Assembly (NCBI RefSeq): GCF_054482595.1 | Contig: NZ_CM137008.1 | Reading direction: 5' to 3' (one strand) | DNA length: 64,000 nucleotides | Part shown: positions 1 to 64,000 of the stretch, piece by piece | Layout: each line of letters starts with the position of its first letter | Position numbering within the stretch: the first letter of the stretch is position 1 | Notes under the pieces: generated by a model | The model's input: the letters and a program-made list of their open reading frames with translations, nothing else | What the model was told of the DNA's origin: nothing | The model's database searches: none | Translations under genes and position numbers: made by a program

Positions 1-744
1 GAGAAAGAACTGAATAAAAAATATCTGGAAGAGCGTCTCAGCGATCAGCAGGATTATTATGCAAAGGCTGATGCTTTACGCAGTAACTGGAATGCCGGAC
101 TCCAGGAGGGGCTGACGAACTGGGCAGACAGTGCCACTGATTATGCTTCGCAGGCGGCAGATGCTGTCGTTTCCACTATGGACGGGCTGGTATCAAATAT
201 TTCCGATGCACTGGCCGGAAATGTTGTGGACTGGAGAAACTGGGGGAGTTCAATTCTCCAGGAAGTTTCAAAAATTCTGATGAACGCTGCCATCGTTAAC
301 GGGCTGAAGTCACTTTCCAAAAGCATGTCCGGTGCCGGAGGATGGCTTGGTACAGTCGGCGACTGGCTGTCCGGTGCAGTGGCAAACGCAAAAGGTGGTG
401 TTTATACATCGGCAAATCTGAGTGCTTACAGTAACACTATTGTGGATACACCGACGTATTTTGCTTTTGCGAAAGGTGCCGGGTTGATGGGCGAGGCCGG
501 GCCTGAAGCAATCATGCCACTGACACGGGCAGCGGACGGCTCTCTTGGGGTCAGGGCCATTGGAAATGTGAATGGTGGCGGTGGATTTGTTTATTCTCCC
601 GTGTATCACATCAGCATTCAGAATCAAGGGAGCAATGGCGAGATAGATGCGCGCTCAGCCAGGGGACTGGTGGATCTGATCGACAGCAGGGTTGTGTCAA
701 TTATGCAGTCATCACGTCGGGACGGAGGATTATGCAGTGCCTGA
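1..744 (+). CDS. H: Tail tape-measure protein, C-terminal part (lambda gpH-like); 5' end lies outside the window
   Basis: Frame 1 is open from position 1 to the stop at 742..744; the translation resembles the lambda H C-terminus; followed by M, L, K, I, J in lambda order. Confidence 0.8.
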   Translation, partial: EKELNKKYLEERLSDQQDYYAKADALRSNWNAGLQEGLTNWADSATDYASQAADAVVSTMDGLVSNISDALAGNVVDWRNWGSSILQEVSKILMNAAIVNGLKSLSKSMSGAGGWLGTVGDWLSGAVANAKGGVYTSANLSAYSNTIVDTPTYFAFAKGAGLMGEAGPEAIMPLTRAADGSLGVRAIGNVNGGGGFVYSPVYHISIQNQGSNGEIDARSARGLVDLIDSRVVSIMQSSRRDGGLCSA

Positions 745-1078
745 GTCTGAAGTTTTTAACTGGATCCCCCGCGAGGGGATGGAGACGACACGAAAGCCAT
801 CTGTTATTACGGTAAAGTTCGGTGACGGATATGAACAGCGACGGGCTGGTGGTCTGAATGCAGATCTGAAAACGTTTAAACCGGTATTTCGTGTCACGGA
901 TGAATATTCCCGTGCCGCGCTGGACAGTTTTTTATCCCGTCATGCCGGGGTTCGTGCTTTTTTGTGGCGTCCGCCAAAACACAACAGGACTGTCCGGGTT
1001 GTCTGCAGGGAGTGGAGCATTTCGGATAATGCCATGTATACCGATTTTAACTGTACCTTTGAAGAGGTCACTCACTGA
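737..1078 (+). CDS. M: Minor tail protein M
   Basis: Translation resembles lambda gpM; a GTG at 737 with GGAGG 8 nt upstream overlaps the H stop; the ATG at 692 in the ORF track would add an N-terminal extension inside H. Confidence 0.8.
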   Translation: MPESEVFNWIPREGMETTRKPSVITVKFGDGYEQRRAGGLNADLKTFKPVFRVTDEYSRAALDSFLSRHAGVRAFLWRPPKHNRTVRVVCREWSISDNAMYTDFNCTFEEVTH

Positions 1079-1776
1079 TGCAGGATATACAGCAGGAAAC
1101 ACTCAATGAGTGCACTAAAACGGAGCAATCCGCGCTGGTCGTGCTCTGGGAAATTGATCTGACAGAGGTCGGCGGAGATCGTTATTTCTTCTGTAATGAG
1201 CAGAACGAAAAAGGTGAACCAGTCACCTGGCAGGGGCGGCAGTATCAGGCCTATCCCATTCAGGGAAGTGGATTTGAGATGAACGGCAAAGGAGCCAGTG
1301 CAAGGCCAACGCTGAAAGTCTCTAATCTGCACGGCATGGTCACCGGGATGGCGGAAGACCTGCAGAGTCTGGTCGGCGGAACGGTGGTCAGGCGTAAGGT
1401 TTACGCCCGTTTTCTGGATGTGGTGAACTTCGTCAACGGAAACAGCGAAGCCGATCCGGAGCAGGAGGTGATCAGCCGCTGGCGCATCGAGCAGTGCAGC
1501 GAACTGAGCGCGGTGAGTGCCTCTTTTGTACTGTCCACGCCGACGGAAACGGATGGTGCTGTTTTTCCGGGACGTACCATGCTGGCCAACACCTGCACCT
1601 GGACCTATCGCGGTGATGAGTGCGGTTATCACGGTCCGGCGGTTGCGGATGAATATGACCAGCCGACGTCCGATATCACGAAGGATAAATGCAGCAAATG
1701 CCTGAGTGGTTGTAAGTTCCGCAATAACGTCGGCAACTTTGGCGGCTTCCTTTCCATTAACAAACTTTCGCAGTAA
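1078..1776 (+). CDS. L: Minor tail protein L
   Basis: 232-aa ORF resembling lambda gpL; its ATG overlaps the M stop (TGATG). Confidence 0.9.
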   Translation: MQDIQQETLNECTKTEQSALVVLWEIDLTEVGGDRYFFCNEQNEKGEPVTWQGRQYQAYPIQGSGFEMNGKGASARPTLKVSNLHGMVTGMAEDLQSLVGGTVVRRKVYARFLDVVNFVNGNSEADPEQEVISRWRIEQCSELSAVSASFVLSTPTETDGAVFPGRTMLANTCTWTYRGDECGYHGPAVADEYDQPTSDITKDKCSKCLSGCKFRNNVGNFGGFLSINKLSQ

Positions 1777-1781
1777 ATCCC

Positions 1782-2525
1782 ATGACAGAGACAGAATCAG
1801 CGATTCTGGCGCACGCCCGGCGATGTGCGCCAGCGGAGTCGTGCGGCTTCGTGGTGAGAACGCCGGAGGGGGAAAGATATTTTCCCTGCGTGAATATCTC
1901 CGGTGAGCCGGAGGATTATTTCCGGATGTCGCCTGAGGACTGGCTGCAGGCAGAGATGCAGGGTGAGATTGTGGCGCTGGTCCACAGCCACCCCGGTGGT
2001 CTGCCCTGGCTGAGTGAGGCTGACCGGCGGCTGCAGGTGCAGAGTGATTTGCCGTGGTGGCTGGTCTGCCGGGGTGAGATTCATAAATTCCGCTGTGTGC
2101 CGCATCTCACCGGGCGGCGCTTTGAGCACGGGGTGACGGACTGTTACACGCTGTTCCGGGATGCTTACCATCTGGCGGGGATTGAGATGCCGGATTTTCA
2201 TCGTGAGGATGACTGGTGGCGTAACGGCCAGAATCTCTATCTTGACAATATGGAGGCGACTGGTTTTTACCGTGTCGCACTGACAGAGGCGCAGCCGGGC
2301 GATGTGCTGCTGTGCTGTTTTGGTTCATCGGTGCCGAATCATGCCGCCATTTACTGCGGCGACGGCGAGCTGCTGCACCATATTCCTGAACAACTGAGCA
2401 AACGAGAGAGGTATACCGACAAATGGCAGCGACGCACACACTCCCTCTGGCGTCACCGGGCATGGCACGCATCTGCCTTTACGGGAATTTACAACGATTT
2501 GGCCGCCGCATCGACCTTCGTGTGA
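1782..2525 (+). CDS. K: Tail tip assembly protein K (predicted peptidase fold)
   Basis: 247-aa ORF resembling lambda gpK, including an HSHP motif. Confidence 0.9.
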   Translation: MTETESAILAHARRCAPAESCGFVVRTPEGERYFPCVNISGEPEDYFRMSPEDWLQAEMQGEIVALVHSHPGGLPWLSEADRRLQVQSDLPWWLVCRGEIHKFRCVPHLTGRRFEHGVTDCYTLFRDAYHLAGIEMPDFHREDDWWRNGQNLYLDNMEATGFYRVALTEAQPGDVLLCCFGSSVPNHAAIYCGDGELLHHIPEQLSKRERYTDKWQRRTHSLWRHRAWHASAFTGIYNDLAAASTFV

Positions 2526-3070
2526 AAACGGGGGCCGAAGCCATCCGGGCGCTGGCCATGCAGATCCCGGCGTTTCGTCAGAAACTGAGTGACGGCTGGT
2601 ATCAGGTACGGATTGCCGGGCGTGATGCAGGTGAAACCGAATTGTCTGCCCGTCTTAATGAGCCGCTGGCAAATGGTGCCGTGATCCACATCGTTCCGCG
2701 TCTGGAGGGGGCCAAAAGTGGCGGTGTGTTTCAGGCGGTGCTGGGTGCGGCGCTGATTGCGGTGGCATGGTGGAACCCTGTGGGCTGGCTGGGGGCCGCG
2801 GCTGTATCGGGTATGTATGCAGCAGGGGCCAGTATGATCCTGGGTGGTGTGGCGCAGATGCTGGCACCGAAAGCCAGGACGCCCACGGCAGCCAGTACAG
2901 ATAACGGCAAACAGAACACGTATTTCTCGTCACTGGATAACATGGTTGCCCAGGGCAATGTTCTGCCCGTTCTGTACGGTGAAATGCGTGTGGGGTCGCG
3001 GGTGGTATCTCAGGAGATCAGCACGGCAGATGAAGGTGATGGTGGTCAGGTTGTGGTGATTGGTCGCTGA
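2423..3070 (+). CDS. I: Tail tip assembly protein I
   Basis: 215-aa ORF resembling lambda gpI (MAATHTLPLASPGMARICLYG...); overlaps the 3' end of K in another frame. Confidence 0.85.
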   Translation: MAATHTLPLASPGMARICLYGNLQRFGRRIDLRVKTGAEAIRALAMQIPAFRQKLSDGWYQVRIAGRDAGETELSARLNEPLANGAVIHIVPRLEGAKSGGVFQAVLGAALIAVAWWNPVGWLGAAAVSGMYAAGASMILGGVAQMLAPKARTPTAASTDNGKQNTYFSSLDNMVAQGNVLPVLYGEMRVGSRVVSQEISTADEGDGGQVVVIGR

Positions 3071-3089
3071 TGAAAAATGTTTTATGTGA

Positions 3090-3118
3090 AACCGCCTCCG
3101 GGCGGTTTTGTCGTTTAT
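3090..3118 (+). terminator. Hairpin with interrupted T-tract between I and J; possible partial terminator
   Basis: ccgcc-tccg-ggcgg stem-loop followed by ttttgtcgttt. Confidence 0.35.
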
Positions 3119-3130
3119 GGAGCGTGAGGA

Positions 3131-6100
3131 ATGGGTAAAGGCAGCAGTAAGGGGCATACCCCGCGCGAAGCGAAGGACAACCTGAAGTCCACGCAGTTGC
3201 TGAGTGTGATTGATGCCATCAGCGAAGGTCCGGTTGAAGGTCCGGTGGATGGATTAAAAAGCGTGCTGCTGAACAGTACGCCGGTGCTGGACAGCGAGGG
3301 GAATACCAATATCTCCGGCGTCACGGTGGTGTTCCGGGCAGGCGAGCAGGAGCAGACACCGCCGGAGGGATTTGAATCCTCCGGCTCCGAGACGGTGCTG
3401 GGTACGGAAGTGAAATATGACACGCCGATCACCCGGACCATCACGTCTGCAAACATCGACCGTCTGCGTTTTACCTTCGGCGTGCAGGCACTGGTGGAAA
3501 CCACCTCAAAGGGGGACAGGAATCCGTCGGAAGTCCGCCTGCTGGTTCAGATCCAGCGTAATGGTGGCTGGGTGACGGAAAAAGACATCACCATTAAGGG
3601 CAAAACCACCTCGCAGTATCTGGCCTCGGTGGTGGTGGGTAACCTGCCGCCGCGCCCGTTTAATATCCGGATGCGCAGGATGACGCCGGACAGCACCACA
3701 GACCAGCTGCAGAACAAAACGCTCTGGTCGTCATACACCGAAATCATCGATGTGAAACAGTGCTACCCGAACACGGCACTGGTCGGCGTGCAGGTGGATT
3801 CGGAGCAGTTCGGCAGCCAGCAGGTGAGCCGTAATTATCATCTTCGCGGGCGCATTCTGCAGGTGCCGTCGAACTATAACCCGCAGACGCGGCAATACAG
3901 CGGTATCTGGGACGGAACGTTAAAACCGGCATACAGCAACAACATGGCCTGGTGTCTGTGGGATATGCTGACCCACCCGCGCTACGGCATGGGGAAACGT
4001 CTTGGTGCGGCGGATGTGGATAAATGGGCGCTGTATGTCATCGGCCAGTACTGCGACCAGTCAGTGCCGGACGGCTTTGGCGGCACGGAGCCGCGCATCA
4101 CCTGTAATGCGTACCTGACCACACAGCGCAAGGCGTGGGATGTGCTCAGTGATTTCTGCTCGGCGATGCGCTGTATGCCGGTATGGAACGGGCAGACGCT
4201 GACGTTCGTGCAGGACCGACCGTCGGATAAGGTGTGGACCTATAACCGCAGTAATGTGGTGATGCCGGATGATGGCGCGCCGTTCCGCTACAGCTTCAGC
4301 GCCCTGAAGGACCGCCATAATGCCGTTGAGGTGAACTGGATTGACCCGGACAACGGTTGGGAGACAGCGACAGAGCTTGTGGAGGACACACAGGCCATTG
4401 CCCGTTACGGTCGTAACGTCACGAAGATGGATGCCTTTGGCTGTACCAGCCGTGGGCAGGCGCACCGCGCCGGGCTGTGGCTGATTAAAACGGAACTGCT
4501 GGAGACGCAGACCGTGGATTTCAGCGTGGGTGCTGAAGGGCTTCGCCATGTACCGGGCGATGTCATTGAAATCTGCGATGATGACTATGCCGGTATCAGC
4601 ACCGGTGGTCGCGTGCTGGCGGTGAACAGCCAGACCCGGACGCTGACGCTCGACCGTGAAATCACGCTGCCATCCTCCGGTACCACGCTGATAAGCCTGG
4701 TTGACGGAAGTGGTAATCCGGTCAGCGTGGAGGTCCAGTCCGTCACCGACGGCGTGAAGGTGAAAGTGAGCCGGGTTCCTGACGGCGTTGCCGAATACAG
4801 CGTGTGGGGACTGAAGCTGCCGACGCTGCGCCAGCGCCTGTTCCGCTGTGTGAGTATCCGTGAGAATGACGACGGTACGTATGCCATCACCGCCGTGCAG
4901 CATGTACCGGCAAAAGAGGCCATCGTGGATAACGGGGCGCACTTTGACGGCGACCAGAGCGGAACGGTAAACGGTGTCACGCCGCCAGCAGTACAGCACC
5001 TGACCGCAGAAGTCACCACAGACAGCGGGGAATATCAGGTGCTGGCGCGCTGGGACACGCCGAAGGTGGTGAAGGGCGTGAGCTTCCTGCTTCGCCTGAC
5101 CGTGGCAGCGGATGACGGCAGTGAGCGGCTGGTCAGCACGGCCCGGACGACGGAAACCACATACCGCTTCACGCAGCTGGCGCTGGGGAATTACAGGCTG
5201 ACAGTCCGGGCGGTAAATGCGTGGGGACAGCAGGGCGATCCGGCATCGGTATCGTTCCGGATTGCCGCACCGGCAGCACCGTCGCGGATTGAGCTGACGC
5301 CGGGCTATTTTCAGATAACCGCCACGCCGCATCTTGCGGTTTATGATCCGACGGTACAGTTTGAGTTCTGGTTCTCGGAAAAACGGATTGCTGATATCAG
5401 GCAGGTTGAAACCAGCGCGCGTTATCTTGGTACGGCGCTGTACTGGATAGCCGCCAGTATCAATATCAAACCGGGCCATGATTATTATTTTTACGTTCGC
5501 AGTGTGAACACCGTTGGCAAATCGCCATTCGTGGAGGCTGTTGGTCAGCCGAGTGATGATGCGTCCGGCTATCTGGATTTTTTCAAAGGAGAGATAGGGA
5601 AAACCCATCTGGCTCAGGAGCTGTGGACGCAGATTGATAACGGTCAGCTTGCGCCTGACCTGACTGAAATCAGGACGTCCATAACGGATGTCAGCAATGA
5701 AATCACCCAGACCGTTAACAAGAAACTGGAAGACCAGAGTGCAGCGATCCAGCAGATACAGAAGGTTCAGGTTGATACAAATAATAACCTGAACAGCATG
5801 TGGGCAGTGAAGCTGCAGCAGATGCAGGACGGACGCCTTTATATTGCGGGTATCGGTGCCGGTATTGAGAACACCCCCGACGGCATGCAGAGTCAGGTGC
5901 TGCTGGCTGCAGACCGGGTGGCATTTATTAACCCGGCGAATGGTAACACCACTCCTGCACTGGTCACACAGGGCGGACAGACGTTTATTAATGAGGCGCT
6001 GATCAAGTTCCTTATTGCTCCCACGATTACCAGTGGTGGCAATCCTCCGGCATTCTCCCTGACACCTGACGGAAAGCTGACTGCTAAAAATGCGGATATC

Positions 6101-6607
6101 AGTGGCAGTGTGAATGCGAACGCCGGGGCGCTCAACAACGTCACGATTAATGAGAGCTGTACTATTAAGGGGATGCTTGATGCTAACCAGGTGCGTGGTG
6201 ATTTTGTAAAAACGACAGGGCATCGATTTCCGCACCCCGGAGAATACCCACAGGGTTCACTTACCGTTCATATTAAGGACGATCATGCCTTTGACAGGCA
6301 GATTATAATTCAACCAATCATGTACGGTGCACCACCATATTTTAGTAAAAATGATGGCGCTAATATCTACGATACCTGCAGATTAATTGTGCGCAAAAAT
6401 GGCAATGTAATCTATGACAAATCCACTAGTGGTTCGAAAAGGACAACAGTCGTGTACAGCAATATCATTGATATGCCAGTGGGGGACGGAGATGTAATAT
6501 TAACATTTGAAGTTCAGTCGAGCGGCAGTGGAGATCCCAGAACATGGATCAGTGATTTAATGGTCTCGGTAACGAAAAAAGCCGCATCCGGTATCAGTAT
6601 CAGTTGA
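3131..6607 (+). CDS. J: Tail tip host-specificity protein J with a divergent C-terminal receptor-binding region
   Basis: 1158-aa ORF resembling lambda gpJ over most of its length; the last ~120 codons are visibly AT-rich and unlike lambda J as I recall it. Confidence 0.9.
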
Positions 6608-6626
6608 AATTTTTATAACCCCAATA

Positions 6627-6653
6627 CGGGCGCCAGAAATGGCGCCTTTTTTA
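6627..6653 (+). terminator. Rho-independent terminator downstream of J
   Basis: gggcgcc-agaaat-ggcgcc hairpin followed by tttttt. Confidence 0.65.
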
Positions 6654-6676
6654 TTGCAGAAAAGCGAGAGGTAATT

Positions 6677-7276
6677 ATGCGTAAAGTTTGTGCAGCCATT
6701 TTTTCCGCAGCCATCTGTCTGGCCGTATCCGGTGCGCCTGCATGGGCGTCTGAACATCAGTCCACACTGAGCGCAGGGTATCTTCATGCCCGTACGAACG
6801 CACCCGGCAGCGATAATCTGAACGGGATTAACGTGAAATACCGTTATGAGTTTACGGACACACTGGGGCTGGTGACGTCATTCAGCTATGCAGGAGACAA
6901 GAATCGCCAGCTTACCCGTTACAGCGATACCCGCTGGCATGAAGATTCAGTGCGTAACCGCTGGTTCAGCGTGATGGCGGGGCCCTCTGTGCGCGTGAAT
7001 GAATGGTTCAGTGCGTATGCGATGGCGGGCGTGGCTTACAGCCGTGTGTCGACTTTTTCCGGGGATTATCTGCAGGTGACCGACAGCAAGGGGAAAACGC
7101 ACGATGTGCTGACCGGCAGTGATGACGGTCGCCACAGCAACACGTCTCTGGCGTGGGGGGCTGGCGTGCAGTTTAACCCGACCGAATCCGTGGCCATTGA
7201 TATTGCTTATGAAGGCTCCGGCAGTGGCGACTGGCGCACTGACGGTTTCATCGTGGGCGTCGGTTATAAGTTCTGA
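6677..7276 (+). CDS. lom: Lom outer-membrane protein (Ail/Lom family; prophage accessory gene)
   Basis: 199-aa ORF with signal peptide, resembling lambda Lom; RBS gagagg upstream. Confidence 0.9.
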
Positions 7277-7301
7277 TTAGCCAGGTAACACAGTGTTATG
7301 A

Positions 7302-7331
7302 CAGCCCGCCGGTTCAGGCGGGCTTTTTTGT
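7302..7331 (+). terminator. Rho-independent terminator downstream of lom
   Basis: agcccgcc-ggttcag-gcgggct hairpin followed by tttttt. Confidence 0.65.
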
Positions 7332-7334
7332 GGG

Positions 7335-10259
7335 GTGAATATGGCAGTAAAGATTTCAGGTGTACTGAAAGACGGCACAGGAAAACCGGTTCAGAACTGC
7401 ACAATCCAGCTGAAAGCAAAACGTAACAGCACCACGGTGGTGGTGAACACGCTGGCCTCAGAAAATCCGGATGAAGCCGGGCGTTACAGCATGGACGTTG
7501 AGTACGGTCAGTACAGCGTTATTCTGTTGGTGGAAGGATTCCCGCCGTCACATGCCGGGACCATCACCGTGTATGAAGATTCCCAACCCGGTACGCTGAA
7601 TGATTTTCTCGGTGCCATGACGGAGGATGATGCCCGTCCGGAGGCTCTGCGCCGTTTTGAACTGATGGTGGAAGAGGTGACGCGTAACGCGTCCGCGGTG
7701 GCACAGAACACGGCAGCCGCGAAGAAGTCAGCCAGTGATGCCGGCACATCTGCCCGTGAGGCGGCAACCCATGCGACTGATGCTGCAGGCTCAGCGCGTG
7801 CAGCCAGCACGTCAGCCGGACAGGCCGCGACTTCGGCTCAGGAGGCGTCTTCCAGCGCAGGAACGGCATCAACAAAGGCCACTGAAGCATCAAAAAGTGC
7901 TGCCGCTGCAGAGTCCTCAAAAAGCGCGGCGGCCACCAGTGCCGGTGCGGCGAAAACGTCAGAAACGAATGCTGCAGCGTCACAAAAATCAGCAGCCACT
8001 TCTGCATCCACTGCGACGACGAAAGCGTCAGAAGCCGCCACTTCAGCCAGAGATGCGGCGGCCTCCAAAGAGGCGGCAAAATCATCAGAAACGAACGCCT
8101 CCACAAGCGCCAGCAGTGCAGCCTCCTCGGCAACGGCGGCAGGAAATTCCGTGAAGGCGGCAAAAACGTCCGAGACGAATGCCAGGTCTTCTGAAACGGC
8201 AGCGGAACAGAGCGCCTCAGCTGCGGCAGACTCTGAGACAGCAGCTGCATCATCGGCCCGTGAGGCGTCCATTAAGGCAGAGGAGGCAGCAGTCAGTGCC
8301 ACCGCCGCCGGAAAATCGGCAGAAAGCGCCGCATCATCCGCTTCAACAGCCACAACGAAGGCTGGCGAAGCCACTGAACAGGCCAGCGCAGCAGCGAGGT
8401 CTGCTTCCGCAGCGAAGACATCCGAAACGAACGCGAAAGCGTCGGAAACCAGCGCAGAATCCTCAAAAACGGCTGCCGCATCGTCCGCCAGTTCGGCGGC
8501 GTCATCGGCATCATCTGCGTCTGCTTCAAAAGATGAGGCGACCAGACAGGCGTCAGCAGCGAGGGGCAGCGCCACGACGGCATCCACGAAGGCGACAGAG
8601 GCTGCTGGCAGTGCGGCAGCGGCAGCACAGAGCAAAAGTACGGCGGAATCCGCGGCAACGCGCGCCGAGACAGCAGCAAAACGGGCAGAGGATATTGCAT
8701 CCGCCGTGGCGCTTGAGGATGCGAGCACGACGAAAAAGGGGATAGTACAGCTCAGCAGTGCGACCAACAGCACTTCCGAGTCACAGGCGGCAACGCCAAA
8801 AGCCGTTAAGGCCGCGTATGACCTGGCTAACGGGAAATACACCGCACAGGATGCAACGACAGCACAGAAAGGGATAGTTCAGCTCAGCAGTGCGACTAAC
8901 AGCACTTCCGAGTCACAGGCGGCAACGCCAAAAGCCGTTAAGGCCGCGTATGACCTGGCTAACGGGAAATACACCGCACAGGACGCTACGACAGCACAAA
9001 AAGGAATTGTCCAGCTCAGTAGTGCAACCAACAGCACATCTGAAACGCTTGCTGCGACACCGAAAGCAGTGAAAGCAGCTAATGACAATGCGAATGGTCG
9101 GGTACCTTCTGCCCGTAAGGTGAATGGTAAGGCGCTTTCAGCGGATATAACACTGACGCCGAAAGATATTGGTACGCTTAACTCAACAACAATGTCATTC
9201 AGCGGTGGTGCTGGTTGGTTCAAATTAGCAACGGTAACCATGCCACAGGCGAGTTCTGTTGTTTCAATTACGTTGATTGGTGGCGCTGGATTTAACGTGG
9301 GGTCACCTCAACAGGCAGGTATATCTGAACTTGTTTTACGTGCAGGTAATGGTAATCCGAAGGGGATTACTGGTGCTTTATGGCAGCGCACATCGACAGG
9401 GTTTACAAATTTTGCCTGGGTCAATACATCTGGTGATACTTACGATATTTACGTTGCAATCGGAAATTATGCGACTGGTGTAAATATTCAATGGGATTAT
9501 ACCAGTAATGCCAGCGTGACGATTCATACGTCACCAGCATATTCTGCTAATAAGCCGGAAGGGTTAACGGACGGTACAGTTTATTCACTCTATACGCCAT
9601 CAGAGCAGTTTTATCCGCCTGGCGCACCAATCCCGTGGCCATCAGATACCGTTCCGTCTGGCTATGCCCTGATGCAGGGGCAGACTTTTGACAAATCTGC
9701 CTACCCGAAACTTGCAGCCGCTTATCCGTCAGGCGTGATCCCTGATATGCGTGGCTGGACGATTAAGGGCAAGCCCGCCAGTGGTCGTGCCGTATTATCT
9801 CAGGAACAGGACGGCATTAAATCGCATACCCACAGTGCCAGTGCATCCAGTACGGATTTGGGGACGAAAACCACATCGTCGTTTGATTACGGCACTAAAT
9901 CCACGAATAACACCGGAGCGCACACCCATAGTGTCAGTGGTACGGCTGCTTCTGCAGGGGCACATACACACACGGTTGCCTGTTACCCATCTGGCAATAC
10001 CGAGCAGGGCGATAAAGCCCTCAAAGGTGCGTCTCGTGCAGGCTCGAGTACTGGCACATCGTCAGCCGGAGCGCATACCCACCCGGTGTCAGGTACTGCT
10101 GCAAGTGCAGGTGCACACGCGCATACTGTCGGTATTGGTGCTCATACGCACTCCGTTGCGATTGGCTCACACGGACACACCATCACCGTTAACGCTGCTG
10201 GTAACGCGGAAAACACCGTCAAAAACATCGCATTTAACTATATTGTGAGGCTTGCATAA
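7335..10259 (+). CDS. stf: Side tail fibre protein (Stf-like) with Ala/Ser/Thr-rich shaft, 44-aa tandem repeats and His-rich C-terminal repeats
   Basis: 974-aa ORF; N-terminus resembles lambda Stf; long low-complexity A/S/T region; three 44-aa repeats; C-terminal GAHTHxV repeats. Confidence 0.85.
8739..9134 (+). repeat. Three tandem copies of a 132-bp (44-codon) unit inside stf; copies 1 and 2 nearly identical, copy 3 diverged
   Basis: Units begin at 8741, 8873 and 9005 (gatagtacagctcagcagtg... / gatagttcagctcagcagtg... / gaattgtccagctcagtagtg...); each encodes [25 protein letters not shown]. Confidence 0.85.
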
Positions 10260-10843
10260 TGGCATTCAGAATGAGTGAACAACCACGGACCATAACAATT
10301 TATAATCTGCTGGCCGGAACTAATGAATTTATTGGTGAAGGTGACGCATACATTCCGCCTCATACAGGTCTGCCAGCAAACAGTACCGATATTGCACCGC
10401 CAGATATTCCGGCTGGCTTCGTGGCTGTTTTCAACAGTGATGAGGCATCGTGGCATCTTGTTGAAGACCATCGGGGTAAAACAGTTTATGACGTGGCATC
10501 AGGGAACGCGTTATTTATTTCTGAACTCGGCTCATTACCGGAAAATGTTACCTGGTTATCCCCGGCAGGGGAGTTTCAGAAGTGGAACGGCACAGCCTGG
10601 GTGAAGGATACGGAAGCAGAAAAACTGTTCCGGATCCGGGAGGCGGAAGAAACAAAAAACAGCCTGATGCAGGTAGCCAGTGAGCATATAGCGCCGCTTC
10701 AGGATGCTGTAGATCTGGAGATCGCAACGGAGGAAGAAAACTCGTTGCTGGAAGCCTGGAAAAAGTATCGGGTGTTGCTGAACCGTGTTGACACATCAAC
10801 TGCACCTGATATTGAGTGGCCGGAAGAACCAGACACAATGTAA
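10259..10843 (+). CDS. tfa: Tail fibre assembly protein (Tfa)
   Basis: 194-aa ORF resembling lambda Tfa; its ATG overlaps the stf stop (TAATG). Confidence 0.9.
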
Positions 10844-11189
10844 GCGAAAAAGAAAAACCGCAGACACGACGTATGCAGGACGTGCTGCGGTTGGCTGGTG
10901 AACTTTCGATAGTGCGAGTATTGAATGATTTCCAGCCGTTACCGATTTTATATAACTGCAGTGGAATTATTCAACACACAGGCAAAACGGAATAAGCTGA
11001 GAAAAAAGCGTGCTTTCCCAATCTGGGGCAAATCACGTCTGAATGACACCTGAAAACAGGTGGTGGACTCAAGACGGCTTGGAATATTCTTCTTTAATGT
11101 TATGTAATTCATTGATTTTTCGTGTACGATTTTAAGACATTTATTCCAAGAAAAATTTTTAACTCTTTGATTTTTCGACTCTGTATCAT

Positions 11190-11251
11190 CGGTCTCGAAA
11201 ACCGGAGTAGGGGCAACTCTACCGGGGGTTCAAATCCCCCTCTCTCCGCCA
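11190..11251 (+). other. serU: 3' fragment (62 nt) of a tRNA-Ser gene: anticodon arm, variable arm, T-arm and 3' acceptor strand ending CCA; read as the prophage attR core
   Basis: cggtctcgaaaaccggagtaggggcaactctaccgggggttcaaatccccctctctccgcca matches the 3' two-thirds of E. coli tRNA-Ser(CGA) as I recall it; the upstream sequence does not match the 5' acceptor/D-arm. Confidence 0.8.
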
Positions 11252-11820
11252 CTTTATCAATGACTTATCTCCCGACTTCCCGCCTTGCTTTTCCTAAACA
11301 GAACAATCGTAGAATATTCTTGAAGGGTTAGATCGTCACTGTTTTCTGTTCGATACTGTGACATTCAGCACTTGATTCGCTATGGATCTGACAGGAAGCT
11401 TTCGAGCGAAAATGTGCAGTTATTCAGTCGTTTTCTTATCGCTCACCATTATTCTTTTAGACATTCATCCTATGAAACTGCCGCAAAGTTGGTGGTGGGA
11501 ACTGAAGTTGCGTAGAGAAGGGTTCAATAATTGAGTCAAAAAAGGAACGCGGCCGTCAGATTAAAGCCGCGGGACAAAGTCCATAATTTCCAAGAGTTGT
11601 TGAATTTCCCAGCTTTTTTGAAAGCCTTTGTATCATACTAACAAGTAAAAAAGGTTTAAATACCAAAATTAACCTGTATTTTTGATAAGTCTTACCATTG
11701 TACGATTTACACAGTTTCTGCTCCTCCTTGTTGATAGTGGAAAGGGTGCATTGTGCACTTGCGTAAACATTTATGACGCGTTGATGTCCATGGTTCACAT
11801 TTCCTTGTCAGGGGATCGAC

Positions 11821-12351
11821 TTATTTGCGGCGAGGCATCATTCGTAACAGAGTATTATCTTTCTGAATGTAGTGATGAAAGAGTGCTGCGCCAGCGTGAG
11901 CTGCGATTAAAAAGTAACCTATATTTGCCCAGGTTTCGTGAATATTTTTTATCAGTGCTTTAATTTCGCTGTTTGGGGTAACAAAGGGAGACACATTGAA
12001 ACCAAGGAAACTCCACGATTTTCCACTGTAAGCCATCAAAGCAATCCCCAGCAGAGGAAGTGCAAGGAAGGTTATATAAAGCATGATGTGCATTAGCGAA
12101 GCCGCTTTCATTTGCCAGGCAGGTGGCGGTGGCACAATAGAAGGATCACTATAACGGTGTTTTATAATCAGGCGTGAAAACATTAACACCCAAACGAATA
12201 TACCCGCATTGTAATGTGTTTCTCGCATCAGCAGATAAGTACTACTACCTTTAGGAAACCAGCCACGGAGTTCCATCGCGGCATAGGTTATTGCAACGAA
12301 AAGCAGCGTTATCCAATGTAAATAAATTTGAGTTTTTGAGAATCGGTTCAT
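11821..12351 (-). CDS. yodB: Cytochrome b561 family protein
   Basis: Translation from the internal ATG (MNRFSKTQIYLHW...) gives 176 aa; caggag RBS upstream; multiple TM segments with conserved His. Confidence 0.85.
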   Translation of the reverse strand: MNRFSKTQIYLHWITLLFVAITYAAMELRGWFPKGSSTYLLMRETHYNAGIFVWVLMFSRLIIKHRYSDPSIVPPPPAWQMKAASLMHIMLYITFLALPLLGIALMAYSGKSWSFLGFNVSPFVTPNSEIKALIKNIHETWANIGYFLIAAHAGAALFHHYIQKDNTLLRMMPRRK

Positions 12352-12693
12352 TTTTGTAGCTCCTGTAATTTTTACAGTCAAGCTATCCCACGAACCTTAA
12401 AAATTCCTTATACAGATGTGGTTTTAAGAATTTGTTATTTAAAAAATTGATAGTGCACATTGTAACCAGCCAATATAAGCAATGGCGTGAGCACAGGTAT
12501 CTTTCTCTGTTGGCCGTATTGTGTATGGAATCCGTTATTGGTTAACTCAATGCGGGTTAGCTTATTAATATACAGACACGTCATAGTGATGAGCGTGTCT
12601 GTAGCTAGCTTGCGTTCAGTGGCGTTTGTGGATGGACCAGTGGCAGTTATGATGACTTACTAAAGCGGCATCGAGGCGTTATCATGAGAATAC

Positions 12694-13344
12694 TCAATGA
12701 GACATCATTTCCTCGACCACTTCTTCGCTACTCAACTGATATGGATAATACGTTGGCCAGTTTTCCATTTCATTTAATAAAGATTGCTGTGAATCATTAC
12801 CCATAAAAATGTGAAAATGAGATGATTTTCGTGGTGCAATTATATGATCGCTAAATTGTATATATTTAGGGGCTTTGCTTTCAGGATCTTTACATTCGAA
12901 TAAGTAACGAACGCCTTTCTTGCCTGATTTATAGGTGAGTATTTTGTATCCATCGTAATCATATTTACAGGATGTTGTTTCATTATTTCTATGGAATTCA
13001 ACAATGCCGTCCTCAATGCCAATCATCTCGATATCTGTTGCATAACCTTTGTGATAATAATCTTTAATTTCAGCAAATGTTTTAGTTTTATCTGCATCCG
13101 CTTTCTTCTGAAAGACGGGGTCAAGTTTGCCACTTTGCAGTAAAGGATAAACGGATTGCCAGACTCCATCCCAGTCACTGAGCGTTCGGTTTTGTACATT
13201 GGCATCATCAAAAACACCATTAGCAGCTTTTTGTTCGACCTCTGTTAAGGGTTTGCCGTGTGAGTGATGACCATGCGAAAAGGCAGGAGCGCTAACAATA
13301 AAGACACCTAAAGCAACAGCCAGTTTGTGAAGACGAATCGCCAA
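12694..13344 (-). CDS. zinT: Periplasmic zinc/cadmium-binding protein ZinT
   Basis: His-rich N-terminus after the signal peptide (HGHHSHG); likely TTG start with GGAGG 7 nt upstream gives 216 aa; the ORF-track ATG at 13365 adds 7 residues. Confidence 0.9.
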
Positions 13345-13376
13345 AACAGTTTCCTCCAGAGTCATTGTATATGATG

Positions 13377-13400
13377 TGTAATGTTATATTGTAACATATG
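13377..13400. promoter_or_regulatory. Candidate Zur box in the zinT promoter
   Basis: Palindrome ATGTTATATTGTAACAT about 35-55 bp upstream of the zinT start; fits the Zur operator pattern as I recall it. Confidence 0.5.
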
Positions 13401-13530
13401 GCAAAATGCAACAACTCTTAGGAGATGAGAGCATAGTTTTCTCAGGTGTACTTATCTATCTTATTGAAATAAAATGAATTATATTGATAATTTGAGGTTG
13501 ATGACAAACGAAACATAATCTGATGTGATC

Positions 13531-13572
13531 TGCGTAGGCCGGATAGGGCGCTCGCGCCGCATCCGGCAGGGA
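13531..13572. repeat. REP-type extragenic palindrome
   Basis: gtaggccggatagggcgctcgcgccgcatccggca in the zinT-msrQ intergenic region. Confidence 0.6.
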
Positions 13573-13600
13573 TAACGCGTACTTTGTCGGCAATATGAAG

Positions 13601-14236
13601 TTATACAGATAATTTGTTGTGAACCTGCTTGCGTAACCGGTTAAAAAGGGAACGCAACTTCTTATACCGTAAGGCTAAAAGCAGTACAGCCAGCCCAGCG
13701 TAGATGAGCGGCTGCGGTGAAATAATCTTCACTGACCACAGATAATGTATTGGGGCCAGGATCGCGACAAGATAGACGAAATTATGCAACTGTTGCCAGT
13801 GCTTGCCGAGTTTTCGCTGCATCGCCTGGGTTGAAGTAAACGCTAAAGCAAGCAAAATAACCCAGCTGATAATTCCTAACGTTAAATAAGGCCGGGTAAT
13901 TAACTCCTTGCCTAATAACGCCAGATTATTCACGCCCAGCTCCAGCAATGCGTAACTGGTTAAATGCAGTGTCGCCCAGGCAAAGCACCATAAGCCTAAC
14001 AGGCGGCGAGTGCGTATCAATAACGGCTGTTTTGCGTAGCGTGCCAGAGGTGTGATTAACAAGGTCGCCAGCAAAAATTTCAGTGCAGTGCGACCGGTAA
14101 AATGCTGAATATCTTTCACCGGATCGGCACCCAGTCCACCGTGATTGATCGCCCAGACCAGCCAGAGAAACGGCAACAATCCGGCAAGATGCAGGCTAAC
14201 TTTCAGCCATGTCACCTGTTTTGCTGTCAGACGCAT
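13601..14236 (-). CDS. msrQ: Methionine sulfoxide reductase haem-binding membrane subunit MsrQ
   Basis: 211-aa multi-TM ORF immediately downstream of msrP in the same operon. Confidence 0.9.
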
Positions 14237-15247
<1,011 letters not shown>

Positions 15248-15349
15248 TCACACTTTTTTGTCGTTAGCCAGCAAGAGCCGTTTACTGTTAATCTGTCAGG
15301 GAGTGTCCTCCCTAACAGTAGCAGAGATCTGCTTTTACATATTTATGCA

Positions 15350-15763
15350 TTAACTGCCACGATAGGTTGAATACCCATATTGGCTAAGTAATAAAGGCAC
15401 ATGATAATGCTCGTTCACTTTATTAATATGAAATTCAACGGGGATCTCAGGGAAGAAACTTTCAAGATTTTGTTTCTTGAAATAGTCCCCGGTTTTAAAT
15501 ACGACACGGTAATCGCCCGTAGTTGCAGTTTGCTCGGGCCACAGTGCCTTAATTCGTCCATCCTTATCTGTTTTGGCGGTATTAAGTTGTAACCAGCCGT
15601 TGTCCGCTTTCTTTTCAAGAGTGACTGTCACGTCGGCAGCGGGTTTTCCTGTTTGCTGGTTCAAAATGTGCACACTAAGAATGTTTTGTTGTGCAGCATA
15701 GACCAAAGAAGGTAATGAAAATGCAGCCGTTACTACGGAGAGTACTAAATAACGCTTTAACAT
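15350..15763 (-). CDS. hiuH: 5-hydroxyisourate hydrolase (transthyretin-like periplasmic protein)
   Basis: 137-aa ORF with signal peptide and C-terminal YRGS motif. Confidence 0.9.
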
Positions 15764-15895
15764 GTTTATATCCTTGTCATGTGAATGAGTTTTGAGGATA
15801 GCGAAAAAGCGTCCACGGTAACCTTACAGCAGCATTACAATTTTGTAATGAACCAGGTTGTTTCTATAACATATGATTTATGGCATATTATTTTC

Positions 15896-16567
15896 ATGAA
15901 GATTTTACTTATTGAAGATAATCAAAGGACCCAGGAGTGGGTAACGCAGGGGCTTTCCGAAGCGGGTTATGTCATTGATGCCGTTTCTGATGGCAGAGAT
16001 GGGCTCTATCTTGCGCTTAAGGATGATTATGCATTGATCATTCTGGATATTATGCTTCCGGGTATGGATGGCTGGCAGATCTTACAAACGTTAAGAACAG
16101 CAAAGCAAACTCCTGTTATTTGCCTTACTGCAAGAGATTCTGTCGATGACAGAGTCAGAGGGCTGGACAGTGGGGCAAATGATTATCTGGTAAAACCTTT
16201 TTCATTTTCTGAGTTGCTGGCAAGGGTTCGGGCACAATTAAGGCAACATCACGCTTTGAATTCAACATTAGAAATCAGTGGCTTAAGAATGGACTCTGTT
16301 AGTCAAAGTGTGAGCAGGGACAATATCAGTATTACACTGACGCGCAAGGAGTTTCAGTTACTTTGGCTACTGGCCTCCAGAGCTGGCGAGATTATCCCCA
16401 GAACGGTTATTGCGAGTGAAATTTGGGGAATCAACTTTGATAGTGATACCAATACGGTGGACGTCGCCATTCGCAGGCTCCGCGCAAAAGTTGATGATCC
16501 TTTTCCTGAAAAGCTAATCGCCACAATCCGGGGGATGGGCTATTCATTCGTAACGGTAAAAAAATAA
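15896..16567 (+). CDS. hprR: OmpR-family response regulator HprR
   Basis: Internal ATG (MKILLIEDNQ...) gives 223 aa; receiver plus winged-helix domains; the ORF-track start at 15785 is probably an upstream extension. Confidence 0.9.
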   Translation: MKILLIEDNQRTQEWVTQGLSEAGYVIDAVSDGRDGLYLALKDDYALIILDIMLPGMDGWQILQTLRTAKQTPVICLTARDSVDDRVRGLDSGANDYLVKPFSFSELLARVRAQLRQHHALNSTLEISGLRMDSVSQSVSRDNISITLTRKEFQLLWLLASRAGEIIPRTVIASEIWGINFDSDTNTVDVAIRRLRAKVDDPFPEKLIATIRGMGYSFVTVKK

Positions 16568-17925
16568 TGAAAAGATTATCTATAACCGTCCGTTTAACCT
16601 TGCTTTTTATATTGCTGCTGTCTGTTGCTGGCGTTGGAATTGTATGGACTCTCTATAATGGCTTGGCAAGTGAGTTGAAATGGCGCGATGATACAACACT
16701 CATTAACCGGACAGCGCAGATCAAGCAGTTGTTAATTGATGGGGTAAATCCAGATACGTTACCTGTGTACTTTAACCGGATGATGGATGTTAGTCAGGAT
16801 ATCTTGATCATTCATGGTGATAGCATCAACAAAATTGTTAACCGGACGAATGTCAGTGATGACATGTTAAATAACATACCTGCTACTGAGACAATCAGCG
16901 CAGCTGGCATTTACAGAAGCATTATTAATGATACAGAGATAGATGCTTTACGAATTAATATTGATGAAGTTTCGCCATCATTAACGGTTACTGTGGCTAA
17001 ATTGGCTTCAGCCAGACATAACATGCTTGAACAGTATAAAATTAATAGCATTATAATTTGCATTGTCGCCATTGTACTTTGCTCAGTATTAAGTCCGCTG
17101 TTAATCAGAACGGGATTACGAGAGATCAAAAAGTTGAGTGGTGTAACGGAAGCGCTGAATTATAACGATAGCCGGGAGCCTGTTGAGGTTAGCGCATTAC
17201 CGAGAGAACTAAAACCTCTTGGGCAGGCGTTGAATAAAATGCATCATGCTTTAGTCAAAGATTTTGAGCGTCTAAGTCAGTTTGCTGACGATCTCGCTCA
17301 TGAACTTAGAACGCCCATTAATGCATTACTGGGTCAGAATCAGGTTACGCTCAGTCAAACCAGAAGTATCGCTGAATATAAAAAAACAATTGCCGGTAAC
17401 ATTGAAGAGCTGGAAAATATTTCGCGGTTAACAGAGAACATACTGTTTCTTGCCCGGGCAGATAAAAACAATGTTTTGGTGAAACTGGACTCACTTTTTC
17501 TCAATAAGGAAGTCGAAAATTTGTTGGATTATCTTGAATACCTTTCAGACGAGAAAGAGATTTGCTTTAAGGTCGAGTGCAATCAGCAAATCTTTGCGGA
17601 TAAAATTTTACTGCAACGAATGTTATCGAATCTTATTGTTAATGCCATTAGATATTCACCAGAAAAATCGCGCATTCATATAACCAGTTTTCTTGATACC
17701 AACGGCTATCTTAATATTGATATCGCCAGTCCTGGAACGAAAATTAATGAGCCTGAAAAACTCTTCCGTAGATTTTGGCGGGGAGATAATTCGCGTCATT
17801 CCGAAGGTCAGGGACTTGGTCTTTCTTTAGTCAAAGCGATTGCCGAATTGCATGGGGGAAGTGCTACGTATCACTATTTTAATAAGCATAATGTGTTCCG
17901 AATTACGTTACCGCAAAGAAATTAA
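16567..17925 (+). CDS. hprS: Sensor histidine kinase HprS
   Basis: 452-aa ORF with two TM segments and H-box (ELRTPINAL); start overlaps the hprR stop. Confidence 0.9.
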   Translation: MKRLSITVRLTLLFILLLSVAGVGIVWTLYNGLASELKWRDDTTLINRTAQIKQLLIDGVNPDTLPVYFNRMMDVSQDILIIHGDSINKIVNRTNVSDDMLNNIPATETISAAGIYRSIINDTEIDALRINIDEVSPSLTVTVAKLASARHNMLEQYKINSIIICIVAIVLCSVLSPLLIRTGLREIKKLSGVTEALNYNDSREPVEVSALPRELKPLGQALNKMHHALVKDFERLSQFADDLAHELRTPINALLGQNQVTLSQTRSIAEYKKTIAGNIEELENISRLTENILFLARADKNNVLVKLDSLFLNKEVENLLDYLEYLSDEKEICFKVECNQQIFADKILLQRMLSNLIVNAIRYSPEKSRIHITSFLDTNGYLNIDIASPGTKINEPEKLFRRFWRGDNSRHSEGQGLGLSLVKAIAELHGGSATYHYFNKHNVFRITLPQRN

Positions 17926-17959
17926 CATAGGGCTTCAGTACGCCATAAATCAACCATGA

Positions 17960-18000
17960 AAAAACGCAGCCACGTCGTGAGTATTAACGTGGCTGCGATT
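17960..18000. terminator. Hairpin between convergent hprS and hchA
   Basis: gcagccacg...cgtggctgc inverted repeat. Confidence 0.4.
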
Positions 18001-18032
18001 GATTATGCGCTTACATTCATACGTAACAGGGA

Positions 18033-18884
18033 TTAACCCGCATAAGCTGCCAGCATTTCCTGCGCCGCCAGTTTACCCAACGCAATCGCTGCGAAAGGAC
18101 TGTCGCCGGTGAGAACTTTACGGTCCTTATGTACTCGCCCGGTGATGTCGTCATTAATAATGTTCATGCCCATTTTCTTCAGCTCTTCGCCGAAGTACCA
18201 GGTGAGATGACCCGGCATATAGCCTATCTCTGGCGTTTGTTTGTCTGCGGCGTCTGGGAATGCGCAAATGGAATAACCATTCAGTGGGTTATCGCCGTGG
18301 CGAAGCGCCAGAAAAGCCGCCGGGCCGTGGCAAAGGGAGATAACAAAACGGTCATTTTTGATTGCCCACTGTAAAGCGGCAGCTACGTCCTGGCTTTCTG
18401 GTAAACCAATAAGTGCGCCATGACCACCAGGAACAAAGATTGCTGCATATTCGCTATCAGCGTTGAGGCTGGCAACAACATCCGCGAGTTTCTTCGGATT
18501 GCGGAACAACGATTTATGCTGCTCAAAGAATGGCATTACTTTTTCATCTTTGTGCGGCATAGCCCAGTATTCAAACTTGGTCATCAGACCGGAAATGGTC
18601 GCCACTTCGAATTCGAAACCTGCAGCATGGAGATGATACAACGGCAGCAACGTTTCAATCGGATGGTTACCGGTCGAGAACAGTTTTCCGTTATCGGTCG
18701 GCAAATAACGTTCGTCCGCGGCGATCACCAGAATTTTATGTTTACCGCGATAAGGTTTTGGATAGTCCACGCCATCAAGATCAGAGACAGGACTGGTATA
18801 TTGGCTAAGCGAATATTCTGAAGGGAAGAATGCATTATCTTCAGCAATATCGACCTGCGGATTTTTACTTGTTTGAACAGTCAT
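18033..18884 (-). CDS. hchA: Hsp31 glyoxalase III / protein deglycase (DJ-1/PfpI family)
   Basis: 283-aa ORF recognisably Hsp31 (MTVQTSKNPQVDIAEDNAFFPSEYSLSQYTSPVSDLDG...). Confidence 0.9.
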   Translation of the reverse strand: MTVQTSKNPQVDIAEDNAFFPSEYSLSQYTSPVSDLDGVDYPKPYRGKHKILVIAADERYLPTDNGKLFSTGNHPIETLLPLYHLHAAGFEFEVATISGLMTKFEYWAMPHKDEKVMPFFEQHKSLFRNPKKLADVVASLNADSEYAAIFVPGGHGALIGLPESQDVAAALQWAIKNDRFVISLCHGPAAFLALRHGDNPLNGYSICAFPDAADKQTPEIGYMPGHLTWYFGEELKKMGMNIINDDITGRVHKDRKVLTGDSPFAAIALGKLAAQEMLAAYAG

Positions 18885-19394
18885 AGTGTATTCCTTATTG
18901 TTGCTTAGTTAGGGTAGTCACTATATTTGCGACTGAGCTGGTCGCTATTTTTAACCAGGCTGGAAAATTGAGTCAATATATCGAAAGCGGTAGTCGGCGG
19001 GTGTAAGTATGTAATGATGATGCTGCACTGGTGTTGAATATTATTCACGCCAAATTTTCCTTATTGAGTAACGTCGTCGCAAGTGGCCTCAATGATTTTA
19101 GACCATTATCAGAGGTACGGGGTGGCTGGGAGAGATTTAGTGCTGTGGAATATTGTGGTGCTGATGAATATTTATATCGCGGATTGGTAGAGAAAAATCT
19201 TATTTCATGCACTATTTTTGCAAATATTTCTATATGGGAAGCGTGTTTGTTATGGATTAATTCATAAAGAAATGCATTTGGGTGTTGGCTTGAAGAGTCG
19301 CTGGTTGATGTTGTTGTGCCAGGAGGGGCAGGGTAAGGTGCTGTATCGATATGCTTCGGCAATTGCGTGTGCCGCAGATGGAGATGAAATGTCA

Positions 19395-19433
19395 ATAAAA
19401 AAGCCTGAGTTCGATGAGGGACGAACTCAGGCT
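19395..19433 (-). terminator. Rho-independent terminator of the porin gene
   Basis: agcctgagttcg-(loop)-cgaactcaggct hairpin; on the minus strand it is followed by a T-run (A-run 19397..19402 on the plus strand). Confidence 0.6.
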
Positions 19434-19475
19434 AGTGTTCAGTTTTACAGTAACACGCCGCGGCGCGTTGGCTGA

Positions 19476-20663
19476 TTAGAACTGGTAGACTAAGCCCACA
19501 GCCACGATATCATCGGTAGCGATGCCGTTTTCTTTGTAGAAGTCGTCGTCGTTGTCCAGCAGGTTGATTTTGTAATCAACATAAGTGGACATGTTTTTGT
19601 TGAAGTAGTAGGTCATACCAATATCAACATATTTAACCAGATCTTTGTTGGTGTAATGATGATTACCCTGGCTGTCGAAGTTATCACTATTTACACCGCC
19701 TAAATCCTTACCTTTAGATTGCAGGTAAGCGATGGACGGGCGCAGGCCAAAGTCGAACTGATACTGAGCAACAACTTCAAAGTTTTGGGTTTTGTTAGCG
19801 ATGGCATCAGCATCACCGTAACCAGTCATGTTACGGGTTTCAGCATACATAGCTGCTAAGTAAACGTTATTAGCGTCATATTTAGCACCAACGGTCCATG
19901 CTTCTGCTGTTTCACCGCCAGCAGTTGCATCGAAGCGATCTCCATAACGAATGTTATGCAAACCTTTGTGAACCTGATTGTCAGTACGGTCAGAATTAGA
20001 ATATGCAGCACCCAGACTTAAACCGAAGTCGAAGTCATAGGAAGTGGACATACCGAAGCCGTCGCCGTTCTCTTTAGCTAACTTACGGCCATTACCGTTA
20101 CCAGAACCTTCCTGACCGAATAATCCATCATCTTCATTATTACCCTGATATTGCAAAGCAAAGTTCAAGCCATCGACCTGACCAAAGAAGCCATTGTTAC
20201 GGTAGGTTGCAACACCATTAGCACGACCGTTCATGAAGTTGTCAGCGCCAGCATAGGTATCGCCACCAAATTCTGGCAGCATATCGGTCCATGCTTCTAC
20301 GTCATATACGACACCGTAGTTACGACCATAGTCGAAAGTACCATTCTGACCAAAGCCTAAACCTGCAAATGCCAGACGCGTTGCGGTATTACCCTTGTCG
20401 CTTTCAGGACCGTTTGCGCCAATGTTAAATTCCCACTGACCATAACCAGTGAATTGATCAGCGATCTGAGTTTCACCTTTGAAACCGATACGGGCATATG
20501 ACATGTCGCCATCGCTGCCAGAATCATCAGAGAAGTAGTGCAGACCCACTACTTTTCCGTACAAATCCAGTTTATTACCATCTTTATTATAGACTTCAGC
20601 CGCATTTGCTGCGCCAGCAACTAATAATGCCGGGACCAGCATTGCCAGAACTTTTCTTTTCAT
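19476..20663 (-). CDS. yedS: General-diffusion porin (OmpC/OmpF family), intact
   Basis: Signal peptide [37 protein letters not shown] start and terminal F typical of porins; position next to hchA matches yedS; the ORF-track start at 20693 is an upstream extension. Confidence 0.8.
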
Positions 20664-21292
20664 TATGTATTCCCTTGTGATTATAATCTTCATGAATATA
20701 TCAATAAGTGCCGTTATCCAAAAAAAAGCACATTTGGATACTATTCTATGAAGTTCATTTTATTTTAAAGATTACATGTAACAAATGTATTTAAAAGATT
20801 TCAAAATGTTTCTAATCTATTTAATATAATTTAGAATTATGAATTCTAAATATAAATATTCATGAAAATTATAAATGTATATCAATATGTTATGAGTTGA
20901 GCGGAAGCATAGGGGGTATCAATGATTGTTGCGCCAAACGGCTGGTGTGATCACGCGCACATTAATGAAGGCATAAAAAAAAGCCGGCATCATGCCGGCC
21001 CAAAAAATATAAACAAGACGATAAAAGGCTAATAACGGAGGCATCATGACACAGAAAAATAAAAAGGTATAATTGTATTCAGTGCTAATATATTGATTAA
21101 ATGAATTAATAAAGCCGATCTCAAAGATAAATAAAATCGCTCAAAACGATTTTTCCTGTATTCACTGCCGTTGCGCAAAAATTATCTATTTGTTCAAAAA
21201 ATGAGTGAGTCTTGACTGGCTCATCCAATGTGGAAAAATGTGACTTTTATCACATAATAGTACTAAGTCTGAATTTTCCGGGTTATCTCAAA

Positions 21293-21616
21293 ATGGAATA
21301 CGGTTCGACAAAGATGGAAGAGAGACTCTCTCGCAGCCCTGGTGGCAAACTGGCTTTGTGGGCTTTCTATACATGGTGTGGCTATTTCGTCTGGGCAATG
21401 GCGCGTTACATCTGGGCAATGGCGCGTTACATCTGGGTGATGAGCCGGATCCCCGATGCCCCCGTGTCGGGATTTGAAAGCGATTTAGGCTCTACCGCGG
21501 GAAAGTGGTTAGGGGCACTGGTCGGATTTTTATTTATGGCTCTGGTCGGGGCATTGTTAGGCAGCATTGCCTGGTACACCCGACCTCGTCCCGCACGTAG
21601 CAGACGCTATGAATAA
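21293..21616 (+). CDS. yedR: Small inner-membrane protein YedR; carries a 21-bp in-frame tandem duplication
   Basis: ORF containing MEYGSTKMEERLSRSPGGKLALWAFYTWCGYFVWAMARYIWAMARYIWVMSRIP...; start codon uncertain (ORF track begins at 21212). Confidence 0.7.
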   Translation: MEYGSTKMEERLSRSPGGKLALWAFYTWCGYFVWAMARYIWAMARYIWVMSRIPDAPVSGFESDLGSTAGKWLGALVGFLFMALVGALLGSIAWYTRPRPARSRRYE

Positions 21617-21655
21617 AAACTGCTAAGGTGGCGACTCTTTGGCAACGGAGCGCGT

Positions 21656-22351
21656 ATGGACTTACAACACTGGCAGGCACAGTTCGAAAACTGGTTGAAA
21701 AACCATCATCAGCACCAGGACGCGGCCCATGACGTGTGTCATTTTCGCCGCGTCTGGGCTACGGCACAGAAGCTGGCGGCAGATGACGATGTCGATATGC
21801 TGGTGATTTTAACCGCCTGTTATTTTCACGATATTGTGAGCCTGGCGAAAAATCATCCGCAAAGGCAGCGTTCTTCAATCCTGGCGGCAGAAGAGACGCG
21901 TCGCCTGCTCCGTGAAGAGTTCGAGCAATTTCCGGCGGAGAAAATCGAGGCCGTTTGTCATGCCATTGCCGCTCACAGTTTCAGCGCGCAAATCGCCCCC
22001 TTAACAACGGAAGCTAAAATTGTCCAGGATGCGGATCGGCTGGAAGCCCTGGGGGCGATTGGCCTGGCGCGCGTGTTTGCCGTTTCAGGGGCATTGGGCG
22101 TGGCGCTGTTTGATGGTGAAGATCCGTTCGCACAGCATCGCCCGCTTGATGATAAACGCTACGCGCTGGATCATTTCCAGACTAAGTTGCTGAAGCTACC
22201 GCAAACCATGCAAACCGCAAGAGGCAAGCAGCTGGCGCAGCACAACGCGCATTTTTTAGTCGAGTTTATGGCGAAGCTCAGTGCCGAACTGGCGGGGGAG
22301 AATGAAGGTGTCGATCACAAGGTGATAGATGCGTTTTCACCCGCGGGATAA
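21656..22351 (+). CDS. yedJ: HD-domain phosphohydrolase
   Basis: 231-aa ORF with an HD motif (YFHDIV). Confidence 0.85.
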
Positions 22352-22417
22352 GCGCGTGGCCCTAAATGGCTGTAATTATGTTAACCTGTCGGCCATCTCA
22401 GATGGCCGGTTAAATCT

Positions 22418-23836
22418 ATGCAGGAAAATATATCAGTAACCGATTCATACAGCACCGGGAATGCCGCACAGGCAATGCTGGAGAAACTGCTGCAAATTTA
22501 TGATGTTAAAACGCTGGTGGCGCAGCTTAATGGTGTGGGTGAGAATCACTGGAGCGCGGCAATTTTAAAACGTGCGCTGGCGAATGACTCGGCATGGCAC
22601 CGTTTAAGTGAGAAAGAGTTCGCCCATCTGCAAACGTTGTTACCCAAACCACCGGCACATCATCCGCATTATGCGTTTCGCTTTATCGATCTATTTGCCG
22701 GAATTGGCGGCATCCGTCGCGGTTTTGAATCGATTGGCGGACAATGCGTGTTTACCAGCGAATGGAACAAACATGCGGTACGCACTTATAAAGCCAACCA
22801 TTATTGCGATCCGGCGACGCATCATTTTAATGAAGATATCCGCGACATCACCCTCAGCCATAAAGAAGGCGTGAGTGATGAGGCGGCGGCGGAACATATT
22901 CGTAAACACATTCCTGAACACGATGTTTTACTGGCCGGTTTCCCTTGTCAGCCATTTTCGCTGGCTGGCGTATCGAAAAAGAACTCGCTCGGGCGGGCGC
23001 ACGGTTTTGCCTGCGATACCCAGGGCACGCTGTTTTTTGATGTGGTACGCATTATCGACGCGCGTCGTCCGGCGATGTTTGTGCTCGAAAACGTCAAAAA
23101 CCTGAAAAGTCACGACCAGGGTAAAACGTTCCGCATCATCATGCAGACGCTGGACGAACTGGGCTATGACGTGGCTGATGCAGAAGATAATGGGCCAGAC
23201 GATCCGAAAATCATCGACGGTAAACATTTTCTGCCGCAGCACCGTGAACGCATCGTGCTGGTGGGTTTTCGTCGCGATCTGAATCTGAAAGCCGATTTTA
23301 CCCTGCGTGAGATCAGCGAATGTTTCCCTTCACAGCGAGTGACACTGGCGCAGTTACTGGACCCGATGGTCGAGGCGAAATATATCCTGACGCCGGTGCT
23401 GTGGAAGTACCTCTATCGTTATGCGAAAAAACATCAGGCGCGCGGTAACGGCTTCGGTTATGGAATGGTTTATCCGAACAATCCGCAAAGCGTCACGCGT
23501 ACGCTGTCTGCGCGTTATTACAAAGATGGCGCGGAAATTTTAATCGATCGCGGCTGGGATATGGCCAAAGGTGAGAAAGACTTTGACGATCCGCAGAATC
23601 AGCAACATCGTCCACGTCGGTTAACGCCTCGTGAATGCGCGCGCTTAATGGGTTTTGAAGCGCCGGGAGAAGCGAAATTCCGCATTCCGGTTTCGGACAC
23701 TCAGGCCTATCGCCAGTTCGGTAACTCGGTGGTCGTGCCGGTCTTTGCCGCGGTGGCAAAACTGCTTGAGCCAAAAATCAAACAGGCGGTGGCGTTGCGT
23801 CAGCAAGAGGCACAACATGGCCGACGTTCACGATAA
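22418..23836 (+). CDS. dcm: DNA-cytosine C5 methyltransferase Dcm
   Basis: 472-aa ORF with FAGIGG and PCQ motifs. Confidence 0.95.
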
Positions 23837-24287
23837 GGCCACTCGCAGCAAAAATATGCGCGCGATTGCCACGCGTGATACGGCGATTGAGAAGCGCCTC
23901 GCCAGTCTGTTAACCGGGCAGGGCCTGGCGTTTCGCGTTCAGGACGCCAGTCTGCCCGGTCGCCCGGATTTTGTCGTTGATGAATATCGTTGCGTGATAT
24001 TTACCCACGGCTGCTTCTGGCACCATCATCACTGCTATCTGTTTAAAGTGCCTGCGACTCGAACCGAGTTCTGGCTGGAGAAGATAGGTAAAAATGTTGA
24101 GCGCGATCGCCGCGATATCAGTCGCTTGCAGGAGCTTGGCTGGCGCGTACTGATTGTCTGGGAGTGTGCGTTACGCGGGCGCGAAAAATTGACGGATGCG
24201 GCACTTACCGAGCGTCTGGAAGAGTGGATCTGCGGCGAAGGTGCCAGCGCGCAGATCGACACGCAGGGGATTCATTTACTCGCTTGA
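23817..24287 (+). CDS. vsr: Very-short-patch repair endonuclease Vsr
   Basis: Internal ATG ([16 protein letters not shown]...) gives 156 aa and overlaps the dcm 3' end; the ORF-track start at 23655 lies inside dcm. Confidence 0.95.
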
Positions 24288-25196
24288 TGCGTCCTGAATA
24301 ACTGGCGCAATAACGGGTTTTGCCGGGAAAAGATATTTTCCTAACGTGACCAGTACCACCGCGAAGACAATCACGCCGAGCGCCAGCCATTCAATCTTAG
24401 ACAGCGTCTCTCCGCCCACTCCCGTACCCAGCAAGACCGCGACCACCGGGTTAACGTAGGCGTAGCTGGTGGCGAGAGCCGGACTGACGTTGCGGATTAA
24501 ATACATATAAGCGTTAATGGCGATAATCGAACCAAACAGCGCCAGATAGCCGACCGCAAGGAAGCCTGAAAGGGAAGGGATCGCCGTCAGTTTTTCACCT
24601 GCAATCATCGACGCGATAATTAACACCACGCCTGCCGCCAGCATCTCAATCGCACCCGCCATCATTCCTACAGGTAAGGTAATGCGCGAGCCATAAACCG
24701 AGCCAAACGCCCAGCTAATCGAGCCGATTAAAATAAGAATCGCGCCCCACGGATTGCCGCTTAAATTTCCACCGCTATTGAGCATGATGATTCCGGCAAG
24801 CCCAATGGCGATACCCACCCATTCCAGTTTGCGCGTTTTAATGCCAAACAGGCGGCTGAAGCACAGGGTAAAGAGGGGCACGGTTGCAACCACAACGGCG
24901 GCGATGCCGGAAGGAACATTTTGATGCTCGGCAACCGTCACCATGCCATTACCGACAGCCAGCAATAACAGGCCAATCAGCGCGGCATTGAGCAGCGGAC
25001 GTAGCGGGGGGAGTTTGTGTCCGCGCAGTAGCAAAAATGCCAGCAATAAAATACCGGCTGCCAGGAATCGAACGCCCGCCATCATTAACGGAGGCCAGCT
25101 TTCCACGCCAATCCGAATGACAAAATAGGTTGAGCCCCAAATGATATACAACGCAAACAGCGCGCCAAAAAGCGGTAACAACTGGCGGAAACGCAT
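24276..25196 (-). CDS. yedA: EamA/DMT-family inner-membrane transporter
   Basis: 306-aa polytopic membrane ORF. Confidence 0.9.
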   Translation of the reverse strand: MRFRQLLPLFGALFALYIIWGSTYFVIRIGVESWPPLMMAGVRFLAAGILLLAFLLLRGHKLPPLRPLLNAALIGLLLLAVGNGMVTVAEHQNVPSGIAAVVVATVPLFTLCFSRLFGIKTRKLEWVGIAIGLAGIIMLNSGGNLSGNPWGAILILIGSISWAFGSVYGSRITLPVGMMAGAIEMLAAGVVLIIASMIAGEKLTAIPSLSGFLAVGYLALFGSIIAINAYMYLIRNVSPALATSYAYVNPVVAVLLGTGVGGETLSKIEWLALGVIVFAVVLVTLGKYLFPAKPVIAPVIQDASSE

Positions 25197-25368
25197 AATC
25201 CCTCACGGTGGAAATAAAAAGGTGGTTCATAGTAAACGTGAAAATCATTCTGCTGGCGAGAGATATAATTGCACTTGATTGTTAAAAAAATGTTGACCTG
25301 TGAAGCAAGTATCAGAGCTGCCGTTTTTGCTTCATACTTACACCCTTCAACAATAAAAATGAGAGGGA

Positions 25369-26286
25369 ATGCTTTTGGCCGGGAGTAGTTTACTGACGTT
25401 GCTCGATGATATCGCCACACTGCTGGACGATATCTCCGTGATGGGCAAACTGGCGGCGAAGAAAACCGCCGGTGTATTAGGGGATGACTTATCGCTCAAT
25501 GCGCAACAAGTTTCAGGCGTGCGGGCCAACCGGGAACTTCCCGTGGTCTGGGGCGTGGCGAAAGGATCGCTGATTAATAAAGTGATTCTGGTGCCGCTGG
25601 CGCTGATCATCAGTGCGTTTATCCCGTGGGCGATTACGCCTCTGTTGATGATTGGTGGCGCGTTTCTCTGCTTTGAAGGAGTAGAGAAAGTGCTGCATAT
25701 GCTGGAGGCGCGTAAACATAAAGAAGATCCGGCGCAGAGCCAGCAGCGTCTGGAGAAGCTGGCGGCGCAGGATCCGCTGAAGTTTGAAAAGGACAAAATA
25801 AAAGGGGCGATTCGTACCGATTTTATATTGTCTGCCGAAATCGTCGCCATCACGCTGGGGATTGTGGCCGAAGCGCCGTTGCTTAATCAGGTGCTGGTGC
25901 TTTCAGGCATCGCGCTGGTAGTGACCGTGGGCGTCTACGGTCTGGTAGGGGTTATCGTTAAGATTGATGACCTGGGGTATTGGCTGGCGGAAAAATCCAG
26001 CGCGCTGATGCAGGCATTAGGTAAAGGGTTATTGATCATTGCGCCCTGGTTGATGAAGGCGTTATCGATTGTCGGCACGCTGGCGATGTTCCTCGTCGGC
26101 GGCGGGATTGTGGTACATGGTATTGCGCCGCTGCATCACGCCATTGAACATTTCGCCGGGCAGCAAAGTGCAGTGGTGGCGATGATATTACCGACTGTTT
26201 TAAATCTGATTCTTGGATTTATCATCGGCGGCATCGTGGTGCTGGGAGTGAAAGCCGTAGCGAAAATACGCGGTCAGGCACATTAA
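25369..26286 (+). CDS. yedI: DUF808 inner-membrane protein
   Basis: 305-aa membrane ORF ([21 protein letters not shown]...). Confidence 0.85.
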
Positions 26287-26364
26287 TACTCGCACAGGCT
26301 ATTATGCAAAATTCGCCATCTTCAACTAAGGTGAACAAGTTTCACTCGAAAAAAGGAGGCGAGT

Positions 26365-26547
26365 ATGAGCTTTATGGTTAGTGAGGAAGTTACGGTTAAA
26401 GAGGGCGGCCCGCGGATGATTGTCACCGGATACTCCAGCGGTATGGTTGAGTGTCGTTGGTATGACGGTTACGGGGTCAAGCGGGAAGCTTTTCATGAAA
26501 CCGAGCTTGTTCCGGGGGAGGGGAGTCGTCCTGCGGAAGAAGTTTGA
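26365..26547 (+). CDS. yodC: Small protein YodC (DUF2158)
   Basis: 60-aa ORF with ggagg RBS; sequence recognised as YodC. Confidence 0.85.
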   Translation: MSFMVSEEVTVKEGGPRMIVTGYSSGMVECRWYDGYGVKREAFHETELVPGEGSRPAEEV

Positions 26548-26717
26548 AAGAGTATCATTAACATCAGGCCGGATCACATCCGGCCTGATGTGCTAATGCC
26601 TGCAATGAATGATAGTCGCGTCTTATCATGCCACCATTATAAAATTATCGCTGTTTTGCGGTACGCTATCGCCAGGTTATGCCAGAATCATAAAAAAGCA
26701 GGTTGGGAGTCGTCAGG

Positions 26718-29241
<2,524 letters not shown>

Positions 29242-29387
29242 TTACCAGGATGTTTCTCAAAACAGCACAAATAATCAAAGATGATTTTTTCGGGAGCGAT
29301 CCCGTTGACGTCAGAGCCACCAAGGGGTGACGCGCGTCACATTTCTATTCATAAGTAGCGTTAATCATTCATATCACGAATATTTTC

Positions 29388-29416
29388 TTGTCAGCGAAAA
29401 AAATTGCGGATAAGGT
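29388..29416 (+). promoter_or_regulatory. Candidate sigma-70 promoter of dsrA
   Basis: ttgtca (-35) and taaggt (-10) with 17-bp spacing, ending 5 nt before the DsrA 5' end. Confidence 0.45.
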
Positions 29417-29420
29417 GATG

Positions 29421-29508
29421 AACACATCAGATTTCCTGGTGTAACGAATTTTTTAAGTGCTTCTTGCTTAAGCAAGTTTAATCCCGACCCCCTCAGGGTC
29501 GGGATTTT
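29421..29508 (+). ncRNA. dsrA: DsrA small regulatory RNA (Hfq-dependent; activates rpoS translation, antagonises hns)
   Basis: aacacatcagatttcctggtgtaacgaattttttaagtgcttcttgcttaagcaagttt.atcccgaccccctcagggtcgggattt matches DsrA as I recall it (one possible mismatch); ends in a GC hairpin plus U-tract. Confidence 0.9.
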
Positions 29509-29520
29509 TTTATTGTGCAT

Positions 29521-29748
29521 TCAACGATTCACTTCAGAGACGCTGAAGTCATGAATATCCAGTTCGAAGGCATCCGCCAATTCACGCCATGTATGATATT
29601 CACGTCCATCGACACTAACGTGTTCAGGATCGTGCTGGCTGCGATGAACTTCGCTTTCGCTAATTTCATTGATCGCCGCCAGCAGGGCATCGACATCGAC
29701 ACTGACCTCACGTTTTGCGGTATCGCTGTACTCTTTTGCGGTTTTCAT
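29521..29748 (-). CDS. yodD: Stress-induced small protein YodD
   Basis: Internal ATG (MKTAKEYSDTAKREVSVDVDALLAAINEISE...) gives 75 aa. Confidence 0.85.
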   Translation of the reverse strand: MKTAKEYSDTAKREVSVDVDALLAAINEISESEVHRSQHDPEHVSVDGREYHTWRELADAFELDIHDFSVSEVNR

Positions 29749-29819
29749 CATCTTTCCTCGCAACCGTTACTCTGTTGTTGCCGCCAGTCGTTAAGTCCGC
29801 TGGCATCTCTTAAGTATAG

Positions 29820-30098
<279 letters not shown>

Positions 30099-30141
30099 TC
30101 TAATTCAGCCTGACTGGTGGGAAACCACCAGTCAGAATGTG

Positions 30142-30765
30142 TTAGCGCATGTTGACAAAAATACCATTAGTCACATTATCCGTCAGTCGGACGACATGGT
30201 AGATAACCTGTTTATTATGCGTTTTGATCTTACGTTTAATATTACCTTTATGCGATGAAACGGTCTTGGCTTTGATATTCATTTGGTCGGAGATTTGAAT
30301 GGTTCCCTGACCTGCCATCCACATTCGCAACATACTCGATTCGGTTCGGCTCAATGATAACGTCGGCATATTTAAAAACGAGGTTATCGTTGTCTCTTTT
30401 TTCAGAATATCGCCAAGGATATCGTCGAGAGATTCCGGTTTAATCGATTTAGAACTGATCAATAAATTTTTTCTGACCAATAGATATTCATCAAAATGAA
30501 CATTGGCAATTGCCATAAAAACGATAAATAACGTATTGGGATGTTGATTAATGATGAGCTTGATACGCTGACTGTTAGAAGCATCGTGGATGAAACAGTC
30601 CTCATTAATAAACACCACTGAAGGGCGCTGTGAATCACAAGCTATGGCAAGGTCATCAACGGTTTCAATGTCGTTGATTTCTCTTTTTTTAACCCCTCTG
30701 CTCAACAGATACCCGGTTAAACCTAGTCGGGTGTAACTACATAAATCCATAATAATCGTTGACAT
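30142..30765 (-). CDS. rcsA: RcsA, LuxR-type auxiliary regulator of capsule synthesis
   Basis: 207-aa ORF with C-terminal LuxR-type HTH; AT-rich upstream region. Confidence 0.95.
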
Positions 30766-31054
30766 GGCATACCCTCACTCAATGCGTAACGATAATTCCC
30801 CTTACCTGAATATTTCATCATGACTAAACGGAACAACATGGGTCACCTAATGCGCCACTCTCGCGATTTTTCAGGCGGACTTACTATCCCGTAAAGTGTT
30901 GTATAATTTGCCTGGAATTGTCTTAAAGTAAAGTAAATGTTGCGATATGTGAGTGAGGTTAAAACAAATATTTCGCCACAGGAGTATCCTGGAAGATGTT
31001 CGTGGGTATTATTTTTCAGATAATCCTTAGGATAACAAGATAAACATTAGGGAA

Positions 31055-31840
31055 TCATATTACAGGTAATTCGCTGATAATATCTGCCAGCAAATTAAAA
31101 ATTTCACTGAATAAATGTTCGCAAAAAGGAGCAATTAACGGCATTAATGCCGCCATTAATGAGATACCGACAGTCAGAGTTAATGGAAATCCAATAACAA
31201 AAATGGATAATTGCGGGGCCATACGATTCAGTAAACCTAATGCCAGATTCAGTGTCAGCAGCAGAGTAATGAGCGGTAACGCCAGCATCAGTCCATTGAG
31301 GAAAATCAAACTCCCTGCTTTGGTGAGTGCCAGAAACGCATTGCTATTTAGCGGCTCGCCACCAATAGGCAGGGTGTGAAAGGTATCCACCAGCAGTGAA
31401 ATCAGCCATAAATGACCGTTAAATGTCAGGAACAGCAGTAACGCCAGCATATCCATGATGCGCGCTAAAACGGGCATATTGAGATGGCTGCCCGGATCGA
31501 CAAACGTCGCAAATGACAGTCCCATTTGCAGACCGATAATTTCGCCAGCGGTTCGCACAGCGGCAAAAGCAAACTGCATGGTAAAACCAAGCGCAATGCC
31601 GATCAGGATCTGCTGCACGGCCAGCCACAGAGCAAAGAACGAAAAAACAGGAACATCGTTGGCAGGTAAGGATGGGGCAATGGCGAACGTGATCATCATT
31701 GCCAGACCCAGTTTGACCCGTTTCGGCACGCTACGTTCGCTCAGAATTGGCGCGGTAGAAATGAGCGCCAGCACGCGCAGTAACGGCCAGAAGTACAGGC
31801 TCAACCAAGAAAGCCATTGATCGCTTGTCACCTGCAACAT
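31055..31840 (-). CDS. fliR: Flagellar export apparatus protein FliR
   Basis: 261-aa polytopic membrane ORF; last gene of the fliL-R operon. Confidence 0.95.
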
Positions 31841-31848
31841 TATACGGG

Positions 31849-32118
31849 CTACCCGATGATATACGGCAGGTTAGTGAACAAGGTACGGACGTAATCCAGC
31901 AACAGATTGAGCATCCACGGTCCGGCAATAATAATGGCGATAAATACGGCGATGATTTTCGGAATAAACGACAGCGTCATTTCATTAATCTGCGTGGCGG
32001 CCTGCAAAATACTGATGATAAGGCCCGTGACCAACGCCACCAGCAACAGCGGGGCAGCCAGCGCCAGCGCAACTTTCATCGCTTCAGTCCCCATCATCAT
32101 GACCGATTCAGGTGTCAT
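31849..32118 (-). CDS. fliQ: Flagellar export apparatus protein FliQ
   Basis: 89-aa membrane ORF. Confidence 0.95.
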
Positions 32119-32127
32119 TTTGCCTCT

Positions 32128-32865
32128 CTAGCTGTAAAAGCTCTGCGCCAGCGAACCGACCAGCAATTGCCAGCCATCCACCAGTACAAACAGCATCAGT
32201 TTAAAGGGCAGAGCAATGGTGGCCGGGGGCACCATCATCATCCCCAATGCCATCAGTACGCTGGCAATCACGAGGTCGATAATCAAAAAAGGAATGAAAA
32301 TCGTGAAGCCTATCTGAAATGCGGTTTTCAGCTCGCTGGTCACGTAGGCCGGGAGCAAAATGCGCATTGGGACGGCTTCAGGTCCCTGCAACGGGCCGGT
32401 ATTCGCCAGTCTGGCAAACAACCCTAAATCTGCCTCGCGGGTCTGACGCAGCATAAACTCACGCAGCGGCTGCGCCCCTTTTTCCAGCGCCTCCTGCATT
32501 GAGATTTTCTCTTCGCTGAACGGCTGGTATGCATCGACATAAATTTTGTCGATCACCGGCGACATTATAAAAAAGGTCAAAAACAGTGCCAGCCCCAGCA
32601 ATACCTGGTTCGGGGGGGCGGAGGGCGTGCCCAGCGCGTTTCGCAATAATCCAAAAACAATGATGATACGGGTGAAACTGGTCATCATCAGTAAAATCGC
32701 TGGAATAAACGTCAACGAGGTAATGAACACCAGCGTCTGCACCGGGAGGGACCAACTTTGTCCACCGCCAGGCAGCGGCTGGCTGGTGATACCCGGCAGT
32801 TGCGCGAAGGCGAGGGGCGTAACCAGCCAGAGAAGGACAGGTGCGACAGACAACAAACGACGCAT
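32128..32865 (-). CDS. fliP: Flagellar export apparatus protein FliP
   Basis: 245-aa ORF with signal peptide and TM segments. Confidence 0.95.
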
Positions 32866-33230
32866 CAGGATCTCCCGCTACGCTTAAGCAAGTTTTTCAT
32901 GACCGACTGAAAATCGGCCTGCGGTATCTCTTCCGTTGGCGCAGAAGGGGGAAGTTTATGCAGCAGATTGATTTGCCCTGCGGTAACGCCGAGCACCAAC
33001 CGTGCATCTTCCACATCGACTACCACGACCCGTTCACGCGCGCCCAGCGAAGCACTGGCGCTAATTTTCAGACCGTTAACGCCAGTTCGTTTGGGGGCAA
33101 ATCCCAGCCGTTTTACCAGCCAGGCAGCAGCGAGGATCAGGGCAATAATGGCGATCAGTGCGCCGCTCACCTGCAGCAGCGGCGCAGCAGAAACCGGCGC
33201 GGACGGTTGCACAGTAGCGTGGTTATTCAT
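32865..33230 (-). CDS. fliO: Flagellar protein FliO
   Basis: 121-aa ORF with a single TM segment; 1-nt overlap with fliP. Confidence 0.9.
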
Positions 33231-33232
33231 CG

Positions 33233-33646
33233 CTAACGGCTCAGGCGGCGCATTCGCTCAGACGGAGTAATGATATCGGTGATCCGCACGCCATATTTAT
33301 CGGCAACGACCACCACTTCGCCCTGGGCGATTAAATAACCGTTGATCAGAATATCCAGCGGTTCGCCTGCCAGGCCGTCCAGCGCTACGACTGACCCTTG
33401 TGTCAGGCGCAACAGCTCTTTGATGGTCATCCGAGTGCGGCCCAGTTCGACGGTCAGCTTAACCGGAATATCCATAATCAGGTCGATATCCTGCAACGTT
33501 CCGCTGACATCACCGCCGCCAAATTGCTGGAATACCGCGTCTGCAGCGCTTTTACTGCTGGTTGATTTTTGTTCGCTCAACGCTTCAGCCCACAGATCGT
33601 CCATTGCGCCGTTGTTATCATCGGCCGGATTATTCAAGTCACTCAT
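33233..33646 (-). CDS. fliN: Flagellar motor switch protein FliN
   Basis: 137-aa ORF. Confidence 0.95.
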   Translation of the reverse strand: MSDLNNPADDNNGAMDDLWAEALSEQKSTSSKSAADAVFQQFGGGDVSGTLQDIDLIMDIPVKLTVELGRTRMTIKELLRLTQGSVVALDGLAGEPLDILINGYLIAQGEVVVVADKYGVRITDIITPSERMRRLSR

Positions 33647-34647
33647 TTGGGCTGTTCCTCGTTCAGAGAATTCAAAATCGGGTTAATCAAATGTTCAATC
33701 CGTAACGCATACTGGCCGTTGAGGGTGCCGTACTGGCTGGTCAGCACCGGAACGCCGTCAACATGGGCGATGATGCGATCGGGTTTTTCTATCGGCAGGA
33801 CGTCGCCGGGTTTCAGTTTTAAAATCTGCGACAGACGCAGCGATATATCGGCAAAGTTAGCGACCAGCTCCAGCTGTGAGTGCTGCACCTGACGCACCAG
33901 GTTATCGCGCCAGTTCTGATCTTCATTTCGTGAGTTTTCCAGCGGCGGGTTAACCAACAATTCCCGTAGCGGCTCGATCATGCTGAATGGCAGGCAGATA
34001 TTAAATTCGCCGGTCAGGTTGCCAATCTCCACATGGAACGGTGTGTTAACCACGATGTCGTTCGGCGAGGTGGTGATATTGGTAAATTTCACCTGCATTT
34101 CCGAACGCACGTACTCGACATCCAGCGGATTAATTGCCTTCCAGGCGTCGCTATAGCCTTCCAGCGCCAGCTTCAACATACGGTTGATGACGCGCTGTTC
34201 AGTATGGGTAAACTCGCGACCTTCCACTTTAGTTGGGAAGCGTCCATCGCCGCCAAACAGGTTATCCACGGCGATAAACACCAGACTCGGCGAGAACACC
34301 ACCAGCCCTGTGCCGCGTAGCGGTTTCAGGTGGATTAGGTTCAGGTTGGTCGGCACCGGCAGGTTGCGGGCAAACTCATGGTACGGCTGAATGCGGATGG
34401 CCCCGACGGTAATGTCCGGACTACGGCGCAATAGGTTGAACAGCCCCATACGGAAATGGCGGGCAAAACGCTCATTAATGATTTCCAGCGCCTGCAAACG
34501 TTCGCGTACAACCCGTCGTTGGGTATTCGGATCGTACGGACGAATGTCACTATCGCCGCTAACACTGGCCATCGGTTCGTCTTTGACTTCGCTGTCACCA
34601 TTCAACAGCGCATCAATTTCAGCTTGAGAAAGAATACTATCGCCCAT
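33643..34647 (-). CDS. fliM: Flagellar motor switch protein FliM
   Basis: Internal ATG (MGDSILSQAEIDALLN...) gives 334 aa; the ORF-track start at 34749 is an extension. Confidence 0.95.
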   Translation of the reverse strand: MGDSILSQAEIDALLNGDSEVKDEPMASVSGDSDIRPYDPNTQRRVVRERLQALEIINERFARHFRMGLFNLLRRSPDITVGAIRIQPYHEFARNLPVPTNLNLIHLKPLRGTGLVVFSPSLVFIAVDNLFGGDGRFPTKVEGREFTHTEQRVINRMLKLALEGYSDAWKAINPLDVEYVRSEMQVKFTNITTSPNDIVVNTPFHVEIGNLTGEFNICLPFSMIEPLRELLVNPPLENSRNEDQNWRDNLVRQVQHSQLELVANFADISLRLSQILKLKPGDVLPIEKPDRIIAHVDGVPVLTSQYGTLNGQYALRIEHLINPILNSLNEEQPK

Positions 34648-34651
34648 GTCG

Positions 34652-35116
34652 TTATCGCAGAATGAAAGCGGTATACAGCACGTCGGTGACATCCTGTTTC
34701 GGTTGCCCGGCAACAAGCGGGGTGGAAAGTGTGGCTTTAATCTCAGCAATCAGGCTTTTCTTGCCTTCTTCTGTCGCCAGTACGGCAGCATCCTGACGCG
34801 AAAACAGTAACAGCAAGCGGCTACGGACTTCCGGCAAATACTCACTTAGCCGCGAGCGGGTAGCTTCATCTTTTAGCCGCAGAGTTATGCCGATATAAAG
34901 CACGCGATCCGCATCACCCAAATTGACCGTAAAGGTATCCAGCGCATAGAAGACCGGGGAGGGCACGACGCGTTGCTGCGCTTTGTCGTCAGCGGCAACC
35001 TGATGCGAATGCCAGTAGCTGTAACCTGCGCTGGCACAGGCCGCGAGGGTAATGAATACCAGAATCGGGATCCAAAGCGATCGCTTGCTTTTCTTGCTTA
35101 TCGCGTAATCAGTCAT
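34652..35116 (-). CDS. fliL: Flagellar basal-body-associated protein FliL
   Basis: 154-aa ORF with one TM segment. Confidence 0.95.
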
Positions 35117-35220
35117 GTGTTGCGGTCTTCCTGTGTCGCTACTGCTTATCGGCTAATTATCCTGCGTCTTGAACGCAACAAAGCGGGGAAAAGACGCGGA
35201 TTACGGTGCTACCTCTGACG

Positions 35221-36348
35221 TTAGGCGAAAATATCAACGCCACTGTTGCCTGTTACGCGCCCTTGTAAAGAGACGGGAACCGGAAGCGCATCGTCGTCTT
35301 CACCCGCCAGAGGTTCATGATTTGCTGTGCTCTGGCTTTGCTGTTGCTGTGAAGCGGCCTGTTGCTGACCACTAAAGCTTTCGCCACTGATGTTGCTTTG
35401 CCCTAACTGAATGCCACTTTCTGCCAGCTGCGTACGCAGTACCGGTAGCGCAGCTTCCAGCGCGGCGCGTACGTGCTGATGCGGTGACACCATCTGGATT
35501 TGCGCCTGGCTATCATCCACTTTGAGGGAGATTTGTACTTCACCTAAATCCTGCGGGTGCAGACGCAACTCTGCGCTTTGTTGCCCCTGGCGGGTAAACA
35601 GCGAAATATGCTGGCTTAATGATTGTTGCCATTCGTGAGAACCCAGCGGCGCACTCAAAACAGGTGCTGCGACGGTGGGCAGCGGCTGTGTCTGGTGCGG
35701 AGTGATGAGCGGGCTGACGGCAGCGGTCACCGGCGAAGGTGTGCTGATGACTTCCGCTTTACTCTGGGCCTCTGCTACCAGCGGTGTTACTGGCTGAGCT
35801 TGCGCGTCAGGGGCGTCATCAGGCGGTGCGGTTGTGAATTGCGCCGTAGTCAGTTTTGTGTAGAGAGTTGGTTTCTCTGTCGGTAACACGGTTGACGGCG
35901 CATCAGCCACTTTGGGCGTATTGTCAAAACCCGGCAACATCGCAAAAAGGGCGCTCAGGCTTGCGGTGACGTCTTCATTAAGCTCATCTGCTTTTTCGTC
36001 TTTTGTCGTATTTTTGTCAGCCACCGCAGCCAACGTCATCGTCTGAGCGGTGGTTAACGGTGTTGATGTGGATTGTTCGTCGTTGATGACAGGCGGTATT
36101 TCATCCTCAGGGATCAGTAAATCCGCTTGTTGCACATCGGAAAGAATATCGCTAACCAGCGGCTCACCTTTTGTTGTGGGTTTATCTGTTGCCACCAGCA
36201 ACTGAGGGGCCGCTTTGTCGGTTGTTGTTTCACCTGCTATTGCTCCACTCAACAATGCGAGAAAATCTTGTGCAGCATCGCTGGCTTTACCGCCGGGCAA
36301 TATGGCGGTGTCAACGTCAGCGGTAATCACGGGCGCTAAGCGAATCAT
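35221..36348 (-). CDS. fliK: Flagellar hook-length control protein FliK
   Basis: 375-aa Pro/Gln/Ala-rich ORF. Confidence 0.95.
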
Positions 36349-36788
36349 TCGGGTTTCCTCATGGTGGCACGTTGGGCGAACTCATCCATCTTTTTCTGAT
36401 CGAGACGGTTTTCTGCAAGCAGTGCCGCCGTGGATTGCCGTTCCTGCAGTGTCTGCCAGGCTTGCAAACGTTGTTTCTTTTCTCGCCAGCTGTTCAGGGC
36501 AATGTCAACTTTCTGCGTCCACTGATTAAGTTGCTGGCGATGCTGAGTAATGGCTTTTTCCAGCGCCTGGATAAACTGCTGATAGTTGATCCAGCGGTTA
36601 CTGGTCATCCCGGCACTCATATCGCTGTTGAGGTTATTGCGATATTCATTCTGATAATCGATCAGCATTTTGAGTTGTTCCTCTGCCTGCTGGCATCCGC
36701 GACGCATTTCACCCAGCAGGCGCGCGGCATCTTCTACCTCTTTTTCTGCCAGATCTTTCAGGGTCGCCAGCGCGCCATGTTCTGCCAT
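36345..36788 (-). CDS. fliJ: Flagellar export chaperone/stalk protein FliJ
   Basis: 147-aa coiled-coil ORF. Confidence 0.95.
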
Positions 36789-36809
36789 CTGCCGTTATCT
36801 CCTGCGTTT

Positions 36810-38179
36810 TCACACTGTCGGGAATATGCGCTCCAGCCCCTGGAGAGACTCTTCCCAGTCCGCGCGTTCAAAAATGCCTTGTTGCAAATAGCCCTCCAGC
36901 TGCGGCCACAGAGCGATGGCTTTATCGAGCATTGGATCGCTGCCTTTGGCATACGCGCCGACGCTAACCAGATCGCGGTTACGCTGAAAACTCGACAACA
37001 GCTGTTTGAAGGTGCGCACTCGCGCGTAATGTTGCTCGCTGATCAACGCCGTCATTGCACGGCTGATCGACGCTTCAATATCAATCGCCGGATAGTGTCC
37101 GGCTTCCGCCAGACGACGAGAAAGTACAATGTGACCGTCGAGGATCGCCCGTGCGGAGTCGGCAATCGGGTCCTGCTGGTCATCGCCTTCGGTGAGCACG
37201 GTATAAAACGCCGTAATTGAGCCGCCGCCGCTGATACCGTTACCGGCACGCTCGACCAGCGCCGGTAATTTGGCGAATACCGACGGTGGATAACCTTTGG
37301 TGGCAGGCGGTTCACCAATTGCCAGCGCAATCTCACGCTGGGCCATCGCGTAGCGGGTGAGGGAGTCCATAATCAGCAACACATGCTGACCACGATCGCG
37401 AAAATCTTCGGCAATGCGCGTGGCATAGGCGGCACCTTGCATTCGCAGGAGCGGAGAAACATCCGCTGGAGCGGCAATCACCACGGAGCGTGCACGCCCT
37501 TCGGCACCGAGGATATTCTCAATAAAATCTTTTACTTCGCGCCCACGTTCACCAATCAAACCCACGACAATGACATCGGCGCGGGTGTAACGTGCCATCA
37601 TCCCCAGCAGCACACTTTTACCGACACCAGAACCAGCAAATAGCCCCATACGCTGCCCGCGCCCAACGGTAAGCAGGGCATTGATTGGGCGCACGCCCGT
37701 GTCCAGCACATGTTCAATCGGTGTACGTTGCAAAGGGTTAAAAGGCGGGGTGATCAGCGCACCTGTTTCGGTCGTATCGGGGGAGGGAAGGCCATCAAGC
37801 GGTTTACCGCTGCCATCCAGAACGCGACCTAATAACGCCGGACCGAGTGGCAACTGCTTGCCGCTTTGCAGCCCTTCAGCCGAAATGTGTTTGGCATAAA
37901 CGCGCGCGCCGGGCAGGACACCTTCCACTTCTTCCAGCGGCATTAAAAACAGCCGTTGACCGTTAAATCCAACCACTTCGCTTTCTACTTCATGCGTTTC
38001 CGACCCGTTCTGGCGCTCAATCACACAGGTTGCGCCGAGCGGCAATTGTAATCCGGTAGCCTCCAGCACCAGCCCGGTAGCGCGAGTTAATCGCCCGTAG
38101 CGACGTACCGCAGGCAACTGCGCCATTTTGGCTTCGAAGTTATCCAGCGTGGTTAGCCAGTGAGTCAGGCGCGTGGTCA

Positions 38180-38180
<1 letters not shown>
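36810..38180 (-). CDS. fliI: Flagellum-specific ATPase FliI
   Basis: 456-aa ORF with Walker A (GSGVGKS). Confidence 0.95.
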
Positions 38181-41505
<3,325 letters not shown>

Positions 41506-41719
41506 CGCGCACCTCGTGGCTGATTATGGACGGCGTTATTGGCAAAGTGGAACAAGACTCACTCCCGGGTCAGCAAACTCGAAAAATTGACGCTCCCATT
41601 ATTTGTGCTTTCTTTTTTTTCTATCCGCCAATAAACCCGTTTTTTTGTTGCTATTTAGCGCCTTTGTCTTATTGACTTACTGGTAGGCTTTGCTACCAGA
41701 AATTATCCGGGAGATGAAA

Positions 41720-42034
41720 ATGTCAGCGATACAGGGGATTGAAGGGGTTATCAGCCAGTTACAGGCTACGGCGATGAGTGCGCGTGCGCAGGAATCACTA
41801 CCGCAACCGACCATTAGTTTTGCCGGGCAGCTGCATGCCGCGCTCGATCGCATAAGCGATACACAAACCGCCGCCCGCACGCAGGCAGAAAAATTCACCC
41901 TCGGCGAACCCGGCGTGGCGTTAAACGATGTGATGACCGATATGCAAAAAGCCTCAGTTTCAATGCAAATGGGGATTCAGGTGCGTAATAAGCTGGTGGC
42001 GGCGTATCAGGAAGTGATGAGCATGCAGGTGTAA
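41720..42034 (+). CDS. fliE: Flagellar hook-basal body protein FliE
   Basis: ATG 41720 with ggaga RBS gives 104 aa ([15 protein letters not shown]...); divergent from fliF. Confidence 0.95.
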
Positions 42035-42367
42035 GTTGTGTAACCTGTTGTTGATTACATCCGATCTCACCGCGTGGGGCATGGATGGGGCAAACACACT
42101 CAATTTCTGGTTTAAAATGGAAACCTGATTCTGAAAGTTTTCTGCCATCCACGATCTGTAAACGCGATAACATGTTTTGTCTTCGCTTTGCTCATAGGAA
42201 GAGTGAACTCTTTCGTTAGCCCTGGGTTCCTTCTGATCATTATTGTTCCTGCCTTTATCTCTTGCCACGCCAGAGCCCCCTGGATACACATACACCAGGA
42301 TGAAAACGGTGAGTTGTGTTCAAACTGTAGTACAATTCTCTCCAGTATGAACAGGAAAGAATATGCT

Positions 42368-42700
42368 ATGAACCCTTATATTTATCTTGGTGGCGCAATA
42401 CTTGCAGAGGTCATTGGTACAACCTTAATGAAGTTTTCAGAGGGGTTTACACGGTTATGGCCCTCTGTTGGCACAATTATTTGTTATTGTGCATCATTCT
42501 GGTTATTAGCTCAGACGCTGGCTTATATACCTACAGGGATTGCTTATGCTATCTGGTCAGGAGTCGGTATCGTTCTGATTGGTTTGCTTTCCTGGGGATT
42601 TTTTGGCCAACGACTGGACCTGCCAGCCATCATAGGCATGATGTTAATTTGTGCCGGTGTGTTAGTCATTAACTTGTTGTCACGAAGTGCACCGCATTAA
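42368..42700 (+). CDS. emrE: Small multidrug resistance (SMR) efflux transporter EmrE
   Basis: 110-aa four-TM ORF (MNPYIYLGGAILAEVIGTTLMKFSEGF...) essentially matching EmrE as I recall it; aggaaaga RBS. Confidence 0.9.
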   Translation: MNPYIYLGGAILAEVIGTTLMKFSEGFTRLWPSVGTIICYCASFWLLAQTLAYIPTGIAYAIWSGVGIVLIGLLSWGFFGQRLDLPAIIGMMLICAGVLVINLLSRSAPH

Positions 42701-42868
42701 AAAATAATTATCCTTGAGACAACAGGAATGTAATTTGTGCATATTATGGCTAATGCTGAGGGCAACTTTATAATTATGATTGCATTTGCACGATCATTGC
42801 GCCTTTATGCATAATGAGAGCAAGGCACATCAAATAAAATAACGATAGGTCACAACAAAGAGGTTTTT

Positions 42869-43420
42869 ATGAAAAAGCTTATCGTTTCAAGTGTATTGGC
42901 ATTCATAACATTTTCTGCGCAGGCCGCAGCATTTCAGGTCACTAGTAATGAAATAAAAACAGGAGAGCAACTTACAACGTCTCATGTATTTTCTGGATTT
43001 GGGTGTGAGGGGGGTAATACATCGCCCTCATTAACCTGGTCTGGTGCTCCAGAAGGCACCAAAAGCTTTGCCGTAACTGTGTATGATCCAGATGCGCCTA
43101 CAGGCAGTGGATGGTGGCACTGGACTGTTGCTAATATTCCAGCAACGGTAACATATTTGCCCGCTGATGCAGGAAGACGTGATGGTACAAAACTTCCGAC
43201 TGGTGCTGTCCAAGGCCGAAATGATTTTGGCTATGCAGGATTTGGTGGAGCATGTCCTCCCAAAGGAGATAAACCCCATCATTACCAGTTTAAAGTATGG
43301 GCTCTAAAAACTGATAAGATTCCTGTAGATTCTAATTCCAGCGGAGCGTTAGTTGGTTATATGCTTAATGCCAATAAAATTGCAACCGCTGAGATAACAC
43401 CAGTTTATGAGGTAAAGTAG
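42869..43420 (+). CDS. ybcL: Periplasmic PEBP/RKIP-family protein YbcL
   Basis: 183-aa ORF with signal peptide; resembles DLP12 YbcL. Confidence 0.85.
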   Translation: MKKLIVSSVLAFITFSAQAAAFQVTSNEIKTGEQLTTSHVFSGFGCEGGNTSPSLTWSGAPEGTKSFAVTVYDPDAPTGSGWWHWTVANIPATVTYLPADAGRRDGTKLPTGAVQGRNDFGYAGFGGACPPKGDKPHHYQFKVWALKTDKIPVDSNSSGALVGYMLNANKIATAEITPVYEVK

Positions 43421-43429
43421 GGTAAGAGT

Positions 43430-44227
43430 ATGCTGGCAAAAGATAGGACTAACCTAAAGATTGAAGAAATACGGATGCATAAACATCATGAGATTCACAG
43501 GGTTAAGCCTCTTATGCCAGCTTTATGTCGTATCCGTCAGGGAAAAAAAGTTATCAATTGGGAAACGCATAGTCTAACTGTTGATAATAATCAGATAATT
43601 TTATTTCCCTGTGGATATGAATTTTATATTGCGAATTACCCAGAAGCAGGTCTTTATCTTGCAGAAATGCTTTATTATCCCATTGATCTAATTGAAAGGT
43701 TCCAAAAGCTTTATGCGATAACTGATCAAATTCGTAACACGACAGGTTTCTGCTTACCTCAGAATCCCGAGTTAATATATTGTTGGGAGCAACTAAAAAC
43801 ATCTATTTCCCGAGGCTTCTCAACGCAAATTCAGGAACACTTAGCAATGGGCGTTCTACTTTCATTAGGAGCACATCATGTTAATTATTTGCTTTTATCA
43901 GATAGTAAACAATCATTAATAAGTCGTTGTTATAACCTAATGCTATCCGAACCTGGAACAAAATGGACAGCAAACAAAGTAGCGAGATATCTCTACATTT
44001 CTGTTTCCACATTGCATCGCCGTCTGGCAAGCGAGGGAGTAAGTTTTCAAAGTATATTGGACGACGTGAGGTTAAATAATGCGTTGTCTGCTATACAAAC
44101 GACAGTAAAACCCATCAGCGAGATTGCCAGGGAAAATGGTTACAAGTGTCCTTCTCGTTTTACTGAAAGGTTCCATAATCGTTTTAAGATAACACCAAGA
44201 GAGCTAAGAAAAGCGTCCAGAGAGTAA
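43430..44227 (+). CDS. ybcM: AraC-family transcriptional regulator (YbcM-like)
   Basis: 265-aa ORF with C-terminal AraC-type HTH ([12 protein letters not shown]...[12 protein letters not shown]). Confidence 0.75.
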
Positions 44228-45159
44228 AAGTATTTTATGAAGGAGCAACAGCATCGATTTTTATTTTGGAAAATAAATACGGCATACTCAACCTATTGGA
44301 GCCTGAACAATCCGGTGACTTCTGCGCTAATCGGGGACGTTTATAAGCACATATAATTGATACTATCTTCCTCCATCACAATTTCAGAAATGCACGTGTG
44401 ATTTTTTTGCATCCGGCGTTTGGACTATGTGGAGTTCAAGAGTGGGAAAGTTACAAGAGGTTGAGGGGATAATTAAAGGGATGCTTATGACATTAGATAT
44501 CCGGATAGGTACGGATATCGTTGTTATTAAATCTAGTTTATACGTTAAGATGCAGCTACAGCAGAAATTGCCATTGTTAATTTTTTCATCGTGAGCCCTT
44601 TTATTTGTACTATTATTTAAAAATGATGTCACTGCACTACAAATACTCATCTAATCAATGAGATTATTTCAAGATTTAAGTTTTAGTTTCTCATTTAAAT
44701 TGTGAAGTAGATCCCTCCTTTTATCTGAACTGTTTCTATTGCACACAATGCATGACTATTTTGTGAACGAATATAAATTTGGTAATCAAATTATATTAAA
44801 GGTTGTTATTTATGATTGACTCATAATTTATTTTTTTTAATTTAAATAGCCTAAAAATAACCATGGAGATTATTTGCATGATATTTGTTTAGATTTGTTA
44901 ATGTAATTGAGGTGATTTTATTTAATACGCAATATAGCGCCGCTTGATATTAGTTCTATTTTTTTGCGTAAGATAGATGAGACAAACTGAGACGCATAAT
45001 GGTTTGCAAGGCTCTAATACTTTGATGTTGAGGATGTGATGGGGCATGTACGGGGCATAGTACAATGATGTCCATGCAGGTGTAGATAATCTCCAGGCTT
45101 ATCCAGTGCGCCGTAAAACCCCGTCCTTCAGGGCGGGGATATAAGGCTCGGTTTTTCAC

Positions 45160-45591
45160 CTAACCAGGTGTTTGCTGTTGTTCAATGTATTGGCGGATGA
45201 CGGATATTGGCGCACCTCCGCAGCTACTGGCAAAATAGCCGGGACTCCACAAAACGCCTTTGTAGTAATACCTGACTGCAATATCTGGTCGATCTCGTCG
45301 CAGTAATCTACCCGATACGCCTTTGAGGCTGTTTACCAGACTGGATATCGCCAGTTTGGGAGGATAGTTAATTAACAAATGGACGTGATCTGGTTCGCCA
45401 TCCATTTCAACCAGTTCAGCTTCAAAATCAGCACATACATTTGAAAAGTAAGTGCGTAGTTTTTCTGTCGCGTCATGGTCAAAAATCTGACGTCGGTATT
45501 TGGTGACAAAGACCAGGTGAACATGCATCAGGAAAACACAGTGCCTTCCACGCCGGATATCGGTTTCTTTTTTCACAGACCAAAGTATCAT
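45160..45591 (-). CDS. tnpA: IS200-type Y1 (HUH) transposase TnpA
   Basis: HVHLL HUH motif and C-terminal tyrosine region (YYYKGVLWSPGYFASSCGGAPISVIRQYIEQQ); the true start may be an internal Met. Confidence 0.85.
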   Translation of the reverse strand: MILWSVKKETDIRRGRHCVFLMHVHLVFVTKYRRQIFDHDATEKLRTYFSNVCADFEAELVEMDGEPDHVHLLINYPPKLAISSLVNSLKGVSGRLLRRDRPDIAVRYYYKGVLWSPGYFASSCGGAPISVIRQYIEQQQTPG

Positions 45592-45598
45592 TTGGCCT

Positions 45599-46417
45599 GT
45601 GAAACGACTACAAGCATTTAAATTCCAGTTAAGACCCGGTGGTCAACAGGAGCGTGAAATGAGGCGCTTCGCAGGCGCATGTCGTTTCGTTTTCAATCGT
45701 GCTCTGGCGCTTCAGAATGAGAATCATGAGGCCGGTAATAAATACATCCCTTACGGGAAAATGGCTTCCTGGTTGGTTGAGTGGAAAAACGCCACTGAAA
45801 CGCAATGGCTTAAAGATTCGCCCTCACAGCCATTGCAACAGTCACTGAAAGACCTTGAGCGGGCTTACAAAAACTTCTTCCAGAAGCGGGCTGCTTTTCC
45901 CCGATTCAAAACGCGGGGACAGAATGATGCATTCCGCTACCCGCAGGGCGTTAAGCTCGATCAGGAAAACAGCCGTATTTTTCTGCCGAAACTTGGCTGG
46001 ATGCGCTACCGGAATAACCGTCAGGTCACGGGTGTTGTGAAAAATGTCACTGTCAGCCAGCCGGGGCGCAATGTCCGGGCAAAATCAGGTTTAAACCGTT
46101 CGATACTGGATCAGGGCTGGTATGAAATGCGCCGTCAGCTTGAGTACAAGCAGCTCTGGCGTGGCGGTCAGGTGCTTGCTGTTCCGCCAGCGTACACAAG
46201 CCAGCGTTGCGCGTGCTGTGGTCATACAGCGAAAGAAAATCGCCTGTCACAAAGTAAATTCAGATGCCAGGTATGTGGATATACAGCGAACGCCGATGTA
46301 AATGGCGCTCGTAACATTTTAGCGGCGGGGCACGCCGTTCTTGCCTGTGGAGAGATGGTGCAGTCAGGCCGCTCGTTGAAGCAGGAACCCACCGAAATGA
46401 TTCAGGCGACAGCCTGA
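45599..46417 (+). CDS. tnpB: TnpB-like protein with apparent internal deletion of the RuvC-I/RuvC-II core; predicted nuclease-inactive
   Basis: 272 aa versus the usual ~400; N-terminus typical of TnpB (QAFKFQLRP...[15 protein letters not shown]); C-terminus keeps the CxxC..CxxC zinc finger and an ADVNGARNI RuvC-III-like motif; no GxDxG/E segment in between. Confidence 0.7.
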
Positions 46418-46456
46418 ACGTAGCAGGGATCCACGTCCTTCAGGGCGTGGAGGATG

Positions 46457-47128
46457 TCAACAAACAGGTTGAATTAACTCCGCGCCCTGGTTTTTGACAT
46501 TACCTACCGCGCGCGATACCGGGTGCCAGGTGAACTGGTTTGCTGGCACACAGCCACTGGCAGCGATTTCTGAGGCTTCTTTACCACCAATGTCTTGCCG
46601 CATCCATTCCCGCGCAGCTTCTGGCGACAGTACCAGCGGGCGGCGGTCATGAATATCTACCAGACCCTGGTCTGCTGCTGCAGTGACAATTAAAAATCCT
46701 TCGGCTTCGTCACCACGCTCAAACGGTGTGCTACCTATCGCGGCCATAAAAACAGGTTGTCCATCAGCGCGATAGATAAAATAAGGCTGTTTTTTGTCGC
46801 CTTCTTTTTTCCACTCAAACCAGCCATCGGCAAAACAGATTGCCCGACCATGTTGCCAGAGCGGTTTAAACATACGACTGGTTGCCGCAGTTTCTACGCG
46901 GGCGTTAATCAGCGGCGATTTATCCCACCATCCGGGAGCATATCCCCAGAAAACCGGATCCAGATGAAGGTGTTCATCACGTTCACTGAGCAGAAGAACT
47001 TTGGTTCCCGGCGCGACGTTGTATCTGCCAATGGGTTCGGGATCGTAGGGAATATCGCGTTCAATATCTTCCGCGAGAAGCGCAAGGTAATCTTCACGCG
47101 TTTGGGATTGGGCAAAGCGTCCACACAT
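46457..47128 (-). CDS. yedK: SOS-response-associated peptidase (SRAP/HMCES family; abasic-site DNA-protein crosslinking)
   Basis: 223-aa ORF beginning MCGRFAQ with the catalytic Cys at position 2. Confidence 0.9.
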   Translation of the reverse strand: MCGRFAQSQTREDYLALLAEDIERDIPYDPEPIGRYNVAPGTKVLLLSERDEHLHLDPVFWGYAPGWWDKSPLINARVETAATSRMFKPLWQHGRAICFADGWFEWKKEGDKKQPYFIYRADGQPVFMAAIGSTPFERGDEAEGFLIVTAAADQGLVDIHDRRPLVLSPEAAREWMRQDIGGKEASEIAASGCVPANQFTWHPVSRAVGNVKNQGAELIQPVC

Positions 47129-47236
47129 AGCAACCTCCTGAGATCATACTGAAAAGAATAGGAGAGGGGGCGGGTAAAATCTATGTGATACAGAGGTAAC
47201 GATGTTCCCGCTGTGGGACACAGCGGGAAGGAGGGA

Positions 47237-47470
47237 TTATTTCTGAATTAAATAACGAATGGTCGGCCCGTCTTGCTGAATATCCAGCACCGTATAGCCG
47301 TGATTACGCGCATCCAGTGGAATATTATTGATCGACTGCGGACAGTCGCTCACCACTTCCAGGATCTCACCTTTTTTTAATTGCGGCATCGCCTCAAGGG
47401 TTGCGACTGCCGGATAAGGGCAGGGTTCACCCACCATATCAAGGCGGTAATCAGGAACGATATTTTTCAT
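47237..47470 (-). CDS. yedF: TusA-like sulfurtransferase YedF
   Basis: 77-aa ORF with CPYP motif. Confidence 0.9.
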   Translation of the reverse strand: MKNIVPDYRLDMVGEPCPYPAVATLEAMPQLKKGEILEVVSDCPQSINNIPLDARNHGYTVLDIQQDGPTIRYLIQK

Positions 47471-48672
47471 GCGATCTCCTTAGCTGTCTGCGGTGCCGCA
47501 CGGCGGAAGAAGCGTTTTTCCCTGCCGATAATCAACATCAGCGCAGCAAACAGCAGCAAATATGTCACCAGCAGGCCACCCATCGGGCCAAAGGTTTTCA
47601 GGAGGTTGATTTTGTCCCAGTCGGTGGCCAGCGCCGGAGCGAAATCATCCCAGTAATACGCCAGAATCGTTGAGCCGATCACGTTGCCCAGACCGACCCA
47701 CCAGTAGTGCACCTGGCCTTCTACCGCGCGGTACATCCAGCCGGTTTCGCAACCGCCTGCCAGCACGATGCCAAAACCAAACAGTAAACCACCGATTACC
47801 GCGTTCGGCCCCGCCCACATGATTTTGGGTTCAACGCCTAACTGGACGTAACTGAAGATCCCGATGGCACTCACCGCCATACCGATAATGATTGCTTTCG
47901 CCATGTGGGTACGTCCGGTGATCCACATATCGCGGAACGCCGAAGTAAAGCAGATTTGTGCACGTTCAATCAGTAAACCAAAGCCGACGCCAAACAGCAT
48001 TGCCAGCCCCAGTTTTGGTTGGTTCATCGCCGTCAGCAGCGCCCAGCCCAGCATGCCGAAAAAGACCAGCATCCCGAGACGAAAACGACGCCGCGCCTGA
48101 TCCGGTTTTTGCGTCAACGGTGAGGCAGCAGAAACTTTCTGCATTTTCACGGGAATACGGAAGATGGGCAGCAGGGTAAAGCGCGCGCCAAACCATGAAC
48201 CAATGGCAGTGGCGATGGCAAAGAACCAGGCGTGCAGCGAGAACTGTGGAATGCCGGTAAAGAACGCCGCCAGATTACAGCCCATTGCCAGACGTGCGCC
48301 AAAACCAGCGATAATACCGCCAATGATGGCCCGCATAATGCGGATACGGCTGCGCGGCATGCGCAGTTTGACATTGTTGGCCCACAGCGCTGCGGCAAAA
48401 CAGCCGCCAAACATACCGAGGATCATCATGCCGTCGATGCGGGTTAATGGCGATCCTTCCAGATGGATAATTTTAAAATAACCCCACTCTTCAGCATGGA
48501 CGCCGAACAGCTGCAGGAGCTGACCGCCCCAACGGGTAAATTCACCCGTGACAGCCCAAAAGGTGCCAGTGATGCCAAAGTAGTAAGTGGAGAGAATACC
48601 CGCCGCGATGACCGCAGGGATGGGTGCCCAGAATTTAATCAACCAGGCGTGTTTGAATTGCTGCCATGACAT
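47467..48672 (-). CDS. yedE: Selenium/sulfur-compound transporter YedE
   Basis: 401-aa polytopic membrane ORF; overlaps yedF by 4 nt. Confidence 0.9.
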   Translation of the reverse strand: MSWQQFKHAWLIKFWAPIPAVIAAGILSTYYFGITGTFWAVTGEFTRWGGQLLQLFGVHAEEWGYFKIIHLEGSPLTRIDGMMILGMFGGCFAAALWANNVKLRMPRSRIRIMRAIIGGIIAGFGARLAMGCNLAAFFTGIPQFSLHAWFFAIATAIGSWFGARFTLLPIFRIPVKMQKVSAASPLTQKPDQARRRFRLGMLVFFGMLGWALLTAMNQPKLGLAMLFGVGFGLLIERAQICFTSAFRDMWITGRTHMAKAIIIGMAVSAIGIFSYVQLGVEPKIMWAGPNAVIGGLLFGFGIVLAGGCETGWMYRAVEGQVHYWWVGLGNVIGSTILAYYWDDFAPALATDWDKINLLKTFGPMGGLLVTYLLLFAALMLIIGREKRFFRRAAPQTAKEIA

Positions 48673-48855
48673 GTATGTAGCCTCTGAACTCAGAAGGTTT
48701 GAAACAAGAGTCGCGAATCATACATCATGCAAATTTATTTTCGGGGTAATAATTCACAAAAATAATAGTTAGATCAAATTTCTCTCTGAACCTGGAAAGG
48801 CTGGCGACATCAGGGCTTTAATGCCACAATCCTCTTTTCTTCTCATGCAGGACGA

Positions 48856-49272
48856 ATGATGAAAAAACTCGCAATTGCAGGCGCGCTCATGTTGCTGGCG
48901 GGCTGTGCCGAAGTCGAAAACTATAACAATGTCGTGAAAACCCCCGCGCCGGACTGGCTGGCGGGCTACTGGCAGACCAAAGGGCCGCAACGTGCGCTGG
49001 TCAGTCCGGAAGCGATAGGCAGCCTGATTGTCACTAAAGAGGGCGATACCCTGGATTGCCGTCAGTGGCAGCGGGTGATTGCCGTGCCGGGCAAGTTGAC
49101 ATTGATGTCAGATGATCTCACTAACGTTACCGTAAAACGTGAGCTGTACGAGGTTAAGCGTGACGGTAACACCATTGAGTACGATGGTATGACGATGGAG
49201 CGTGTGGATCGCCCGACGGCAGAGTGTGCCGCCGCGCTGGATAAAGCGCCGTTACCGACGCCACTGCCGTAA
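48856..49272 (+). CDS. yedD: Lipoprotein YedD
   Basis: 138-aa ORF with lipobox (LLAGC). Confidence 0.85.
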   Translation: MMKKLAIAGALMLLAGCAEVENYNNVVKTPAPDWLAGYWQTKGPQRALVSPEAIGSLIVTKEGDTLDCRQWQRVIAVPGKLTLMSDDLTNVTVKRELYEVKRDGNTIEYDGMTMERVDRPTAECAAALDKAPLPTPLP

Positions 49273-49275
49273 TGA

Positions 49276-49302
49276 AATCTCCCCGGCTTGCCGCCGGGGA
49301 TG
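49276..49302. terminator. Shared hairpin between convergent yedD and amyA
   Basis: tctccccggc-ttgc-cgccgggga inverted repeat. Confidence 0.5.
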
Positions 49303-49305
49303 AAT

Positions 49306-50793
49306 TTAAATCACCTCTTCGATAACCCACACGCTGACGCTGCCGCCGTTGCAAAAGAAGGTCGCTTCGCCGTTTTCGTCGGTTACTACGCTCTCTTGCC
49401 GGTTCCCCAGAAAATCACGCCAGGTTTTATTGCCGTAATTCTCTCCCAGATGAATGGTTTTTTCGCCATCATCCCCGTTCGACATGACCACCACGCAGCC
49501 GGGATATTCGTCGGTGCCACTGCGGCTAAAGGCAATGCAGTTCGGATGGTCGAAAAATAACGTCTGTACACCGTGGGCGAAACGCTGACGGGCGAGAATT
49601 AACTCATCAAGCTGTTCGATTATTGGCATATCTATTGGATAGGTTTGCCCGTCACCACCGACATCTTCGTAATGCGCACCGTAGAGGTCCGGATAGAACA
49701 CCGAAGGAACGCCATTTTCCCGCAACAAAATTAGAGCATACGCCAGCGGTTTAAACCACGGTTCGACCGGCGCTTCGAGGGCTTGCAACGGTTGGGTGTC
49801 GTGATTGGCAACGAGCGTCACGGCGTGGAAAGGATCGGCTTCCACTAATGTACCCGTGAAAATCTGCGTCATGTCGTAGTCGCGCCCCATGCGCGATGCT
49901 TCATGGAATTTCATCTGCAGCGGCGCATCAAACAGCATGGTTTTGCCTTCCACCTGATCAATATACGTTTGCAGCTTATCAACTTCATGCGACCAGTACT
50001 CCGCCACAATAAACAGCGGCTTTGGCGCAACTTCTTGTACGTGTTCGATCCACTCTTTATAAAACCATGCCGGTATATGTTTGACCGCATCAAGACGAAA
50101 ACCGTCGCATTGCGTTTGTTCCATCACCCAGCGCGCCCAGTATTTAATCTCTTCCGTCACGGCATGATTGCGGAAATCGATATTCTCGCCCATCAGATAA
50201 TCGAAATTACCTAATTCATCATCAACCTGATCGTTCCAGCCTTCGCCGGTGTAGTCGTTAACAATTTTAAATATGCCATCTTCATCAGGGTTTTCGATAT
50301 GGTCGATACCGCTAAAACATTTGAAATCCCAGATAAACTGCGAGTATTGCCCGGCACGAGCGGGGAAGGTGTAACGCGTCCAGCCTTCACACTCAATGAT
50401 TTCTTCGTCAATTTGCGTACGGTCATCAGCATTTACACGCTGCACGCGAATAGCTTCTTTTTCATCCGCGCCCATTTTGTGGTTGACTACCACGTCCAAC
50501 AGCACCGCAATGTCATTACGTTTCAGAGCATCAATGGCGGCCAGCAGTTGTGCTTTATCGCCATATTTAGTGGGGATGCTGCCTTTCTGATCAAACTCGC
50601 CTAAATCAAATAAATCATAGGAGTCGTAGCCGACCGAATACCCGCCCGATGCGCCTTTATAGGCGGGCGGCAACCAGACCATATTGATACCAATATCATT
50701 AAAACCGTCGGCGCGCTCGGCCAGTTCAGGCCAGAGCTTACCGCCTTCCGGGTAATACCAGTGAAAACATTGTAACAGCGTGGGATTACGCAT
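49306..50793 (-). CDS. amyA: Cytoplasmic alpha-amylase AmyA
   Basis: 495-aa GH13 ORF ([18 protein letters not shown]...). Confidence 0.95.
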
Positions 50794-50870
50794 TCTTCGA
50801 CTCCATTCAAGGGGAACATTAGAAGCGTAGCCGTAATCGGATTATTCGCGAGCCATCGACTCATTCAGAT

Positions 50871-51236
50871 TCAAAAGAGGTTATCCTGCGGAGCCAGCAC
50901 AAAGCCGCCCTGATCGCCATAGGCACTTAACACCGATTTTTGCACCGATGACTGACCGACCAGTTTCGCCAGTTCATCCATCCGAATCTGTAATAACTGC
51001 TTTACCTTGCTTTCGTTGTCGAGAATCAGGCGCAGCATCGGGCGGAGCTGCTCCTGCATCGTGGTGGACGGGTCAATCTCTTCAGTCAAATGTGCAATCT
51101 CCTGCACCGCATTAACATACGCCATTTCGCTGGCGATGAGTTCGTCCCATTGTTCTTCCGTTGCCAGGCGTAACATGAGCTGGCTTTTTTCGACGAGTTG
51201 TTGCCAGGCGAAATACAAATGCGGTGCGTGGTTCAT
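50871..51236 (-). CDS. fliT: Flagellar chaperone FliT
   Basis: 121-aa ORF. Confidence 0.9.
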
Positions 51237-51646
51237 CAGACTGGGTCCTGAATCAAAGAAGGGGAGAGTAACGACTCTTTCCAGGCATCGGCAATATTGC
51301 GCATTAATGCTTCCACTTCTTCGACTGCGGAGACATCGTTGCGTAAATTGGCTTGCAGCAAGCGCCTGACCATATAGCTATAAAGAGCAATCAAGTTTTG
51401 GGTTAGTTCGTCTTTGCTCTCTTCATCAAGACTCACCCGCAGTCCGTTCTCAATGATGTTGATCGCTTTTGACAAAGAGACGCCTTTGCCTTGCTGATTG
51501 TTGTCCTGCATAAACAGGCGCGCTCTAACCAGTGCGCTCAGCACTCCATCAAATAGCATGGTGACCAGCTGCTGCTGGCTGGCGCTCATTACGGCGCTTT
51601 CGACGCCAATTTGTGCATAGGCTTTTGAGCCGCTCGCGGTATACAT
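51236..51646 (-). CDS. fliS: Flagellin-specific chaperone FliS
   Basis: 136-aa ORF. Confidence 0.95.
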
Positions 51647-51660
51647 GCTGACCTCCGTGA

Positions 51661-53073
51661 TCAGGAATTACTCATTGCAGTAAATTGTTGGCTGAGATAG
51701 GTACTGGTGTTATTCAGTTTGCTCATCATGGTATCTAATTGCGTAAACTGTGCAGTGTAACGCGCCACGGTGTCATCAATGCTGGCACTGACGGATAGAT
51801 ACTGTTTGGTCAGTTTTTTCAGTGTGGCGTTAATACTGTCCTGTGCGCTATCAATAATGCCATCATCGGCAAGGTAACCTTTTACCTCGGTGGCAATTTT
51901 GGTGGTAATTCCTGTTTCTTTACCATCGCCTACCAGCAATTCACGTACGGATGCTGTATTTTCATTCAGGACTTTTTTGAGTTTATCATCATCAATTTTC
52001 AGCTTACCCGTCGTGCCGTCCTGCTTAATCCCGATCTCGTTTAATGTTTTGAAGGCACTGTCGCTGGCACCGTTTGCAAATTGTGCGCGGATGCCGCTTT
52101 GAATTGTACGTACAACGCTGTCTCCGAGAAGTGCACCATTATTTTTATCTTGTGCTTCAGCACCTGGGTCTACTTCTTTATATTTTGTCAGGGTGTTAAA
52201 GGTGTCAATGAGGGAGTTATATGAATCCACCCAGCCTTTAATTGCTTCGGTTGCTTTATCGTTGCTTTTTGTCACCGTGACCCGGACGTCAGTGACTTTT
52301 TTGGTCAAATCGAGAGTCACTCCCTGAGGAGCATCGGTAATTTTGTTACTTGAACGTTCAATATCGATACCGTTAACGTTTAGCTGTGCATTTTGCGCGT
52401 TAACCAGTTCCTTCATATTCCCGGTGTTGGTCTTGCTGTCATAAGCCAGCAGATCATTTAATTTACTGTCACCCTCAACAGATATGGTCATTTTATTGGC
52501 CAGACCTTCACTGGCGGTCAATACCAATTGATAGTTACCATCTTTGACTTTAACGATACTAGCGGAAATTCCACTATCGGCATCGTTAATGGCTTTGCTG
52601 ATCTCATCCAATGACGTCTGATCTTTATTGAGCTTGATTTCCAGCGGCTCTTTACGACCGTCTTGGGTAATTTTTATTGTGCGTGTATCTGATGACTCAT
52701 CACCCAGTGCATCTTTTGTTGATGCAATGATTGTCGGGGAATCAGTTCGTAAAGATTGCGCCTGCGCCAGTTGGGTTACGCTGATGGTATAGATACCGGG
52801 AGCAGCACCTGCTTCGGTGGAAACTTTAAGGTCTTCATTGCTACTGGTAACGGTAGTGCTTTTGAACAGATCGGCTTTATTTAACGCAGTATTTGCAGTC
52901 TGGAATTTTTCTAATGCACTTTTTAATGTGCCATAGGCTGTCAGACGTGCGGTATTGTCACTCTGTTGCTGAGTAATTGGGTTTAAGCGTTTTTTTTCAG
53001 CGATGGTCAGGTTGTTTAGCAATGTATCCAGCGGCAGATTCGAACCAACGCCAAGAGATGTAAATGAAGCCAT
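51661..53073 (-). CDS. fliD: Flagellar filament cap protein FliD
   Basis: Internal ATG (MASFTSLGVGSNLPL...) with aggaa RBS gives about 470 aa; the ORF-track start at 53151 is an extension. Confidence 0.9.
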   Translation of the reverse strand: MASFTSLGVGSNLPLDTLLNNLTIAEKKRLNPITQQQSDNTARLTAYGTLKSALEKFQTANTALNKADLFKSTTVTSSNEDLKVSTEAGAAPGIYTISVTQLAQAQSLRTDSPTIIASTKDALGDESSDTRTIKITQDGRKEPLEIKLNKDQTSLDEISKAINDADSGISASIVKVKDGNYQLVLTASEGLANKMTISVEGDSKLNDLLAYDSKTNTGNMKELVNAQNAQLNVNGIDIERSSNKITDAPQGVTLDLTKKVTDVRVTVTKSNDKATEAIKGWVDSYNSLIDTFNTLTKYKEVDPGAEAQDKNNGALLGDSVVRTIQSGIRAQFANGASDSAFKTLNEIGIKQDGTTGKLKIDDDKLKKVLNENTASVRELLVGDGKETGITTKIATEVKGYLADDGIIDSAQDSINATLKKLTKQYLSVSASIDDTVARYTAQFTQLDTMMSKLNNTSTYLSQQFTAMSNS

Positions 53074-53111
53074 ACCTAATTCCTTTTGATTGCAAACAGT
53101 AGATAAGCGGG

Positions 53112-53138
53112 TTATCGGCAATTTGTGCGCAAAGTTTA
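53112..53138 (-). promoter_or_regulatory. Sigma-28 (FliA) class-3 promoter of fliDST
   Basis: Minus-strand TAAACTTT-N11-GCCGATAA matches the sigma-28 consensus. Confidence 0.8.
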
Positions 53139-53231
53139 ATAGTTGATTCACGAAGATGATGCGCAGAGTAGAGTTGTATATTACGGATATTTCAGCCGTT
53201 AAGAAAAAACAGGAGAGAAACTAAAATTTTC

Positions 53232-53258
53232 TAAAGTTCGAAATTCAGGTGCCGATAC
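53232..53258 (+). promoter_or_regulatory. Sigma-28 (FliA) class-3 promoter of fliC
   Basis: TAAAGTTC-N11-GCCGATAC about 70 bp upstream of the fliC ATG. Confidence 0.85.
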
Positions 53259-53327
53259 AAGGGGTACGGTGAGAAACCGTGGGCAACAGCCCAATAACAT
53301 CAAGTTGTAATTGATAAGGAAAAGATC

Positions 53328-54893
53328 ATGGCACAAGTCATTAATACAAACAGCCTGTCGCTGTTGACCCAGAATAACCTGAACAAATCTCAGTCTTCTC
53401 TGAGCTCCGCCATTGAACGTCTCTCTTCTGGCCTGCGTATTAACAGTGCTAAAGATGACGCAGCAGGTCAGGCGATTGCTAACCGTTTTACAGCAAATAT
53501 TAAAGGTCTGACTCAGGCTTCCCGTAACGCGAATGATGGTATTTCTGTTGCGCAGACCACTGAAGGTGCGCTTTCTGAAATCAACAATAACTTACAGCGT
53601 ATTCGTGAATTGTCAGTACAGGCCACTAATGGTACAAACTCTGACTCCGACCTGAATTCAATTCAGGATGAAATTACACAACGCCTTAGTGAAATTGATC
53701 GTGTTTCTAACCAGACACAATTTAATGGTGTAAAAGTTCTGGCTTCTGATCAGACTATGAAAATTCAAGTAGGTGCGAACGATGGTGAAACCATTGAGAT
53801 TGCCCTTGATAAAATTGATGCTAAAACCTTGGGGCTTGATAACTTTAGCGTAGCACCAGGAAAAGTTCCAATGTCCTCTGCGGTTGCACTTAAGAGCGAA
53901 GCCGCTCCTGACTTAACTAAGGTAAATGCAACTGATGGTAGTGTGGGAGGTGCTAAAGCATTCGGTAGCAATTATAAAAATGCTGATGTTGAAACTTATT
54001 TTGGTACCGGTAATGTACAAGATACAAAGGATACAACCGGTGCTGCAGGAACAAAAGTTTATCAAGTACAGGTGGAAGGGCAGACTTATTTTGTTGGTCA
54101 AGATAATAATACCAACACGAACGGTTTTACATTATTGAAACAAAACTCTACAGGTTATGAAAAAGTTCAGGTGGGTGGTAAGGATGTTCAGTTAGCAAAC
54201 TTTGGTGGTCGTGTAACTGCATTTGTTGAAGATAATGGTTCTGCCACATCAGTTGATTTAGCTGCGGGTAAAATGGGTAAAGCATTAGCTTATAATGATG
54301 CACCAATGTCTGTTTATTTTGGGGGAAAAAACCTAGATGTCCACCAAGTACAAGATACCCAAGGGAATCCTGTACCTAATTCATTTGCTGCTAAAACATC
54401 AGACGGCACCTACATTGCAGTAAATGTAGATGCCGCTACAGGTAACACGTCTGTTATTACTGATCCTAATGGTAAGGCAGTTGAATGGGCAGTAAAAAAT
54501 GATGGTTCTGCACAGGCAATTATGCGTGAAGATGATAAGGTTTATACAGCCAATATCACGAATAAGACGGCAACCAAAGGTGCTGAACTCAGTGCCTCAG
54601 ATTTGAAAGCCTTAGCAACCACAAATCCATTATCCAAATTAGACGAAGCTTTGGCAAAAGTTGATAAGTTGCGCAGTTCTTTGGGTGCAGTACAAAACCG
54701 TTTCGACTCTGCCATCACCAACCTTGGCAACACCGTAAACAACCTGTCTTCTGCCCGTAGCCGTATAGAAGATGCTGACTACGCAACCGAAGTGTCTAAC
54801 ATGTCTCGTGCGCAGATCCTGCAACAAGCGGGTACCTCTGTTCTGGCACAGGCTAACCAGACCACGCAGAACGTACTGTCTCTGCTGCGTTAA
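53328..54893 (+). CDS. fliC: Flagellin FliC; H-serotype not assignable by eye
   Basis: 521-aa ORF with conserved N- and C-terminal flagellin domains and a variable central region. Confidence 0.95.
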
Positions 54894-54910
54894 TTTACAC
54901 TTATCGCTCA

Positions 54911-54937
54911 AACCCCGCCACCGGCGGGGTTTTTTCT
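54911..54937 (+). terminator. Rho-independent terminator of fliC
   Basis: ccccgcc-accg-gcgggg hairpin followed by tttttt. Confidence 0.8.
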
Positions 54938-55057
54938 GCATGGAATTTACCGGTAACCCCCAAATAACCCCTCATTTCACCCACTAATCGTCCGATTAAA
55001 AACCCTGCAGAAACGGATAATCATGCCGATAACTCATATAACGCAGGGCTGTTTATC

Positions 55058-55777
55058 GTGAATTCACTCTATACCGCTGAAGGTGTAATGGATAAACACT
55101 CGCTGTGGCAGCGTTATGTCCCGCTGGTGCGTCACGAAGCATTGCGCCTGCAGGTTCGACTGCCCGCGAGCGTGGAACTTGACGATCTGCTACAGGCGGG
55201 CGGCATTGGGTTACTTAATGCCGTCGAACGTTATGACGCCCTACAAGGAACGGCATTTACAACTTACGCAGTGCAGCGTATCCGTGGCGCTATGCTGGAT
55301 GAACTTCGCAGCCGTGACTGGGTGCCGCGCAGCGTGCGACGCAACGCGCGTGAAGTGGCACAGGCAATAGGGCAACTGGAGCAGGAACTTGGCCGCAACG
55401 CCACGGAAACTGAGGTAGCGGAACGTTTAGGGATCGATATTGCCGATTATCGCCAAATGTTGCTCGACACCAATAACAGCCAGCTCTTCTCCTACGATGA
55501 GTGGCGCGAAGAGCACGGCGATAGCATCGAACTGGTTACTGATGATCATCAGCGAGAAAACCCGCTACAACAACTGCTGGACAGTAATCTGCGCCAGCGG
55601 GTGATGGAAGCTATCGAAACGTTGCCGGAGCGCGAAAAACTGGTATTAACCCTCTATTACCAGGAAGAGCTGAATCTCAAAGAGATTGGCGCGGTGCTGG
55701 AGGTCGGGGAATCGCGGGTCAGTCAGTTACACAGCCAGGCCATTAAACGGTTACGCACTAAACTGGGTAAGTTATAA
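55058..55777 (+). CDS. fliA: Flagellar sigma factor FliA (sigma-28)
   Basis: 239-aa ORF from a GTG start (MNSLYTAEGVMDKHSL...). Confidence 0.95.
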   Translation: MNSLYTAEGVMDKHSLWQRYVPLVRHEALRLQVRLPASVELDDLLQAGGIGLLNAVERYDALQGTAFTTYAVQRIRGAMLDELRSRDWVPRSVRRNAREVAQAIGQLEQELGRNATETEVAERLGIDIADYRQMLLDTNNSQLFSYDEWREEHGDSIELVTDDHQRENPLQQLLDSNLRQRVMEAIETLPEREKLVLTLYYQEELNLKEIGAVLEVGESRVSQLHSQAIKRLRTKLGKL

Positions 55778-55822
55778 CGTCAGTAAATGCCGCACTTTAA
55801 TTTTGACTACCAGGAGTTCTTA

Positions 55823-56374
55823 ATGATGGTGCAGCACCTGAAAAGACGGCCATTAAGCCGCTATCTTAAAGACTTTAAACACAGCCAGACTCATTGCGCG
55901 CATTGCCGTAAATTACTCGATCGCATTACCCTCGTTCGCGACGGCAAAATAGTGAATAAAATCGAGATTTCCCGCCTGGACGCGCTGCTTGATGAAAATG
56001 GCTGGCAAACGGAACAAAAATCATGGGCGGCATTGTGCCGATTTTGCGGTGATTTACATTGCAAAACGCAGAGTGATTTTTTCGATATTATCGGCTTTAA
56101 GCAATTTCTTTTTGAGCAAACTGAAATGAGCCCAGGTACGGTGCGTGAATATGTCGTTCGTTTGCGCCGTTTGGGGAATCATCTACACGAGCAAAATATT
56201 TCCCTCGATCCGCTGCAGGACGGTTTCCTTGATGAAATCCTCGCCCCGTGGCTGCCCACCACCAGCACCAACAATTACCGCATCGCATTACGGAAGTATC
56301 AACACTATCAGCGCCAAACCTGTACCGGACTTGTGCAGAAATCCTCCAGCCTGCCTGCTTCTGATATATATTAA
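55823..56374 (+). CDS. fliZ: Regulator FliZ
   Basis: Internal ATG (MMVQHLKRRPLSRY...) gives 183 aa. Confidence 0.9.
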   Translation: MMVQHLKRRPLSRYLKDFKHSQTHCAHCRKLLDRITLVRDGKIVNKIEISRLDALLDENGWQTEQKSWAALCRFCGDLHCKTQSDFFDIIGFKQFLFEQTEMSPGTVREYVVRLRRLGNHLHEQNISLDPLQDGFLDEILAPWLPTTSTNNYRIALRKYQHYQRQTCTGLVQKSSSLPASDIY

Positions 56375-56461
56375 ATAAGAATAAGATGTAGCGGAGTTGT
56401 TTTTGTGTTTACAAACAATGGATCTACACTGCAAACAGACATAACAACATTCGGGGTGAAT

Positions 56462-58353
<1,892 letters not shown>

Positions 58354-58367
58354 CTCCGGGAACGCTC

Positions 58368-59036
58368 ATGCAAGAAAGTATACAACTGGTTATTGATTCC
58401 TTGCCGTTCCTGTTGAAAGGGGCTGGGTATACCCTGCAACTCAGTATCGGCGGCATGTTTTTTGGCTTACTACTCGGGTTTATTCTCGCGCTGATGCGCC
58501 TGTCGCCAATCTGGCCCGTGCGCTGGCTGGCGCGTTTTTATATCTCTATTTTTCGTGGTACGCCGCTCATCGCACAACTGTTTATGATCTATTACGGCCT
58601 GCCGCAGTTTGGTATCGAATTAGATCCCATTCCGTCAGCAATGATTGGTCTGTCGCTGAACACTGCCGCCTATGCCGCCGAAACGCTGCGCGCCGCCATT
58701 TCTTCTATTGATAAAGGTCAGTGGGAAGCCGCTGCCAGTATTGGTATGACGCCGTGGCAGACCATGCGTCGCGCGATTTTGCCACAGGCGGCGCGGGTGG
58801 CGTTGCCGCCGCTGTCGAACAGCTTTATCAGTCTGGTAAAAGATACGTCGCTGGCCGCGACAATCCAGGTGCCGGAGCTGTTCCGCCAGGCGCAGTTGAT
58901 TACCTCGCGCACGCTGGAGGTGTTCACCATGTACCTGGCGGCTTCGCTCATCTACTGGATCATGGCGACAGTATTATCGACGTTGCAGAACCATTTTGAG
59001 AATCAACTTAATCGCCAGGAGAGAGAACCAAAATGA
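58368..59036 (+). CDS. tcyL: Cystine ABC transporter permease TcyL (YecS)
   Basis: 222-aa membrane ORF. Confidence 0.9.
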   Translation: MQESIQLVIDSLPFLLKGAGYTLQLSIGGMFFGLLLGFILALMRLSPIWPVRWLARFYISIFRGTPLIAQLFMIYYGLPQFGIELDPIPSAMIGLSLNTAAYAAETLRAAISSIDKGQWEAAASIGMTPWQTMRRAILPQAARVALPPLSNSFISLVKDTSLAATIQVPELFRQAQLITSRTLEVFTMYLAASLIYWIMATVLSTLQNHFENQLNRQEREPK

Positions 59037-59785
59037 GTGCCATTGAAGTTAAGAACCTGGTGAAAAAATTTCACGGTCAGACGGTGCTGCACGGTATCGA
59101 CCTCGAGGTAAAGCCTGGCGAAGTGGTGGCAATTATCGGTCCGAGTGGTTCCGGCAAAACCACGTTGCTACGCAGCATAAATCTGCTGGAACAACCGGAA
59201 GCGGGAACGATCACCGTTGGCGATATCACTATTGATACTGCACGTTCATTAAGTCAGCAAAAATCGCTGATTCGCCAGTTGCGTCAGCACGTCGGGTTTG
59301 TCTTCCAGAACTTTAATTTGTTTCCGCATCGTACGGTGCTGGAAAACATTATTGAAGGGCCGGTGATCGTCAAAGGCGAACCGAAAGAAGAGGCCACGGC
59401 GCGCGCTCGCGAGCTGCTGGCGAAAGTTGGGCTGGCCGGTAAAGAAACCAGCTATCCACGTCGTTTGTCTGGCGGTCAACAGCAGCGTGTTGCGATTGCG
59501 CGTGTGCTGGCAATGCGTCCTGAGGTGATTTTGTTTGACGAGCCAACGTCAGCGCTGGATCCAGAGCTGGTGGGCGAAGTCCTGAACACAATCCGCCAGC
59601 TGGCGCAGGAAAAGCGCACGATGGTGATTGTGACGCACGAAATGAGCTTTGCCCGGGATGTTGCGGACCGGGCGATTTTTATGGACCAGGGGCGGATAGT
59701 CGAGCAGGGGGCAGCAAAAGCGTTATTTGCTGATCCCCAGCAGCCTCGCACCCGCCAGTTCCTTGAGAAGTTTCTGCTGCAATAA
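59033..59785 (+). CDS. tcyN: Cystine ABC transporter ATP-binding protein TcyN (YecC)
   Basis: 250-aa ORF with Walker A (GPSGSGKTT) and LSGGQQQR signature. Confidence 0.9.
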   Translation: MSAIEVKNLVKKFHGQTVLHGIDLEVKPGEVVAIIGPSGSGKTTLLRSINLLEQPEAGTITVGDITIDTARSLSQQKSLIRQLRQHVGFVFQNFNLFPHRTVLENIIEGPVIVKGEPKEEATARARELLAKVGLAGKETSYPRRLSGGQQQRVAIARVLAMRPEVILFDEPTSALDPELVGEVLNTIRQLAQEKRTMVIVTHEMSFARDVADRAIFMDQGRIVEQGAAKALFADPQQPRTRQFLEKFLLQ

Positions 59786-60014
59786 TAAGAAAAAATCAGC
59801 CCCGACGATTCACCTGTCGGGGCGGGACGCCATTTCAAGCGTGATAAAACTGCTTAACAAATCAGCATAACTCATTAATAACATAAGAGAATGCGATGGC
59901 TTGCAAAAGTAATTCATTGCCTGAATAATATAAATTATATATAAATCTTATTTATGTGATAGTTTGAATTATCATTATAAATGATACTCACTCTCAGGGG
60001 CGTTGCGGTTTACT

Positions 60015-60737
60015 ATGCAGGATACGGATTTTTTCAGCTGGCGTCGCACGATGCTGTTGCGTTTTCAGAGGATGGAGGCCGCAGAAGAGGTCTACCATGA
60101 AATAGAGCTTCAGGCTCAGCAGCTGGAGTACGATTACTATTCGTTATGTGTTCGCCACCCGGTACCATTCACGCGACCTAAAGTGGCTTTCTACACCAAT
60201 TACCCTGAGTCGTGGGTTAGTTATTATCAGGCAAAAAATTTTCTCGCAATTGATCCTGTGCTGAACCCTGAAAACTTTAGGCAGGGCCATTTAATGTGGA
60301 ATGATGACTTATTCAGCGAAGCACAGCCATTATGGGAAGCCGCGCACGCACATGGTTTACGCCGCGGTGTCACTCAGTATTTAATGCTGCCAAATCGGGC
60401 GCTGGGCTTTTTGTCCTTTTCCCGTTGCAGCACGCGCGAAATACCCATTCTTAGTGATGAACTGCAATTAAAAATGCAGTTACTGGTGCGCGAAAGTCTG
60501 ATGGCTCTGATGCGTTTAAATGATGAAATAGTGATGACGCCAGAGATGAATTTCAGCAAGCGCGAAAAAGAAATTCTGAAATGGACGGCGGAAGGGAAGA
60601 CATCAGCAGAGATAGCGATGATTTTGTCAATCTCTGAGAATACGGTCAATTTCCATCAGAAAAACATGCAGAAAAAAATCAATGCACCAAATAAGACCCA
60701 GGTGGCCTGTTACGCGGCCGCTACTGGCTTAATTTGA
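60015..60737 (+). CDS. sdiA: LuxR-family quorum-sensing regulator SdiA
   Basis: Internal ATG (MQDTDFFSWRRTMLL...) gives 240 aa. Confidence 0.95.
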   Translation: MQDTDFFSWRRTMLLRFQRMEAAEEVYHEIELQAQQLEYDYYSLCVRHPVPFTRPKVAFYTNYPESWVSYYQAKNFLAIDPVLNPENFRQGHLMWNDDLFSEAQPLWEAAHAHGLRRGVTQYLMLPNRALGFLSFSRCSTREIPILSDELQLKMQLLVRESLMALMRLNDEIVMTPEMNFSKREKEILKWTAEGKTSAEIAMILSISENTVNFHQKNMQKKINAPNKTQVACYAAATGLI

Positions 60738-60764
60738 TCGCTTTTCTTTCTGCGTGCCAGATGC

Positions 60765-60802
60765 AAAAACCGGCTGAAAGGCACGCTCTCAGCCGGTTTT
60801 AT
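60765..60802. terminator. Bidirectional terminator between convergent sdiA and yecF
   Basis: ccggctga-(loop)-tcagccgg hairpin with an A-run before and a T-run after. Confidence 0.7.
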
Positions 60803-60803
60803 A

Positions 60804-61028
60804 TTACTGACGGTAGGCTTGTTTAATTTGCTTAACCGTTTTGGAAAATACTGCAGCCTGGGTTTCGTCTTCGATCAGCGCAAGCTGTTTTTCCATCTTT
60901 AACATCACGCGGCCCGCGTCAGCTTGTCCCATCGCCTGCAGCATCAGCGTCAGCATCGCTTTCAGGCAGGAGACTTCATTTGCCAGTTCTTGATTATTCT
61001 CGGCAGTAGAAAAATCAGGCGTACTCAT
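60804..61028 (-). CDS. yecF: Small protein YecF (DUF2594)
   Basis: 74-aa ORF ([26 protein letters not shown]...). Confidence 0.85.
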
Positions 61029-61486
61029 TTATTTTCCTCGTCATGTTGCAATGAAAATTTGCGGTGAAAAATGTTAAGGCGGCGGAGTATACCATAAGCT
61101 TTGCTAAAAATAGCAGTGGTTGTTTTTTGAGCGTATCGTCAACGGTGCTATTAAATGCGTTAATATAATGACCAATAAATATTTTTATCATGAATGTTTT
61201 TTGCCCGTATTGTTCGGGTTAATTAATGTTACATATTCAGCGGGCTGATTTTCATTTTTGCTGAATAAAGGTAATTTTTGTCACATTTCGTCGCAGGGCT
61301 TACTGTGAAACGATCCGGTAAGCCGTTGGTGACGGGCGTGACCATAACTATGGACAATCGAATTGACAAAAACGAGAGAAAAATCGAATACCCACCATTT
61401 TTAACGTTTCAAAGTTGCAATAAAAACCGCTAATATACGAATGACTAACTATCAGTAGCGTTATCCCTATTTCTGGAGATATTCCT

Positions 61487-62143
61487 TTGATCAACGTTCT
61501 ACTTGTTGATGACCACGAACTGGTGCGCGCAGGGATACGACGCATTCTGGAAGATATAAAGGGTATAAAAGTCGTCGGTGAGGCATCGTGCGGTGAAGAC
61601 GCCGTTAAGTGGTGTCGGGCAAATGCCGTTGACGTGGTGCTAATGGACATGAGTATGCCGGGCATTGGCGGTCTTGAGGCGACGCGTAAAATCGCGCGTT
61701 CCACAGCTGATGTCAAAATCATCATGCTTACCGTCCATACAGAAAACCCTTTACCAGCGAAAGTCATGCAGGCCGGTGCTGCGGGCTACCTCAGCAAAGG
61801 CGCGGCTCCGCAGGAAGTCGTGAGTGCGATTCGTTCTGTCTATTCAGGGCAGCGTTACATTGCTTCTGACATCGCTCAACAAATGGCGTTAAGCCAGATC
61901 GAACCAGAAAAAACAGAAAGCCCATTTGCCAGTTTGTCTGAACGTGAATTGCAGATTATGCTGATGATCACCAAGGGCCAGAAGGTCAATGAGATCTCAG
62001 AACAGCTCAATCTCAGTCCGAAAACGGTGAACAGCTACCGCTATCGTATGTTCAGTAAACTAAACATTCATGGCGATGTTGAGCTGACTCACCTGGCAAT
62101 TCGCCATGGTCTGTGTAATGCGGAGACATTATCAAGTCAGTGA
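61487..62143 (+). CDS. uvrY: Response regulator UvrY (BarA/UvrY two-component system)
   Basis: 218-aa ORF with receiver domain and LuxR-type HTH. Confidence 0.95.
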
Positions 62144-63972
62144 GTGATCAGTTTGACGCAAAAGCGTTTTTAAAAACCGTAACCAGCCAGCCAGGCGTTT
62201 ATCGCATGTACGATGCTGGTGGTACGGTTATCTATGTCGGCAAAGCGAAAGACCTGAAAAAACGGCTTTCCAGCTATTTCCGTAGCAACCTCGCTTCGCG
62301 CAAAACCGAAGCGCTGGTCGCCCAGATCCAGCAAATTGATGTAACGGTTACTCATACAGAAACCGAAGCGCTGTTGCTGGAACACAACTACATCAAACTC
62401 TATCAGCCGCGTTACAACGTTTTGCTACGCGATGATAAATCTTATCCTTTTATCTTCCTGAGTGGCGATACCCACCCGCGTCTGGCGATGCATCGTGGTG
62501 CGAAGCATGCCAAAGGTGAATATTTCGGCCCGTTCCCGAATGGCTATGCCGTACGTGAAACACTGGCGTTACTGCAAAAGATATTCCCCATTCGCCAGTG
62601 CGAAAATAGTGTTTATCGCAATCGCTCGCGTCCGTGTCTGCAATATCAGATAGGGCGCTGTCTGGGGCCGTGCGTTGAAGGACTGGTGAGTGAAGAAGAA
62701 TACGCTCAGCAGGTCGAGTATGTGCGCCTGTTTTTGTCTGGCAAAGATGATCAGGTGCTTACGCAACTCATTAGCCGTATGGAAACTGCCAGCCAGAATC
62801 TGGAGTTTGAAGAAGCGGCACGTATTCGCGACCAAATTCAGGCGGTGCGACGCGTCACCGAAAAACAGTTTGTGTCCAATACCGGCGACGACCTTGACGT
62901 TATTGGTGTGGCGTTCGATGCGGGCATGGCTTGTGTCCACGTATTGTTCATTCGTCAGGGTAAAGTGCTCGGCAGCCGCAGCTATTTCCCGAAAGTGCCG
63001 GGCGGTACGGAACTGAGCGAGGTGGTGGAAACCTTCGTAGGTCAGTTCTATTTACAAGGCAGCCAGATGCGCACCTTACCGGGTGAGATCCTGCTCGATT
63101 TTAATCTTAGCGATAAAACGCTGCTCGCCGATTCCCTTTCAGAACTGGCGGGACGCAAGATTAATGTTCAAACCAAACCTCGCGGCGATCGGGCGCGTTA
63201 TCTGAAACTCGCGCGCACCAATGCGGCGACGGCCTTAACCAGCAAACTTTCGCAGCAATCTACCGTTCACCAGCGACTGACCGCGCTTGCCAGCGTGTTG
63301 AAATTGCCGGAAGTAAAGCGGATGGAGTGCTTTGACATCAGCCATACCATGGGTGAACAAACCGTCGCCTCCTGTGTGGTATTTGATGCTAACGGCCCGC
63401 TGCGTGCGGAGTATCGGCGCTATAACATTACTGGCATCACGCCGGGCGATGATTATGCGGCGATGAATCAGGTGCTGCGTCGGCGTTATGGTAAAGCCAT
63501 CGACGACAGTAAGATCCCGGATGTGATACTTATCGACGGCGGCAAAGGCCAGCTTGCGCAGGCGAAAAATGTCTTCGCCGAACTGGATGTCTCATGGGAT
63601 AAAAATCATCCGCTGCTACTTGGCGTTGCCAAAGGAGTAGATCGTAAGGCTGGGCTGGAAACGCTGTTCTTTGAGCCGGAAGGTGAGGGATTCAGTTTGC
63701 CGCCAGATTCTCCCGCGCTGCATGTTATCCAGCATATTCGCGATGAATCACACGATCACGCGATTGGCGGGCACCGTAAAAAACGGGCGAAGGTCAAAAA
63801 TACCAGTTCCCTGGAAACCATTGAAGGCGTCGGGCCAAAACGCCGGCAAATGTTGTTGAAATATATGGGCGGTTTGCAAGGTTTACGTAACGCCAGCGTC
63901 GAGGAAATTGCAAAAGTGCCGGGTATTTCGCAAGGTCTGGCAGAAAAGATCTTCTGGTCGTTGAAACATTGA
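62140..63972 (+). CDS. uvrC: Excinuclease ABC subunit C (UvrC)
   Basis: 610-aa ORF with N-terminal GIY-YIG motif (GVYRMY...VIYVGKA); overlaps the uvrY stop by 4 nt. Confidence 0.95.
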
Positions 63973-64000
63973 TGTCTCTGTAGCAACATAGGGGTAATCT

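Follow-up and report, generated by a model that had tools for sequence, protein, structure and literature searches.

The question raised by this locus is whether the AT-rich end of a prophage tail gene is a swapped receptor-recognition module and, if so, which receptor that module may recognize. The window, that is, the whole stretch of 64,000 nt analyzed here (contig NZ_CM137008.1 of RefSeq assembly GCF_054482595.1), begins among the tail genes of a lambdoid prophage. Gene J, encoding the central tail fiber or tip attachment protein, lies in it intact at 3131..6607 (1158 aa, from the list of open reading frames and the translation); this feature and every other one given below with its coordinates is on the plus strand. 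The original prediction held that most of J matches lambda J, that its last ~120 codons are AT-rich and do not resemble lambda J at the end that binds LamB, and that a swapped module probably directs the phage to a receptor other than LamB; the protein letters given with that prediction do form the end of J. We find that the J C-terminus is very probably a distinct and rare allele of the exchangeable specificity module of lambdoid phages, with a lambda/A8-like function by homology.

Mosaic layout and composition of gene J

J aligns with lambda J over its full length, with 83% identity overall, and is assigned to PHROG 31 ("central tail fiber J"), with Pfam domains in the order FNIII-A_GpJ, Phage-tail_3, Ig_J, Ig_J_second, Phage_Tail_Tip, and Ig_GpJ_C. 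Residues 1-800 (3131..5530), the conserved hub and FNIII part as delimited by identity, GC (~0.59-0.60), and GC3, share 97-99% amino acid identity with lambda, 434, 21, Kati, and other J genes carrying the same receptor-binding domain (RBD); toward lambda J itself the identity is 0.98. The expectation that most of J would match lambda was right for these 800 residues (98%), however, it overlooked a divergent patch at about residues 801-960 (~5531..6010). This patch, delimited by identity, is a second exchangeable segment comprising the α-helical shaft and the upper β-prism (domain names after PMC11101478). It carries the "long" allele, with a net insertion of 28 residues relative to lambda, and is 37-47% identical to lambda and 434 and 84-100% identical to phage 21 and Kati. 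The long shaft form occurs in the J studied here, in 21, and in Kati, and the short form in lambda and 434. Phage 21 has the long helical-shaft allele in common with the J studied here (96% over residues 801-870), but its RBD is 48% identical. Toward Kati, a local alignment gave low identity at 5947-6010, at odds with a single megablast hit that extends across these positions and is 94.6% identical over its whole length; protein identity to Kati is also reduced there (0.86 over residues 871-960), and only the portion of the local alignment from 6013 onward was used.

The lower β-prism segment that follows (residues 961-1022, 6011..6196, again delimited by identity) is conserved: its amino acid sequence is 76-85% identical to that of every allele and, within the group of J genes carrying the RBD found here, 95-100% identical. 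DNA identity across alleles peaks at 0.88-0.97 around 6046-6112 and collapses at 6178-6211. Beyond it lies the RBD (G1023-S1158, 6197..6604), a 136-codon, Ig-like domain of the Ig_GpJ_C family in a rare AT-rich allele, assigned from Pfam, AF2, and Foldseek. Position 6240, which had been proposed as the beginning of the module, was near, but the true start is ~30-45 nt upstream (G1023, 6197). J is a mosaic built from three or more exchangeable parts, with residues 1-800 near-invariant, residues ~801-960 in a long or a short version, and the RBD in many forms.

The AT-rich step claimed for the C-terminus was borne out by GC, GC3, segment fitting, and codon shuffling. GC is 0.416 at 6240-6607 vs. 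0.574 at 3131-6239 (z = -5.8), and the first two thirds of J have a GC of 0.60 compared with 0.41-0.43 in the last ~400 nt. A three-segment maximum-likelihood fit placed change points at 5306 and 6255, separating segments with GC of 0.60, 0.51, and 0.41, and GC3 drops from 0.715 (3131-5539) to 0.41 (6212-6604); for the RBD of J the values are 0.426 (GC) and 0.397 (GC3). When the codons of J were shuffled, 0 of 5000 shuffles reached the observed 123-codon minimum GC (0.412; lowest shuffled value 0.431). The GC of the J C-terminus reaches only the 15th percentile of the whole 64-kb window, and its AT-richness is striking as a step inside J, not as a genome extreme. Among other alleles, RBD GC is 0.47-0.48 in 434, 21, and A8 and 0.56 in lambda, with the rare allele the lowest at 0.43, and upstream of the RBD in 434, 21, and A8 it is about 0.56-0.57. 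Non-lambda alleles ordinarily drop in GC at the RBD, and the lambda RBD is the exception.

A divergent receptor-binding domain and its predicted loops

From G1023 to the C-terminus, amino acid identity to lambda is 40-45% (0.40 over 1023-1158). Third-codon-position identity to lambda J falls from 0.8-1.0 to 0.15-0.44 in the C-terminal region, and DNA similarity to all 253 matching phage records stops at 6160-6211 (megablast). The domain is placed at the extreme C-terminus of J, after the hub, two Ig/FNIII domains, the helical shaft, and the β-prism, and it matches Ig_GpJ_C (PF12421) with an E-value of 2.8e-30 (residues 1038-1158, model positions 17-135 of 135). A phmmer search of the PDB, with a query that took in the conserved fiber segment besides the RBD, returned A8 gpJ713 (E 2e-67) and lambda gpJ (8xcj/8iyk; E ~1e-55), the matches extending across the last 205 residues. 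Structure prediction of the C-terminal domain gave an Ig-like fold as in the solved gpJ RBDs. The AF2 model, a monomer built from a 17-sequence alignment, has a pLDDT of 81.8 and forms a predicted β-sandwich with strands alternating up and down. Its best Foldseek matches are 9wcb_F (A8 gpJ with OmpC) and 8xcj_F (lambda gpJ with LamB), at TM ~0.73, and the range across 9wcb, 8xcj, 8xck, and 9wca is E 3e-17 to 1e-15 and TM 0.69-0.74. Because the two domains align end to end, with an Ig_GpJ_C match and the same predicted fold, the J C-terminus is best described, from sequence and model together, as a divergent allele of the lambda-type RBD and not as an unrelated module. The view that this region differs from lambda J at its LamB-binding end is thus correct as to identity, which is only 40-45%, but not as to kinship: the region can be aligned with lambda J throughout, falls in the same Pfam family, and is predicted to fold in the same way.

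In lambda, four bottom loops of the RBD (L1-L4) insert into LamB (Ge and Wang, PMC11101478), and natural J homologues show four hot spots for indels (lambda residues 1012, 1048-49, 1077-78, and 1107; Maddamsetti et al. 2018, PMC6646904). The texts of PMC11101478 and PMC12617516 give no residue-level gpJ-LamB contact lists, and loops were assigned here from AF2 secondary structure, the strand alternation of the β-sandwich, and the hot spots of PMC6646904, not from coordinates of a complex. Predicted loop L1 (residues 1032-1041, 6224..6253), inter-strand in the AF2 model, aligns with the 1012 hot spot and is 19-40% identical to other alleles; predicted L2 (residues 1065-1081, 6323..6373) aligns with the 1048-1049 hot spot and is 12-24% identical; predicted L3 (residues 1097-1106, 6419..6448) aligns with the 1077-1078 hot spot and is 0-20% identical; and predicted L4 (residues 1131-1142, 6521..6556) aligns with the 1107 hot spot and is 25-50% identical. 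Indels are present in each, and all four indel-bearing loops map, by alignment, onto the hot spots of PMC6646904. Against the lambda, 434, 21, and A8 RBDs the four predicted distal loops have an identity of 0.24 vs. 0.56 at scaffold positions. The motifs GDxVK, DDxxFDRQ, NG, MPxGxG, and KKxxxGIS are largely kept across alleles and sit in the fiber-side turns, the first strand, and the C-terminal tail. By analogy with lambda, L1-L4 of the rare allele would be its receptor-contact loops.

Each of the characterized relatives resembles this RBD in part. The lambda gpJ RBD (~995-1132; PDB 8XCJ/8XCK; LamB) shares the Pfam family, the position on the fiber, the predicted Ig-like fold, and the scaffold motifs, however, L1 and L4 are shorter here, L2 and L3 are longer, and all four are replaced (identities of 0.29, 0.12, 0.00, and 0.40 for L1-L4), so the lambda contact loops are not retained; GC also differs (0.43 here, 0.56 in lambda). 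Of the solved structures, the A8 gpJ RBD matches best in both sequence and fold, with the same family and loop architecture, but with 47% identity and loop identities of 0.30, 0.15, 0.20, and 0.50 this is not the A8 allele, an RBD that J of Stx1a-converting long-tailed phages and of PhiR70_1 carries with 100% identity. The 434/mEp460/Kati RBD has the last β-prism layer, the first RBD strand, and the C-terminal KKAASGISI tail in common with the rare allele, and it is here that DNA similarity extends furthest, to 6211. Nor is this the 434 allele, considering the 48% identity, loop identities of 0.19, 0.24, 0.20, and 0.25, and the longer L1 and L2 of the 434 type. A conceptual parallel is the module of Maddamsetti et al. 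(PMC6646904), with the same independently recombining C-terminus, four hot spots by which natural lineages are defined, and fast residue 1107; the correlated pattern described there is matched as well, with deletions at the 1012 and 1107 sites and insertions at 1048-49 and 1077-78. The natural lineages among the 1207 homologues of that study were not given receptors (PMC6646904). HK97 J (18% identity) and Gifsy-1 J were tried as comparators and rejected, their C-termini being unrelated.

Variation within the rare allele was followed in 14 copies of the RBD differing at 0-5 of 411 nt. Six of the seven codons with nonsynonymous polymorphism fall inside the four predicted loops: Y1039S in L1, K1073R, N1074K, and G1076D in L2, K1103R in L3, and codon 1135 (6533..6535; GAT, Asp) in L4. 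This clustering (binomial p ~0.01) is a weak signal because three of the four synonymous polymorphisms are likewise in loops. Codon 1135 is different in kind: it is hypervariable across the 14 copies, with the states GAT, GAG, GAA, GCT, CAG, and AAT encoding D, E, E, A, Q, and N, that is, five residue states, and the repeated change at this codon alone is a strong signal of selection. D1135 is aligned with lambda D1107, a site that evolves fast in nature and at which lambda must acquire Lys in order to use OmpF (PMC6646904).

Rarity and movement of the cassette

The rare RBD is about equally far from every characterized one, at 45% identity to lambda, 48-49% to phage 21/4A7, 47% to A8, and 47-49% to 434/mEp460/Kati. 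In an exhaustive phmmer search, used to bound the size of the family and list its allele classes, 1.84 billion cluster representatives yielded 93 members, none above ~60% identity and without a full-length match above ~50%; these representatives stand for 50%-clusters in which full-length J proteins fall together, and the rare allele is not visible as a cluster of its own. Many of the 93 are 434-type and many A8-type, with a large group ~63% identical to 21 and several other classes. A homologue search with the RBD through 5.8 billion proteins (55 candidates, fragments) yielded one 96% fragment from E. coli, and neither this set nor the 1.84 billion contained intermediates between ~50% and 96% protein identity. 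Named database relatives are all from E. coli. Among 5426 complete E. coli genomes, 22 carry the rare RBD (98.7-100% identity), the next best match in these genomes being 71-73% over 128 nt. It is also present in five IMG/VR contigs; none of 50,697 phage records has it above 60% protein identity. An exact 10-residue diagnostic motif had no match in GTDB species representatives (100,044 species, one genome each) or in metagenome contigs (241 million records), scans that demand an exact match and, for an allele this rare, are uninformative on origin. Across the same 5426 genomes the 434 type counts 2086 and the A8/21 type 2402, and the lambda type occurs in 97 genomes, all at ≥99% identity, the three rows shown being laboratory strains. 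A non-lambda RBD is the norm in E. coli.

Although rare, the cassette has been joined to several backgrounds. RBDs of this allele (97-100% identity) are found on J genes whose residues 801-960 are either 37-48% or 82-100% identical: with the long shaft in Santai, SM107, and SLK172, and with the short shaft (J of 1130 aa) in Z1323CEC0001/0004 and three IMG/VR contigs. It is also joined to differing β-prism segments, and the prophages that carry it include one with an HK97-type head and another, inside an mcr plasmid, with a lambda-type head. Because the same RBD sits on several different J backbones, its distribution indicates that it moves as a recombining cassette with a history independent of the rest of J. 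The original idea of a swapped receptor-recognition module is therefore upheld, by the sharp boundary, by the collapse of identity at synonymous sites, and by the recurrence of a 98.7-100% identical cassette on different J and head backgrounds.

The surroundings suggest how such an exchange may take place. Positions 5900-7300 are 100% identical to E. coli O157:H16 strain Santai, whose prophage combines an HK97-type head module with a lambda-type tail and has an end adjoining yodB/zinT. After J, a consensus scan found an intrinsic terminator-like hairpin (6628-6647) and T run (6628..6657), and phages 434 and mEp460 have an annotated terminator at the corresponding position after J. The lom gene, encoding an Ail/Lom outer-membrane protein (6677..7276; PHROG 108 and RefSeq annotation), has 85-100% DNA identity among carriers. 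It is followed by an intact stf side tail fiber gene (7335..10259; 974 aa from GTG, with an annotated ATG at 7341), recognized as an ORF with PHROG tail-fiber families, the C-terminal 245 aa of Stf being 69% identical to lambda orf-314. The tail fiber assembly gene tfa (10259..10843; PHROG 105) is 94% identical to lambda orf-194. The lower β-prism segment of residues 961-1022 is likely the left homology arm of the RBD cassette and lom likely the right one. The flanks are conserved among all alleles, so homologous recombination within them would be the most economical route. Most likely, exchange would use the lower β-prism (6011..6196) on the left and the J-lom junction with lom on the right. 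By analogy with lambda and A8, three RBD copies would stand at the tip of what is presumably a trimeric fiber, and the four distal loops of each would enter the extracellular face of a putative trimeric porin. Binding may then spread the RBDs, twist the β-prism, and flip the helical shaft, so that the tail tip would open and DNA be ejected (triggering mechanism after PMC11101478; module concept after PMC6646904).

Alternative histories and the receptor question

Other accounts of the AT-rich C-terminus have to be weighed against the exchange of a distinct allele of the lambdoid specificity module. A recent arrival from a phage infecting some non-Escherichia genus of lower GC, with AT-richness as the donor's signature, would agree with GC and GC3 values (0.43 and 0.40) below those of other RBDs (GC 0.47-0.56) and of the host part of the window (0.49), and a rare allele so uniform in E. 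coli (98.7-100%) does fit a recent arrival. We consider such a donor unlikely: the motif scans of 100,044 GTDB species and 241 million metagenome records revealed no copy there, although an exact 10-residue match is a weak probe, the named relatives are E. coli throughout, the flanking sequence is of the usual E. coli lambdoid type, and the other alleles also lie below the rest of J in GC, which makes the dip a general property of the cassette. It is highly improbable that the C-terminus reached its present sequence on its own backbone, through fast point mutation driven by diversifying selection, with no recombination. Receptor-binding loops evolve fast, codon 1135 has been substituted repeatedly, and laboratory lambda switches receptor with ~4 mutations (PMC6646904), however, third-position identity to lambda as low as 0.15-0.44, a GC3 shift of 0.3 within a few tens of nt, the missing ~50%-96% intermediates in the 5.8 billion and 1.84 billion protein sets, and an identical cassette joined to different upstream J alleles all speak for recombination. 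Decay of a non-functional sequence in a cryptic prophage is the least probable account of all, barely credible even though many E. coli lambdoid prophages are defective and several carriers have IS elements in the adjacent stf. The full-length ORF is intact, scaffold motifs are kept, the fold is confidently predicted, 22 genomes and five IMG/VR contigs keep the sequence at ≥98.7% identity, the changes falling mainly on loop residues, the Santai prophage tail genes are all annotated as intact, and frameshifts or stops in most copies of the rare allele were not seen.

An exchanged cassette might still recognize the old receptor. The rare allele could bind LamB as the divergent RBD of phage 21 does, with a change only in fine specificity or escape from LamB variants. 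The 21 RBD is only 49% identical to that of lambda and yet natively a LamB binder, the rare allele (48% identical to 21) is as close to it as to any other, and Ur-lambda pairs an OmpC-binding side fiber with a LamB-binding J, a pairing of interest given the lambda-like Stf and Tfa of the prophage described here. Nonetheless, we regard this as an unlikely outcome, considering that the four predicted contact loops differ from those of both lambda and 21 in length and sequence, and that OmpC binders (A8, 1A2, phi330, and 434) make up the majority of characterized natural alleles and include the common E. coli ones.

The proposal that the receptor is not LamB thus gains from the replacement of all four predicted loops of lambda and is tempered by phage 21, which uses LamB with an RBD 49% identical to lambda's. 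On the sequence evidence, a receptor other than LamB is likely. Lambda's own mode of LamB contact is unlikely because all four predicted loops differ in length and sequence. Phage 21 natively uses LamB and evolves OmpC and OmpF use, and its RBD is 81-82% identical to that of A8, which binds OmpC (PDB 9WCA/9WCB). With the 21 (LamB) and A8 (OmpC) domains so alike and the lambda and 21 domains, both for LamB, so far apart, the receptor cannot be read from class-level similarity. The receptor of every characterized member of the RBD family is a trimeric porin: lambda and 21 bind LamB, A8, 1A2, and 434 bind OmpC, and evolved lambda uses OmpF. For 434, the use of OmpC is reported by Hantke (1978). 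The BASEL papers and a receptor-prediction preprint provided no receptor lead, as they treat Drexlerviridae-type J and downstream RBP loci. As a rough weighting, OmpC or an OmpC variant would be the foremost candidate, though still a tentative one; another porin (OmpF, PhoE, OmpN/NmpC, YedS-type) or something else would be a somewhat less probable choice, and LamB a rather improbable one. A bolder and fairly doubtful reading is that this rare, mostly poultry-associated allele recognizes a receptor new for lambda-type J, with residue 1135 tuning specificity, and for it the candidates would be an accessory porin, for instance the intact YedS-type porin whose gene lies 13 kb downstream in the window, or OmpN/NmpC, PhoE, or a lineage-restricted OmpC variant.

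RBD swapping is known to be common and lambdoid mosaicism is well established, so the general picture is unchanged and will not surprise specialists; modular C-terminal exchange in J that alters host specificity has already been described (PMC6646904; PMC11338833; and PMC12312913 for Gifsy-1). Specific to this locus are a rare allele equidistant from the others, a marked compositional offset, and a hypervariable residue at the position of the lambda host shift. J RBD cassettes already retarget lambda-based DNA-delivery particles, for example in OmpC-binding A8/1A2 chimeras (PMC11338833), and an allele about equidistant from all characterized ones is a ready candidate for a new specificity or retargeting module, with residue 1135 as a naturally hypervariable position to explore. 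For the laboratory result that lambda residue 1107 governs receptor shifts, codon 1135 supplies an example from nature.

Mosaicism and a variable codon in J

The tail-tip protein J of this prophage carries a second mosaic patch, formed by the helical shaft and the upper beta-prism (window 5531-6010, residues about 801-960). Across these residues the J proteins of lambda and 434 share only 37-47% identity with this allele, which has a net insertion of 28 residues relative to lambda, and those of phage 21 and Kati are 84-100% identical to it. The patch occurs in long and short forms and reassorts freely with alleles of the receptor-binding domain (RBD). The original prediction, which described the C-terminal receptor-binding region of J as mosaic, overlooked this upstream patch.

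Variation is also found within the RBD, at codon 1135 (window 6533-6535). Fourteen copies of the domain, elsewhere 98.7-100% identical, have D, E, A, Q, or N at this position, and E is encoded by two different codons. Residue 1135 aligns with lambda D1107, a critical residue in the OmpF host shift of lambda (PMC6646904).

RBD types and a candidate receptor

The engineered A8 gpJ RBD (record L004, 1549-1962; PDB 9wca/9wcb) is an OmpC binder and shows 100% identity to the RBDs of J in Stx1a-converting long-tailed phages and in phage PhiR70_1. About 44% of the complete E. coli genomes carry an RBD of the A8/21 type and only 1.8% one of the lambda type; the three lambda-type carriers among the matches listed are laboratory strains.

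An intact OmpC-family porin of 397-405 aa, named "porin OmpC" in RefSeq, is encoded on the minus strand at window 19476-20693, at the yedS locus, which is flanked by hchA and drpB/yedJ. In K-12, yedS is a pseudogene. The proposal of this porin as a receptor for the J RBD is speculative only.

Carriers of the RBD allele

Most of the 22 complete E. coli genomes carrying this RBD allele come from chicken, duck, turkey, or "poultry" (15/22), the others being from human (6/22) and mink (1/22). This poultry enrichment may be an effect of sampling or clonality, as eight carriers are Z1323CEC strains from a single Korean chicken series. An identical J allele is present on the 111 kb plasmid pSM107_MCR (L018, NZ_CP130669.1, 8902-12378), whose name refers to mcr, within a lambda-like prophage with lambda-type head and tail genes and an integrase; strain SM107 has a further identical copy on its chromosome (H95). 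In two other carriers the adjacent side tail fibre gene stf is interrupted by IS elements (L011, 7524-8498; L012, 6436-7644), ISApl1 in one and ISVsa5 in the other, and these prophages are therefore at least partly defective.

Side tail fibre and presumed prophage end

In the window stf is intact (7335-10259, 974 aa) and probably represents a further mosaic module that determines specificity. The gene includes a long region rich in Ala, Ser, and Thr, with an AT skew of about +0.4 across 7800-9000, and a tandem repeat at 8734-9037 (132-nt unit, 2.3 copies) that encodes a repeated motif of 15 residues, and its GC content falls to 0.43-0.48 at 9000-9600. The His-rich tip shares 69% identity with that of lambda, with indels. 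Further downstream, tfa is separated from yodB, a host gene, by an AT-rich stretch (about 10850-12000, GC 0.38-0.45) that is presumably the end of the prophage or its attachment junction.

Follow-up and report, generated by a model that had tools for sequence, protein, structure and literature searches.

The lom gene of this prophage is probably carried on an accessory unit made up of its ribosome site, the coding sequence and the terminator that follows it (terminator 2), placed directly behind another terminator (terminator 1) that is a feature of the J-stf junction and independent of lom. The genes distal to J would be reached by Q-dependent read-through of both elements, and no promoter belonging to lom is recognisable. 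Taken as a whole, this is the arrangement that we hold to be likely. The analysis covers a single stretch of 64,000 nucleotides, called the window throughout.

The distal end of the prophage, which is lambda-like, occupies the window from position 1 to about 11000, and the rest is E. coli chromosome. The genes of the prophage part run in the order K, I, J, lom, stf, tfa, and its Pfam matches are the GpJ domains, Ail_Lom, a tail-fibre N-terminal domain and the tail-fibre assembly protein. The region 6300-7700 is 100% identical to E. coli O157:H16 Santai and to other genomes. The features are itemized in Table 1. Three tandem units of about 45 aa are found in Stf (window 8650-9150), where Pfam PF03406 matches three times. 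A full-length match to the Rfam family IS009 (RF02111; 222 bits, window 10602-10800, + strand) lies wholly within the tfa coding sequence, and this 'small RNA' family has seemingly been modelled on part of a prophage tail-fibre assembly gene. The host small RNA genes rseX and DsrA are located at 20976-21065 (- strand) and 29421-29507 (+ strand), respectively.

Table 1. Features of the J-lom-stf region and of the corresponding Santai prophage
Feature	Position	Strand	Description and basis
J (tail tip / host specificity protein)	3131..6607	+	1158 aa; open reading frame, Pfam GpJ domains, PGAP gpJ in identical genome
Terminator 1, J-distal	6628..6655	+	Hairpin GGGCGCCA-GAAA-TGGCGCCT, then TTTTTT-ATT; motif, folding, conservation
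lom leader	6656..6676	+	Ribosome site GAGAGG (6666-6671); left end of the insertion/deletion unit
lom (Ail/Lom family outer-membrane beta-barrel protein)	6677..7276	+	199 aa; Pfam PF06316
Palindrome in lom-stf spacer, 5' of terminator 2	7286..7298	.	Perfect, 13 nt, TAACACAGTGTTA; read from sequence
Terminator 2, lom-distal	7303..7329	+	Hairpin AGCCCGCC-GGTTCA-GGCGGGCT, then TTTTTT; right end of the insertion/deletion unit
stf (side tail fibre)	7332..10259	+	Ribosome site GGGGTGA 7332-7338, start ATG 7341
tfa (tail fibre assembly protein)	10259..10843	+	Final gene of the late operon; Pfam PF02413, PGAP
Santai (L168) locus, terminators and frameshifted genes	27985-27966, 17895-17879, 16455-16440, 35021-35264, 40561-41611		Outside the window

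Terminator 1 begins 20 nt past the J stop codon (6605-6607). Its stem comprises 8 bp (6628-6635 paired with 6640-6647), six of them G-C, closed by the four-nucleotide loop GAAA, and the T-run at 6647-6652 continues as ATT. The predicted folding energy is -15.7 kcal/mol (z = -3.4), and none of 200 shuffled sequences was equally stable. Terminator 2 begins 26 nt past the lom stop (7274-7276). It has an 8 bp stem with seven G-C pairs (7303-7310 with 7317-7324), a 6-nt loop GGTTCA and a T-run at 7324-7329, and folds with -18.6 kcal/mol (z = -3.7), again with 0 of 200 shuffles as stable. The 5' flanks of both elements are not A-rich, indicating that they are unidirectional and act rightward.

A strict definition of a terminator (a stem of 7 bp or more without mismatches, 5 or more of its pairs being G-C, and T at no fewer than 5 of the 6 positions that follow) returned eight sites on the two strands of the 64 kb, among them the terminators of DsrA and rseX, which provide a positive control for the scan. 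Exactly two of the sites fall within 1-11000, and these are terminators 1 and 2; the expectation from dinucleotide shuffles of that region is 0.01 per strand. They occupy the only two intergenic gaps there, on the coding strand. It might be supposed that hairpin and T-run coincide here by chance and have no function, as a loose consensus scan was not enriched (9 sites, compared with 7.5 expected from shuffles). This is ruled out by the strict-scan enrichment and by covariation (see below), together with conservation over hundreds of loci, and we assign it a negligible probability. At gathering and E-value thresholds Rfam placed no known RNA family at either terminator, and a sub-threshold Trp_leader match over terminator 2 was taken as chance.

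For the comparison some 160 related loci were taken from IMG/VR, to which lambda and phage Ayreon were added. A contig profile search using a two-sequence Lom alignment gave just six loci and did not help to extend the comparison to wider taxa. Three types of Lom occur among the relatives (199, 206 and 207 aa), with identities of 48-61%. A hairpin with its T-run ends 29-32 nt before the lom ATG in 148 loci (29-30 nt in all save two); in five more the lom start had been miscalled, and the same hairpin is visible. The position of terminator 1 is thereby kept across all three Lom types; the sequence of the hairpin varies among them. An alignment of 18 rows, taken from the 199- and 207-aa types with the lambda rows excluded, reveals the nature of this variation. 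Three of the eight stem pairs have changed on both sides and none on one side only, and 94% of the alignment cells are paired, compared with 38-56% when the partner strand is slid. At one of these pairs 8 rows have G-C and 10 have A-U; at another, 14 have C-G and 4 have U-A. A further version of the stem, GGGTGCC/GGCACC, is present in the set chosen by the N-terminus of Stf. One locus (L155, about 1440-1475) has unrelated DNA with opposite-strand open reading frames in place of the first arm of the terminator 1 stem (the 5' arm), and only a 5-bp remnant hairpin is left, so that a rearrangement breakpoint is located within the stem.

Of 155 loci, 142 have terminator 2 no more than 120 nt from the lom stop. 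The exceptions include a group of eight (the L140/L053 group) with a common longer spacer which, where read, ends in a different hairpin of 13 bp with a T-run directly before the stf ribosome site. Variation within terminator 2 consists of single changes preserving wobble pairs only, and the variants have unrelated hairpins in the same place. The element is nearly invariant and belongs to a block, running from the last 25 codons of lom through spacer, hairpin and T-run to the ribosome site and start of stf, in which even lambda and the window hardly differ. The case for structural selection as judged from the alignments is consequently weaker for terminator 2 than for terminator 1. Nearly every locus, whichever of the three Lom types it carries, retains the 13-nt palindrome upstream of terminator 2; the palindrome might bind a protein or form a weak hairpin. 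Among 75 related stf loci, chosen by the N-terminus of Stf, 73 have a terminator directly 5' of the stf ribosome site, with or without lom.

The hairpins might instead be kept mainly as 3' stability or processing elements of the late mRNA, or as recombination linkers at the boundaries of mosaic modules. Homology between lom-bearing and lom-less forms does break at the T-run of terminator 1, the block running from the last 25 lom codons through terminator 2 to the stf start is near-identical across Lom types of 48% identity, and one locus has its rearrangement breakpoint in the stem of terminator 1. Yet a linker would require conserved sequence, and what is observed is compensatory change together with replacement by unrelated hairpins with T-runs (in lambda, Fels-1 and the L140 type), which points to selection on terminator shape. 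Moreover the T-run, needed for termination and not for stability, is always present. While such roles are compatible with termination, as the main reason for conservation they seem to us highly improbable. By sequence comparison both motifs qualify as canonical intrinsic (Rho-independent) terminators, evidently under selection for structure. The preliminary description had placed good terminators immediately after J and after lom, and in this it is borne out by the motifs themselves and by the agreement of the strict scan, folding and conservation.

The relationship of the two terminators to lom becomes apparent from phages that lack the gene. Downstream of the J stop, phage 21 and PhiR63_1 have the spacer and the hairpin of the window unchanged, then TTTTTTATT, and directly after it the stf leader TGTGGAGTGAATATG. 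Terminator 1 with its T-run thus stands immediately before the stf ribosome site in these phages, and homology between the window and the lom-less junctions ends exactly after TTTTTTATT, between positions 6655 and 6656. An 80-nt query spanning the lom-less junction has a full-length match in 1186 of 5426 complete E. coli genomes, and in other E. coli genomes it matches only up to TTTTTTATT; the lom-bearing form is present in 3744 of the 5426. This tight query replaced one of 341 nt, which might join pieces across the 669-nt gap. The leader of lom is virtually invariant in loci of the 199-aa type, with one-base differences in 2 of 32 variants. The mobile unit would therefore comprise the 21-nt leader with its ribosome site, lom, the spacer and terminator 2, extending from about 6656 to 7329 (674 bp). 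Because phage 21 and PhiR63_1 carry the identical element without lom, terminator 1 is judged from these alignments to be part of the J-stf junction and not of the lom cassette, and to predate lom. The unit adjoins the T-run of terminator 1, so the order terminator, ribosome site, stf persists whether or not lom is present. Terminators have been noted at these places before: the phage 21 record annotates the J-stf element as 'terminator', and both elements are annotated in phage Ayreon.

The product of lom matches Pfam PF06316 over residues 1-199 of 199 (E = 3.8e-120, 399 bits with a cut-off of 23) and is 48% identical to lambda Lom. Comparison of window 7200-7360 with lambda (L002, 1510-1670) shows almost identical DNA from the last ~25 codons of lom to the stf start. 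Because the 3' end is near-identical to lambda while Lom overall is only 48% identical, lom is by this comparison a mosaic, with a recombination boundary that should lie inside the gene. Like the morons (HK97 gene 15 type; Juhala et al. 2000; Cumby et al. 2012, PMC3594210), lom is a non-essential gene among conserved late genes, present or absent at the same position, with its own downstream intrinsic terminator, and encodes a cell-envelope protein useful to the host. The textbook moron has in addition its own promoter and a deviant G+C content, whereas for lom sequence prediction over 6560-6672 detected no promoter, and its G+C of 56.3% resembles that of its flanks (55.7% in J and 55.4% in stf).

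Promoters were sought with a simple sigma-70 weight matrix, calibrated on the whole window and blind to promoters that are activator-dependent, use another sigma factor or are very weak. Between 6560 and 6672 one of 540 candidates reached the top 1% of the background (at 0.99%), where about five are expected by chance, and no site between 6900 and 7335 is in the top 0.3%. A consensus promoter scan agrees, with none at the upstream junction of lom or at its 3' end. Thus no sigma-70-like promoter was found in the 3' end of J, in the 21-nt lom leader or in the 3' end of lom. Neither of the promoters that had been envisaged is found: that of lom itself, for which 6608..6676 was to be checked, is represented by the single top-1% site, below the chance expectation, and for one embedded in the 3' end of lom and serving stf (7200..7334) there is no site in the top 0.3%.

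Several promoter-like sequences in the neighbourhood were considered and rejected. The matches within J are better than those at the junction: TTGACA at 6291, whose spacer is 19 nt long, a TATAAT at 6304-6309 that is perfect in itself and has no usable -35 element, and AGGACA-17-TATCAT at 6440-6468. As lom promoters these sites (6291-6321 and 6440-6468) were discarded, being specific to this variant of J, at chance frequency and upstream of terminator 1; neither lambda nor the other types have conserved equivalents. The sequence TGGCGC...TTGCA around terminator 1 was read as a possible sigma-54 promoter and dismissed, as GG is separated from GC by 13 nt instead of 10. A PhoP box, suggested by PagC, lacks a TGTTTA repeat, and the small RNA of Phi24B near lom (PMC4426718) lies in another genomic context and does not apply.

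These results bear upon the possibility that lom is an autonomous, insulated unit, with a constitutive promoter between terminator 1 and the ATG or overlapping them, that is expressed in the lysogen independently of the late operon. The gene is accessory and polymorphic for presence or absence, according to reviews lambda lom is expressed in the lysogenic state (PMC7067206, PMC3594210), and the lambda T-run region TTTTATTATAAA holds TATTAT, a five-of-six match to the -10 consensus for which the window has no equivalent. Against this, just 24 nt separate the last T of the T-run (6652) from the ATG, 21 of them belonging to the cassette, and any -35 element would fall inside the hairpin. The best score in 6560-6672 lies within the top 1% of the background, with fewer hits than chance would give. 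Terminator 1 occurs also in phages without lom, the G+C of the gene (56%) is the same as in J and stf, and lom was not detected in one array study of a lambda lysogen (PMC2147009). We therefore regard an autonomous lom as unlikely. Of the suggestion that lom is a self-contained cassette bracketed by terminators, the accessory character stands, the gene being present or absent at this position; terminator 1 lies outside the cassette, and no promoter is seen.

The literature reports little about the lom promoter. The reported expression of lom in lambda lysogens implies that part of its transcription there does not depend on Q. In the present prophage lysogenic expression of lom, if any, most likely arises by leakage through terminator 1 or from a promoter that is invisible to a consensus search; the transcripts could come from weak starts inside J that leak past terminator 1, or from an unconventional promoter.

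The start of stf has been revised. The GTG at 7335 given by the open reading frame tool was replaced by the ATG at 7341 (MAVKISG...), which is shared with PGAP in the identical genome, with lambda orf-401 and with phage 21. The gene had been thought to begin 4 nt after the second terminator; the ATG is in fact 11 nt after the last T of its T-run. Even with the corrected start there is too little space for a promoter between terminator 2 and stf, as originally argued.

The wider setting of the region can be seen in the Santai prophage, which is 100% identical. By annotation the antiterminator gene Q is encoded on the same strand, some 21 kb upstream, and the genes from Q to tfa are all co-oriented, which fits a late operon of the lambda type. 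A tR'-like hairpin with a T-run is found 66 nt after Q, and two further terminators stand on the coding strand within the late operon, one ahead of the major tail gene and the other between the T gene and that for the tape measure. Given the tR'-like element, the two inside the operon and the two beside lom, internal terminators are the rule in the late operon of this prophage, and therefore no special mark of lom.

In lambda, polymerase that has been modified by Q is not stopped by the terminators within the late operon. The lambda PR' mRNA is 27 kb long (PMC10695390), and lom is strongly expressed in the lytic cycle of lambda (PMC9836094). The present prophage resembles the Q-antiterminated pR'-tR' system of lambdoid phages in its co-oriented Q with a hairpin and T-run behind it, and in the long run of lysis, head and tail genes on one strand with internal terminators. 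There is no difference in principle; Q and pR' lie outside the window, and their activity is assigned by analogy with lambda. With a co-oriented Q, a tR'-like terminator and operon-internal terminators, Q-dependent read-through would therefore explain the expression of stf, and thus no promoter inside lom need be invoked. Read-through had been one of two options offered for stf, and it is the one that this context favours.

We propose that during lytic growth the Q-modified polymerase, having started at pR', would pass every internal terminator, the two beside lom included, and co-transcribe J-lom-stf-tfa on a single long late mRNA, as it does in lambda. In the lysogen, with no Q, the terminators would halt ordinary polymerase and the distal accessory genes would be quiet. 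Terminator 1 would then shield lom from stray transcripts of the head and tail genes, and terminator 2 would shield stf-tfa from transcripts that reach lom. In Santai the annotation records frameshifts in the integrase and in a cro-like gene, and because of this the prophage may be defective, in which case Q-driven expression might never happen.

The arrangement as such is already known, being the J-lom-stf (orf-401) layout of lambda. Lambda shares the gene order, a hairpin with a T-run ends 29 nt before the lambda lom ATG, and the post-lom terminator, ribosome site and stf start are near-identical to those of the window. In contrast, the lambda counterpart of terminator 1 has an unrelated and weaker hairpin, CGTCCG-GGAA-CGGGCG (6 bp, -9.7 kcal/mol), with an interrupted T-run. 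The C-terminal domain of J also differs, and lambda stf is intact and longer (972 aa). Rho-independent terminators distal to lambda J, the t'J series, were reportedly described by Luk and Szybalski in 1983. Phage 21 and PhiR63_1 share the stf leader and start as well as terminator 1 with the window, and differ in having neither lom nor terminator 2, the 674-bp unit 6656-7329 being absent. Salmonella Fels-1 has a different hairpin with a T-run in the same position between J and stf. What is new here is modest, namely the exact boundaries of the cassette and the independence of the upstream terminator from lom.

Five loci, L140 (at about 2121-2270), L053, L136, L138 and L143, have an additional segment of ~145 nt between the lom stop and stf. 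It contains an extended -10-like sequence TGGTATAAT (TGTTATGAT in L053) about 35 nt past the lom stop, and in L140 and L053 it closes with the 13-bp hairpin and T-run in front of the stf ribosome site. Judged by its sequence, the segment may give rise to a short transcript of its own, about 100 nt long. No Rfam family matched the segment.

A more far-reaching view, possible but doubtful, is that in its common form lom is promoter-less, with its level in the lysogen set solely by leakage through terminator 1, and that the junction of T-run and ribosome site is a preferred docking site at which cassettes are swapped at the T-run. Such cassettes may consist of a ribosome site, a gene and a terminator, or of a small-RNA-like module as in the relatives of the L140 type.

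The significance of these observations beyond careful annotation is small. Knowing where the cassette begins and ends (6656-7329), and that lom apparently lacks a promoter, should help in turning the J-stf junction into a site for cargo and in designing a study of lysogenic lom expression. The observations also correct a tempting inference, that terminators on both sides of a gene mark an autonomous unit with its own promoter; in Q-antiterminated late operons internal terminators are normal.

Follow-up and report, generated by a model that had tools for sequence, protein, structure and literature searches.

A very probable attR junction of a lambdoid prophage in the tRNA-Ser gene serU

The segment 10844..11820 of the window, i.e. 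of the whole stretch of 64,000 nucleotides analysed here, is very probably the attR junction of a lambdoid prophage inserted in serU, the gene of tRNA-Ser(CGA), with early genes of Qin/Rac-like type and head and terminase genes of HK97/P27-like type. It is an ordinary right-hand prophage end, at a site and in an arrangement that are already known, and it alters nothing about tRNA-targeted integration. The anatomy of the four attachment sites (attR, attL, attB and attP) and the crossover interval are established by comparison of related loci. The left prophage end of the source strain itself would resemble that of SM107, as judged from relatives. The features on which the description relies are given below, with strand and supporting evidence.

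7335..10259, plus strand: stf, side tail fibre, 974 aa, the last large late gene (open reading frame; annotation in SM107 and Santai)
10259..10843, plus strand: tfa, tail fibre assembly, 194 aa, the final prophage gene ahead of the junction (Pfam Caudo_TAP, E = 2.2e-45)
10844..11189, plus strand: tfa-to-core interval, the left (P) arm of attP, 346 bp, with no cargo genes (match to attP contig)
10856..10892, plus strand: stable hairpin where the conserved attP module begins on the left (MFE -19.4 kcal/mol, z = -3.35)
11078..11086, plus strand: candidate arm-type integrase-binding motif CTTGGAATA, P1-like (exact 9-mer)
11142..11150, minus strand: candidate arm-type motif CTTGGAATA, inverted, P2-like (exact 9-mer)
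11190..11251, plus strand: attR core repeat, displaced and non-functional 3' part of serU tRNA-Ser(CGA) (identity to K-12 serU; no tRNA call)
11190..11208, plus strand: strand-exchange segment, anticodon stem-loop CGGT-CTCGAAA-ACCGG-AGT (comparison of attR, attL, attB and attP)
11252..11820, no strand: chromosomal serU-yodB spacer (B' side), 569 bp (near-identity to K-12)
11821..12381, minus strand: yodB, cytochrome b561 homologue, the host gene nearest to the prophage on its right (open reading frame; annotated yodB or cytochrome b in related records)

The core of the junction, 11190..11251, reads CGGTCTCGAAAACCGGAGTAGGGGCAACTCTACCGGGGGTTCAAATCCCCCTCTCTCCGCCA. A preliminary description of this DNA had matched these 62 nt to the 3' part of tRNA-Ser(CGA) and had stated that the sequence upstream does not continue the tRNA. 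Both statements are borne out, since 62 of 62 positions are identical to K-12 serU, and the identity is lost leftward of the core, first at 11189 (T instead of the C of serU). In alignment to the unoccupied K-12 locus, the fragment starts at base two of the anticodon stem and reaches the terminal CCA. It thus has no acceptor 5' strand, no D arm and no first base of the anticodon stem, and it does not qualify as a functional tRNA. The same description had named a complete tRNA at this place as the result that would speak against it, and ARAGORN calls none anywhere in the 64-kb window. An Rfam scan of 9000..13000 likewise returned no tRNA hit, and the fragment gave only sub-threshold partial matches; those to Plastid-psbl-rps4, tmRNA and sX4 were rejected, as they reflect the T arm alone. 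A 28-mer covering the T arm and the acceptor end is present in one copy in the window, against 0 expected from 100 shuffles. In GenBank, record KU052038 already bears the annotation of a tRNA-Ser pseudogene over the same 62 nt, beside yodB.

To the right of the core lies the host chromosome. The unoccupied site, attB, is represented in K-12 MG1655 by the order mtfA-serU-spacer-yodB, which has no insert and is bordered by the same sequences as the prophage on its outer sides. The comparison with such an unoccupied locus, proposed in the preliminary description, finds K-12 collinear with the window from 11190 rightward, with 2 differences over 11190..11820. Given these 2 differences and a K-12 gene order that goes on to the right of yodB with zinT, msrQ and msrP, the 569 bp between the core and yodB are ordinary chromosomal spacer. 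Their length had been put at ~570 bp, which is accurate; the term 'AT-rich' applied to them is only moderately appropriate, with a GC content of 40.2% vs 49.7% for the whole window. Some part of the junction query is found in 5425 of 5426 complete E. coli genomes. In the spacer, a GC-rich hairpin (CGCGGC ... GCCGCG with a 12-nt loop) followed by TTCCTTTTTTGA is visible by eye on the minus strand at 11536..11571, just past 11529, where the homology of phage ev099 to the chromosome ends. This hairpin could be a terminator for transcription from yodB; a consensus scan did not call it.

Two positions within the core tell host from phage. A and T stand at 11209 and 11220 in attR (the window) and attB (K-12), G and C in attL (SM107 and EC7518) and attP (IMG/VR contigs L011 and L012). 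The two bases pair in the stem of the variable arm, so that the phage copy represents a compensatory change from A-T to G-C. The 62 nt in the window are therefore what was originally the 3' part of the host gene, in agreement with their earlier reading as a displaced core of host origin, and the working serU at attL has received its 3' end from the phage. Because a phage-specific base stands at 11189 and a host-specific base at 11209, strand exchange took place within 11190..11208, that is in the anticodon stem-loop. If this enzyme behaves like other tyrosine recombinases, the overlap region is probably the 7-nt loop CTCGAAA, with the stem halves CGGT and ACCG as core-type binding sites.

The fourth site, attP, was predicted by joining the left flank in the window to the right flank in SM107, and an 82-nt pattern spanning the junction was searched for. 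The exact pattern is present in the two IMG/VR contigs, L011 and L012. The attP sought by the preliminary description is thus found contiguous, in silico and in relatives. Both contigs run from the last tail gene or cargo through P arm, core and P' arm to the same 341-aa int. In L012 (IMGVR_UViG_2531839668_000011), attP is internal to a 43.7-kb contig with the gene order of a virion. A search of a phage collection with the attL side gave two full hits, vB_EcoS-689R5 and vB_EcoM-606R7. They were rejected as free attP, being prophage predictions that include host mtfA and asnT, hence attL.

The far end of the prophage is seen in relatives. The window from 1 to 11251 is 100% identical to prophages of SM107 and of O157:H16 Santai, in both of which the leftward sequence leads to a DUF4224 gene, a tyrosine integrase, an intact 90-nt serU (ARAGORN, anticodon CGA) and mtfA. 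The core-to-core distance is 38,968 bp in both, which would place attL ~27.8 kb before the window start. The same two prophage ends occur in EC7518, 22,383 bp apart. Thus, the expectations that the complete tRNA and the integrase lie at the far end, outside the window, and that a second copy of the core occurs at a prophage-sized distance are realized in SM107, Santai and EC7518, i.e. in relatives of the source strain. EC7518 is a clear example of prophage decay at serU with both att ends kept. Comparison of its positions 43643..47303 with 26229..47694 of SM107 locates a ~16.6-kb deletion that covers the gene of the large terminase subunit, those after it and the N-terminal part of the tail fibre.

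The junction is widespread. When it is counted as present if at least 80% of 10844..11820 is found, 541 of the 5426 complete E. coli genomes (~10%) hold it. None of these 5426 genomes is 100% identical over both the prophage and the host flank, and window 1..25000 reaches only 98.2% identity. Two further observations concern the prophage of SM107 and Santai. Its cro-like gene is flagged as frameshifted (16093..16336 in SM107, 35021..35264 in Santai), and four tRNA genes (Ile, Lys, Thr and Gly) lie downstream of the Q antiterminator, at 23501..23810 in SM107.

The four sites are consistent with the following mechanism. Phage attP presents a 62-nt look-alike of the serU 3' part, with a P arm of ~335 bp on its left and a P' arm on its right that runs into the 3' end of int. 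The 341-aa tyrosine integrase would swap strands inside the anticodon stem-loop. After integration, serU would again be complete at attL, beside int, with its 5' part from the host and a phage 3' part that brings the compensatory G-C pair in the variable arm, and the host 3' part, stripped of its 5' half, would be left beside the tail-fibre end as 11190..11251. The CTTGGAATA motifs, two in the P arm and three in the P' arm, would be the likely arm-type sites for the N-terminal domain of the integrase, as in lambda.

This assignment of the motifs is drawn from their distribution. Just 2 exact copies of CTTGGAATA exist in the 64-kb window, both in the P arm. In SM107, the P' arm of attL contains a tandem triple, made of two exact copies and one with a single mismatch, inside the 3' end of int. 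Over 50 kb of SM107, 4 exact copies were counted (plus one near copy), and those of SM107, like the 2 of the window, are all located ~130 bp or less from the core. All arm copies are conserved in the attP contigs L011 and L012. By this pattern, CTTGGAATA likely corresponds to the arm-type sites of a lambda-like heterobivalent integrase.

In SM107 the int ORF encodes 341 aa and lies 52 bp from serU (27 bp from the annotated integrase pseudogene), and the DUF4224 gene occupies the position expected for an excisionase. The protein contains the Pfam Phage_integrase domain (E = 1.7e-11) and SAM-like domains. Its residues 1-60 fall outside any domain and begin with MGRRR..LPPN.Y, a start that looks lambda Int-like by eye. 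The Pfam family Arm-DNA-bind_1 gives no hit above threshold in the serU integrase, and the lambda-type Int of ev099 scores 7e-33 with it. PGAP flags int as frameshifted in SM107 (9746..10796), EC7518 (25940..26990) and Santai (40561..41611). The 341-aa product retains the C-terminal region with the catalytic tyrosine, and its length is that of the dominant clusters (>1000 and >2000 members) and of the copies in the attP contigs, with homologues in Enterobacterales covering 329-346 aa. As far as can be read from sequence, int is probably intact and the flag an annotation artefact at the extreme C-terminus.

On the prophage side, the junction is preceded by open lambdoid tail genes, namely part of the tape measure gene, M-, L-, K- and I-like genes, J, lom, stf and tfa. 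In the identical prophages of SM107 and Santai, stf is annotated as 'prophage tail fiber N-terminal domain-containing protein'. The 974-aa tail fibre (7335..10259) has a very long, low-complexity N-terminal half rich in Ala, Ser and Thr, and three tandem repeats of ~46 aa. The tfa coding sequence wholly includes a full-length match to Rfam RF02111 'IS009' at 10602..10800 on the plus strand (222 bits vs a gathering threshold of 117, E = 1.6e-55).

From tfa to the core, the distance had been estimated at ~350 bp and measures 346 bp, with a GC content of 39.3%. Homology to attP begins at ~10856, 13 bp past the tfa stop, which supports the earlier view that the accessory (b) region is nearly absent. 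Against the attP contig L012, the window shows 16 differences over ~10856..11189, and 18 over 10856..11251, the two core variants included. Since the 346 bp are almost entirely conserved attP left arm, this is a prophage without a b region, in which tfa runs directly into the left arm of attP. The first 107 bp past tfa (10844..10950) are also kept downstream of tfa in HK97, mEp460, HK106 and others. The hairpin at 10856..10892 keeps its outer stem CCGCAG/CTGCGG in L011 and L012, where inner bases differ; it has no T-run, and its role as a terminator is uncertain. A consensus scan of 10700..11900 found no intrinsic terminators and no excess of promoter-like sites over shuffles.

Upstream of the shared P arm, the content varies: tfa in the window, four NleG genes in L012, another tail fibre with an S74 chaperone in L011. 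The L012 segment, at 88..3011, consists of four paralogous ORFs of ~200 aa between the tail genes and the left arm of attP, and the two that were tested are the T3SS effector NleG (Pfam E ~2e-43). It is a cargo slot that stands empty in the prophage of the window.

The arrangement follows that of lambda, as known from the work of Landy, in which the late genes and tail fibre are followed by the b region where there is one, attP, int and a xis-like gene. The likeness extends to the presence of short repeats on both arms, two on P and three in tandem on P' in the serU phage, which suggests a heterobivalent integrase. Differences are that the serU core lies within a tRNA gene, whereas attB of lambda is intergenic between gal and bio, that the P' arm of the serU phage overlaps the end of int, unlike in lambda, and that the motif sequence and orientations are also distinct. 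A class of tRNA-gene integration with crossover in the anticodon loop was reportedly defined by Williams in 2002 in Nucleic Acids Res. The serU junction looks like a standard example of it, with no notable difference: the tRNA copy in attP spans the anticodon stem to the 3' end, the crossover region is a symmetric stem with a 7-nt loop, and the gene is restored by the phage copy.

The closest known counterpart is SerU-LTIIb (KU052038), a partial prophage of E. coli strain 41, which shares with the window the tail-fibre genes, the short AT-rich P arm, the 62-nt pseudogene, the spacer and yodB. The two differ at 1 position over 11190..11820, and their P arms are ~95% identical. SerU-LTIIb is distinguished by a prophage body with LT-IIb toxin genes and other tail-fibre genes, and its record does not include the far end. 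Lambdoid or unclassified prophages at serU, an established insertion point for prophages and islands, are also described in STEC O145:H28 (PMC7067040) and O121:H19 (PMC8767318). PP_SE11-6, the serU prophage of SE11, has a 77-nt duplication (PMC2608844), which agrees with the 62 nt plus ~16 nt of partial similarity found here (78 bp, 91% identity). The serU prophages of STEC carry the T3SS effectors nleB, nleF and nleH-1 (PMC7067040), whereas that of the window has no cargo between tfa and attP.

A related junction is found in lambda-like phages. In ev099, mEp332 and PhiR70_1, a stretch that is 97.6-99% identical to window 10995..11529 takes in P arm, core and 278 bp of spacer. The matches lie at 24369..24903 in ev099 (NC_049953.1), from ~43622 in mEp332 (PV340541.1) and from ~46157 in PhiR70_1 (PV340577.1). 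Beyond the 278 bp of spacer, these phages continue with an AraC-like gene and IS fragments. For their own integration they use the attP core of lambda; in ev099 an exact copy of it, GCTTTTTTATACTAA, lies 74 bp from a lambda-type int, and the genome contains only one tRNA piece, with the host-type A and T. These properties of ev099 together indicate that the piece is a fossil attR in the b region, not an attachment site. On the same grounds (lambda attP core beside a lambda-type int and a single tRNA piece of host type), an att core extending 278 bp into the spacer was rejected.

How the fossil arose is less firmly settled, and the balance tips only slightly towards one account: the serU junction would have been kept in packaged phages as the fixed product of an aberrant excision, of the type that gives specialised transduction, later recombined onto a lambda backbone. 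Read in the opposite direction, the 278 bp that directly follow serU in all E. coli may be an ancient phage remnant, which fits the host-type bases less well. Most of the AraC/IS segment of ev099 is held by ~170 complete E. coli genomes, where such segments appear to be located in prophage b regions; the segment was not found beside serU in a chromosomal context. No description of the b-region content of ev099 or mEp332 was found in the literature searched.

The existence of such fossils raises the question whether the tRNA piece of the window could itself be internal to phage DNA, with the real prophage end further right, seeing that ev099, mEp332 and PhiR70_1 carry P arm, core and 278 bp of spacer internally. 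This is highly improbable. ev099 diverges past the equivalent of 11529, but in the window the full 569-bp spacer is followed by yodB, zinT and msrQ/msrP in K-12 order and at near-identity, and beyond 11251 no phage genes follow. Even less credence is due to a truncation of serU by an unrelated deletion or rearrangement that left a decayed tRNA pseudogene by chance beside a prophage. Nothing more than the bare fact of a partial tRNA speaks for it. The break falls exactly on the base where attP/attB identity begins on the left, relatives have an intact serU at the opposite prophage end, the same junction recurs in 541 genomes and a contiguous attP exists. To the extent that sequence data allow, this chance origin is already refuted.

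The alternative with most weight accepts the junction as genuine and concerns the state of the prophage, which would be defective or locked in, with int, attL or essential genes lost or inactive and the 62 nt a frozen scar. It is unlikely, although several observations lend it some substance. PGAP flags a frameshift in int in the three relatives and in cro in SM107 and Santai, EC7518 keeps both ends in a prophage of 22.4 kb instead of 39.0 kb after loss of the stretch from terminase to the start of the tail fibre, and the left prophage end of the source strain lies outside the window. On the other side, the flagged int retains its catalytic-tyrosine region at 341 aa, a length matching the dominant clusters, the attP contigs and the homologues of 329-346 aa. 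In addition, every tail gene in window 1..10843 is open, and contigs in attP form exist for the same phage family.

For annotation, the preferred reading, a junction at attR, sets the right prophage boundary to the base, as phage DNA stops within 11190..11208. The 62-nt tRNA piece is to be seen as a scar, not a gene, and the serU-yodB spacer as ordinary host DNA. Beside attR, serU prophages of pathogenic E. coli often bear effectors or toxins, and this prophage is without such cargo. The only mildly new item is the presence of a fossil attR, with its host flank, in circulating lambda-like phages.

Follow-up and report, generated by a model that had tools for sequence, protein, structure and literature searches.

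The window, by which we mean the whole 64-kb stretch of DNA that was analyzed, carries hchA at 18033..18884 on the minus strand (ATG at 18882-18884) and a porin gene (yedS; ompC in PGAP) at 19476..20693 on the same strand, with its stop codon at 19476-19478. The porin-hchA spacer between the two extends from 18885 to 19475 and is 591 bp long. Gene order around the spacer in this region of E. coli is hprRS / hchA / porin (yedS) / rseX / drpB / yedJ; K-12 MG1655 has the same order, and there the 591 bp between yedS and hchA are without an annotated feature. Of 5426 complete E. coli genomes, 4739 have the spacer, once each and at 93-99.8% identity. It was also present, together with an hchA gene 98-99% identical to that of E. 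coli, on two contigs (L016 and L038) of a MAG labelled Collinsella sp., where it is almost certainly the result of bin contamination.

A terminator scan placed the intrinsic terminator of the porin gene at 19402-19433 on the minus strand, as a 12-bp stem with seven G-C pairs and a T6 tail (T-tract 19401-19396), and the hairpin is also found in E. albertii and in L007, a relative described below. The end coordinate chosen in the original prediction for an interval with no assignable gene, 19394, is just past this T-tract. The porin gene is intact in the window; K-12 has it as a pseudogene, and in an O157:H7 strain it contains a frameshift. The length of the porin also differs among strains (352 to 405 aa). 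Upstream of the porin gene is the rseX sRNA gene (20976-21065, minus strand; Rfam RF01401, 96.7 bits), and the spacer that holds rseX is very AT-rich (GC 0.20 at 20700-20899).

At the other end of the spacer, the approximately 220 bp next to hchA (18885-19107) comprise the hchA 5' UTR, promoter and upstream control DNA, and are the sole strongly constrained part of the spacer. We place the 5' UTR and core promoter at 18885..18992 (minus strand), given the results of a promoter scan, an alignment across the genus (E. coli, E. albertii and four other Escherichia lineages) and low diversity. The 5' UTR includes a Shine-Dalgarno sequence, AAGGA, at 18896-18892 on the minus strand. The best candidate for a -10 element, TATAGT (18925-18920, minus strand), is invariant across the genus and has a poor -35, and the promoter scan also returned a second promoter-like pair on the minus strand, TTGACT (18976-18971) and AAAAAT (18952-18947), with 18 nt spacing. 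Between the two promoter-like sites lies an inverted repeat, GCGAC-N7-GTCGC (18945-18929, minus strand), that is nearly invariant across the genus; it is possible that this is an operator or a 5' UTR hairpin, and when read on the plus strand it takes the form of a terminator-like hairpin followed by TATTTTT. We infer the placement of the hchA start site in use, that is, at TATAGT as against TTGACT-18-AAAAAT, from features of this kind. The hchA promoter is reportedly of the sigma-S type, which would favor the TATAGT site. The interval's proximal 220 bp or so are the control region known as the hchA (Hsp31) promoter region, with the difference that the choice between the two promoter-like sites is tentative here.

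The upstream part of the putative control region (18993..19107) can be aligned across the genus and is approximately 80% identical to L007 3391-3279. It includes a perfect 13-bp palindrome, TGAATA-T-TATTCA, at 19035-19047, about 150 bp upstream of hchA, which is kept in E. coli and in part in other Escherichia and is a candidate transcription-factor site. Blocks of near-invariant sequence across the genus, read on the minus strand, are TACCGCTTTCGATATATTGAC; CTGGTTAAA.ATAGC; CCAGCTCAGTCGC; AATATAGTGAC; and ACAA..AGGAATACACTATG.

The key to the remainder of the spacer comes from other Escherichia lineages. HchA-encoding loci were scanned, with one genome taken per species, and this gave E. albertii, L005, L006 (E. 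whittamii), L007 and L008 as relatives for comparison. Identity of hchA DNA to that of the window is 85-87% in L005-L008 and 85-89% when E. albertii is included, as against approximately 99% within E. coli. When the spacer was compared to the relatives' loci by blastn, matches were found at its two ends only. In L005-L008 the porin-hchA spacer is 1185 bp (versus 591 in the window), and in it lies an intact ORF of 134 aa in the reverse orientation to hchA, diverging from hchA and converging on the porin gene; in the lineages with this intact ORF the terminator hairpin is positioned between the two convergent genes. The protein matches the Usp family in Pfam (PF00582; 38.4 bits versus a cut-off of 24), and we refer to the gene as usp. 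Intact usp is also found between hchA and the porin gene in L051-L055, and the order hchA / usp / porin / drpB / yedJ is constant on further, longer contigs. We did not find usp near hchA in the Citrobacter, Enterobacter, Pluralibacter, Rosenbergiella, Pantoea or Stenotrophomonas loci. A homolog with 55% identity is encoded on two short contigs of unknown organism (L047:945-1352 and L048:493-900), where it is convergent with the 3' end of a porin gene and has a YCII-domain gene, not hchA, on its other flank; the usp-porin pair may be an older unit than the linkage to hchA.

The nearest relatives of the intact protein are UspG and UspF (best NCBIfam/PDB matches: UspG, E=2.9e-16; UspF/KPN_01444, E of about 2e-6). 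Like other members of the UspG/UspF branch of PF00582 it is a single-domain protein, of approximately 134 aa, that scores above the Pfam gathering threshold. It differs from them in falling far under the equivalog cut-offs (59.8 versus 189 bits for UspG and 33.4 versus 166 for UspF) and is therefore a separate, narrowly distributed paralog; a word-indexed search of 5.8 billion proteins returned only 8 clusters. Pairwise dN/dS among four intact usp copies ranged from 0.18 to 0.38 (six comparisons), and usp is therefore a real gene in L005-L008. Intact usp is under purifying selection in several Escherichia lineages other than E. coli.

In the window, the place of this gene is taken by a relic (pseudo-usp) at 19140..19389 on the plus strand, which corresponds to K-12 2,035,330-2,035,580 and was delimited by profile search, alignments and direct reading. 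A DNA profile for nhmmer was built from the usp ORF alone (six intact copies), because homology was to be tested without help from the flanks, and was run against both strands of the whole 64 kb. It gave exactly two significant matches, which are colinear and on the plus strand, with the next-best match at E=0.77: a 5' block at 19148..19231, which corresponds to usp nt 9-93 (codons 3-31; E=6.1e-5), and a 3' block at 19292..19385, which corresponds to usp nt 307-401 (E=1.7e-4). The same two blocks were found in K-12 and in the divergent strain GABEEC132 (E=4.6e-7 and 2e-6, respectively, for the 5' block). A tblastn search of the spacer with the intact Usp protein gave two weak, short fragments only (E of about 4-7), and homology was therefore established at the DNA level by the profile. 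By blastn, the 3' block is 76-79% identical to L006-L008.

Global alignment of the spacer to L007 divided the DNA into four segments. Positions 18885-19107 pair with the hchA-proximal 222 bp; then comes a gap of approximately 475 bp, which is the missing L007 usp-hchA divergent spacer; 19147-19230 falls on usp codons 2-27; and, beyond additional gaps, 19290-19390 falls on the usp 3' end, running into the common terminator. The G-rich stretch at 19108..19139 is thus an E. coli-specific junction at which the approximately 475 bp of ancestral usp-hchA divergent spacer are missing.

The reading frame of the relic has been destroyed. The former usp ATG is now GTG (19140-19142), and translation from this GTG gives VLWNIVVLMNIYIADW, compared with MYRNIVIPVNIFSRDDRE in the intact protein, before a TAG is met at 19188-19190 after 16 codons. 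The FFANVSS region that comes next is in another frame, as part of a 78-aa ORF. Usp codons ~32-102 have shrunk to about 60 nt, with approximately 155 nt lost from the middle of the gene. Further on, LVDVVVPGGAG ends at an in-frame TAA (19334-19336), and IDMLRQLRVP (19345-19374), in which 8 of 10 residues are identical to IDMLRQFSVP of the intact protein by tblastn, is in a third frame. There are in all at least three frame changes, and the original stop codon is lost. The path of the relic through the plus-strand frames takes in the end of a 35-aa ORF, part of the 78-aa ORF and two frames near 19301-19398, such that it matches no single ORF in the list on which the original prediction was based, and none of the window ORFs scores as a Usp protein above the gathering score of the Usp profile. 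What is left amounts to about 60% of the length of usp with approximately 70-78% DNA identity to the intact copies, and the relic is therefore invisible to protein-level annotation and unannotated in K-12. Homopolymer length also varies inside the relic; where the window has GGAGGGGCAGGG (~19319-19333), some strains (MAG38 and DETEC-S589 in our alignment) have 9-10 consecutive G.

Decay of usp can be followed in other species. Contigs of E. marmotae contain an intermediate pseudogene in which most of usp is present, with an 81-nt internal deletion and, in one copy, frameshifts; an internal deletion boundary and several changes are common to E. coli. In E. albertii almost everything from the terminator to the hchA-proximal region has been lost, and this loss is independent. 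Taken over the genus, E. coli, E. marmotae and E. albertii have each lost usp by an independent route. We found no blastn match to intact usp plus its upstream spacer in the 5426 complete E. coli genomes from RefSeq, none of which therefore retains an intact usp.

Diversity within E. coli, measured in an alignment of nine spacers, follows the same division of the DNA. It is 0.010 in the 100 bp adjoining hchA, roughly 10-fold below hchA synonymous sites, and 0.026 in the next 123 bp (the 18993..19107 part); it reaches 0.096 at the junction (19108..19139), the most variable stretch of the spacer, and is 0.047-0.073 across the relic. For hchA in the same nine strains, synonymous diversity is 0.102 and non-synonymous diversity 0.003. 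Small indels of 1-3 bases are present in at least six places in the distal part and in none in the proximal 200 bp, and other strains have IS5-type elements inserted at the junction. The diversity of the relic is somewhat under that of hchA synonymous sites, which counts against a simple relic reading. Nevertheless, relic diversity is near-neutral and constraint is confined to the hchA-proximal part.

Two of the insertions deserve separate description. In E. coli TUM2820 (L042:1529-3538) a copy of the IS5-like element ISKpn26 is found in place of almost all of the spacer plus the first 25 or so hchA codons; hchA is dispensable in this strain. In E. coli EH09-18-41 (L002:2757-2865), the closest relative of the window strain, a 109-bp element is present at the position equivalent to window 19137-19140, that is, at the former usp start. 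It has IS5-type terminal inverted repeats (GGAAGGTGCGAATAAGT ... ACTTATTCGCACCTTCC) and a 4-bp target duplication, TTAG, and is missing from the window. An element 100% identical to it occurs in 32 of the 5426 E. coli genomes, on chromosomes and plasmids and in up to 31 copies per genome, and has the appearance of a non-autonomous (MITE-like) element that is still active. IS5-type elements have targeted the spacer recurrently.

The relic is a pseudogene: (i) it has significant homology to usp; (ii) it has the synteny and orientation of the intact gene; (iii) its frame is destroyed; (iv) the intact homolog is under selection and (v) constraint on the relic itself is relaxed. We consider it very probable that the interval consists of the hchA control region, a decayed Usp-family pseudogene and the porin terminator, with no live gene inside. 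On this reading, a small ancestral usp gene stood between hchA and the porin gene, diverging from the former and converging on the latter, and in E. coli usp lost its start codon, approximately 155 nt of its middle, its frame and, upstream of it, approximately 475 bp of DNA that had held its promoter; the porin terminator closes the interval. Given the lost start codon, frame and upstream DNA, the remnant would make no product, and is likely to be transcriptionally silent and without function. The original prediction had held that the interval should include the hchA promoter and be longer than a promoter needs, and this agrees with the division into a constrained segment of about 220 bp and a relic of about 250 bp. 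It had also offered two explanations for the excess length, a small RNA or a degraded ORF, and it is the degraded ORF that survives, as a usp relic with an intact counterpart in relatives; the small RNA is not borne out by Rfam, by folding or by a scan for promoters and terminators (see below). The comparison across Escherichia that had been proposed as a check bears this out, with the hchA-proximal part alignable genus-wide and the distal 250 bp or so turning out to be the usp relic.

An alternative, which is compatible with the origin of the relic in usp and differs on present function only, is co-option: the DNA of the relic would now act in the control of hchA, either as an AT-rich platform for H-NS or as a Rho loading site against porin read-through. 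We think this unlikely. The plus strand of the spacer contains 189 T, 168 G, 149 A and 85 C. The odd composition that had been remarked on is real; GC skew of 19101-19400 on the plus strand is +0.456, a value that no other 300-bp window exceeded when 1274 of them were slid along the 64 kb (mean 0.041, sd 0.104). For the relic the skew is +0.46, roughly twice the +0.12 to +0.22 of the intact gene. Using as the ancestral state those sites where L007 and E. marmotae agree, we found 23 gains of G and 7 of C on the plus strand of the E. coli lineage, in which 15 of 33 C but only 12 of 57 G were lost; the skew arose largely after pseudogenisation. Such a skew is not obviously predicted by simple neutral decay, and the region may be subject to some constraint or to biased mutation. 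On the minus strand all 78-nt windows between 19475 and 19112 have a C:G ratio of 1.4 to 5.0, and hardly any structure is predicted for the minus-strand RNA of 19108-19400 (-29.9 kcal/mol for 293 nt); the minus strand thus has the composition looked for in a Rho loading (rut) site, that is, C-rich, G-poor and unstructured over at least 80 nt or so. The GC content of 37-41% is also in keeping with co-option. So is the repression of hchA by H-NS, which is reported along with sigma-S/sigma-70 dependence (Mujacic and Baneyx 2006, Mol Microbiol 60:1576); such repression may be exerted through the AT-rich DNA of the spacer.

Against co-option, the porin terminator looks strong and little read-through is expected from it. 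The searched portion of the Term-seq supplement of Adams et al. (2021) lists no 3' ends at K-12 2,035,200-2,035,799, although this is not decisive, since yedS is a pseudogene in that strain. Furthermore, the DNA in question is the most variable part of the spacer, with indels, it tolerates IS5-type insertions, and its sequence differs in E. albertii and other lineages. The plus strand of the window is presumably the leading strand, as we reckon it from K-12 coordinates, and the skew could result from a leading-strand mutation bias in DNA free of constraint. That the relic has been reshaped and kept as an insulator for hchA, be it as a Rho loader and/or an AT-rich H-NS platform, strikes us as a little more doubtful still than co-option in its general form. 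If it were true, the relic would stop transcription leaking from a highly expressed porin gene from turning on the stress-controlled hchA.

We also considered whether the spacer encodes a real small protein. That there is no assignable gene here had been the starting point, and it holds: K-12 is unannotated, and the three ORFs that were listed are each disrupted in a large share of eight other E. coli strains (4/8 for the 78-aa ORF, 5/8 for the 85-aa ORF and 6/8 for the 116-aa ORF). All three are present in the window, at 19031..19267 (78 aa, plus strand, GTG start), 19218..19475 (85 aa, plus strand, TTG start) and 19045..19395 (116 aa, minus strand, TTG start), and they do overlap one another, as had been noted. 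The impression that they lack convincing ribosome-binding sites was likewise right, as direct reading of the sequence upstream of each revealed no Shine-Dalgarno motif. In a minority of RefSeq genomes PGAP annotates a 136-aa 'hypothetical protein' (WP_244565069.1) in the spacer, and this is the first of two points in favor of a small protein. The 136-aa frame is the 78-aa and 85-aa frames fused, in strains with a 1-nt deletion. This fusion is due to chance; the frame is split or stopped in most strains, K-12 and the window included, and neither it nor any of the window ORFs has a Pfam match at E<=1. The three listed ORFs of 78, 85 and 116 aa are frames that happen to be open in DNA that is drifting.

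The second point in favor is a 47-aa ORF (18905..19048, minus strand), which has AGGA 9 nt ahead of its GTG and an uninterrupted frame in all nine E. coli strains, E. albertii and E. whittamii. Its frame is broken in L005, L007 and L008, however, and its start codon is GTA in strain D9. Variable sites by codon position number 18/12/14, without an excess at the third position, and the ORF overlaps the hchA core promoter, with a start upstream of either candidate promoter. The codon-position pattern and the frame breaks led us to reject it as an upstream ORF of hchA. Conservation of the ORF would reflect conservation of the regulatory region at the DNA level, and the ORF itself is probably non-coding. 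The searched part of the small-ORF supplement of Stringer et al. (2021) has no entry for translated small ORFs at the spacer coordinates (K-12 2,035,200-2,035,799); this supplement and the Term-seq supplement cover few conditions, and both are weak evidence. Overall, a real small protein, whether the 136-aa PGAP frame or the 47-aa upstream ORF, seems to us very improbable.

We attach just as little credence to a small regulatory RNA, for which the length of the spacer and the presence of a known sRNA gene, rseX, across the porin gene might be cited. An Rfam scan of 17900-21500 at E<=10 found nothing within 18885-19475, and folding of 19108-19400 revealed no excess stability (z=+0.77 on the plus strand and +0.41 on the minus strand). 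The sole promoter-like site of the spacer faces hchA, and our scan found neither a promoter-like site on the plus strand within the relic nor an internal terminator; the only terminators are that of the porin gene, the plus-strand side of which is without a direct T-run, and the short hairpin within the hchA promoter. High diversity and indels also speak against an sRNA, as does the lack of 3' ends in the Term-seq supplement as searched. The searched supplements of the ROSE paper and of Peano (2015) likewise have no entry for the spacer. Finally, IS5-type insertions here in some strains might point to the remnant of a mobile or repeated element, an origin that we rejected and regard as hardly worth entertaining since the spacer is single-copy (median of one place per genome in 4870 genomes), the insertions are not in the window and usp homology explains the sequence.

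There is precedent for unannotated pseudogene relics of this kind, yedS in K-12 being an example. As in such cases, an intact homolog of the usp relic occupies the same syntenic position in relatives, and the relic has frameshifts, stops, deletions, near-neutral diversity and a history of repeated independent loss; it differs from yedS in K-12 in being far more decayed. It differs from the Usp family proper in that the window copy is not a protein-coding member. A decayed usp is an ordinary outcome and opens no new mechanism. It does explain the unusually long unannotated spacer in nearly all E. coli, K-12 included, and shows that the occasional 'hypothetical protein' calls in this spacer are annotation artefacts and that the constrained hchA control region is limited to approximately 220 bp. 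Having been lost in three species and kept in other lineages, usp serves as a modest marker of Escherichia evolution and as a tidy example of gene decay.

Follow-up and report, generated by a model that had tools for sequence, protein, structure and literature searches.

The small RNA gene rseX and an intact yedS porin gene between hchA and drpB

The stretch of DNA considered here, hereafter the window, is 64,000 nucleotides long and contains on its minus strand an intact OmpC-family general porin gene (19476..20663), which is bounded upstream by a divergent neighbour, drpB, also called yedR (21293..21616, plus strand; NCBIfam DrpB_YedR, 147 bits). The intergenic region between them (20664..21292, 629 bp) has a GC content of 30.2% as compared with 49.7% for the whole window. 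An earlier note on this DNA had described an uninterrupted porin reading frame, about 600 bp of AT-rich DNA up to yedR and, within this AT-rich DNA, a GC palindrome enclosed by A and T runs. All three descriptions hold, the palindrome being found within 2 nt of where the note had placed it. With high confidence, the locus can be read as two known genes in tandem on the minus strand, rseX, whose terminator is the palindrome, then the intact yedS about 310 bp downstream. As a separate observation, the drpB copy of the window carries a 21-bp tandem duplication (21391..21432), which is a rare allele.

The yedS porin gene

As delimited mechanically, the open reading frame spans 19476..20693 on the minus strand. 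The biological start of yedS is the ATG at 20663, which is preceded 7 nt on its 5' side by AAGGGA and opens a typical signal peptide. From this codon down to 19476 the frame encodes 395 amino acids followed by a TAA stop codon and contains no internal stop. The porin had also been credited with a terminator of its own, and the terminator scan bears this out with a Rho-independent terminator at 19392..19433 on the minus strand, composed of a 12-bp stem, an 8-nt loop and a U-run (TTTTT). The strong, terminator-like hairpin with its TTTTT spans 19433..19402 and lies 43 nt past the stop codon.

The protein scores 542.7 bits against the NCBIfam OmpC subfamily model NF007841, for which the cut-off is 484, and falls under the equivalog cut-offs for OmpF and PhoE. 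Homologues have the Pfam domain PF00267. Among the solved porins of the PDB, it matches OmpK37 from end to end (6v78, E = 2.6e-145) and, also from end to end, OmpC with E values of about 1e-124 (2j1n, 6.7e-124). A Sec signal peptide, the loop-3 constriction motif PEFGGD and a C-terminal phenylalanine (...VGLVYQF) are all present. The end-to-end matches to solved porins suggest that YedS folds as a 16-stranded trimeric beta-barrel. E. coli EC-JS426 has exactly the same protein as the window (WP_047656155.1); with respect to E. coli strain ECCRA-119, the window protein differs by one residue, I238T.

RefSeq labels this gene 'porin OmpC', a name that arises because the HMM behind it works at the subfamily level. 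The true OmpC, that is the orthologue of K-12 b2215, was ruled out by position: the window gene is flanked by hchA and, at its other end, by drpB-yedJ-dcm-vsr. The order hprS-hchA-porin-rseX-drpB-yedJ-dcm-vsr is found in the closest relatives of the window as well as in K-12. In K-12, ompC adjoins micF and rcsD instead, and its product is 66% identical to the window YedS. The window porin is thus an intact allele of yedS and not ompC.

At the matching position, the annotation of K-12 MG1655 gives yedS (b4496) as a pseudogene, in agreement with the statement in the earlier note that the K-12 gene is broken. Alignment locates two lesions: codon 162 reads TAG in place of CAG (Q162*), and codon 221 has lost 1 nt. 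All other insertions and deletions relative to the window copy are multiples of three. Over residues 1-161 the window and K-12 reading frames encode the same protein, without a difference.

The state of yedS was then compared in 12 E. coli genomes, ten of them taken at even steps down a similarity ranking and the other two being the closest relatives of the window. The gene is intact in eight, with a length ranging from 352 to 404 amino acids, and is disrupted in the remaining four, each time by a different lesion. These are the nonsense codon with frameshift of the K-12 type, a frameshift caused by a 1-nt deletion at codon 202 in O157:H7, a 3' truncation in a third genome and, in a fourth, an insertion of ISEc53 that also carries a clbS-like gene. 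An intact yedS is therefore the majority state in E. coli and no peculiarity of the window strain. We did not find this repeated and independent inactivation of yedS described.

In the same way, many intact alleles of 395 amino acids are present among the best 120 matches in the protein database. Throughout these 120 matches the alleles are from Escherichia and Shigella, and none is from Salmonella. At least 1,000 contigs carry one and the same allele, and the names given to database homologues include 'yedS' and 'outer membrane protein S1'. Alleles of the locus share 59-95% amino acid identity with the window protein. Their differences cluster in segments of the size of loops, away from the conserved barrel core and L3 motif, and the signal peptide does not vary.

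The palindrome and the small RNA RseX

Read along the window, the palindrome consists of A8 (20975..20982), GCCGGCAtcaTGCCGGC (20983..20999), CC and A6 (21002..21007). It forms the 3' part of rseX, the 91-nt gene of the Hfq-binding small RNA RseX (20975..21065, minus strand). Scanned against Rfam at E <= 1, the segment 18800..21700 gave one significant match, rseX at 21065..20976 on the minus strand (RF01401, E = 2e-13; 96.7 bits, with a gathering score of 50), covering all model positions (1-94 of 94). The palindrome is not a chance structure, because the 91 nt to which it belongs match the rseX model at this score. A match to RyhB on the rseX terminator stayed below threshold (23 bits against 55) and was rejected as a generic resemblance between terminators.

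The K-12 record agrees with this identification, as it annotates the ncRNA gene rseX (b4603) between drpB and yedS. The two sequences are 97% identical over 171 nt and the gene ends coincide. Compared with the RseX known from K-12 (b4603, RF01401; Chen 2002, Douchin 2006), the window copy occupies the same locus on the same strand, has the same length of 91 nt and the same terminator, and differs by two substitutions only, at nt 9 (A to U) and nt 26 (U to C). Both positions also vary in the alignment of Escherichia species and no functional difference from the K-12 RNA is expected. Every test applied assigns the small RNA of the window to the RseX family.

The terminator scan places the Rho-independent terminator of RseX at 20975..21001 on the minus strand, with 9 pairs (6 of them G-C), a 3-nt loop and a T8 tail. 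The hairpin appears in both the minimum free energy and the centroid folds and is invariant in the cross-lineage alignment. The GC palindrome GCCGGCAtcaTGCCGGC is thus the terminator stem of RseX, followed on the minus strand by U8. The earlier note had offered two readings of it, a bidirectional terminator or the 3' end of a small transcript, and the former would imply that it also stops plus-strand transcripts leaving the porin region, or antisense ones that run toward drpB. Being a perfect palindrome, it could form a hairpin on either strand, and on the plus strand an A-run lies 5' of this hairpin. However, the plus-strand hairpin is followed by CCAAAAAATA, which is no U-tract, and the scan calls a terminator on the minus strand only. 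Moreover, no plus-strand gene ends at the palindrome; the start of drpB lies another 290 bp away, with a separate promoter mapped near the start codon (PMC7648144). Termination in both directions is accordingly most improbable. A U-run follows the hairpin in the minus-strand orientation alone; a small transcript therefore ends at the palindrome, and this transcript is RseX.

A putative sigma-70 promoter of rseX is placed at 21072..21100 on the minus strand, with TTAATC (21100..21095) and TACAAT (21077..21072) separated by a spacer of 17 nt and a start at 21065. Its hexamers were positioned by eye relative to the annotated 5' end in K-12. The -10 pattern TACNAT is kept in the alignment of Escherichia species. 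For a sigma-70 promoter of rseX, support from 5' RACE is reported in PMC8313858, which cites Douchin 2006 for it.

The gene is present in 4876 of 5426 complete E. coli genomes; RefSeq does not annotate it outside K-12, the annotation reading 'none' under every match in these genomes. A DNA-pattern scan with one genome per species matched only Escherichia and Citrobacter, in six lineages: E. albertii, E. whittamii, two further Escherichia species, the divergent E. coli E69 and Citrobacter amalonaticus. In all six, the rseX copy exceeds the Rfam threshold and lies between a divergent drpB and, some 310 bp further downstream, an intact, full-length porin gene of the same orientation.

The constant neighbourhood raises the possibility that RseX is a dedicated repressor of the adjoining gene, pairing with the translation-initiation region of yedS. 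Duplex energies were computed over -45..+25 of each target and compared with 500 shuffles of that target. MicF and ompF, the positive control, gave z = -4.6 in this test, and RseX gave z = -2.7 with ompC and z = -1.95 with ompA. With yedS, the value for RseX was z = -0.69, and 23% of the shuffles were at least as good. As the pairing stands out for ompC and ompA but not for yedS, RseX probably does not target its neighbour. A dedicated repressor would fit with the tandem arrangement kept from Escherichia to Citrobacter, and also with a long loose duplex at -26..+58 of yedS (z = -2.0). The latter, however, comes from a crude test of low power (210-nt target, shuffled small RNA), in which the positive controls ompC and ompA were themselves non-significant, and the better-controlled test argues against it. 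Repression of yedS by RseX is for these reasons unlikely.

The 2013 study by Warner is said to have reported a control of yedS by MicF. In the test described above, no pairing of MicF with yedS was detected at -45..+25 (z = +0.3); the pairing may lie outside this segment, or the control may be indirect.

A regulator of porins encoded beside a porin gene that it does not target has counterparts in micF/ompC and micC/ompN. MicF represses ompF and, in K-12, micF adjoins ompC; MicC represses ompC and its gene reportedly adjoins ompN (Chen et al. 2004). These two are divergent pairs with a common regulatory region, whereas rseX and yedS point the same way, with a terminator and about 310 bp between them.

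The AT-rich region and the promoter block of yedS

The AT-rich DNA is made of three parts, with a GC content ranging from 22 to 35%: the promoter region of rseX, a variable spacer and a near-invariant block of 169 bp adjoining yedS. Over 200 bp, the lowest GC content of the intergenic region is 19.5% (20700..20899). The spacer (20833..20974, minus strand) covers the 142 bp from the terminator of rseX to the conserved block, and its identity is 63-82% within Escherichia and 38% with respect to Citrobacter. The block itself (20664..20832, minus strand) lies directly beside the ATG, is expected to hold the yedS promoter and 5'UTR and has a GC content of 21.9%. It is 96-98% identical in the five other Escherichia lineages and 84% identical in Citrobacter amalonaticus. 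It is thereby better conserved than the coding sequence of yedS, for which the identity is 84-94% within Escherichia and 68% with respect to Citrobacter. The block was found in 4879 of 5426 complete E. coli genomes, and in 4877 of these 4879 it is at least 95% identical; around 10% of E. coli genomes are without the region comprising rseX and the promoter. We did not find this strong constraint on a 169-bp block beside a hypervariable coding sequence described.

The block is weakly colinear with the promoter region of ompC. Two candidate -10 boxes of yedS can be pointed out on the minus strand, TAGAAT (20748..20743) and GATAAC (20718..20713). A promoter scan of the region gave 8 promoter-like matches compared with 7.7 in shuffles, which is the level of chance. 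As promoter-like matches occur at chance level in DNA this rich in AT, no promoter is assigned to yedS.

The region upstream of the porin had been put forward as a place to look for sites of the OmpR type. Five OmpR-like repeats phased by 10 bp are found in the block at 20763..20812 on the minus strand (GAAACATTTT GAAATCTTTT AAATACATTT GTTACATGTA ATCTTTAAAA), and they are almost invariant in the alignment, as far as Citrobacter. The 11-mer ACATTTTGAAA is common to these repeats and to the C1 OmpR site of ompC. It occurs once in the window for 0.07 expected, and at least one match to it was obtained in 7 of 100 shuffles. In porin promoters activated by OmpR, tandem sites of 20 bp, made of 10-bp half-sites of the GTTACA/GAAACA type, precede a weak -35. 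The repeats resemble such half-sites, and this resemblance, together with their conservation, is only suggestive of OmpR binding at 20763..20812.

The conservation also bears on whether the open frame of yedS could be a recent remnant no longer under selection, functionally dead and so far free of lesions. The locus does decay repeatedly, with independent lesions in four of the 12 sampled genomes, and the tenth or so of genomes devoid of the rseX and promoter region would point in the same direction. On the other hand, the other eight E. coli genomes, like each of the six further lineages including Citrobacter, have the gene full-length and intact. Variation falls in loop-sized segments and spares the barrel core and the L3 motif, and the promoter block is under strong constraint. 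In addition, YedS reportedly serves a clinical isolate as a functioning porin (Warner 2013, as related in PMC4048246). A dead remnant is hence very unlikely.

Probable silencing of the locus and its meaning

In K-12, the AT-rich stretch is silenced by H-NS, the DNA for which occupancy and derepression are reported being described as rseX 'and surrounding areas' in PMC8313858. Silencing of RseX by H-NS has been known since 2021. In the wild type, RseX is undetectable; it appears in hns mutants and is strongest in the hns stpA double mutant, and the DNA around rseX is derepressed along with it (PMC8313858, PMC7648144). According to the same two papers, which cite Douchin 2006, RseX represses ompA and ompC via Hfq.

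The ompS1 gene of Salmonella offers a parallel. It encodes a quiescent porin that is silenced by H-NS and StpA and activated both by OmpR and by LeuO, the latter as an H-NS antagonist (PMC4264507, PMC4393010). Like yedS, it specifies a minor porin of the OmpC family in Salmonella enterica and has a long AT-rich 5' regulatory region. The two genes are likened by name, in PMC2731931, which gives yedS as '(ompS1)', and in a database entry that calls an E. coli homologue 'outer membrane protein S1'. Because the K-12 stretch is silenced by H-NS (PMC8313858) and ompS1 is quiescent (PMC4264507), the expression of yedS in ordinary conditions is probably low.

A clinical E. coli isolate without OmpC and OmpF is reported to make use of a functional YedS, which bears on its carbapenem resistance, and a role of YedS and MarR in this resistance has been reported as well (Warner 2013, by way of PMC4048246 and PMC11267920). 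From what the citing papers relate, the clinical YedS (AAC 57:1935) resembles that of the window in being an intact OmpC-like porin at the hchA-drpB locus. The two proteins may differ in permeability, the alleles of this locus being 59-95% identical at the amino acid level.

Beyond the identity, anatomy, conservation and intactness of rseX and yedS, which are observed in the DNA itself, we infer for the window strain an OmpR control and a joint derepression of the two genes. The AT-rich tract would act as a control region silenced by H-NS and shared by the two tandem genes, with the terminator of RseX between them. H-NS and StpA would coat this DNA, so that RseX and YedS would both be quiescent in ordinary culture. 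The terminator ends the RseX transcript and shields the downstream yedS from read-through. Once produced, RseX would base-pair together with Hfq with the mRNAs of ompC and ompA and lower the amount of these major outer-membrane proteins. In parallel, relief of silencing would allow YedS to be made and to form a trimeric diffusion pore for small hydrophilic solutes, including carbapenems.

More speculatively, rseX and yedS might constitute one co-silenced 'porin exchange' module, by which major surface proteins would be replaced by a strain-specific porin. This reading is possible, though we consider it doubtful. If LeuO or OmpR, for example, relieved the silencing by H-NS and StpA, both genes would be switched on; RseX would remove OmpC and OmpA and would spare YedS, whose mRNA it apparently does not pair with. 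The promoter, the 5'UTR and the part encoding the signal peptide would be held near-invariant across the genus, and the barrel loops would be swapped by recombination, giving alleles that are only 59-95% identical.

The finding of an intact yedS next to RseX is correct but not new: the literature already covers RseX (from 2002-2006), a functional yedS in clinical isolates of E. coli (from 2013), where the two genes lie, the pseudogene of K-12, the silencing by H-NS and the relevance to antibiotics. The 'ompC' label given by RefSeq/PGAP and the absence of an rseX annotation outside K-12 mean that automated readers can mistake the locus for an unannotated one. A near-invariant 169-bp block beside a hypervariable coding sequence makes a convenient target for studying how a quiescent porin is controlled. 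An intact yedS leaves a strain with a general porin in reserve, which can matter when OmpC and OmpF are lost, for the entry of carbapenems as well as for recognition by phages or by the immune system. If the two genes did act as an exchange module, it would be functional in the strains with an intact yedS and could alter their susceptibility to phages, immune defences and antibiotics.

Conserved sequence upstream of yedS

The coding sequence of the porin gene yedS (19476..20663, minus strand) is directly preceded on its 5' side by a 169-bp block (20664..20832, minus strand) that, by sequence comparison, is more conserved than the coding sequence itself. Identity over this block reached 96-98% across Escherichia species and 84% in Citrobacter, and 4,877 E. 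coli genomes carry it at 95% identity or more. Candidate OmpR-like repeats with a 10-bp phasing were recognized inside it by resemblance. The block matched no Rfam family, and nothing is annotated within its counterpart in the K-12 record. Ten codons 5' of the real porin start (stretch 20693..20664, minus strand) lies an in-frame ATG that is devoid of a Shine-Dalgarno sequence and that is kept, with an open frame, as far as Citrobacter. It is because of this upstream ATG that 405-aa versions of the porin are found in some databases (entries P0010, P0018 and P0031).

Further upstream, the plus strand bears at 21046..21073 a site that resembles a sigma-70 promoter and is close to the consensus (ATGACA, 16 nt, TATAAT; 11 of 12 consensus matches); it overlaps the 5' end of the small RNA gene rseX in antisense and points towards drpB. 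Of its two boxes, the -35 falls within the invariant RseX 5' sequence and the -10 shares sequence with the promoter region of rseX. The drpB promoter has been mapped elsewhere, near the drpB start codon (PMC7648144). Judged from its sequence, the plus-strand site may be a by-product of AT-rich, partly palindromic DNA, or an antisense promoter.

The neighbouring drpB gene and the hchA-yedS interval

DrpB is a small cell-division protein. Within its gene (21293..21616, plus strand), a 21-bp sequence, CTGGGCAATGGCGCGTTACAT, is perfectly duplicated in tandem (21391..21432), which repeats the heptapeptide WAMARYI within the protein's hydrophobic N-terminal stretch. When the window drpB was compared with 4,910 drpB-bearing E. 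coli genomes, identity of at least 99% was obtained in only eight of them and of 95-99% in one; three genomes, including that of strain EC-JS426, were 100% identical. All the others showed at most 94% identity, as expected for copies without the 21-bp repeat. At the sequence level, this distribution points to the duplication.

On the other side of yedS, the 591-bp interval that separates it from hchA (18885..19475) displays a strongly positive GC skew on the plus strand, from 0.2 to 0.47, and presumably contains the hchA promoter region. This interval had no Rfam match and bears no annotated feature in the K-12 record; a short hypothetical protein is annotated there in one RefSeq genome (locus L017).

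Annotation, inactivation and allelic diversity of yedS

Matches to rseX were found in 4,876 RefSeq E. coli genomes. For each of the eight matches listed, spaced along the ranking of these genomes, no annotated feature lay beneath; rseX is annotated in the K-12 reference record. PGAP names yedS 'ompC', and this name together with the missing rseX annotation can make the locus appear novel.

At least four independent events have inactivated yedS. In O157:H7 F7386 (L012) the gene lacks one nucleotide at codon 202, and in the K-12-like 8FA (L013) it carries the K-12 lesion, a nonsense codon plus a frameshift. In Z1323CEC0017 (L016) it is truncated at its 3' end, the porin remnant adjoining hprS with no hchA annotated in between, and in isolate 30821_1#88 (L021) it is interrupted by an ISEc53 insertion that brings along a ClbS/DfsB-family gene. 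F7386 also carries a frameshift flag on its drpB gene.

At the E. coli loci L014-L020, the yedS porin alleles measure 352-404 aa and share 59-86% amino-acid identity with the window allele, the lowest values lying below the 66% identity of the window porin to K-12 OmpC. Loop 3 of some alleles reads VEWGGDS instead of PEFGGD. The signal peptide and the upstream block are identical across these divergent alleles, which suggests, from sequence, that yedS alleles are swapped by recombination (allelic replacement) 3' of a fixed 5' end.

Follow-up and report, generated by a model that had tools for sequence, protein, structure and literature searches.

The drpB gene of the 64-kb window (the whole stretch of DNA that was analyzed) contains a perfect in-frame 21-bp tandem duplication, which doubles a heptad in the first transmembrane helix of the encoded cell division protein. 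It is very probable that this is a rare, near-neutral allele of drpB which has been produced recurrently by slippage. The duplicated form is a rare natural allele that is low in frequency and lineage-restricted each time it occurs, and the window belongs to the carrier lineage met most often, in which the ST448 isolate EC-JS426 is also found. It is already present in RefSeq; no published description of it was found, and a search of the literature gave no paper linking yedR, the former name of drpB, with an in-frame duplication.

The repeat and the drpB locus

The repeat unit, as read from the sequence, is ctgggcaatggcgcgttacat at 21391..21411, followed directly by a second copy at 21412..21432. 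Tandem Repeats Finder reports the array at 21390..21437 (period 21, 2.3 copies, 100% matches, 0 indels, score 96), which is the same repeat with the phase offset by one base. In this phase, the site reads ...TTTCG TCTGGGCAATGGCGCGTTACA TCTGGGCAATGGCGCGTTACA TCTGGGTGATG... in the window. The first copy (21390..21410, + strand) encodes W34-A-M-A-R38-Y-I40 in the numbering from the M22 start and corresponds to the 21 columns missing from all single-copy alleles. The second (21411..21431, + strand) has the same sequence, and the newer copy of the pair is indistinguishable. A perfect 21+21 tandem is expected by chance about 1.5e-8 times in 64 kb; two tandem arrays with a score of at least 50 occur in the whole window, the drpB repeat being one. 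The array is in frame within an ORF of the + strand (21212..21616), the product of which reads ...FVWAMARYIWAMARYIWVMS..., with WAMARYI encoded twice. Both the repeat finder and the ORF thus bear out the first-pass annotation, which had described a perfect in-frame duplication doubling this heptad.

Immediately 3' of the repeat, TCTGGGtGATG agrees with the start of the unit at 9/11 positions, and it had been taken for a diverged third unit. It is not a remnant of an earlier copy: TCTGGG and the W41 codon are the ancestral 3' flank and are present in every single-copy allele. Descent from a longer, older array was likewise rejected; only 12/21 positions match, W41 is invariant among 31 orthologues from other genera and the residues after it are unrelated to the unit. 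The TCTGGG at 21432..21437 (+ strand) is the ancestral 3' direct repeat, the partner of TCTGGG at 21390..21395, and the two form a 6-bp, period-21, in-frame direct repeat.

The gene that contains the repeat is drpB, whose product, a small protein with two helices in the inner membrane, is a non-essential part of the division machinery. In the three complete E. coli genomes with the same sequence, it is labelled drpB, 'cell division protein DrpB', in RefSeq. The NCBIfam equivalog NF038392 (div_DrpB_YedR; cutoff 50) matches the duplicated allele with 147.2 bits and the single-copy allele with 151.6 bits, the match to the duplicated protein being broken into two stretches by the insertion. A scan of a local copy of Pfam-A gave no match, that copy being older than the DrpB family PF28000; PF28000:DrpB is given by the precomputed annotation of the protein collection searched below. 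It was reported that translation of DrpB begins mainly at the ATG of annotated codon 22, at 21293 in the window (Yahashiri et al. 2020, PMC7648144). From this experimentally supported start (MEYGSTK...), the CDS occupies 21293..21616 on the + strand, as also indicated by the ORF and by NF038392, and encodes 107 aa, compared with 100 aa in single-copy alleles. RefSeq/PGAP places the start at M29 (MEERL...; 21314..21616, + strand), which makes the duplicated protein 100 aa long (WP_244462095.1) and the single-copy protein 93 aa (WP_001297704.1). An upstream segment of drpB is assigned to 21212..21258 (+ strand) by consensus match only (PMC7648144).

The locus has the order porin-rseX-drpB-yedJ-dcm-vsr, and the position between rseX or the porin gene and yedJ-dcm-vsr is conserved. 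Upstream of drpB lie hprS, hchA and a porin gene called ompC by PGAP, which sits at the place of the K-12 yedS pseudogene; downstream lie yedJ, dcm, vsr and yedA. The next gene downstream, yedJ (HD phosphohydrolase; 21656..22351, + strand; identified as an ORF and by the RefSeq annotation), shows that the locus is syntenic with drpB regions elsewhere in E. coli. The other neighbor, the small RNA gene rseX (20976..21065, - strand; Rfam RF01401, 96.7 bits), is upstream and clear of the repeat, and no other RNA gene or signal was found overlapping the repeat on either strand. Antisense ORFs of 43-50 aa were regarded as mechanical and set aside. A SNP at 21002, which is A or C among otherwise near-identical carriers, falls in a terminator-like stem of rseX.

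Copy number and independent origins

The 405-bp drpB region was compared by megablast with 5,426 complete E. coli genomes. Full-length drpB was matched in 4903, and two copies of the unit (405-bp span, 100% identity) are present in 3/4903, or about 0.06%. All other full-length matches span 384 bp, a few being shorter by at least one base, and have one copy. The two-copy genomes are EC-JS426 (human, Germany), EC-7215 and CE-O153H30 (wild bird, Hong Kong); EC-JS426, an OXA-48 isolate, is typed ST448, and CE-O153H30 is typed ST12280. In a collection of 15 billion proteins, the two-copy protein was found with four different starts, accounting for 105, 6, 98 and 172 contig observations. Hence the length polymorphism of the protein that had been suggested does exist, and the possibility that every allele carries the same two copies gave way to the contrary outcome on comparison across genomes, most alleles being single-copy. 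There were 516 complete genomes of the 5,426 without a megablast match to the 405-bp region. In one strain without a match (MLI104K2), the interval between the porin gene and drpB is largely gone, and hchA and yedJ are frameshifted.

An origin of the duplication in assembly or sequencing can be given practically no credence. The same sequence is present in three complete genomes with separate accessions, two of them with different stated sources, and one is a nanopore R10.4.1 assembly (PMC11963381). It also occurs in many drafts and in Logan assemblies made directly from public read sets, and the 42-bp repeat is much shorter than a sequencing read. The number of independent assemblies thus rules out the artefact that the first-pass annotation had named as a possible refutation.

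The repeat is a two-state length polymorphism, with one or two copies. Synthetic 0-copy and 3-copy DNA queries found no such allele in the 5,426 complete genomes, and apparent 100% matches to them were discarded as two-piece alignments of 1-copy or 2-copy genomes. Proteins with no copy or three copies, derived from the commonest protein background with four different starts, were absent as exact sequences from the 15-billion-protein collection. A multi-state repeat array is therefore not borne out in the complete genomes or in the protein backgrounds tested in that collection. A perfect 21-bp duplicate could in principle contract or expand by slippage, as would be required if the repeat were a programmed contingency locus switching the length of DrpB at high frequency, and it shares with phase-variable loci (simple-sequence repeats, surface-protein genes) an intragenic position and a copy number that varies between strains. 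However, the unit is 21 bp long and exists in just two states, no 3-copy allele having been found; the change is in frame inside the CDS, so that there is no on/off switch; and the state is stable within a lineage, the sampled members of the carrier lineage being all two-copy while the single-copy twins differ at a linked SNP. Such a switch is accordingly considered extremely improbable.

A further 23 carrier loci were obtained by exact-protein look-up and compared with the window and with single-copy genomes. The duplication is present in at least 6-8 local drpB haplotypes. Haplotype A is found in the window, in the three complete genomes and at nine other loci, and it is the same over 4.25 kb as five single-copy genomes (L004-L008), from which it is set apart by a linked SNP in the porin gene: position 19951 is A in every haplotype-A carrier for which there are data, whereas the single-copy twins have G. 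This SNP also alters the accession of the porin, which is WP_047656155.1 or WP_000824418.1. Haplotype B comprises three loci (L011, L018 and L023). Its member L011 matches the single-copy strain A38 without a single SNP over 5 kb, the 21-bp gap aside, and differs from the window by 364 SNPs, among them 21209 (181 bp upstream of the repeat) and 21463 (31 bp downstream). For L022 and L027, the best complete-genome matches show 99.4% identity over 3701 bp with a span of 3680 bp, so that these carriers are identical to their twins except for the 21-bp gap. The four loci L027-L030 have about 95% identity to the window and carry the Arg codon CGA, not CGT, in both copies. The O10 reference strain Bi8337-41 has a separate haplotype together with W28R.

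Recombination is frequent in this region of E. coli, and the window itself has foreign patches at 23311-24666 and beyond 26500; it could thus be asked whether the duplication arose once and then spread by homologous recombination. This was rejected as extremely improbable, given that SNPs peculiar to individual backgrounds flank the repeat at distances of 47 bp (upstream) and 31 bp (downstream), that four duplicated backgrounds have single-copy twins with zero SNPs across 3.7-5 kb of flank, and that in one background both copies carry a private synonymous SNP (CGT to CGA). The presence of CGA in both copies of L027-L030 means that the duplication was not imported there from another lineage. 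The many haplotypes, the single-copy twins and the CGA pair therefore argue for recurrent origin rather than for one event spread by recombination. Judged from these alignments, the number of independent origins can be put rigorously at four or more, and it is probably eight. The recurrence of the identical duplication in several haplotype backgrounds also upholds the earlier description of the site as prone to slippage.

Between 11212 and 23300, the window differs by 3 SNPs from the other haplotype-A carriers, which indicates clonal descent upstream. Its dcm 3' end, vsr and yedA (23311-24666) show 33 clustered SNPs relative to other carriers of the haplotype and to the single-copy twins, and a second densely divergent stretch runs from about 26.5 kb on (26500-31616). 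Both stretches look like strain-specific recombination patches.

Probable slippage between short direct repeats

Single-copy alleles read ...TTTCG TCTGGGCAATGGCGCGTTACA TCTGGGTGATG..., and TCTGGG was found at both ends of the 21-bp unit in all that were examined. This pair, 21 bp apart, is among the longest in-frame short direct repeats of drpB. Such repeats are a classical substrate for slipped-strand mispairing. The two copies stand head to tail without mismatches or filler bases, and the junction is the same in all carriers, as mispairing between the two repeats would give. The duplication can be attributed to slippage between these direct repeats, a route that we infer from the junction sequences. 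In the ancestral single-copy allele, with its two 6-bp TCTGGG repeats exactly 21 bp apart, the nascent strand would mispair between the repeats during replication (slipped-strand mispairing), and the intervening 21 bp would be copied twice to give a perfect in-frame tandem duplication. DrpB thereby gains a second W-A-M-A-R-Y-I heptad in helix 1, including a second copy of the conserved Arg38, and the helix would become about two turns longer, with the residues that flank the insertion kept in roughly the same rotational register. The duplication arose independently in several E. coli lineages, and the resulting allele, probably near-neutral or mildly impairing, would be tolerated since drpB is dispensable, with no programmed switch likely to be involved. 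Mispairing of this kind would presumably be RecA-independent.

The site is an ordinary 6-bp microhomology, although the duplication has recurred at least six times. No hairpin that would favor slippage between the direct repeats was predicted (minimum free energy -5.2 kcal/mol; DNA fold z = +0.74). The reciprocal 21-bp deletion, which is expected from the same TCTGGG repeats, was not found in the complete genomes or, on the commonest protein background, among the proteins. Its absence may point to selection acting on helix 1 and not to strict neutrality.

Slipped-strand (microhomology-mediated) events that duplicate or delete DNA between short direct repeats are well known in bacteria, and misalignment mutagenesis is reportedly the subject of reviews by Lovett. 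The drpB duplication resembles these events in having a 6-bp repeat at the spacing of the unit, a perfect head-to-tail product and recurrent breakpoints, and in that other repeats of drpB both duplicate and delete; it differs in that the reciprocal deletion was not observed at the TCTGGG repeat, and it shows no feature that speaks against the mechanism. In helix 2, a 24-bp duplication (P0036) is located at CTGGTCGG repeats spaced 24 bp, and the same repeats and spacing underlie a 24-bp deletion (P0043, P0046), an 8-aa loss seen in 40 contigs including a complete chromosome. A 36-bp deletion (P0048, 12-aa), also in helix 2, lies at GGGGCA repeats spaced 36 bp. The window equivalents of these four alleles are at about 21497-21560. 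A different event was found on one contig (GCA_031081505.1), where 42 bp are duplicated in tandem and in frame, giving WCGYFVWAMARYIW twice, in a stretch that overlaps the site of the 21-bp repeat in helix 1; exact direct repeats of at least 5 bp were looked for at this spacing and none was found. In strain G3 (NZ_CP195958.1), a 13-bp deletion between GATG repeats frameshifts drpB, which is annotated as a pseudogene in RefSeq; it is equivalent to 21439-21451 of the window, just downstream of the repeat site.

The 24-bp and 36-bp changes fall on the short direct repeats which, along with TCTGGG, are the longest in frame within drpB. The indels at microhomologies, the frameshift allele and the absence of the gene from some genomes together mean that drpB is weakly constrained and that its length variants track microhomologies. 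The gene is hence a worked example of how the in-frame length variants of a small gene map to its longest short direct repeats, and such an example helps to tell mutational noise from designed switches among odd repeats in coding regions.

Predicted consequences for the DrpB protein

DrpB has two transmembrane helices joined by a loop of about 20 aa, with the N and C termini both cytoplasmic; it is septal and non-essential, suppresses an ftsEX deletion when present in multicopy, and is synthetically defective with dedD (PMC7648144). Overproduced DrpB was found to switch on the Rcs phosphorelay via the periplasmic domain of RcsC, and the R38F exchange weakens both Rcs induction and ftsEX suppression (Petchiappan et al., PMC11709261). 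Septal localization, ftsEX suppression and Rcs activation are known for the single-copy K-12 allele (PMC7648144, PMC11709261). On comparing the window with K-12, the same locus (rseX-drpB-yedJ-dcm-vsr), the same protein sequence outside the duplication and two predicted helices are found, but the window allele has seven extra residues in helix 1 and is 107 aa rather than 100 aa long from the M22 start. At this length, it slightly exceeds the published size range of about 85-103 aa.

The duplicated heptad W34-A35-M36-A37-R38-Y39-I40, R38 included, sits in transmembrane helix 1, as the first-pass annotation had supposed in assigning it to a membrane segment; the published topology (PMC7648144) and the AlphaFold2 helix at 16-52 agree on this. 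In the AlphaFold2 models, the helices cover 16-45 and 56-88 in the single-copy protein, and 16-52 and 61-95 in the duplicated one. These runs used an alignment of 32-33 sequences and are of moderate confidence (helix pLDDT about 80-85, mean pLDDT 67, pTM 0.39), and they predict a helix 1 that is seven residues longer and a helix 2 that is unchanged in character. The hydrophobic stretch from K19 to S/R grows from 24 to 31 residues, with two arginines inside. Since an insertion of seven residues corresponds to a helix turn of about 700 degrees, the helix faces on either side remain nearly aligned. No insertion in helix 1 occurs in the 31 orthologues from other genera. A functional effect of the duplication is plausible because R38 matters to both activities and because helix 1 is without insertions in these orthologues. 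We infer that a near-neutral or mildly impairing effect is the most likely one; a null effect is possible and an adaptive one is unlikely.

If DrpB were inactivated, for example because a 31-residue helix with two arginines is inserted wrongly or is unstable, the duplication would join the loss-of-function alleles of a gene that the cell can do without. All 31 orthologues have a helix 1 of the same length, and natural alleles of the loss type exist: the 13-bp frameshift, the deletions of 8 aa and 12 aa from helix 2 and the lack of the gene in some genomes. Yet the frame is kept, the allele has stayed intact across a widespread lineage without secondary disruption, the heptad insertion nearly keeps the helical register and the AlphaFold2 model is still a continuous two-helix hairpin. 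This outcome has a real chance of being correct, although it must be regarded as doubtful.

It was also considered whether the duplication is adaptive and positively selected, through divisome recruitment or Rcs envelope-stress signalling for example, and recurs in successful clones for that reason. At least 6-8 backgrounds show the identical event, and one carrier lineage holds most of the few hundred contig observations (Germany, Hong Kong and elsewhere, with the OXA-48 ST448 isolate). The heptad includes R38, a residue at which exchange for F weakens Rcs induction and ftsEX suppression (PMC11709261), and the reciprocal 21-bp deletion is absent from the alleles searched. Against this, the allele is very rare (3/4903 complete genomes), and every background besides that of the window's lineage consists of one to a few assemblies. 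Microhomology mutation accounts for the recurrence, other microhomologies of drpB also giving natural indels, and drpB null mutants have almost no phenotype (PMC7648144). Positive selection is thus unlikely. Its more specific form, in which the heptad duplication is a recurrently selected gain-of-function or altered-function DrpB that engages the divisome or RcsC differently via the doubled Arg38 and the longer helix, is improbable. Were it true, carriers including the multidrug-resistant ST448 isolate and its relatives would have an envelope-stress or division advantage, and the missing reciprocal deletion would reflect selection on helix 1.

A parallel is found in ftsI of E. coli, where recurrent in-frame 12-bp duplications (the PBP3 YRIN/YRIK insertions) occur in multidrug-resistant clones and have a demonstrated selective agent, the beta-lactams, and a phenotype. 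Both cases concern short in-frame tandem duplications in a division-related envelope protein, found in several lineages including a clinical carbapenemase-producing isolate. The drpB duplication, however, is far lower in frequency and affects a non-essential gene.

On the preferred reading of a recurrent, near-neutral slippage product, the duplication is an ordinary type of mutation in a non-essential gene, and views on cell division or on repeat-mediated mutation are unchanged by it. It is of mild interest for its clean recurrent origin and its placement over a functionally relevant residue. As a ready-made natural variant with a two-turn extension of helix 1 and R38 doubled, it could also serve structure-function work on DrpB, whose roles in division and Rcs activation are poorly understood, and it is a simple marker of the carrier clone to which ST448 isolates belong.

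Elsewhere in the window, a 132-bp tandem repeat (2.3 copies, 92% matches) was observed at 8734-9037, within a + strand ORF at 7335-10259 (974 aa). This ORF matches phage tail-fibre families (phrog_295, E = 1.8e-245), which places a prophage about 11 kb upstream of drpB.

Follow-up and report, generated by a model that had tools for sequence, protein, structure and literature searches.

The emrE-ybcL-ybcM Segment beside fliE of Escherichia coli Is Very Probably a Deleted DLP12-like Prophage Remnant

The segment at positions 42015-45085 of the window (the whole 64,000-nucleotide stretch of DNA analysed here) is very probably, with a probability of about 0.9, what extensive deletion has left of a DLP12-like lambdoid prophage integrated into the 3' end of fliE. 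We regard it as a second DLP12-like prophage remnant, located at fliE, because of its att repeats, its integrase fragments, and the phage order of its genes. The feature is real, has already been annotated in thousands of genomes, and is known and ordinary in E. coli; it represents no new mechanism or gene family.

Results

The gene calls for the interval between fliE and yedK were taken from the list of open reading frames and from the annotation that RefSeq gives for E. coli YZLc23-1, a record with 100% identity, and the two sources were found to be concordant. The genes and the right-hand spacer are as follows.

41720-42034, plus strand: fliE (reading frame list and RefSeq annotation of the identical record); its final 20 bp are the attL core
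42368-42700, plus strand: emrE coding sequence, intact (reading frame list and RefSeq)
42869-43420, plus strand: ybcL, intact (reading frame list and RefSeq)
43430-44227, plus strand: ybcM, intact (reading frame list and RefSeq)
45086-45103: chromosomal spacer from the att core to the yedK stop codon, common to K-12
46457-47128, minus strand: yedK, the right chromosomal flank (reading frame list and profile evidence)

A first-pass annotation of this DNA had described emrE, ybcL, and ybcM as contiguous between fliE and an IS element, with 168 bp between emrE and ybcL, and both descriptions were borne out by these sources (the spacer is 42701-42868). The GC content of the island is 0.39, compared with 0.55 and 0.53 for the flanks. 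Rfam and tRNA scans of positions 41000-47500 gave no result above threshold, and a promoter scan returned fewer promoter-like sites than were found in shuffled sequence.

The same annotation had proposed a search of the flanks for att-like or short direct repeats. The search was run, and the segment was found to end on both sides in a direct repeat of about 20 bp that copies the 3' end of fliE (42015-42034 and 45065-45085). The features of the two ends are listed below.

42015-42034, plus strand: attL-type core, TGATGAGCATGCAGGTGTAA, direct repeat; codes for the C-terminal residues (V)MSMQV of FliE and its stop codon
42051-42171, minus strand: C-terminal fragment of a tyrosine integrase, intG-like, 92% identical to the IdasGreatGrand int gene (L011 4164-4045); reads towards fliE
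42075-42092: arm-type repeat, left copy, inside the C-terminal integrase fragment
42166-42275, minus strand: second, internal integrase fragment, 74% identical over 116 bp to the IdasGreatGrand int gene (L011 3700-3585; E = 6e-16)
44929-45064: AT-rich remnant of a phage P arm, with an arm-type repeat at 45040-45057
45065-45085, plus strand: attR-type core, a displaced copy of the fliE 3' end; encodes MMSMQV and a stop codon

An exact 12-mer of the core occurs twice in the 64 kb, against an expectation of 0.01. The right core is identical at 21 of 21 positions to the attP core of phage IdasGreatGrand (PP925829), and at 20 of 20 positions to the end of fliE in strain EC67; the flanking repeats of the island thus match the attP core of a phage. 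In IdasGreatGrand this core lies just downstream of int, and the match between the phage int-attP region and the window stops exactly at the core. The arm-type repeats that stand on both sides of the core in the phage attP are also present at both ends of the island. The two integrase fragments, from between which 344 bp of int are absent, lie beside the left end and are oriented towards the att site. The integrase stub is common to K-12 as far as position 42171 at about 96-97% identity, and the translation of K-12 intG matched phage integrases by tblastn with E = 2e-19. A PHROGs search with the 92-residue reading frame that covers the stub in the window gave no match; the K-12 and L006 reading frames of the stub matched weakly.

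Between the two ends, the island is made up of blocks of lambdoid phage sequence. Their counterparts are in DLP12 of K-12 and in the plaque-forming phage PhiR70_1 (PV340577).

42292-42709, plus strand: end of ren through emrE, lambdoid nin region; 92.6% identical to PhiR70_1 and 92.1% to DLP12
42710-42726: 17-bp joint that replaces the 2.1 kb from ylcJ to ybcK of DLP12 and PhiR70_1
42727-44444, plus strand: ybcL promoter region, ybcL, ybcM, and the spacer to the ybcN start codon; 89.6% identical to PhiR70_1 and 89.8% to DLP12
44444-44544, plus strand: 3' end of the antiterminator Q gene, quuD-like; 82.5% identical to PhiR70_1 9491-9593
44549-44928, minus strand: first 41 nucleotides (44549-44589) of an NmpC/OmpD-type porin gene and its upstream region; 80.9% identical to PhiR70_1 10820-11198

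These four blocks, including the Q and porin stubs, are collinear with both PhiR70_1 and DLP12. The order in the island is the end of ren, emrE, a gap in place of ybcK, ybcL, ybcM, a deletion that has removed ybcN through most of Q, the 3' end of Q, and the porin stub with its promoter region. A clean deletion has taken the other 1222 bp of the porin segment from the window; the gene is intact in the islands of EC67 (L002 4461-5682) and UTI89. Repeats were looked for at the breakpoints of the ybcK and porin deletions, and none were found. Since ybcK is absent, the island was not assigned to the elements mobilised by this large serine recombinase. The first-pass description of the segment as lacking a recombinase holds only for ybcK, of which the 17-bp joint is what remains, because a tyrosine-integrase remnant is present at 42051-42275 (minus strand). 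Positions 42035-45085 contain no phage replication, immunity, lysis, or structural gene. The island therefore qualifies only as a remnant and not as a virion-producing prophage, and for the same reason its assignment to a prophage rests on the stubs, the gene order, and the att sites.

The IS element named in the first-pass annotation lies outside the att-bounded island and consists of the following parts.

45104-46460: IS200/IS605-family element, inserted in the yedK stop codon
45119-45139 and 46431-46451: subterminal hairpins, a repeat close to both ends of the element
45160-45591, minus strand: tnpA; TnpA (Y1 transposase) NF033573, 148 bits (cut-off 55)
45599-46417, plus strand: tnpB, internally deleted; TnpB profile matches in two stretches

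The presence of TnpA, TnpB, and the subterminal hairpins places the element in the IS200/IS605 family. Its insertion has lengthened yedK by one Cys codon, and it is missing at the same site in EC67 and UTI89. The element is a later insertion that is unrelated to the prophage remnant.

The three cargo genes encode proteins that can be assigned by homology to studied proteins. EmrE has 110 residues with Glu at position 14 (AILAEVIG), is 97.3% identical to the K-12 protein, and matches NCBIfam NF042984 with 235.4 bits (cut-off 226); the predicted product is a proton-coupled SMR efflux pump. YbcL matches NF007330 with 401 bits (cut-off 277), is 96% identical to K-12 YbcL and 98.9% identical to the UTI89-type protein, and has a putative N-terminal signal peptide that was assigned by eye; it is predicted to be a periplasmic PEBP/RKIP-like protein. 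Residue 99 of the YbcL precursor is Ala in the window, Val in K-12, and Thr in UTI89. Lau et al. 2012 reportedly found that this residue (V78T) decides neutrophil suppression; Ala99 could, though with low probability, be a third functional allele there. The YbcL of uropathogenic E. coli (UPEC) suppresses the transmigration of neutrophils (PMC4810123), and the UTI89 copy of the fliE-linked locus encodes the YbcL that was studied as a suppressor of neutrophil migration. YbcM is 92.1% identical to its K-12 homologue across all 265 residues. AraC-family models match residues ~153-264, every one of them below its equivalog cut-off, as is expected because YbcM belongs to a different subfamily; the features of an AraC/XylS-type regulator, with a C-terminal helix-turn-helix domain, are present, and the protein is predicted to be one. 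The K-12 protein was found by ChIP-exo to be bound upstream of ybcLM (PMC8464067), which for K-12 gives part of an answer to the first-pass question of control of ybcL by this regulator.

Relative to DLP12, the alleles of the island are about 90-92% identical, with dS values of 0.21-0.37 and dN/dS values of 0.04-0.10. Relative to a B2 strain, the island is 97.1-97.2% identical and the flanks are 98.3% and 96.5% identical. Because the identity to DLP12 is only about 90%, and because the divergence of the island resembles that of the flanks, there is no sign of recent mobility. These values indicate that the island was not recently transferred, and that its three cargo genes are under purifying selection and have been inherited vertically with the flanking chromosome.

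The distribution of the arrangement was determined in 5426 complete E. coli genomes. The fliE-emrE junction was found in 2616 of them (48%), and an integrase stub adjoins fliE in about 5361. The first-pass annotation had named a common arrangement with no sign of recent mobility as the outcome that would count against its proposal; this is largely what the genomes contain. A fliE-linked copy is present in 2659 genomes, and 598 carry the phage-type (DLP12-type) copy only. The fliE-linked arrangement is thus about four times as common, and K-12 is a minority case. The reduced island of the K-12 type, with 376 bp between fliE and yedK, was found in 983 genomes. Six genomes have a full-length integrase beside fliE. 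The one that was inspected, UTAK-1, has a prophage at the site whose lambdoid early, nin, and lysis regions are complete; after int come xis, N, cI, cro, cII, replication genes, the nin region, Q, lysis genes, and terminase.

A truly empty site was not found in the E. coli genomes with a synthetic fliE/yedK junction as the query. Among the GTDB species representatives, a degenerate pattern that places the fliE stop codon 5-35 bp from the yedK stop codon gave only a chance match, in Paraflavitalea; the pre-integration state is therefore one that we infer. The closest Salmonella homologue of YedK (81%) sits in prophage-type cargo (DinI-GtgE-SRAP-NEL) and is not syntenic, so that it offered no date for the integration.

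Discussion

The first-pass annotation had stated that emrE, ybcK, ybcL, and ybcM lie inside DLP12 in K-12, and that the fliE-yedK interval of that strain holds integrase and pseudogene remnants plus yedL. This is correct; the remnants are intG' and yedN'. DLP12 and the island are both defective remnants that keep nin-region morons, and their shared cargo agrees in order and orientation (emrE, ybcL, ybcM, Q, and, on the opposite strand, an NmpC-type porin gene), with nucleotide identities of 81-92%. However, DLP12 is integrated at the tRNA-Arg gene argU with a different integrase and is about 21 kb long, whereas the remnant at the fliE 3' end is about 3 kb long, is far more decayed, and is without ybcK, ybcN-ylcG, the lysis genes, and the IS3 and IS5 elements of DLP12. 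The "cryptic prophage PR-G" of K-12 (the intG pseudogene, yedN', and yedL) occupies the same site, with the same attL and the same integrase C-terminal stub. Past the stub come the yedN pseudogene and yedL, where the window has emrE-ybcL-ybcM. The attR core is missing from the K-12 type, yet the divergence begins exactly at the outer edge of the core.

Two functional lambdoid phages account for the parts of the remnant, which, reduced to stubs and cargo, is itself unable to form a phage. PhiR70_1 provides the intact template for the interior (cI-cro-cII-O-P-ren-emrE-ybcK-ybcL-ybcM-ybcN..Q-OmpD-S-R-Rz), and IdasGreatGrand provides the matching integrase and an attP core with the sequence of the fliE 3' end. 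We found no single sequenced phage with both an IdasGreatGrand-like integrase and a DLP12-like nin region, and a search for a phage without ybcK also found none. An IMG/VR contig (L013) with the arrangement cI..ren-emrE-ybcL-ybcM and no ybcK was rejected as such a phage, since within emrE it passes from phage-type to fliE-type alleles. This arrangement is probably a chimera or a recombinant, and an assembly chimera is probable because it occurs in 0 of the 5426 complete genomes.

The anatomy of the island suggests the following history. A temperate phage whose tyrosine integrase was of the IdasGreatGrand type would have integrated by recombination between its attP core and the end of fliE, and FliE would have stayed intact because the core copies the last fliE codons. 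Subsequent deletions would have removed most of int through ren, ybcN through Q, the porin gene in this strain, and the region from the lysis genes to the tail genes. What would be left between attL and attR are three intact nin-region cargo ("moron") genes and a set of gene stubs. The comparison is compatible both with the loss of ybcK at the fliE site and with its gain in the DLP12 lineage.

Because this integrase type and this nin-region type were not seen together in one sequenced phage, the remnant could combine two successive prophages, with the integrase stub and att sites derived from one and emrE through the porin from a tandem DLP12-like prophage, the two having been fused by deletions. 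We consider this doubtful, though worth keeping in mind. The K-12-type and emrE-type islands have in common only attL and some 120-150 bp of int, and IdasGreatGrand is absent among the 30 listed of the 40 phage records that match the island. In addition, records in which fliE adjoins a full-length int gave two query matches each, which may reflect a new prophage beside an older remnant. Lambdoid phages are mosaics, however, and both modules could reside in one phage; moreover, the order and orientation fit a single lambda-type map, with int at attL followed by nin, Q, porin, and attR. A composite origin would alter the history of the feature and not its nature.

The first-pass annotation correctly noted DLP12-type cargo in a position other than that of K-12, within a variable fliE-yedK interval. 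It had explained this either by a different ancestral position or by transfer between a prophage and a chromosomal hotspot. Neither origin agrees with the att repeats, the int fragments, and the phage gene order, which point to a second prophage that decayed in place. It is very unlikely that the fliE side is the original home of the module, from which DLP12, PhiR70_1, and others acquired it by aberrant excision. The fliE-linked copy is the commonest in E. coli (2659 against 598 genomes), but specialised transduction takes DNA that adjoins an att end, and the phage module is interior, between ren and ybcN. Within the att repeats, the module also has an int stub to its left and stubs of Q and the porin gene to its right, and its GC content of 0.39 is far below that of the chromosome. 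Least credible of all is a recent move of the module from DLP12 at argU to a hotspot at fliE by way of an IS or homologous recombination. An IS200/IS605 element does abut the island, and contig L013 does fuse phage-type and fliE-type alleles within emrE. Against this, the identity to DLP12 of about 90-92% and the dS of 0.21-0.37 are those of an old separation, the att-bounded unit does not include the IS, which is missing from the EC67 and UTI89 islands, and L013, absent from all complete genomes, is probably an assembly artefact. IS200/IS605 elements are not known to mobilise flanking genes.

The link to the flagellar regulon that the first-pass annotation had implied finds support only in adjacency, and the genes are adjacent because the att site lies in the fliE 3' end. 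The scan whose promoter side gave fewer sites than shuffled sequence predicted no terminator from the end of fliE to emrE, and therefore fliE transcription could read into emrE. A domesticated remnant, kept as a fixed accessory module with its expression tied to its position and with Class-2 transcription of fliE extending into emrE and perhaps ybcLM, nevertheless seems improbable. If this were true, read-through from fliE would couple efflux and the host-interaction factor YbcL to motility.

On the preferred reading, that of a decayed DLP12-like prophage, roughly half of E. coli strains carry emrE-ybcL-ybcM in a prophage scar of approximately 3 kb at fliE; among them are UTI89, Nissle-type, ST131, and O104:H4 strains. 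The perspective taken from K-12 is corrected in that the K-12 arrangement of these genes is the unusual case. The UPEC YbcL that was studied as a suppressor of neutrophil migration would be encoded by this scar. A family of lambdoid phages appears to use the 3' end of fliE as a live attachment site, and recognition of this end as an att site is useful for the annotation of prophages and would explain the variability of the fliE-yedK interval.

Structure of the fliE-yedK Island

The chromosome of E. coli YZLc23-1 matches the window at 100% over positions 41600-47200. The ORF listing and the RefSeq annotation are concordant for the genes given below.

Features of the locus (gene calls from the ORF listing and RefSeq)
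fliF, fliG, and fliH, minus strand
41720-42034, plus strand, fliE
42368-42700, plus strand, emrE
42869-43420, plus strand, ybcL
43430-44227, plus strand, ybcM
between ybcM and tnpA, AT-rich gap of 0.9 kb
45160-45591, minus strand, IS200/IS605 tnpA
45599-46417, plus strand, short tnpB
46457-47128, minus strand, yedK, with yedF, yedE, and yedD beyond

EmrE and YbcL score 235 and 401 bits against curated NCBIfam cut-offs of 226 and 277, respectively, and YbcM is 92% identical to YbcM of K-12. Both gene sets confirm the first-pass annotation, which had placed emrE, ybcL, and ybcM between fliE and an IS element with a 168-bp emrE-ybcL spacer and without ybcK. Its account of K-12 was also right: DLP12 carries emrE-ylcJ-ybcK-ybcL-ybcM, and intG', yedN', and yedL occupy the fliE-yedK interval of K-12.

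The search for att-like or direct repeats that had been proposed for the flanks found a copy of the fliE 3'-end at both ends of the island. The last 19-20 bp of fliE (42015-42034) are repeated at 45065-45085, and the exact 12-mer of this repeat occurs only at these two sites in 64 kb (0.01 expected). The right copy encodes MMSMQV followed by a stop codon and is therefore the displaced 3'-end of fliE; from this copy to the yedK stop codon is 16 bp. The translation of K-12 intG (fliE-emrE interval) matches phage integrases, the best being the C-terminus of the integrase from Escherichia phage IdasGreatGrand (PP925829; 78% over 54 aa, E = 2e-19). At the nucleotide level, 42051-42170 matches the 3'-end of this int gene at 92%, and the match of 42166-42275 is to an interior stretch (74%). 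Directly downstream of the int stop codon, IdasGreatGrand carries ...CTACACCTGCATGGACATCA, the reverse complement of the right core in the window (21/21) and of the fliE 3'-end in the B2 strain EC67 (20/20), and the homology between phage and window breaks off precisely at this core. Another short repeat, TGGGGCATGnAnGGGGCA, flanks the IdasGreatGrand attP core on both sides; in the window it is found within the int stub (42075-42092) and directly left of the right core (45040-45057); its placement fits putative arm-type sites. Because of the end repeats, the int matches, and the arm-type repeats, the structure of the segment is attL - int' - cargo and stubs - P arm - attR.

The outer boundary of the attR core (window 45085/45086; ~4505 in the K-12 locus, L005) is the exact point at which the K-12-type and emrE-type islands can no longer be aligned; the sequences there are ..GGTGTAG/ATAATCTCC.. 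versus ..TTGATCA/ATAATCTCC.. (slash, edge). The K-12-type island is without the attR core.

The fliE site is used by real phages. A full-length tyrosine integrase lies directly beside fliE in six complete genomes, and three of these six integrases are 98.4% identical to that of IdasGreatGrand. In UTAK-1, the integrase at fliE is followed by xis, early genes, N, cI, cro, cII, replication genes, the nin region, Q, tRNAs, lysis genes, and terminase. The tRNAs of this complete prophage, between Q and the lysis genes, are tRNA-Thr and tRNA-Asn (L012 4742-4897).

Prophage Remnants within the Island

The interior was compared with DLP12, the plaque-forming lambdoid phage PhiR70_1 (PV340577), EC67, and K-12. 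Four blocks were found, arranged in phage order.

Interior blocks of the island
42292-42709, ren end and emrE, 92-93% identity
42727-44444, ybcL and ybcM as far as the ybcN start codon, ~90% identity
44444-44544, antiterminator Q gene, final ~100 nt, 82% identity
44549-44928, minus strand, first 41 nt and upstream region of an NmpC/OmpD-type porin gene, 81% identity

The gene order of PhiR70_1 is cI-cro-cII-O-P-ren-emrE-ybcK-ybcL-ybcM-ybcN-ninE-ybcO-rusA-ylcG-Q-OmpD(-)-S-R-Rz. Since the blocks keep this order, the segment in the window is a collapsed version of the PhiR70_1 map. EC67 and UTI89 have an intact porin gene at the equivalent position, where a clean deletion of 1222 bp is seen in the window. 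The GC content of the island is 0.39, versus 0.55 and 0.53 for the flanks.

The absence of ybcK could reflect either a loss at this locus or descent from a phage that lacked the gene. The DLP12-type module includes ybcK wherever the region is covered (35 IMG/VR loci and three INPHARED phages), with the lone apparent exception of one viral contig, IMGVR_UViG_3300029728_000157 (L013). This contig was rejected as a ybcK-less phage because its allele type changes inside emrE: at 4147-4565, counted in columns of the emrE segment, the alleles are phage-type to approximately 182 and fliE-type from approximately 239, a join with a counterpart in 0 of 5426 complete E. coli genomes. Chimeric assembly of metagenome reads across the two emrE paralogues is the probable cause, or else recombination. 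No repeats were found at the deletion breakpoints. Because the remnant shows other deletions, it is more parsimonious to suppose that ylcJ-ybcK was lost here.

The IS200/IS605 element (1357 bp, 45104-46460) lies outside the att-bounded unit, and its insertion is a later, independent event. EC67 and UTI89 have the same island without it. The insertion is in the yedK stop codon and yields a YedK of 223 aa (versus 222) with a terminal Cys. The tnpB gene is internally deleted (272 aa, with the TnpB model matched in two stretches), and full-length copies elsewhere in E. coli are ~390 bp longer. A weak RAGATH-18 match at the tnpB 3'-end (46344-46387; 29.5 bits, below the gathering score of 44.9) may mark the guide-RNA region of the element.

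The closest Salmonella homologue of YedK (81% identical; S. enterica GCA_013801285.1, L051 6493-11064) is found among prophage-type cargo: DinI, GtgE, SRAP, and then an LRR-NEL effector. This arrangement recalls yedK-yedL-yedN of K-12 if yedN is an IpaH/NEL-type pseudogene. It may be that yedK itself was once phage cargo.

Cargo Genes

By homology, EmrE is predicted to be a proton-coupled SMR efflux pump and YbcL a periplasmic PEBP-family protein. Residue 72 of EmrE (42581-42583) is Gly here and Ser in K-12, EC67, and PhiR70_1. In K-12, YbcM has been located upstream of ybcLM by ChIP-exo, and deletion of ybcM lowers survival in H2O2 (PMC8464067); the window keeps 142 bp of the homologous sequence upstream of ybcL. 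YbcL from UPEC suppresses neutrophil transepithelial migration, whereas commensal and laboratory homologues, which differ from it by one residue, are non-suppressive (review PMC4810123). The ybcL of UTI89 is the fliE-linked copy. Residue 99 of the YbcL precursor (43163-43165) is Ala here, Val in the K-12 DLP12 protein, and Thr in the UTI89/EC67 protein. With a signal peptide of 21 aa, this would be mature residue 78, the residue that, as reported by Lau et al. 2012, distinguishes suppressive from non-suppressive YbcL.

Distribution and Origin

The contiguous fliE-emrE junction is present in 2616 of 5426 complete E. coli genomes (48%). The emrE-type island is carried by, among others, UTI89, a Nissle derivative, JJ1886, O104:H4, and O111. 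The junction is also found in a RefSeq "E. coli DH5alpha" of 4.83 Mb (NZ_CP026085.1, 1933355-1933995), unlike K-12 and NEB5-alpha, and that strain label looks doubtful. The ybcL-ybcM pair is present in 3257 genomes of the same complete set. In 2659 of them the best copy is of the fliE type, with at least 95% identity to the window, and in 598 it reaches only 90-95% and is of DLP12 or phage type. No more than ~110 additional places were counted, and therefore few genomes have two copies. An int stub lies beside fliE in ~5361 genomes, and 983 have a K-12-type island reduced to 376 bp.

Relative to DLP12, the dS values for emrE, ybcL, and ybcM are 0.34, 0.21, and 0.37, with dN/dS of 0.036, 0.080, and 0.098, respectively; the divergence is therefore deep and under purifying selection, and no recent copy is involved. 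The island is 97.1-97.2% identical between the window and a B2 strain, which falls between the 98.3% and 96.5% of the flanks and fits co-inheritance with the chromosome.

Among the papers searched, none describes the att structure or the island itself. The genes are known, being annotated by name at the fliE locus in thousands of RefSeq genomes, and the K-12 record flags a cryptic prophage at the fliE-yedK site. The reconstruction uses comparative genomics of a standard, familiar sort. The first-pass annotation found the location beside fliE surprising because K-12 was taken as the reference; the island is a real feature and a routine cryptic-prophage scar.
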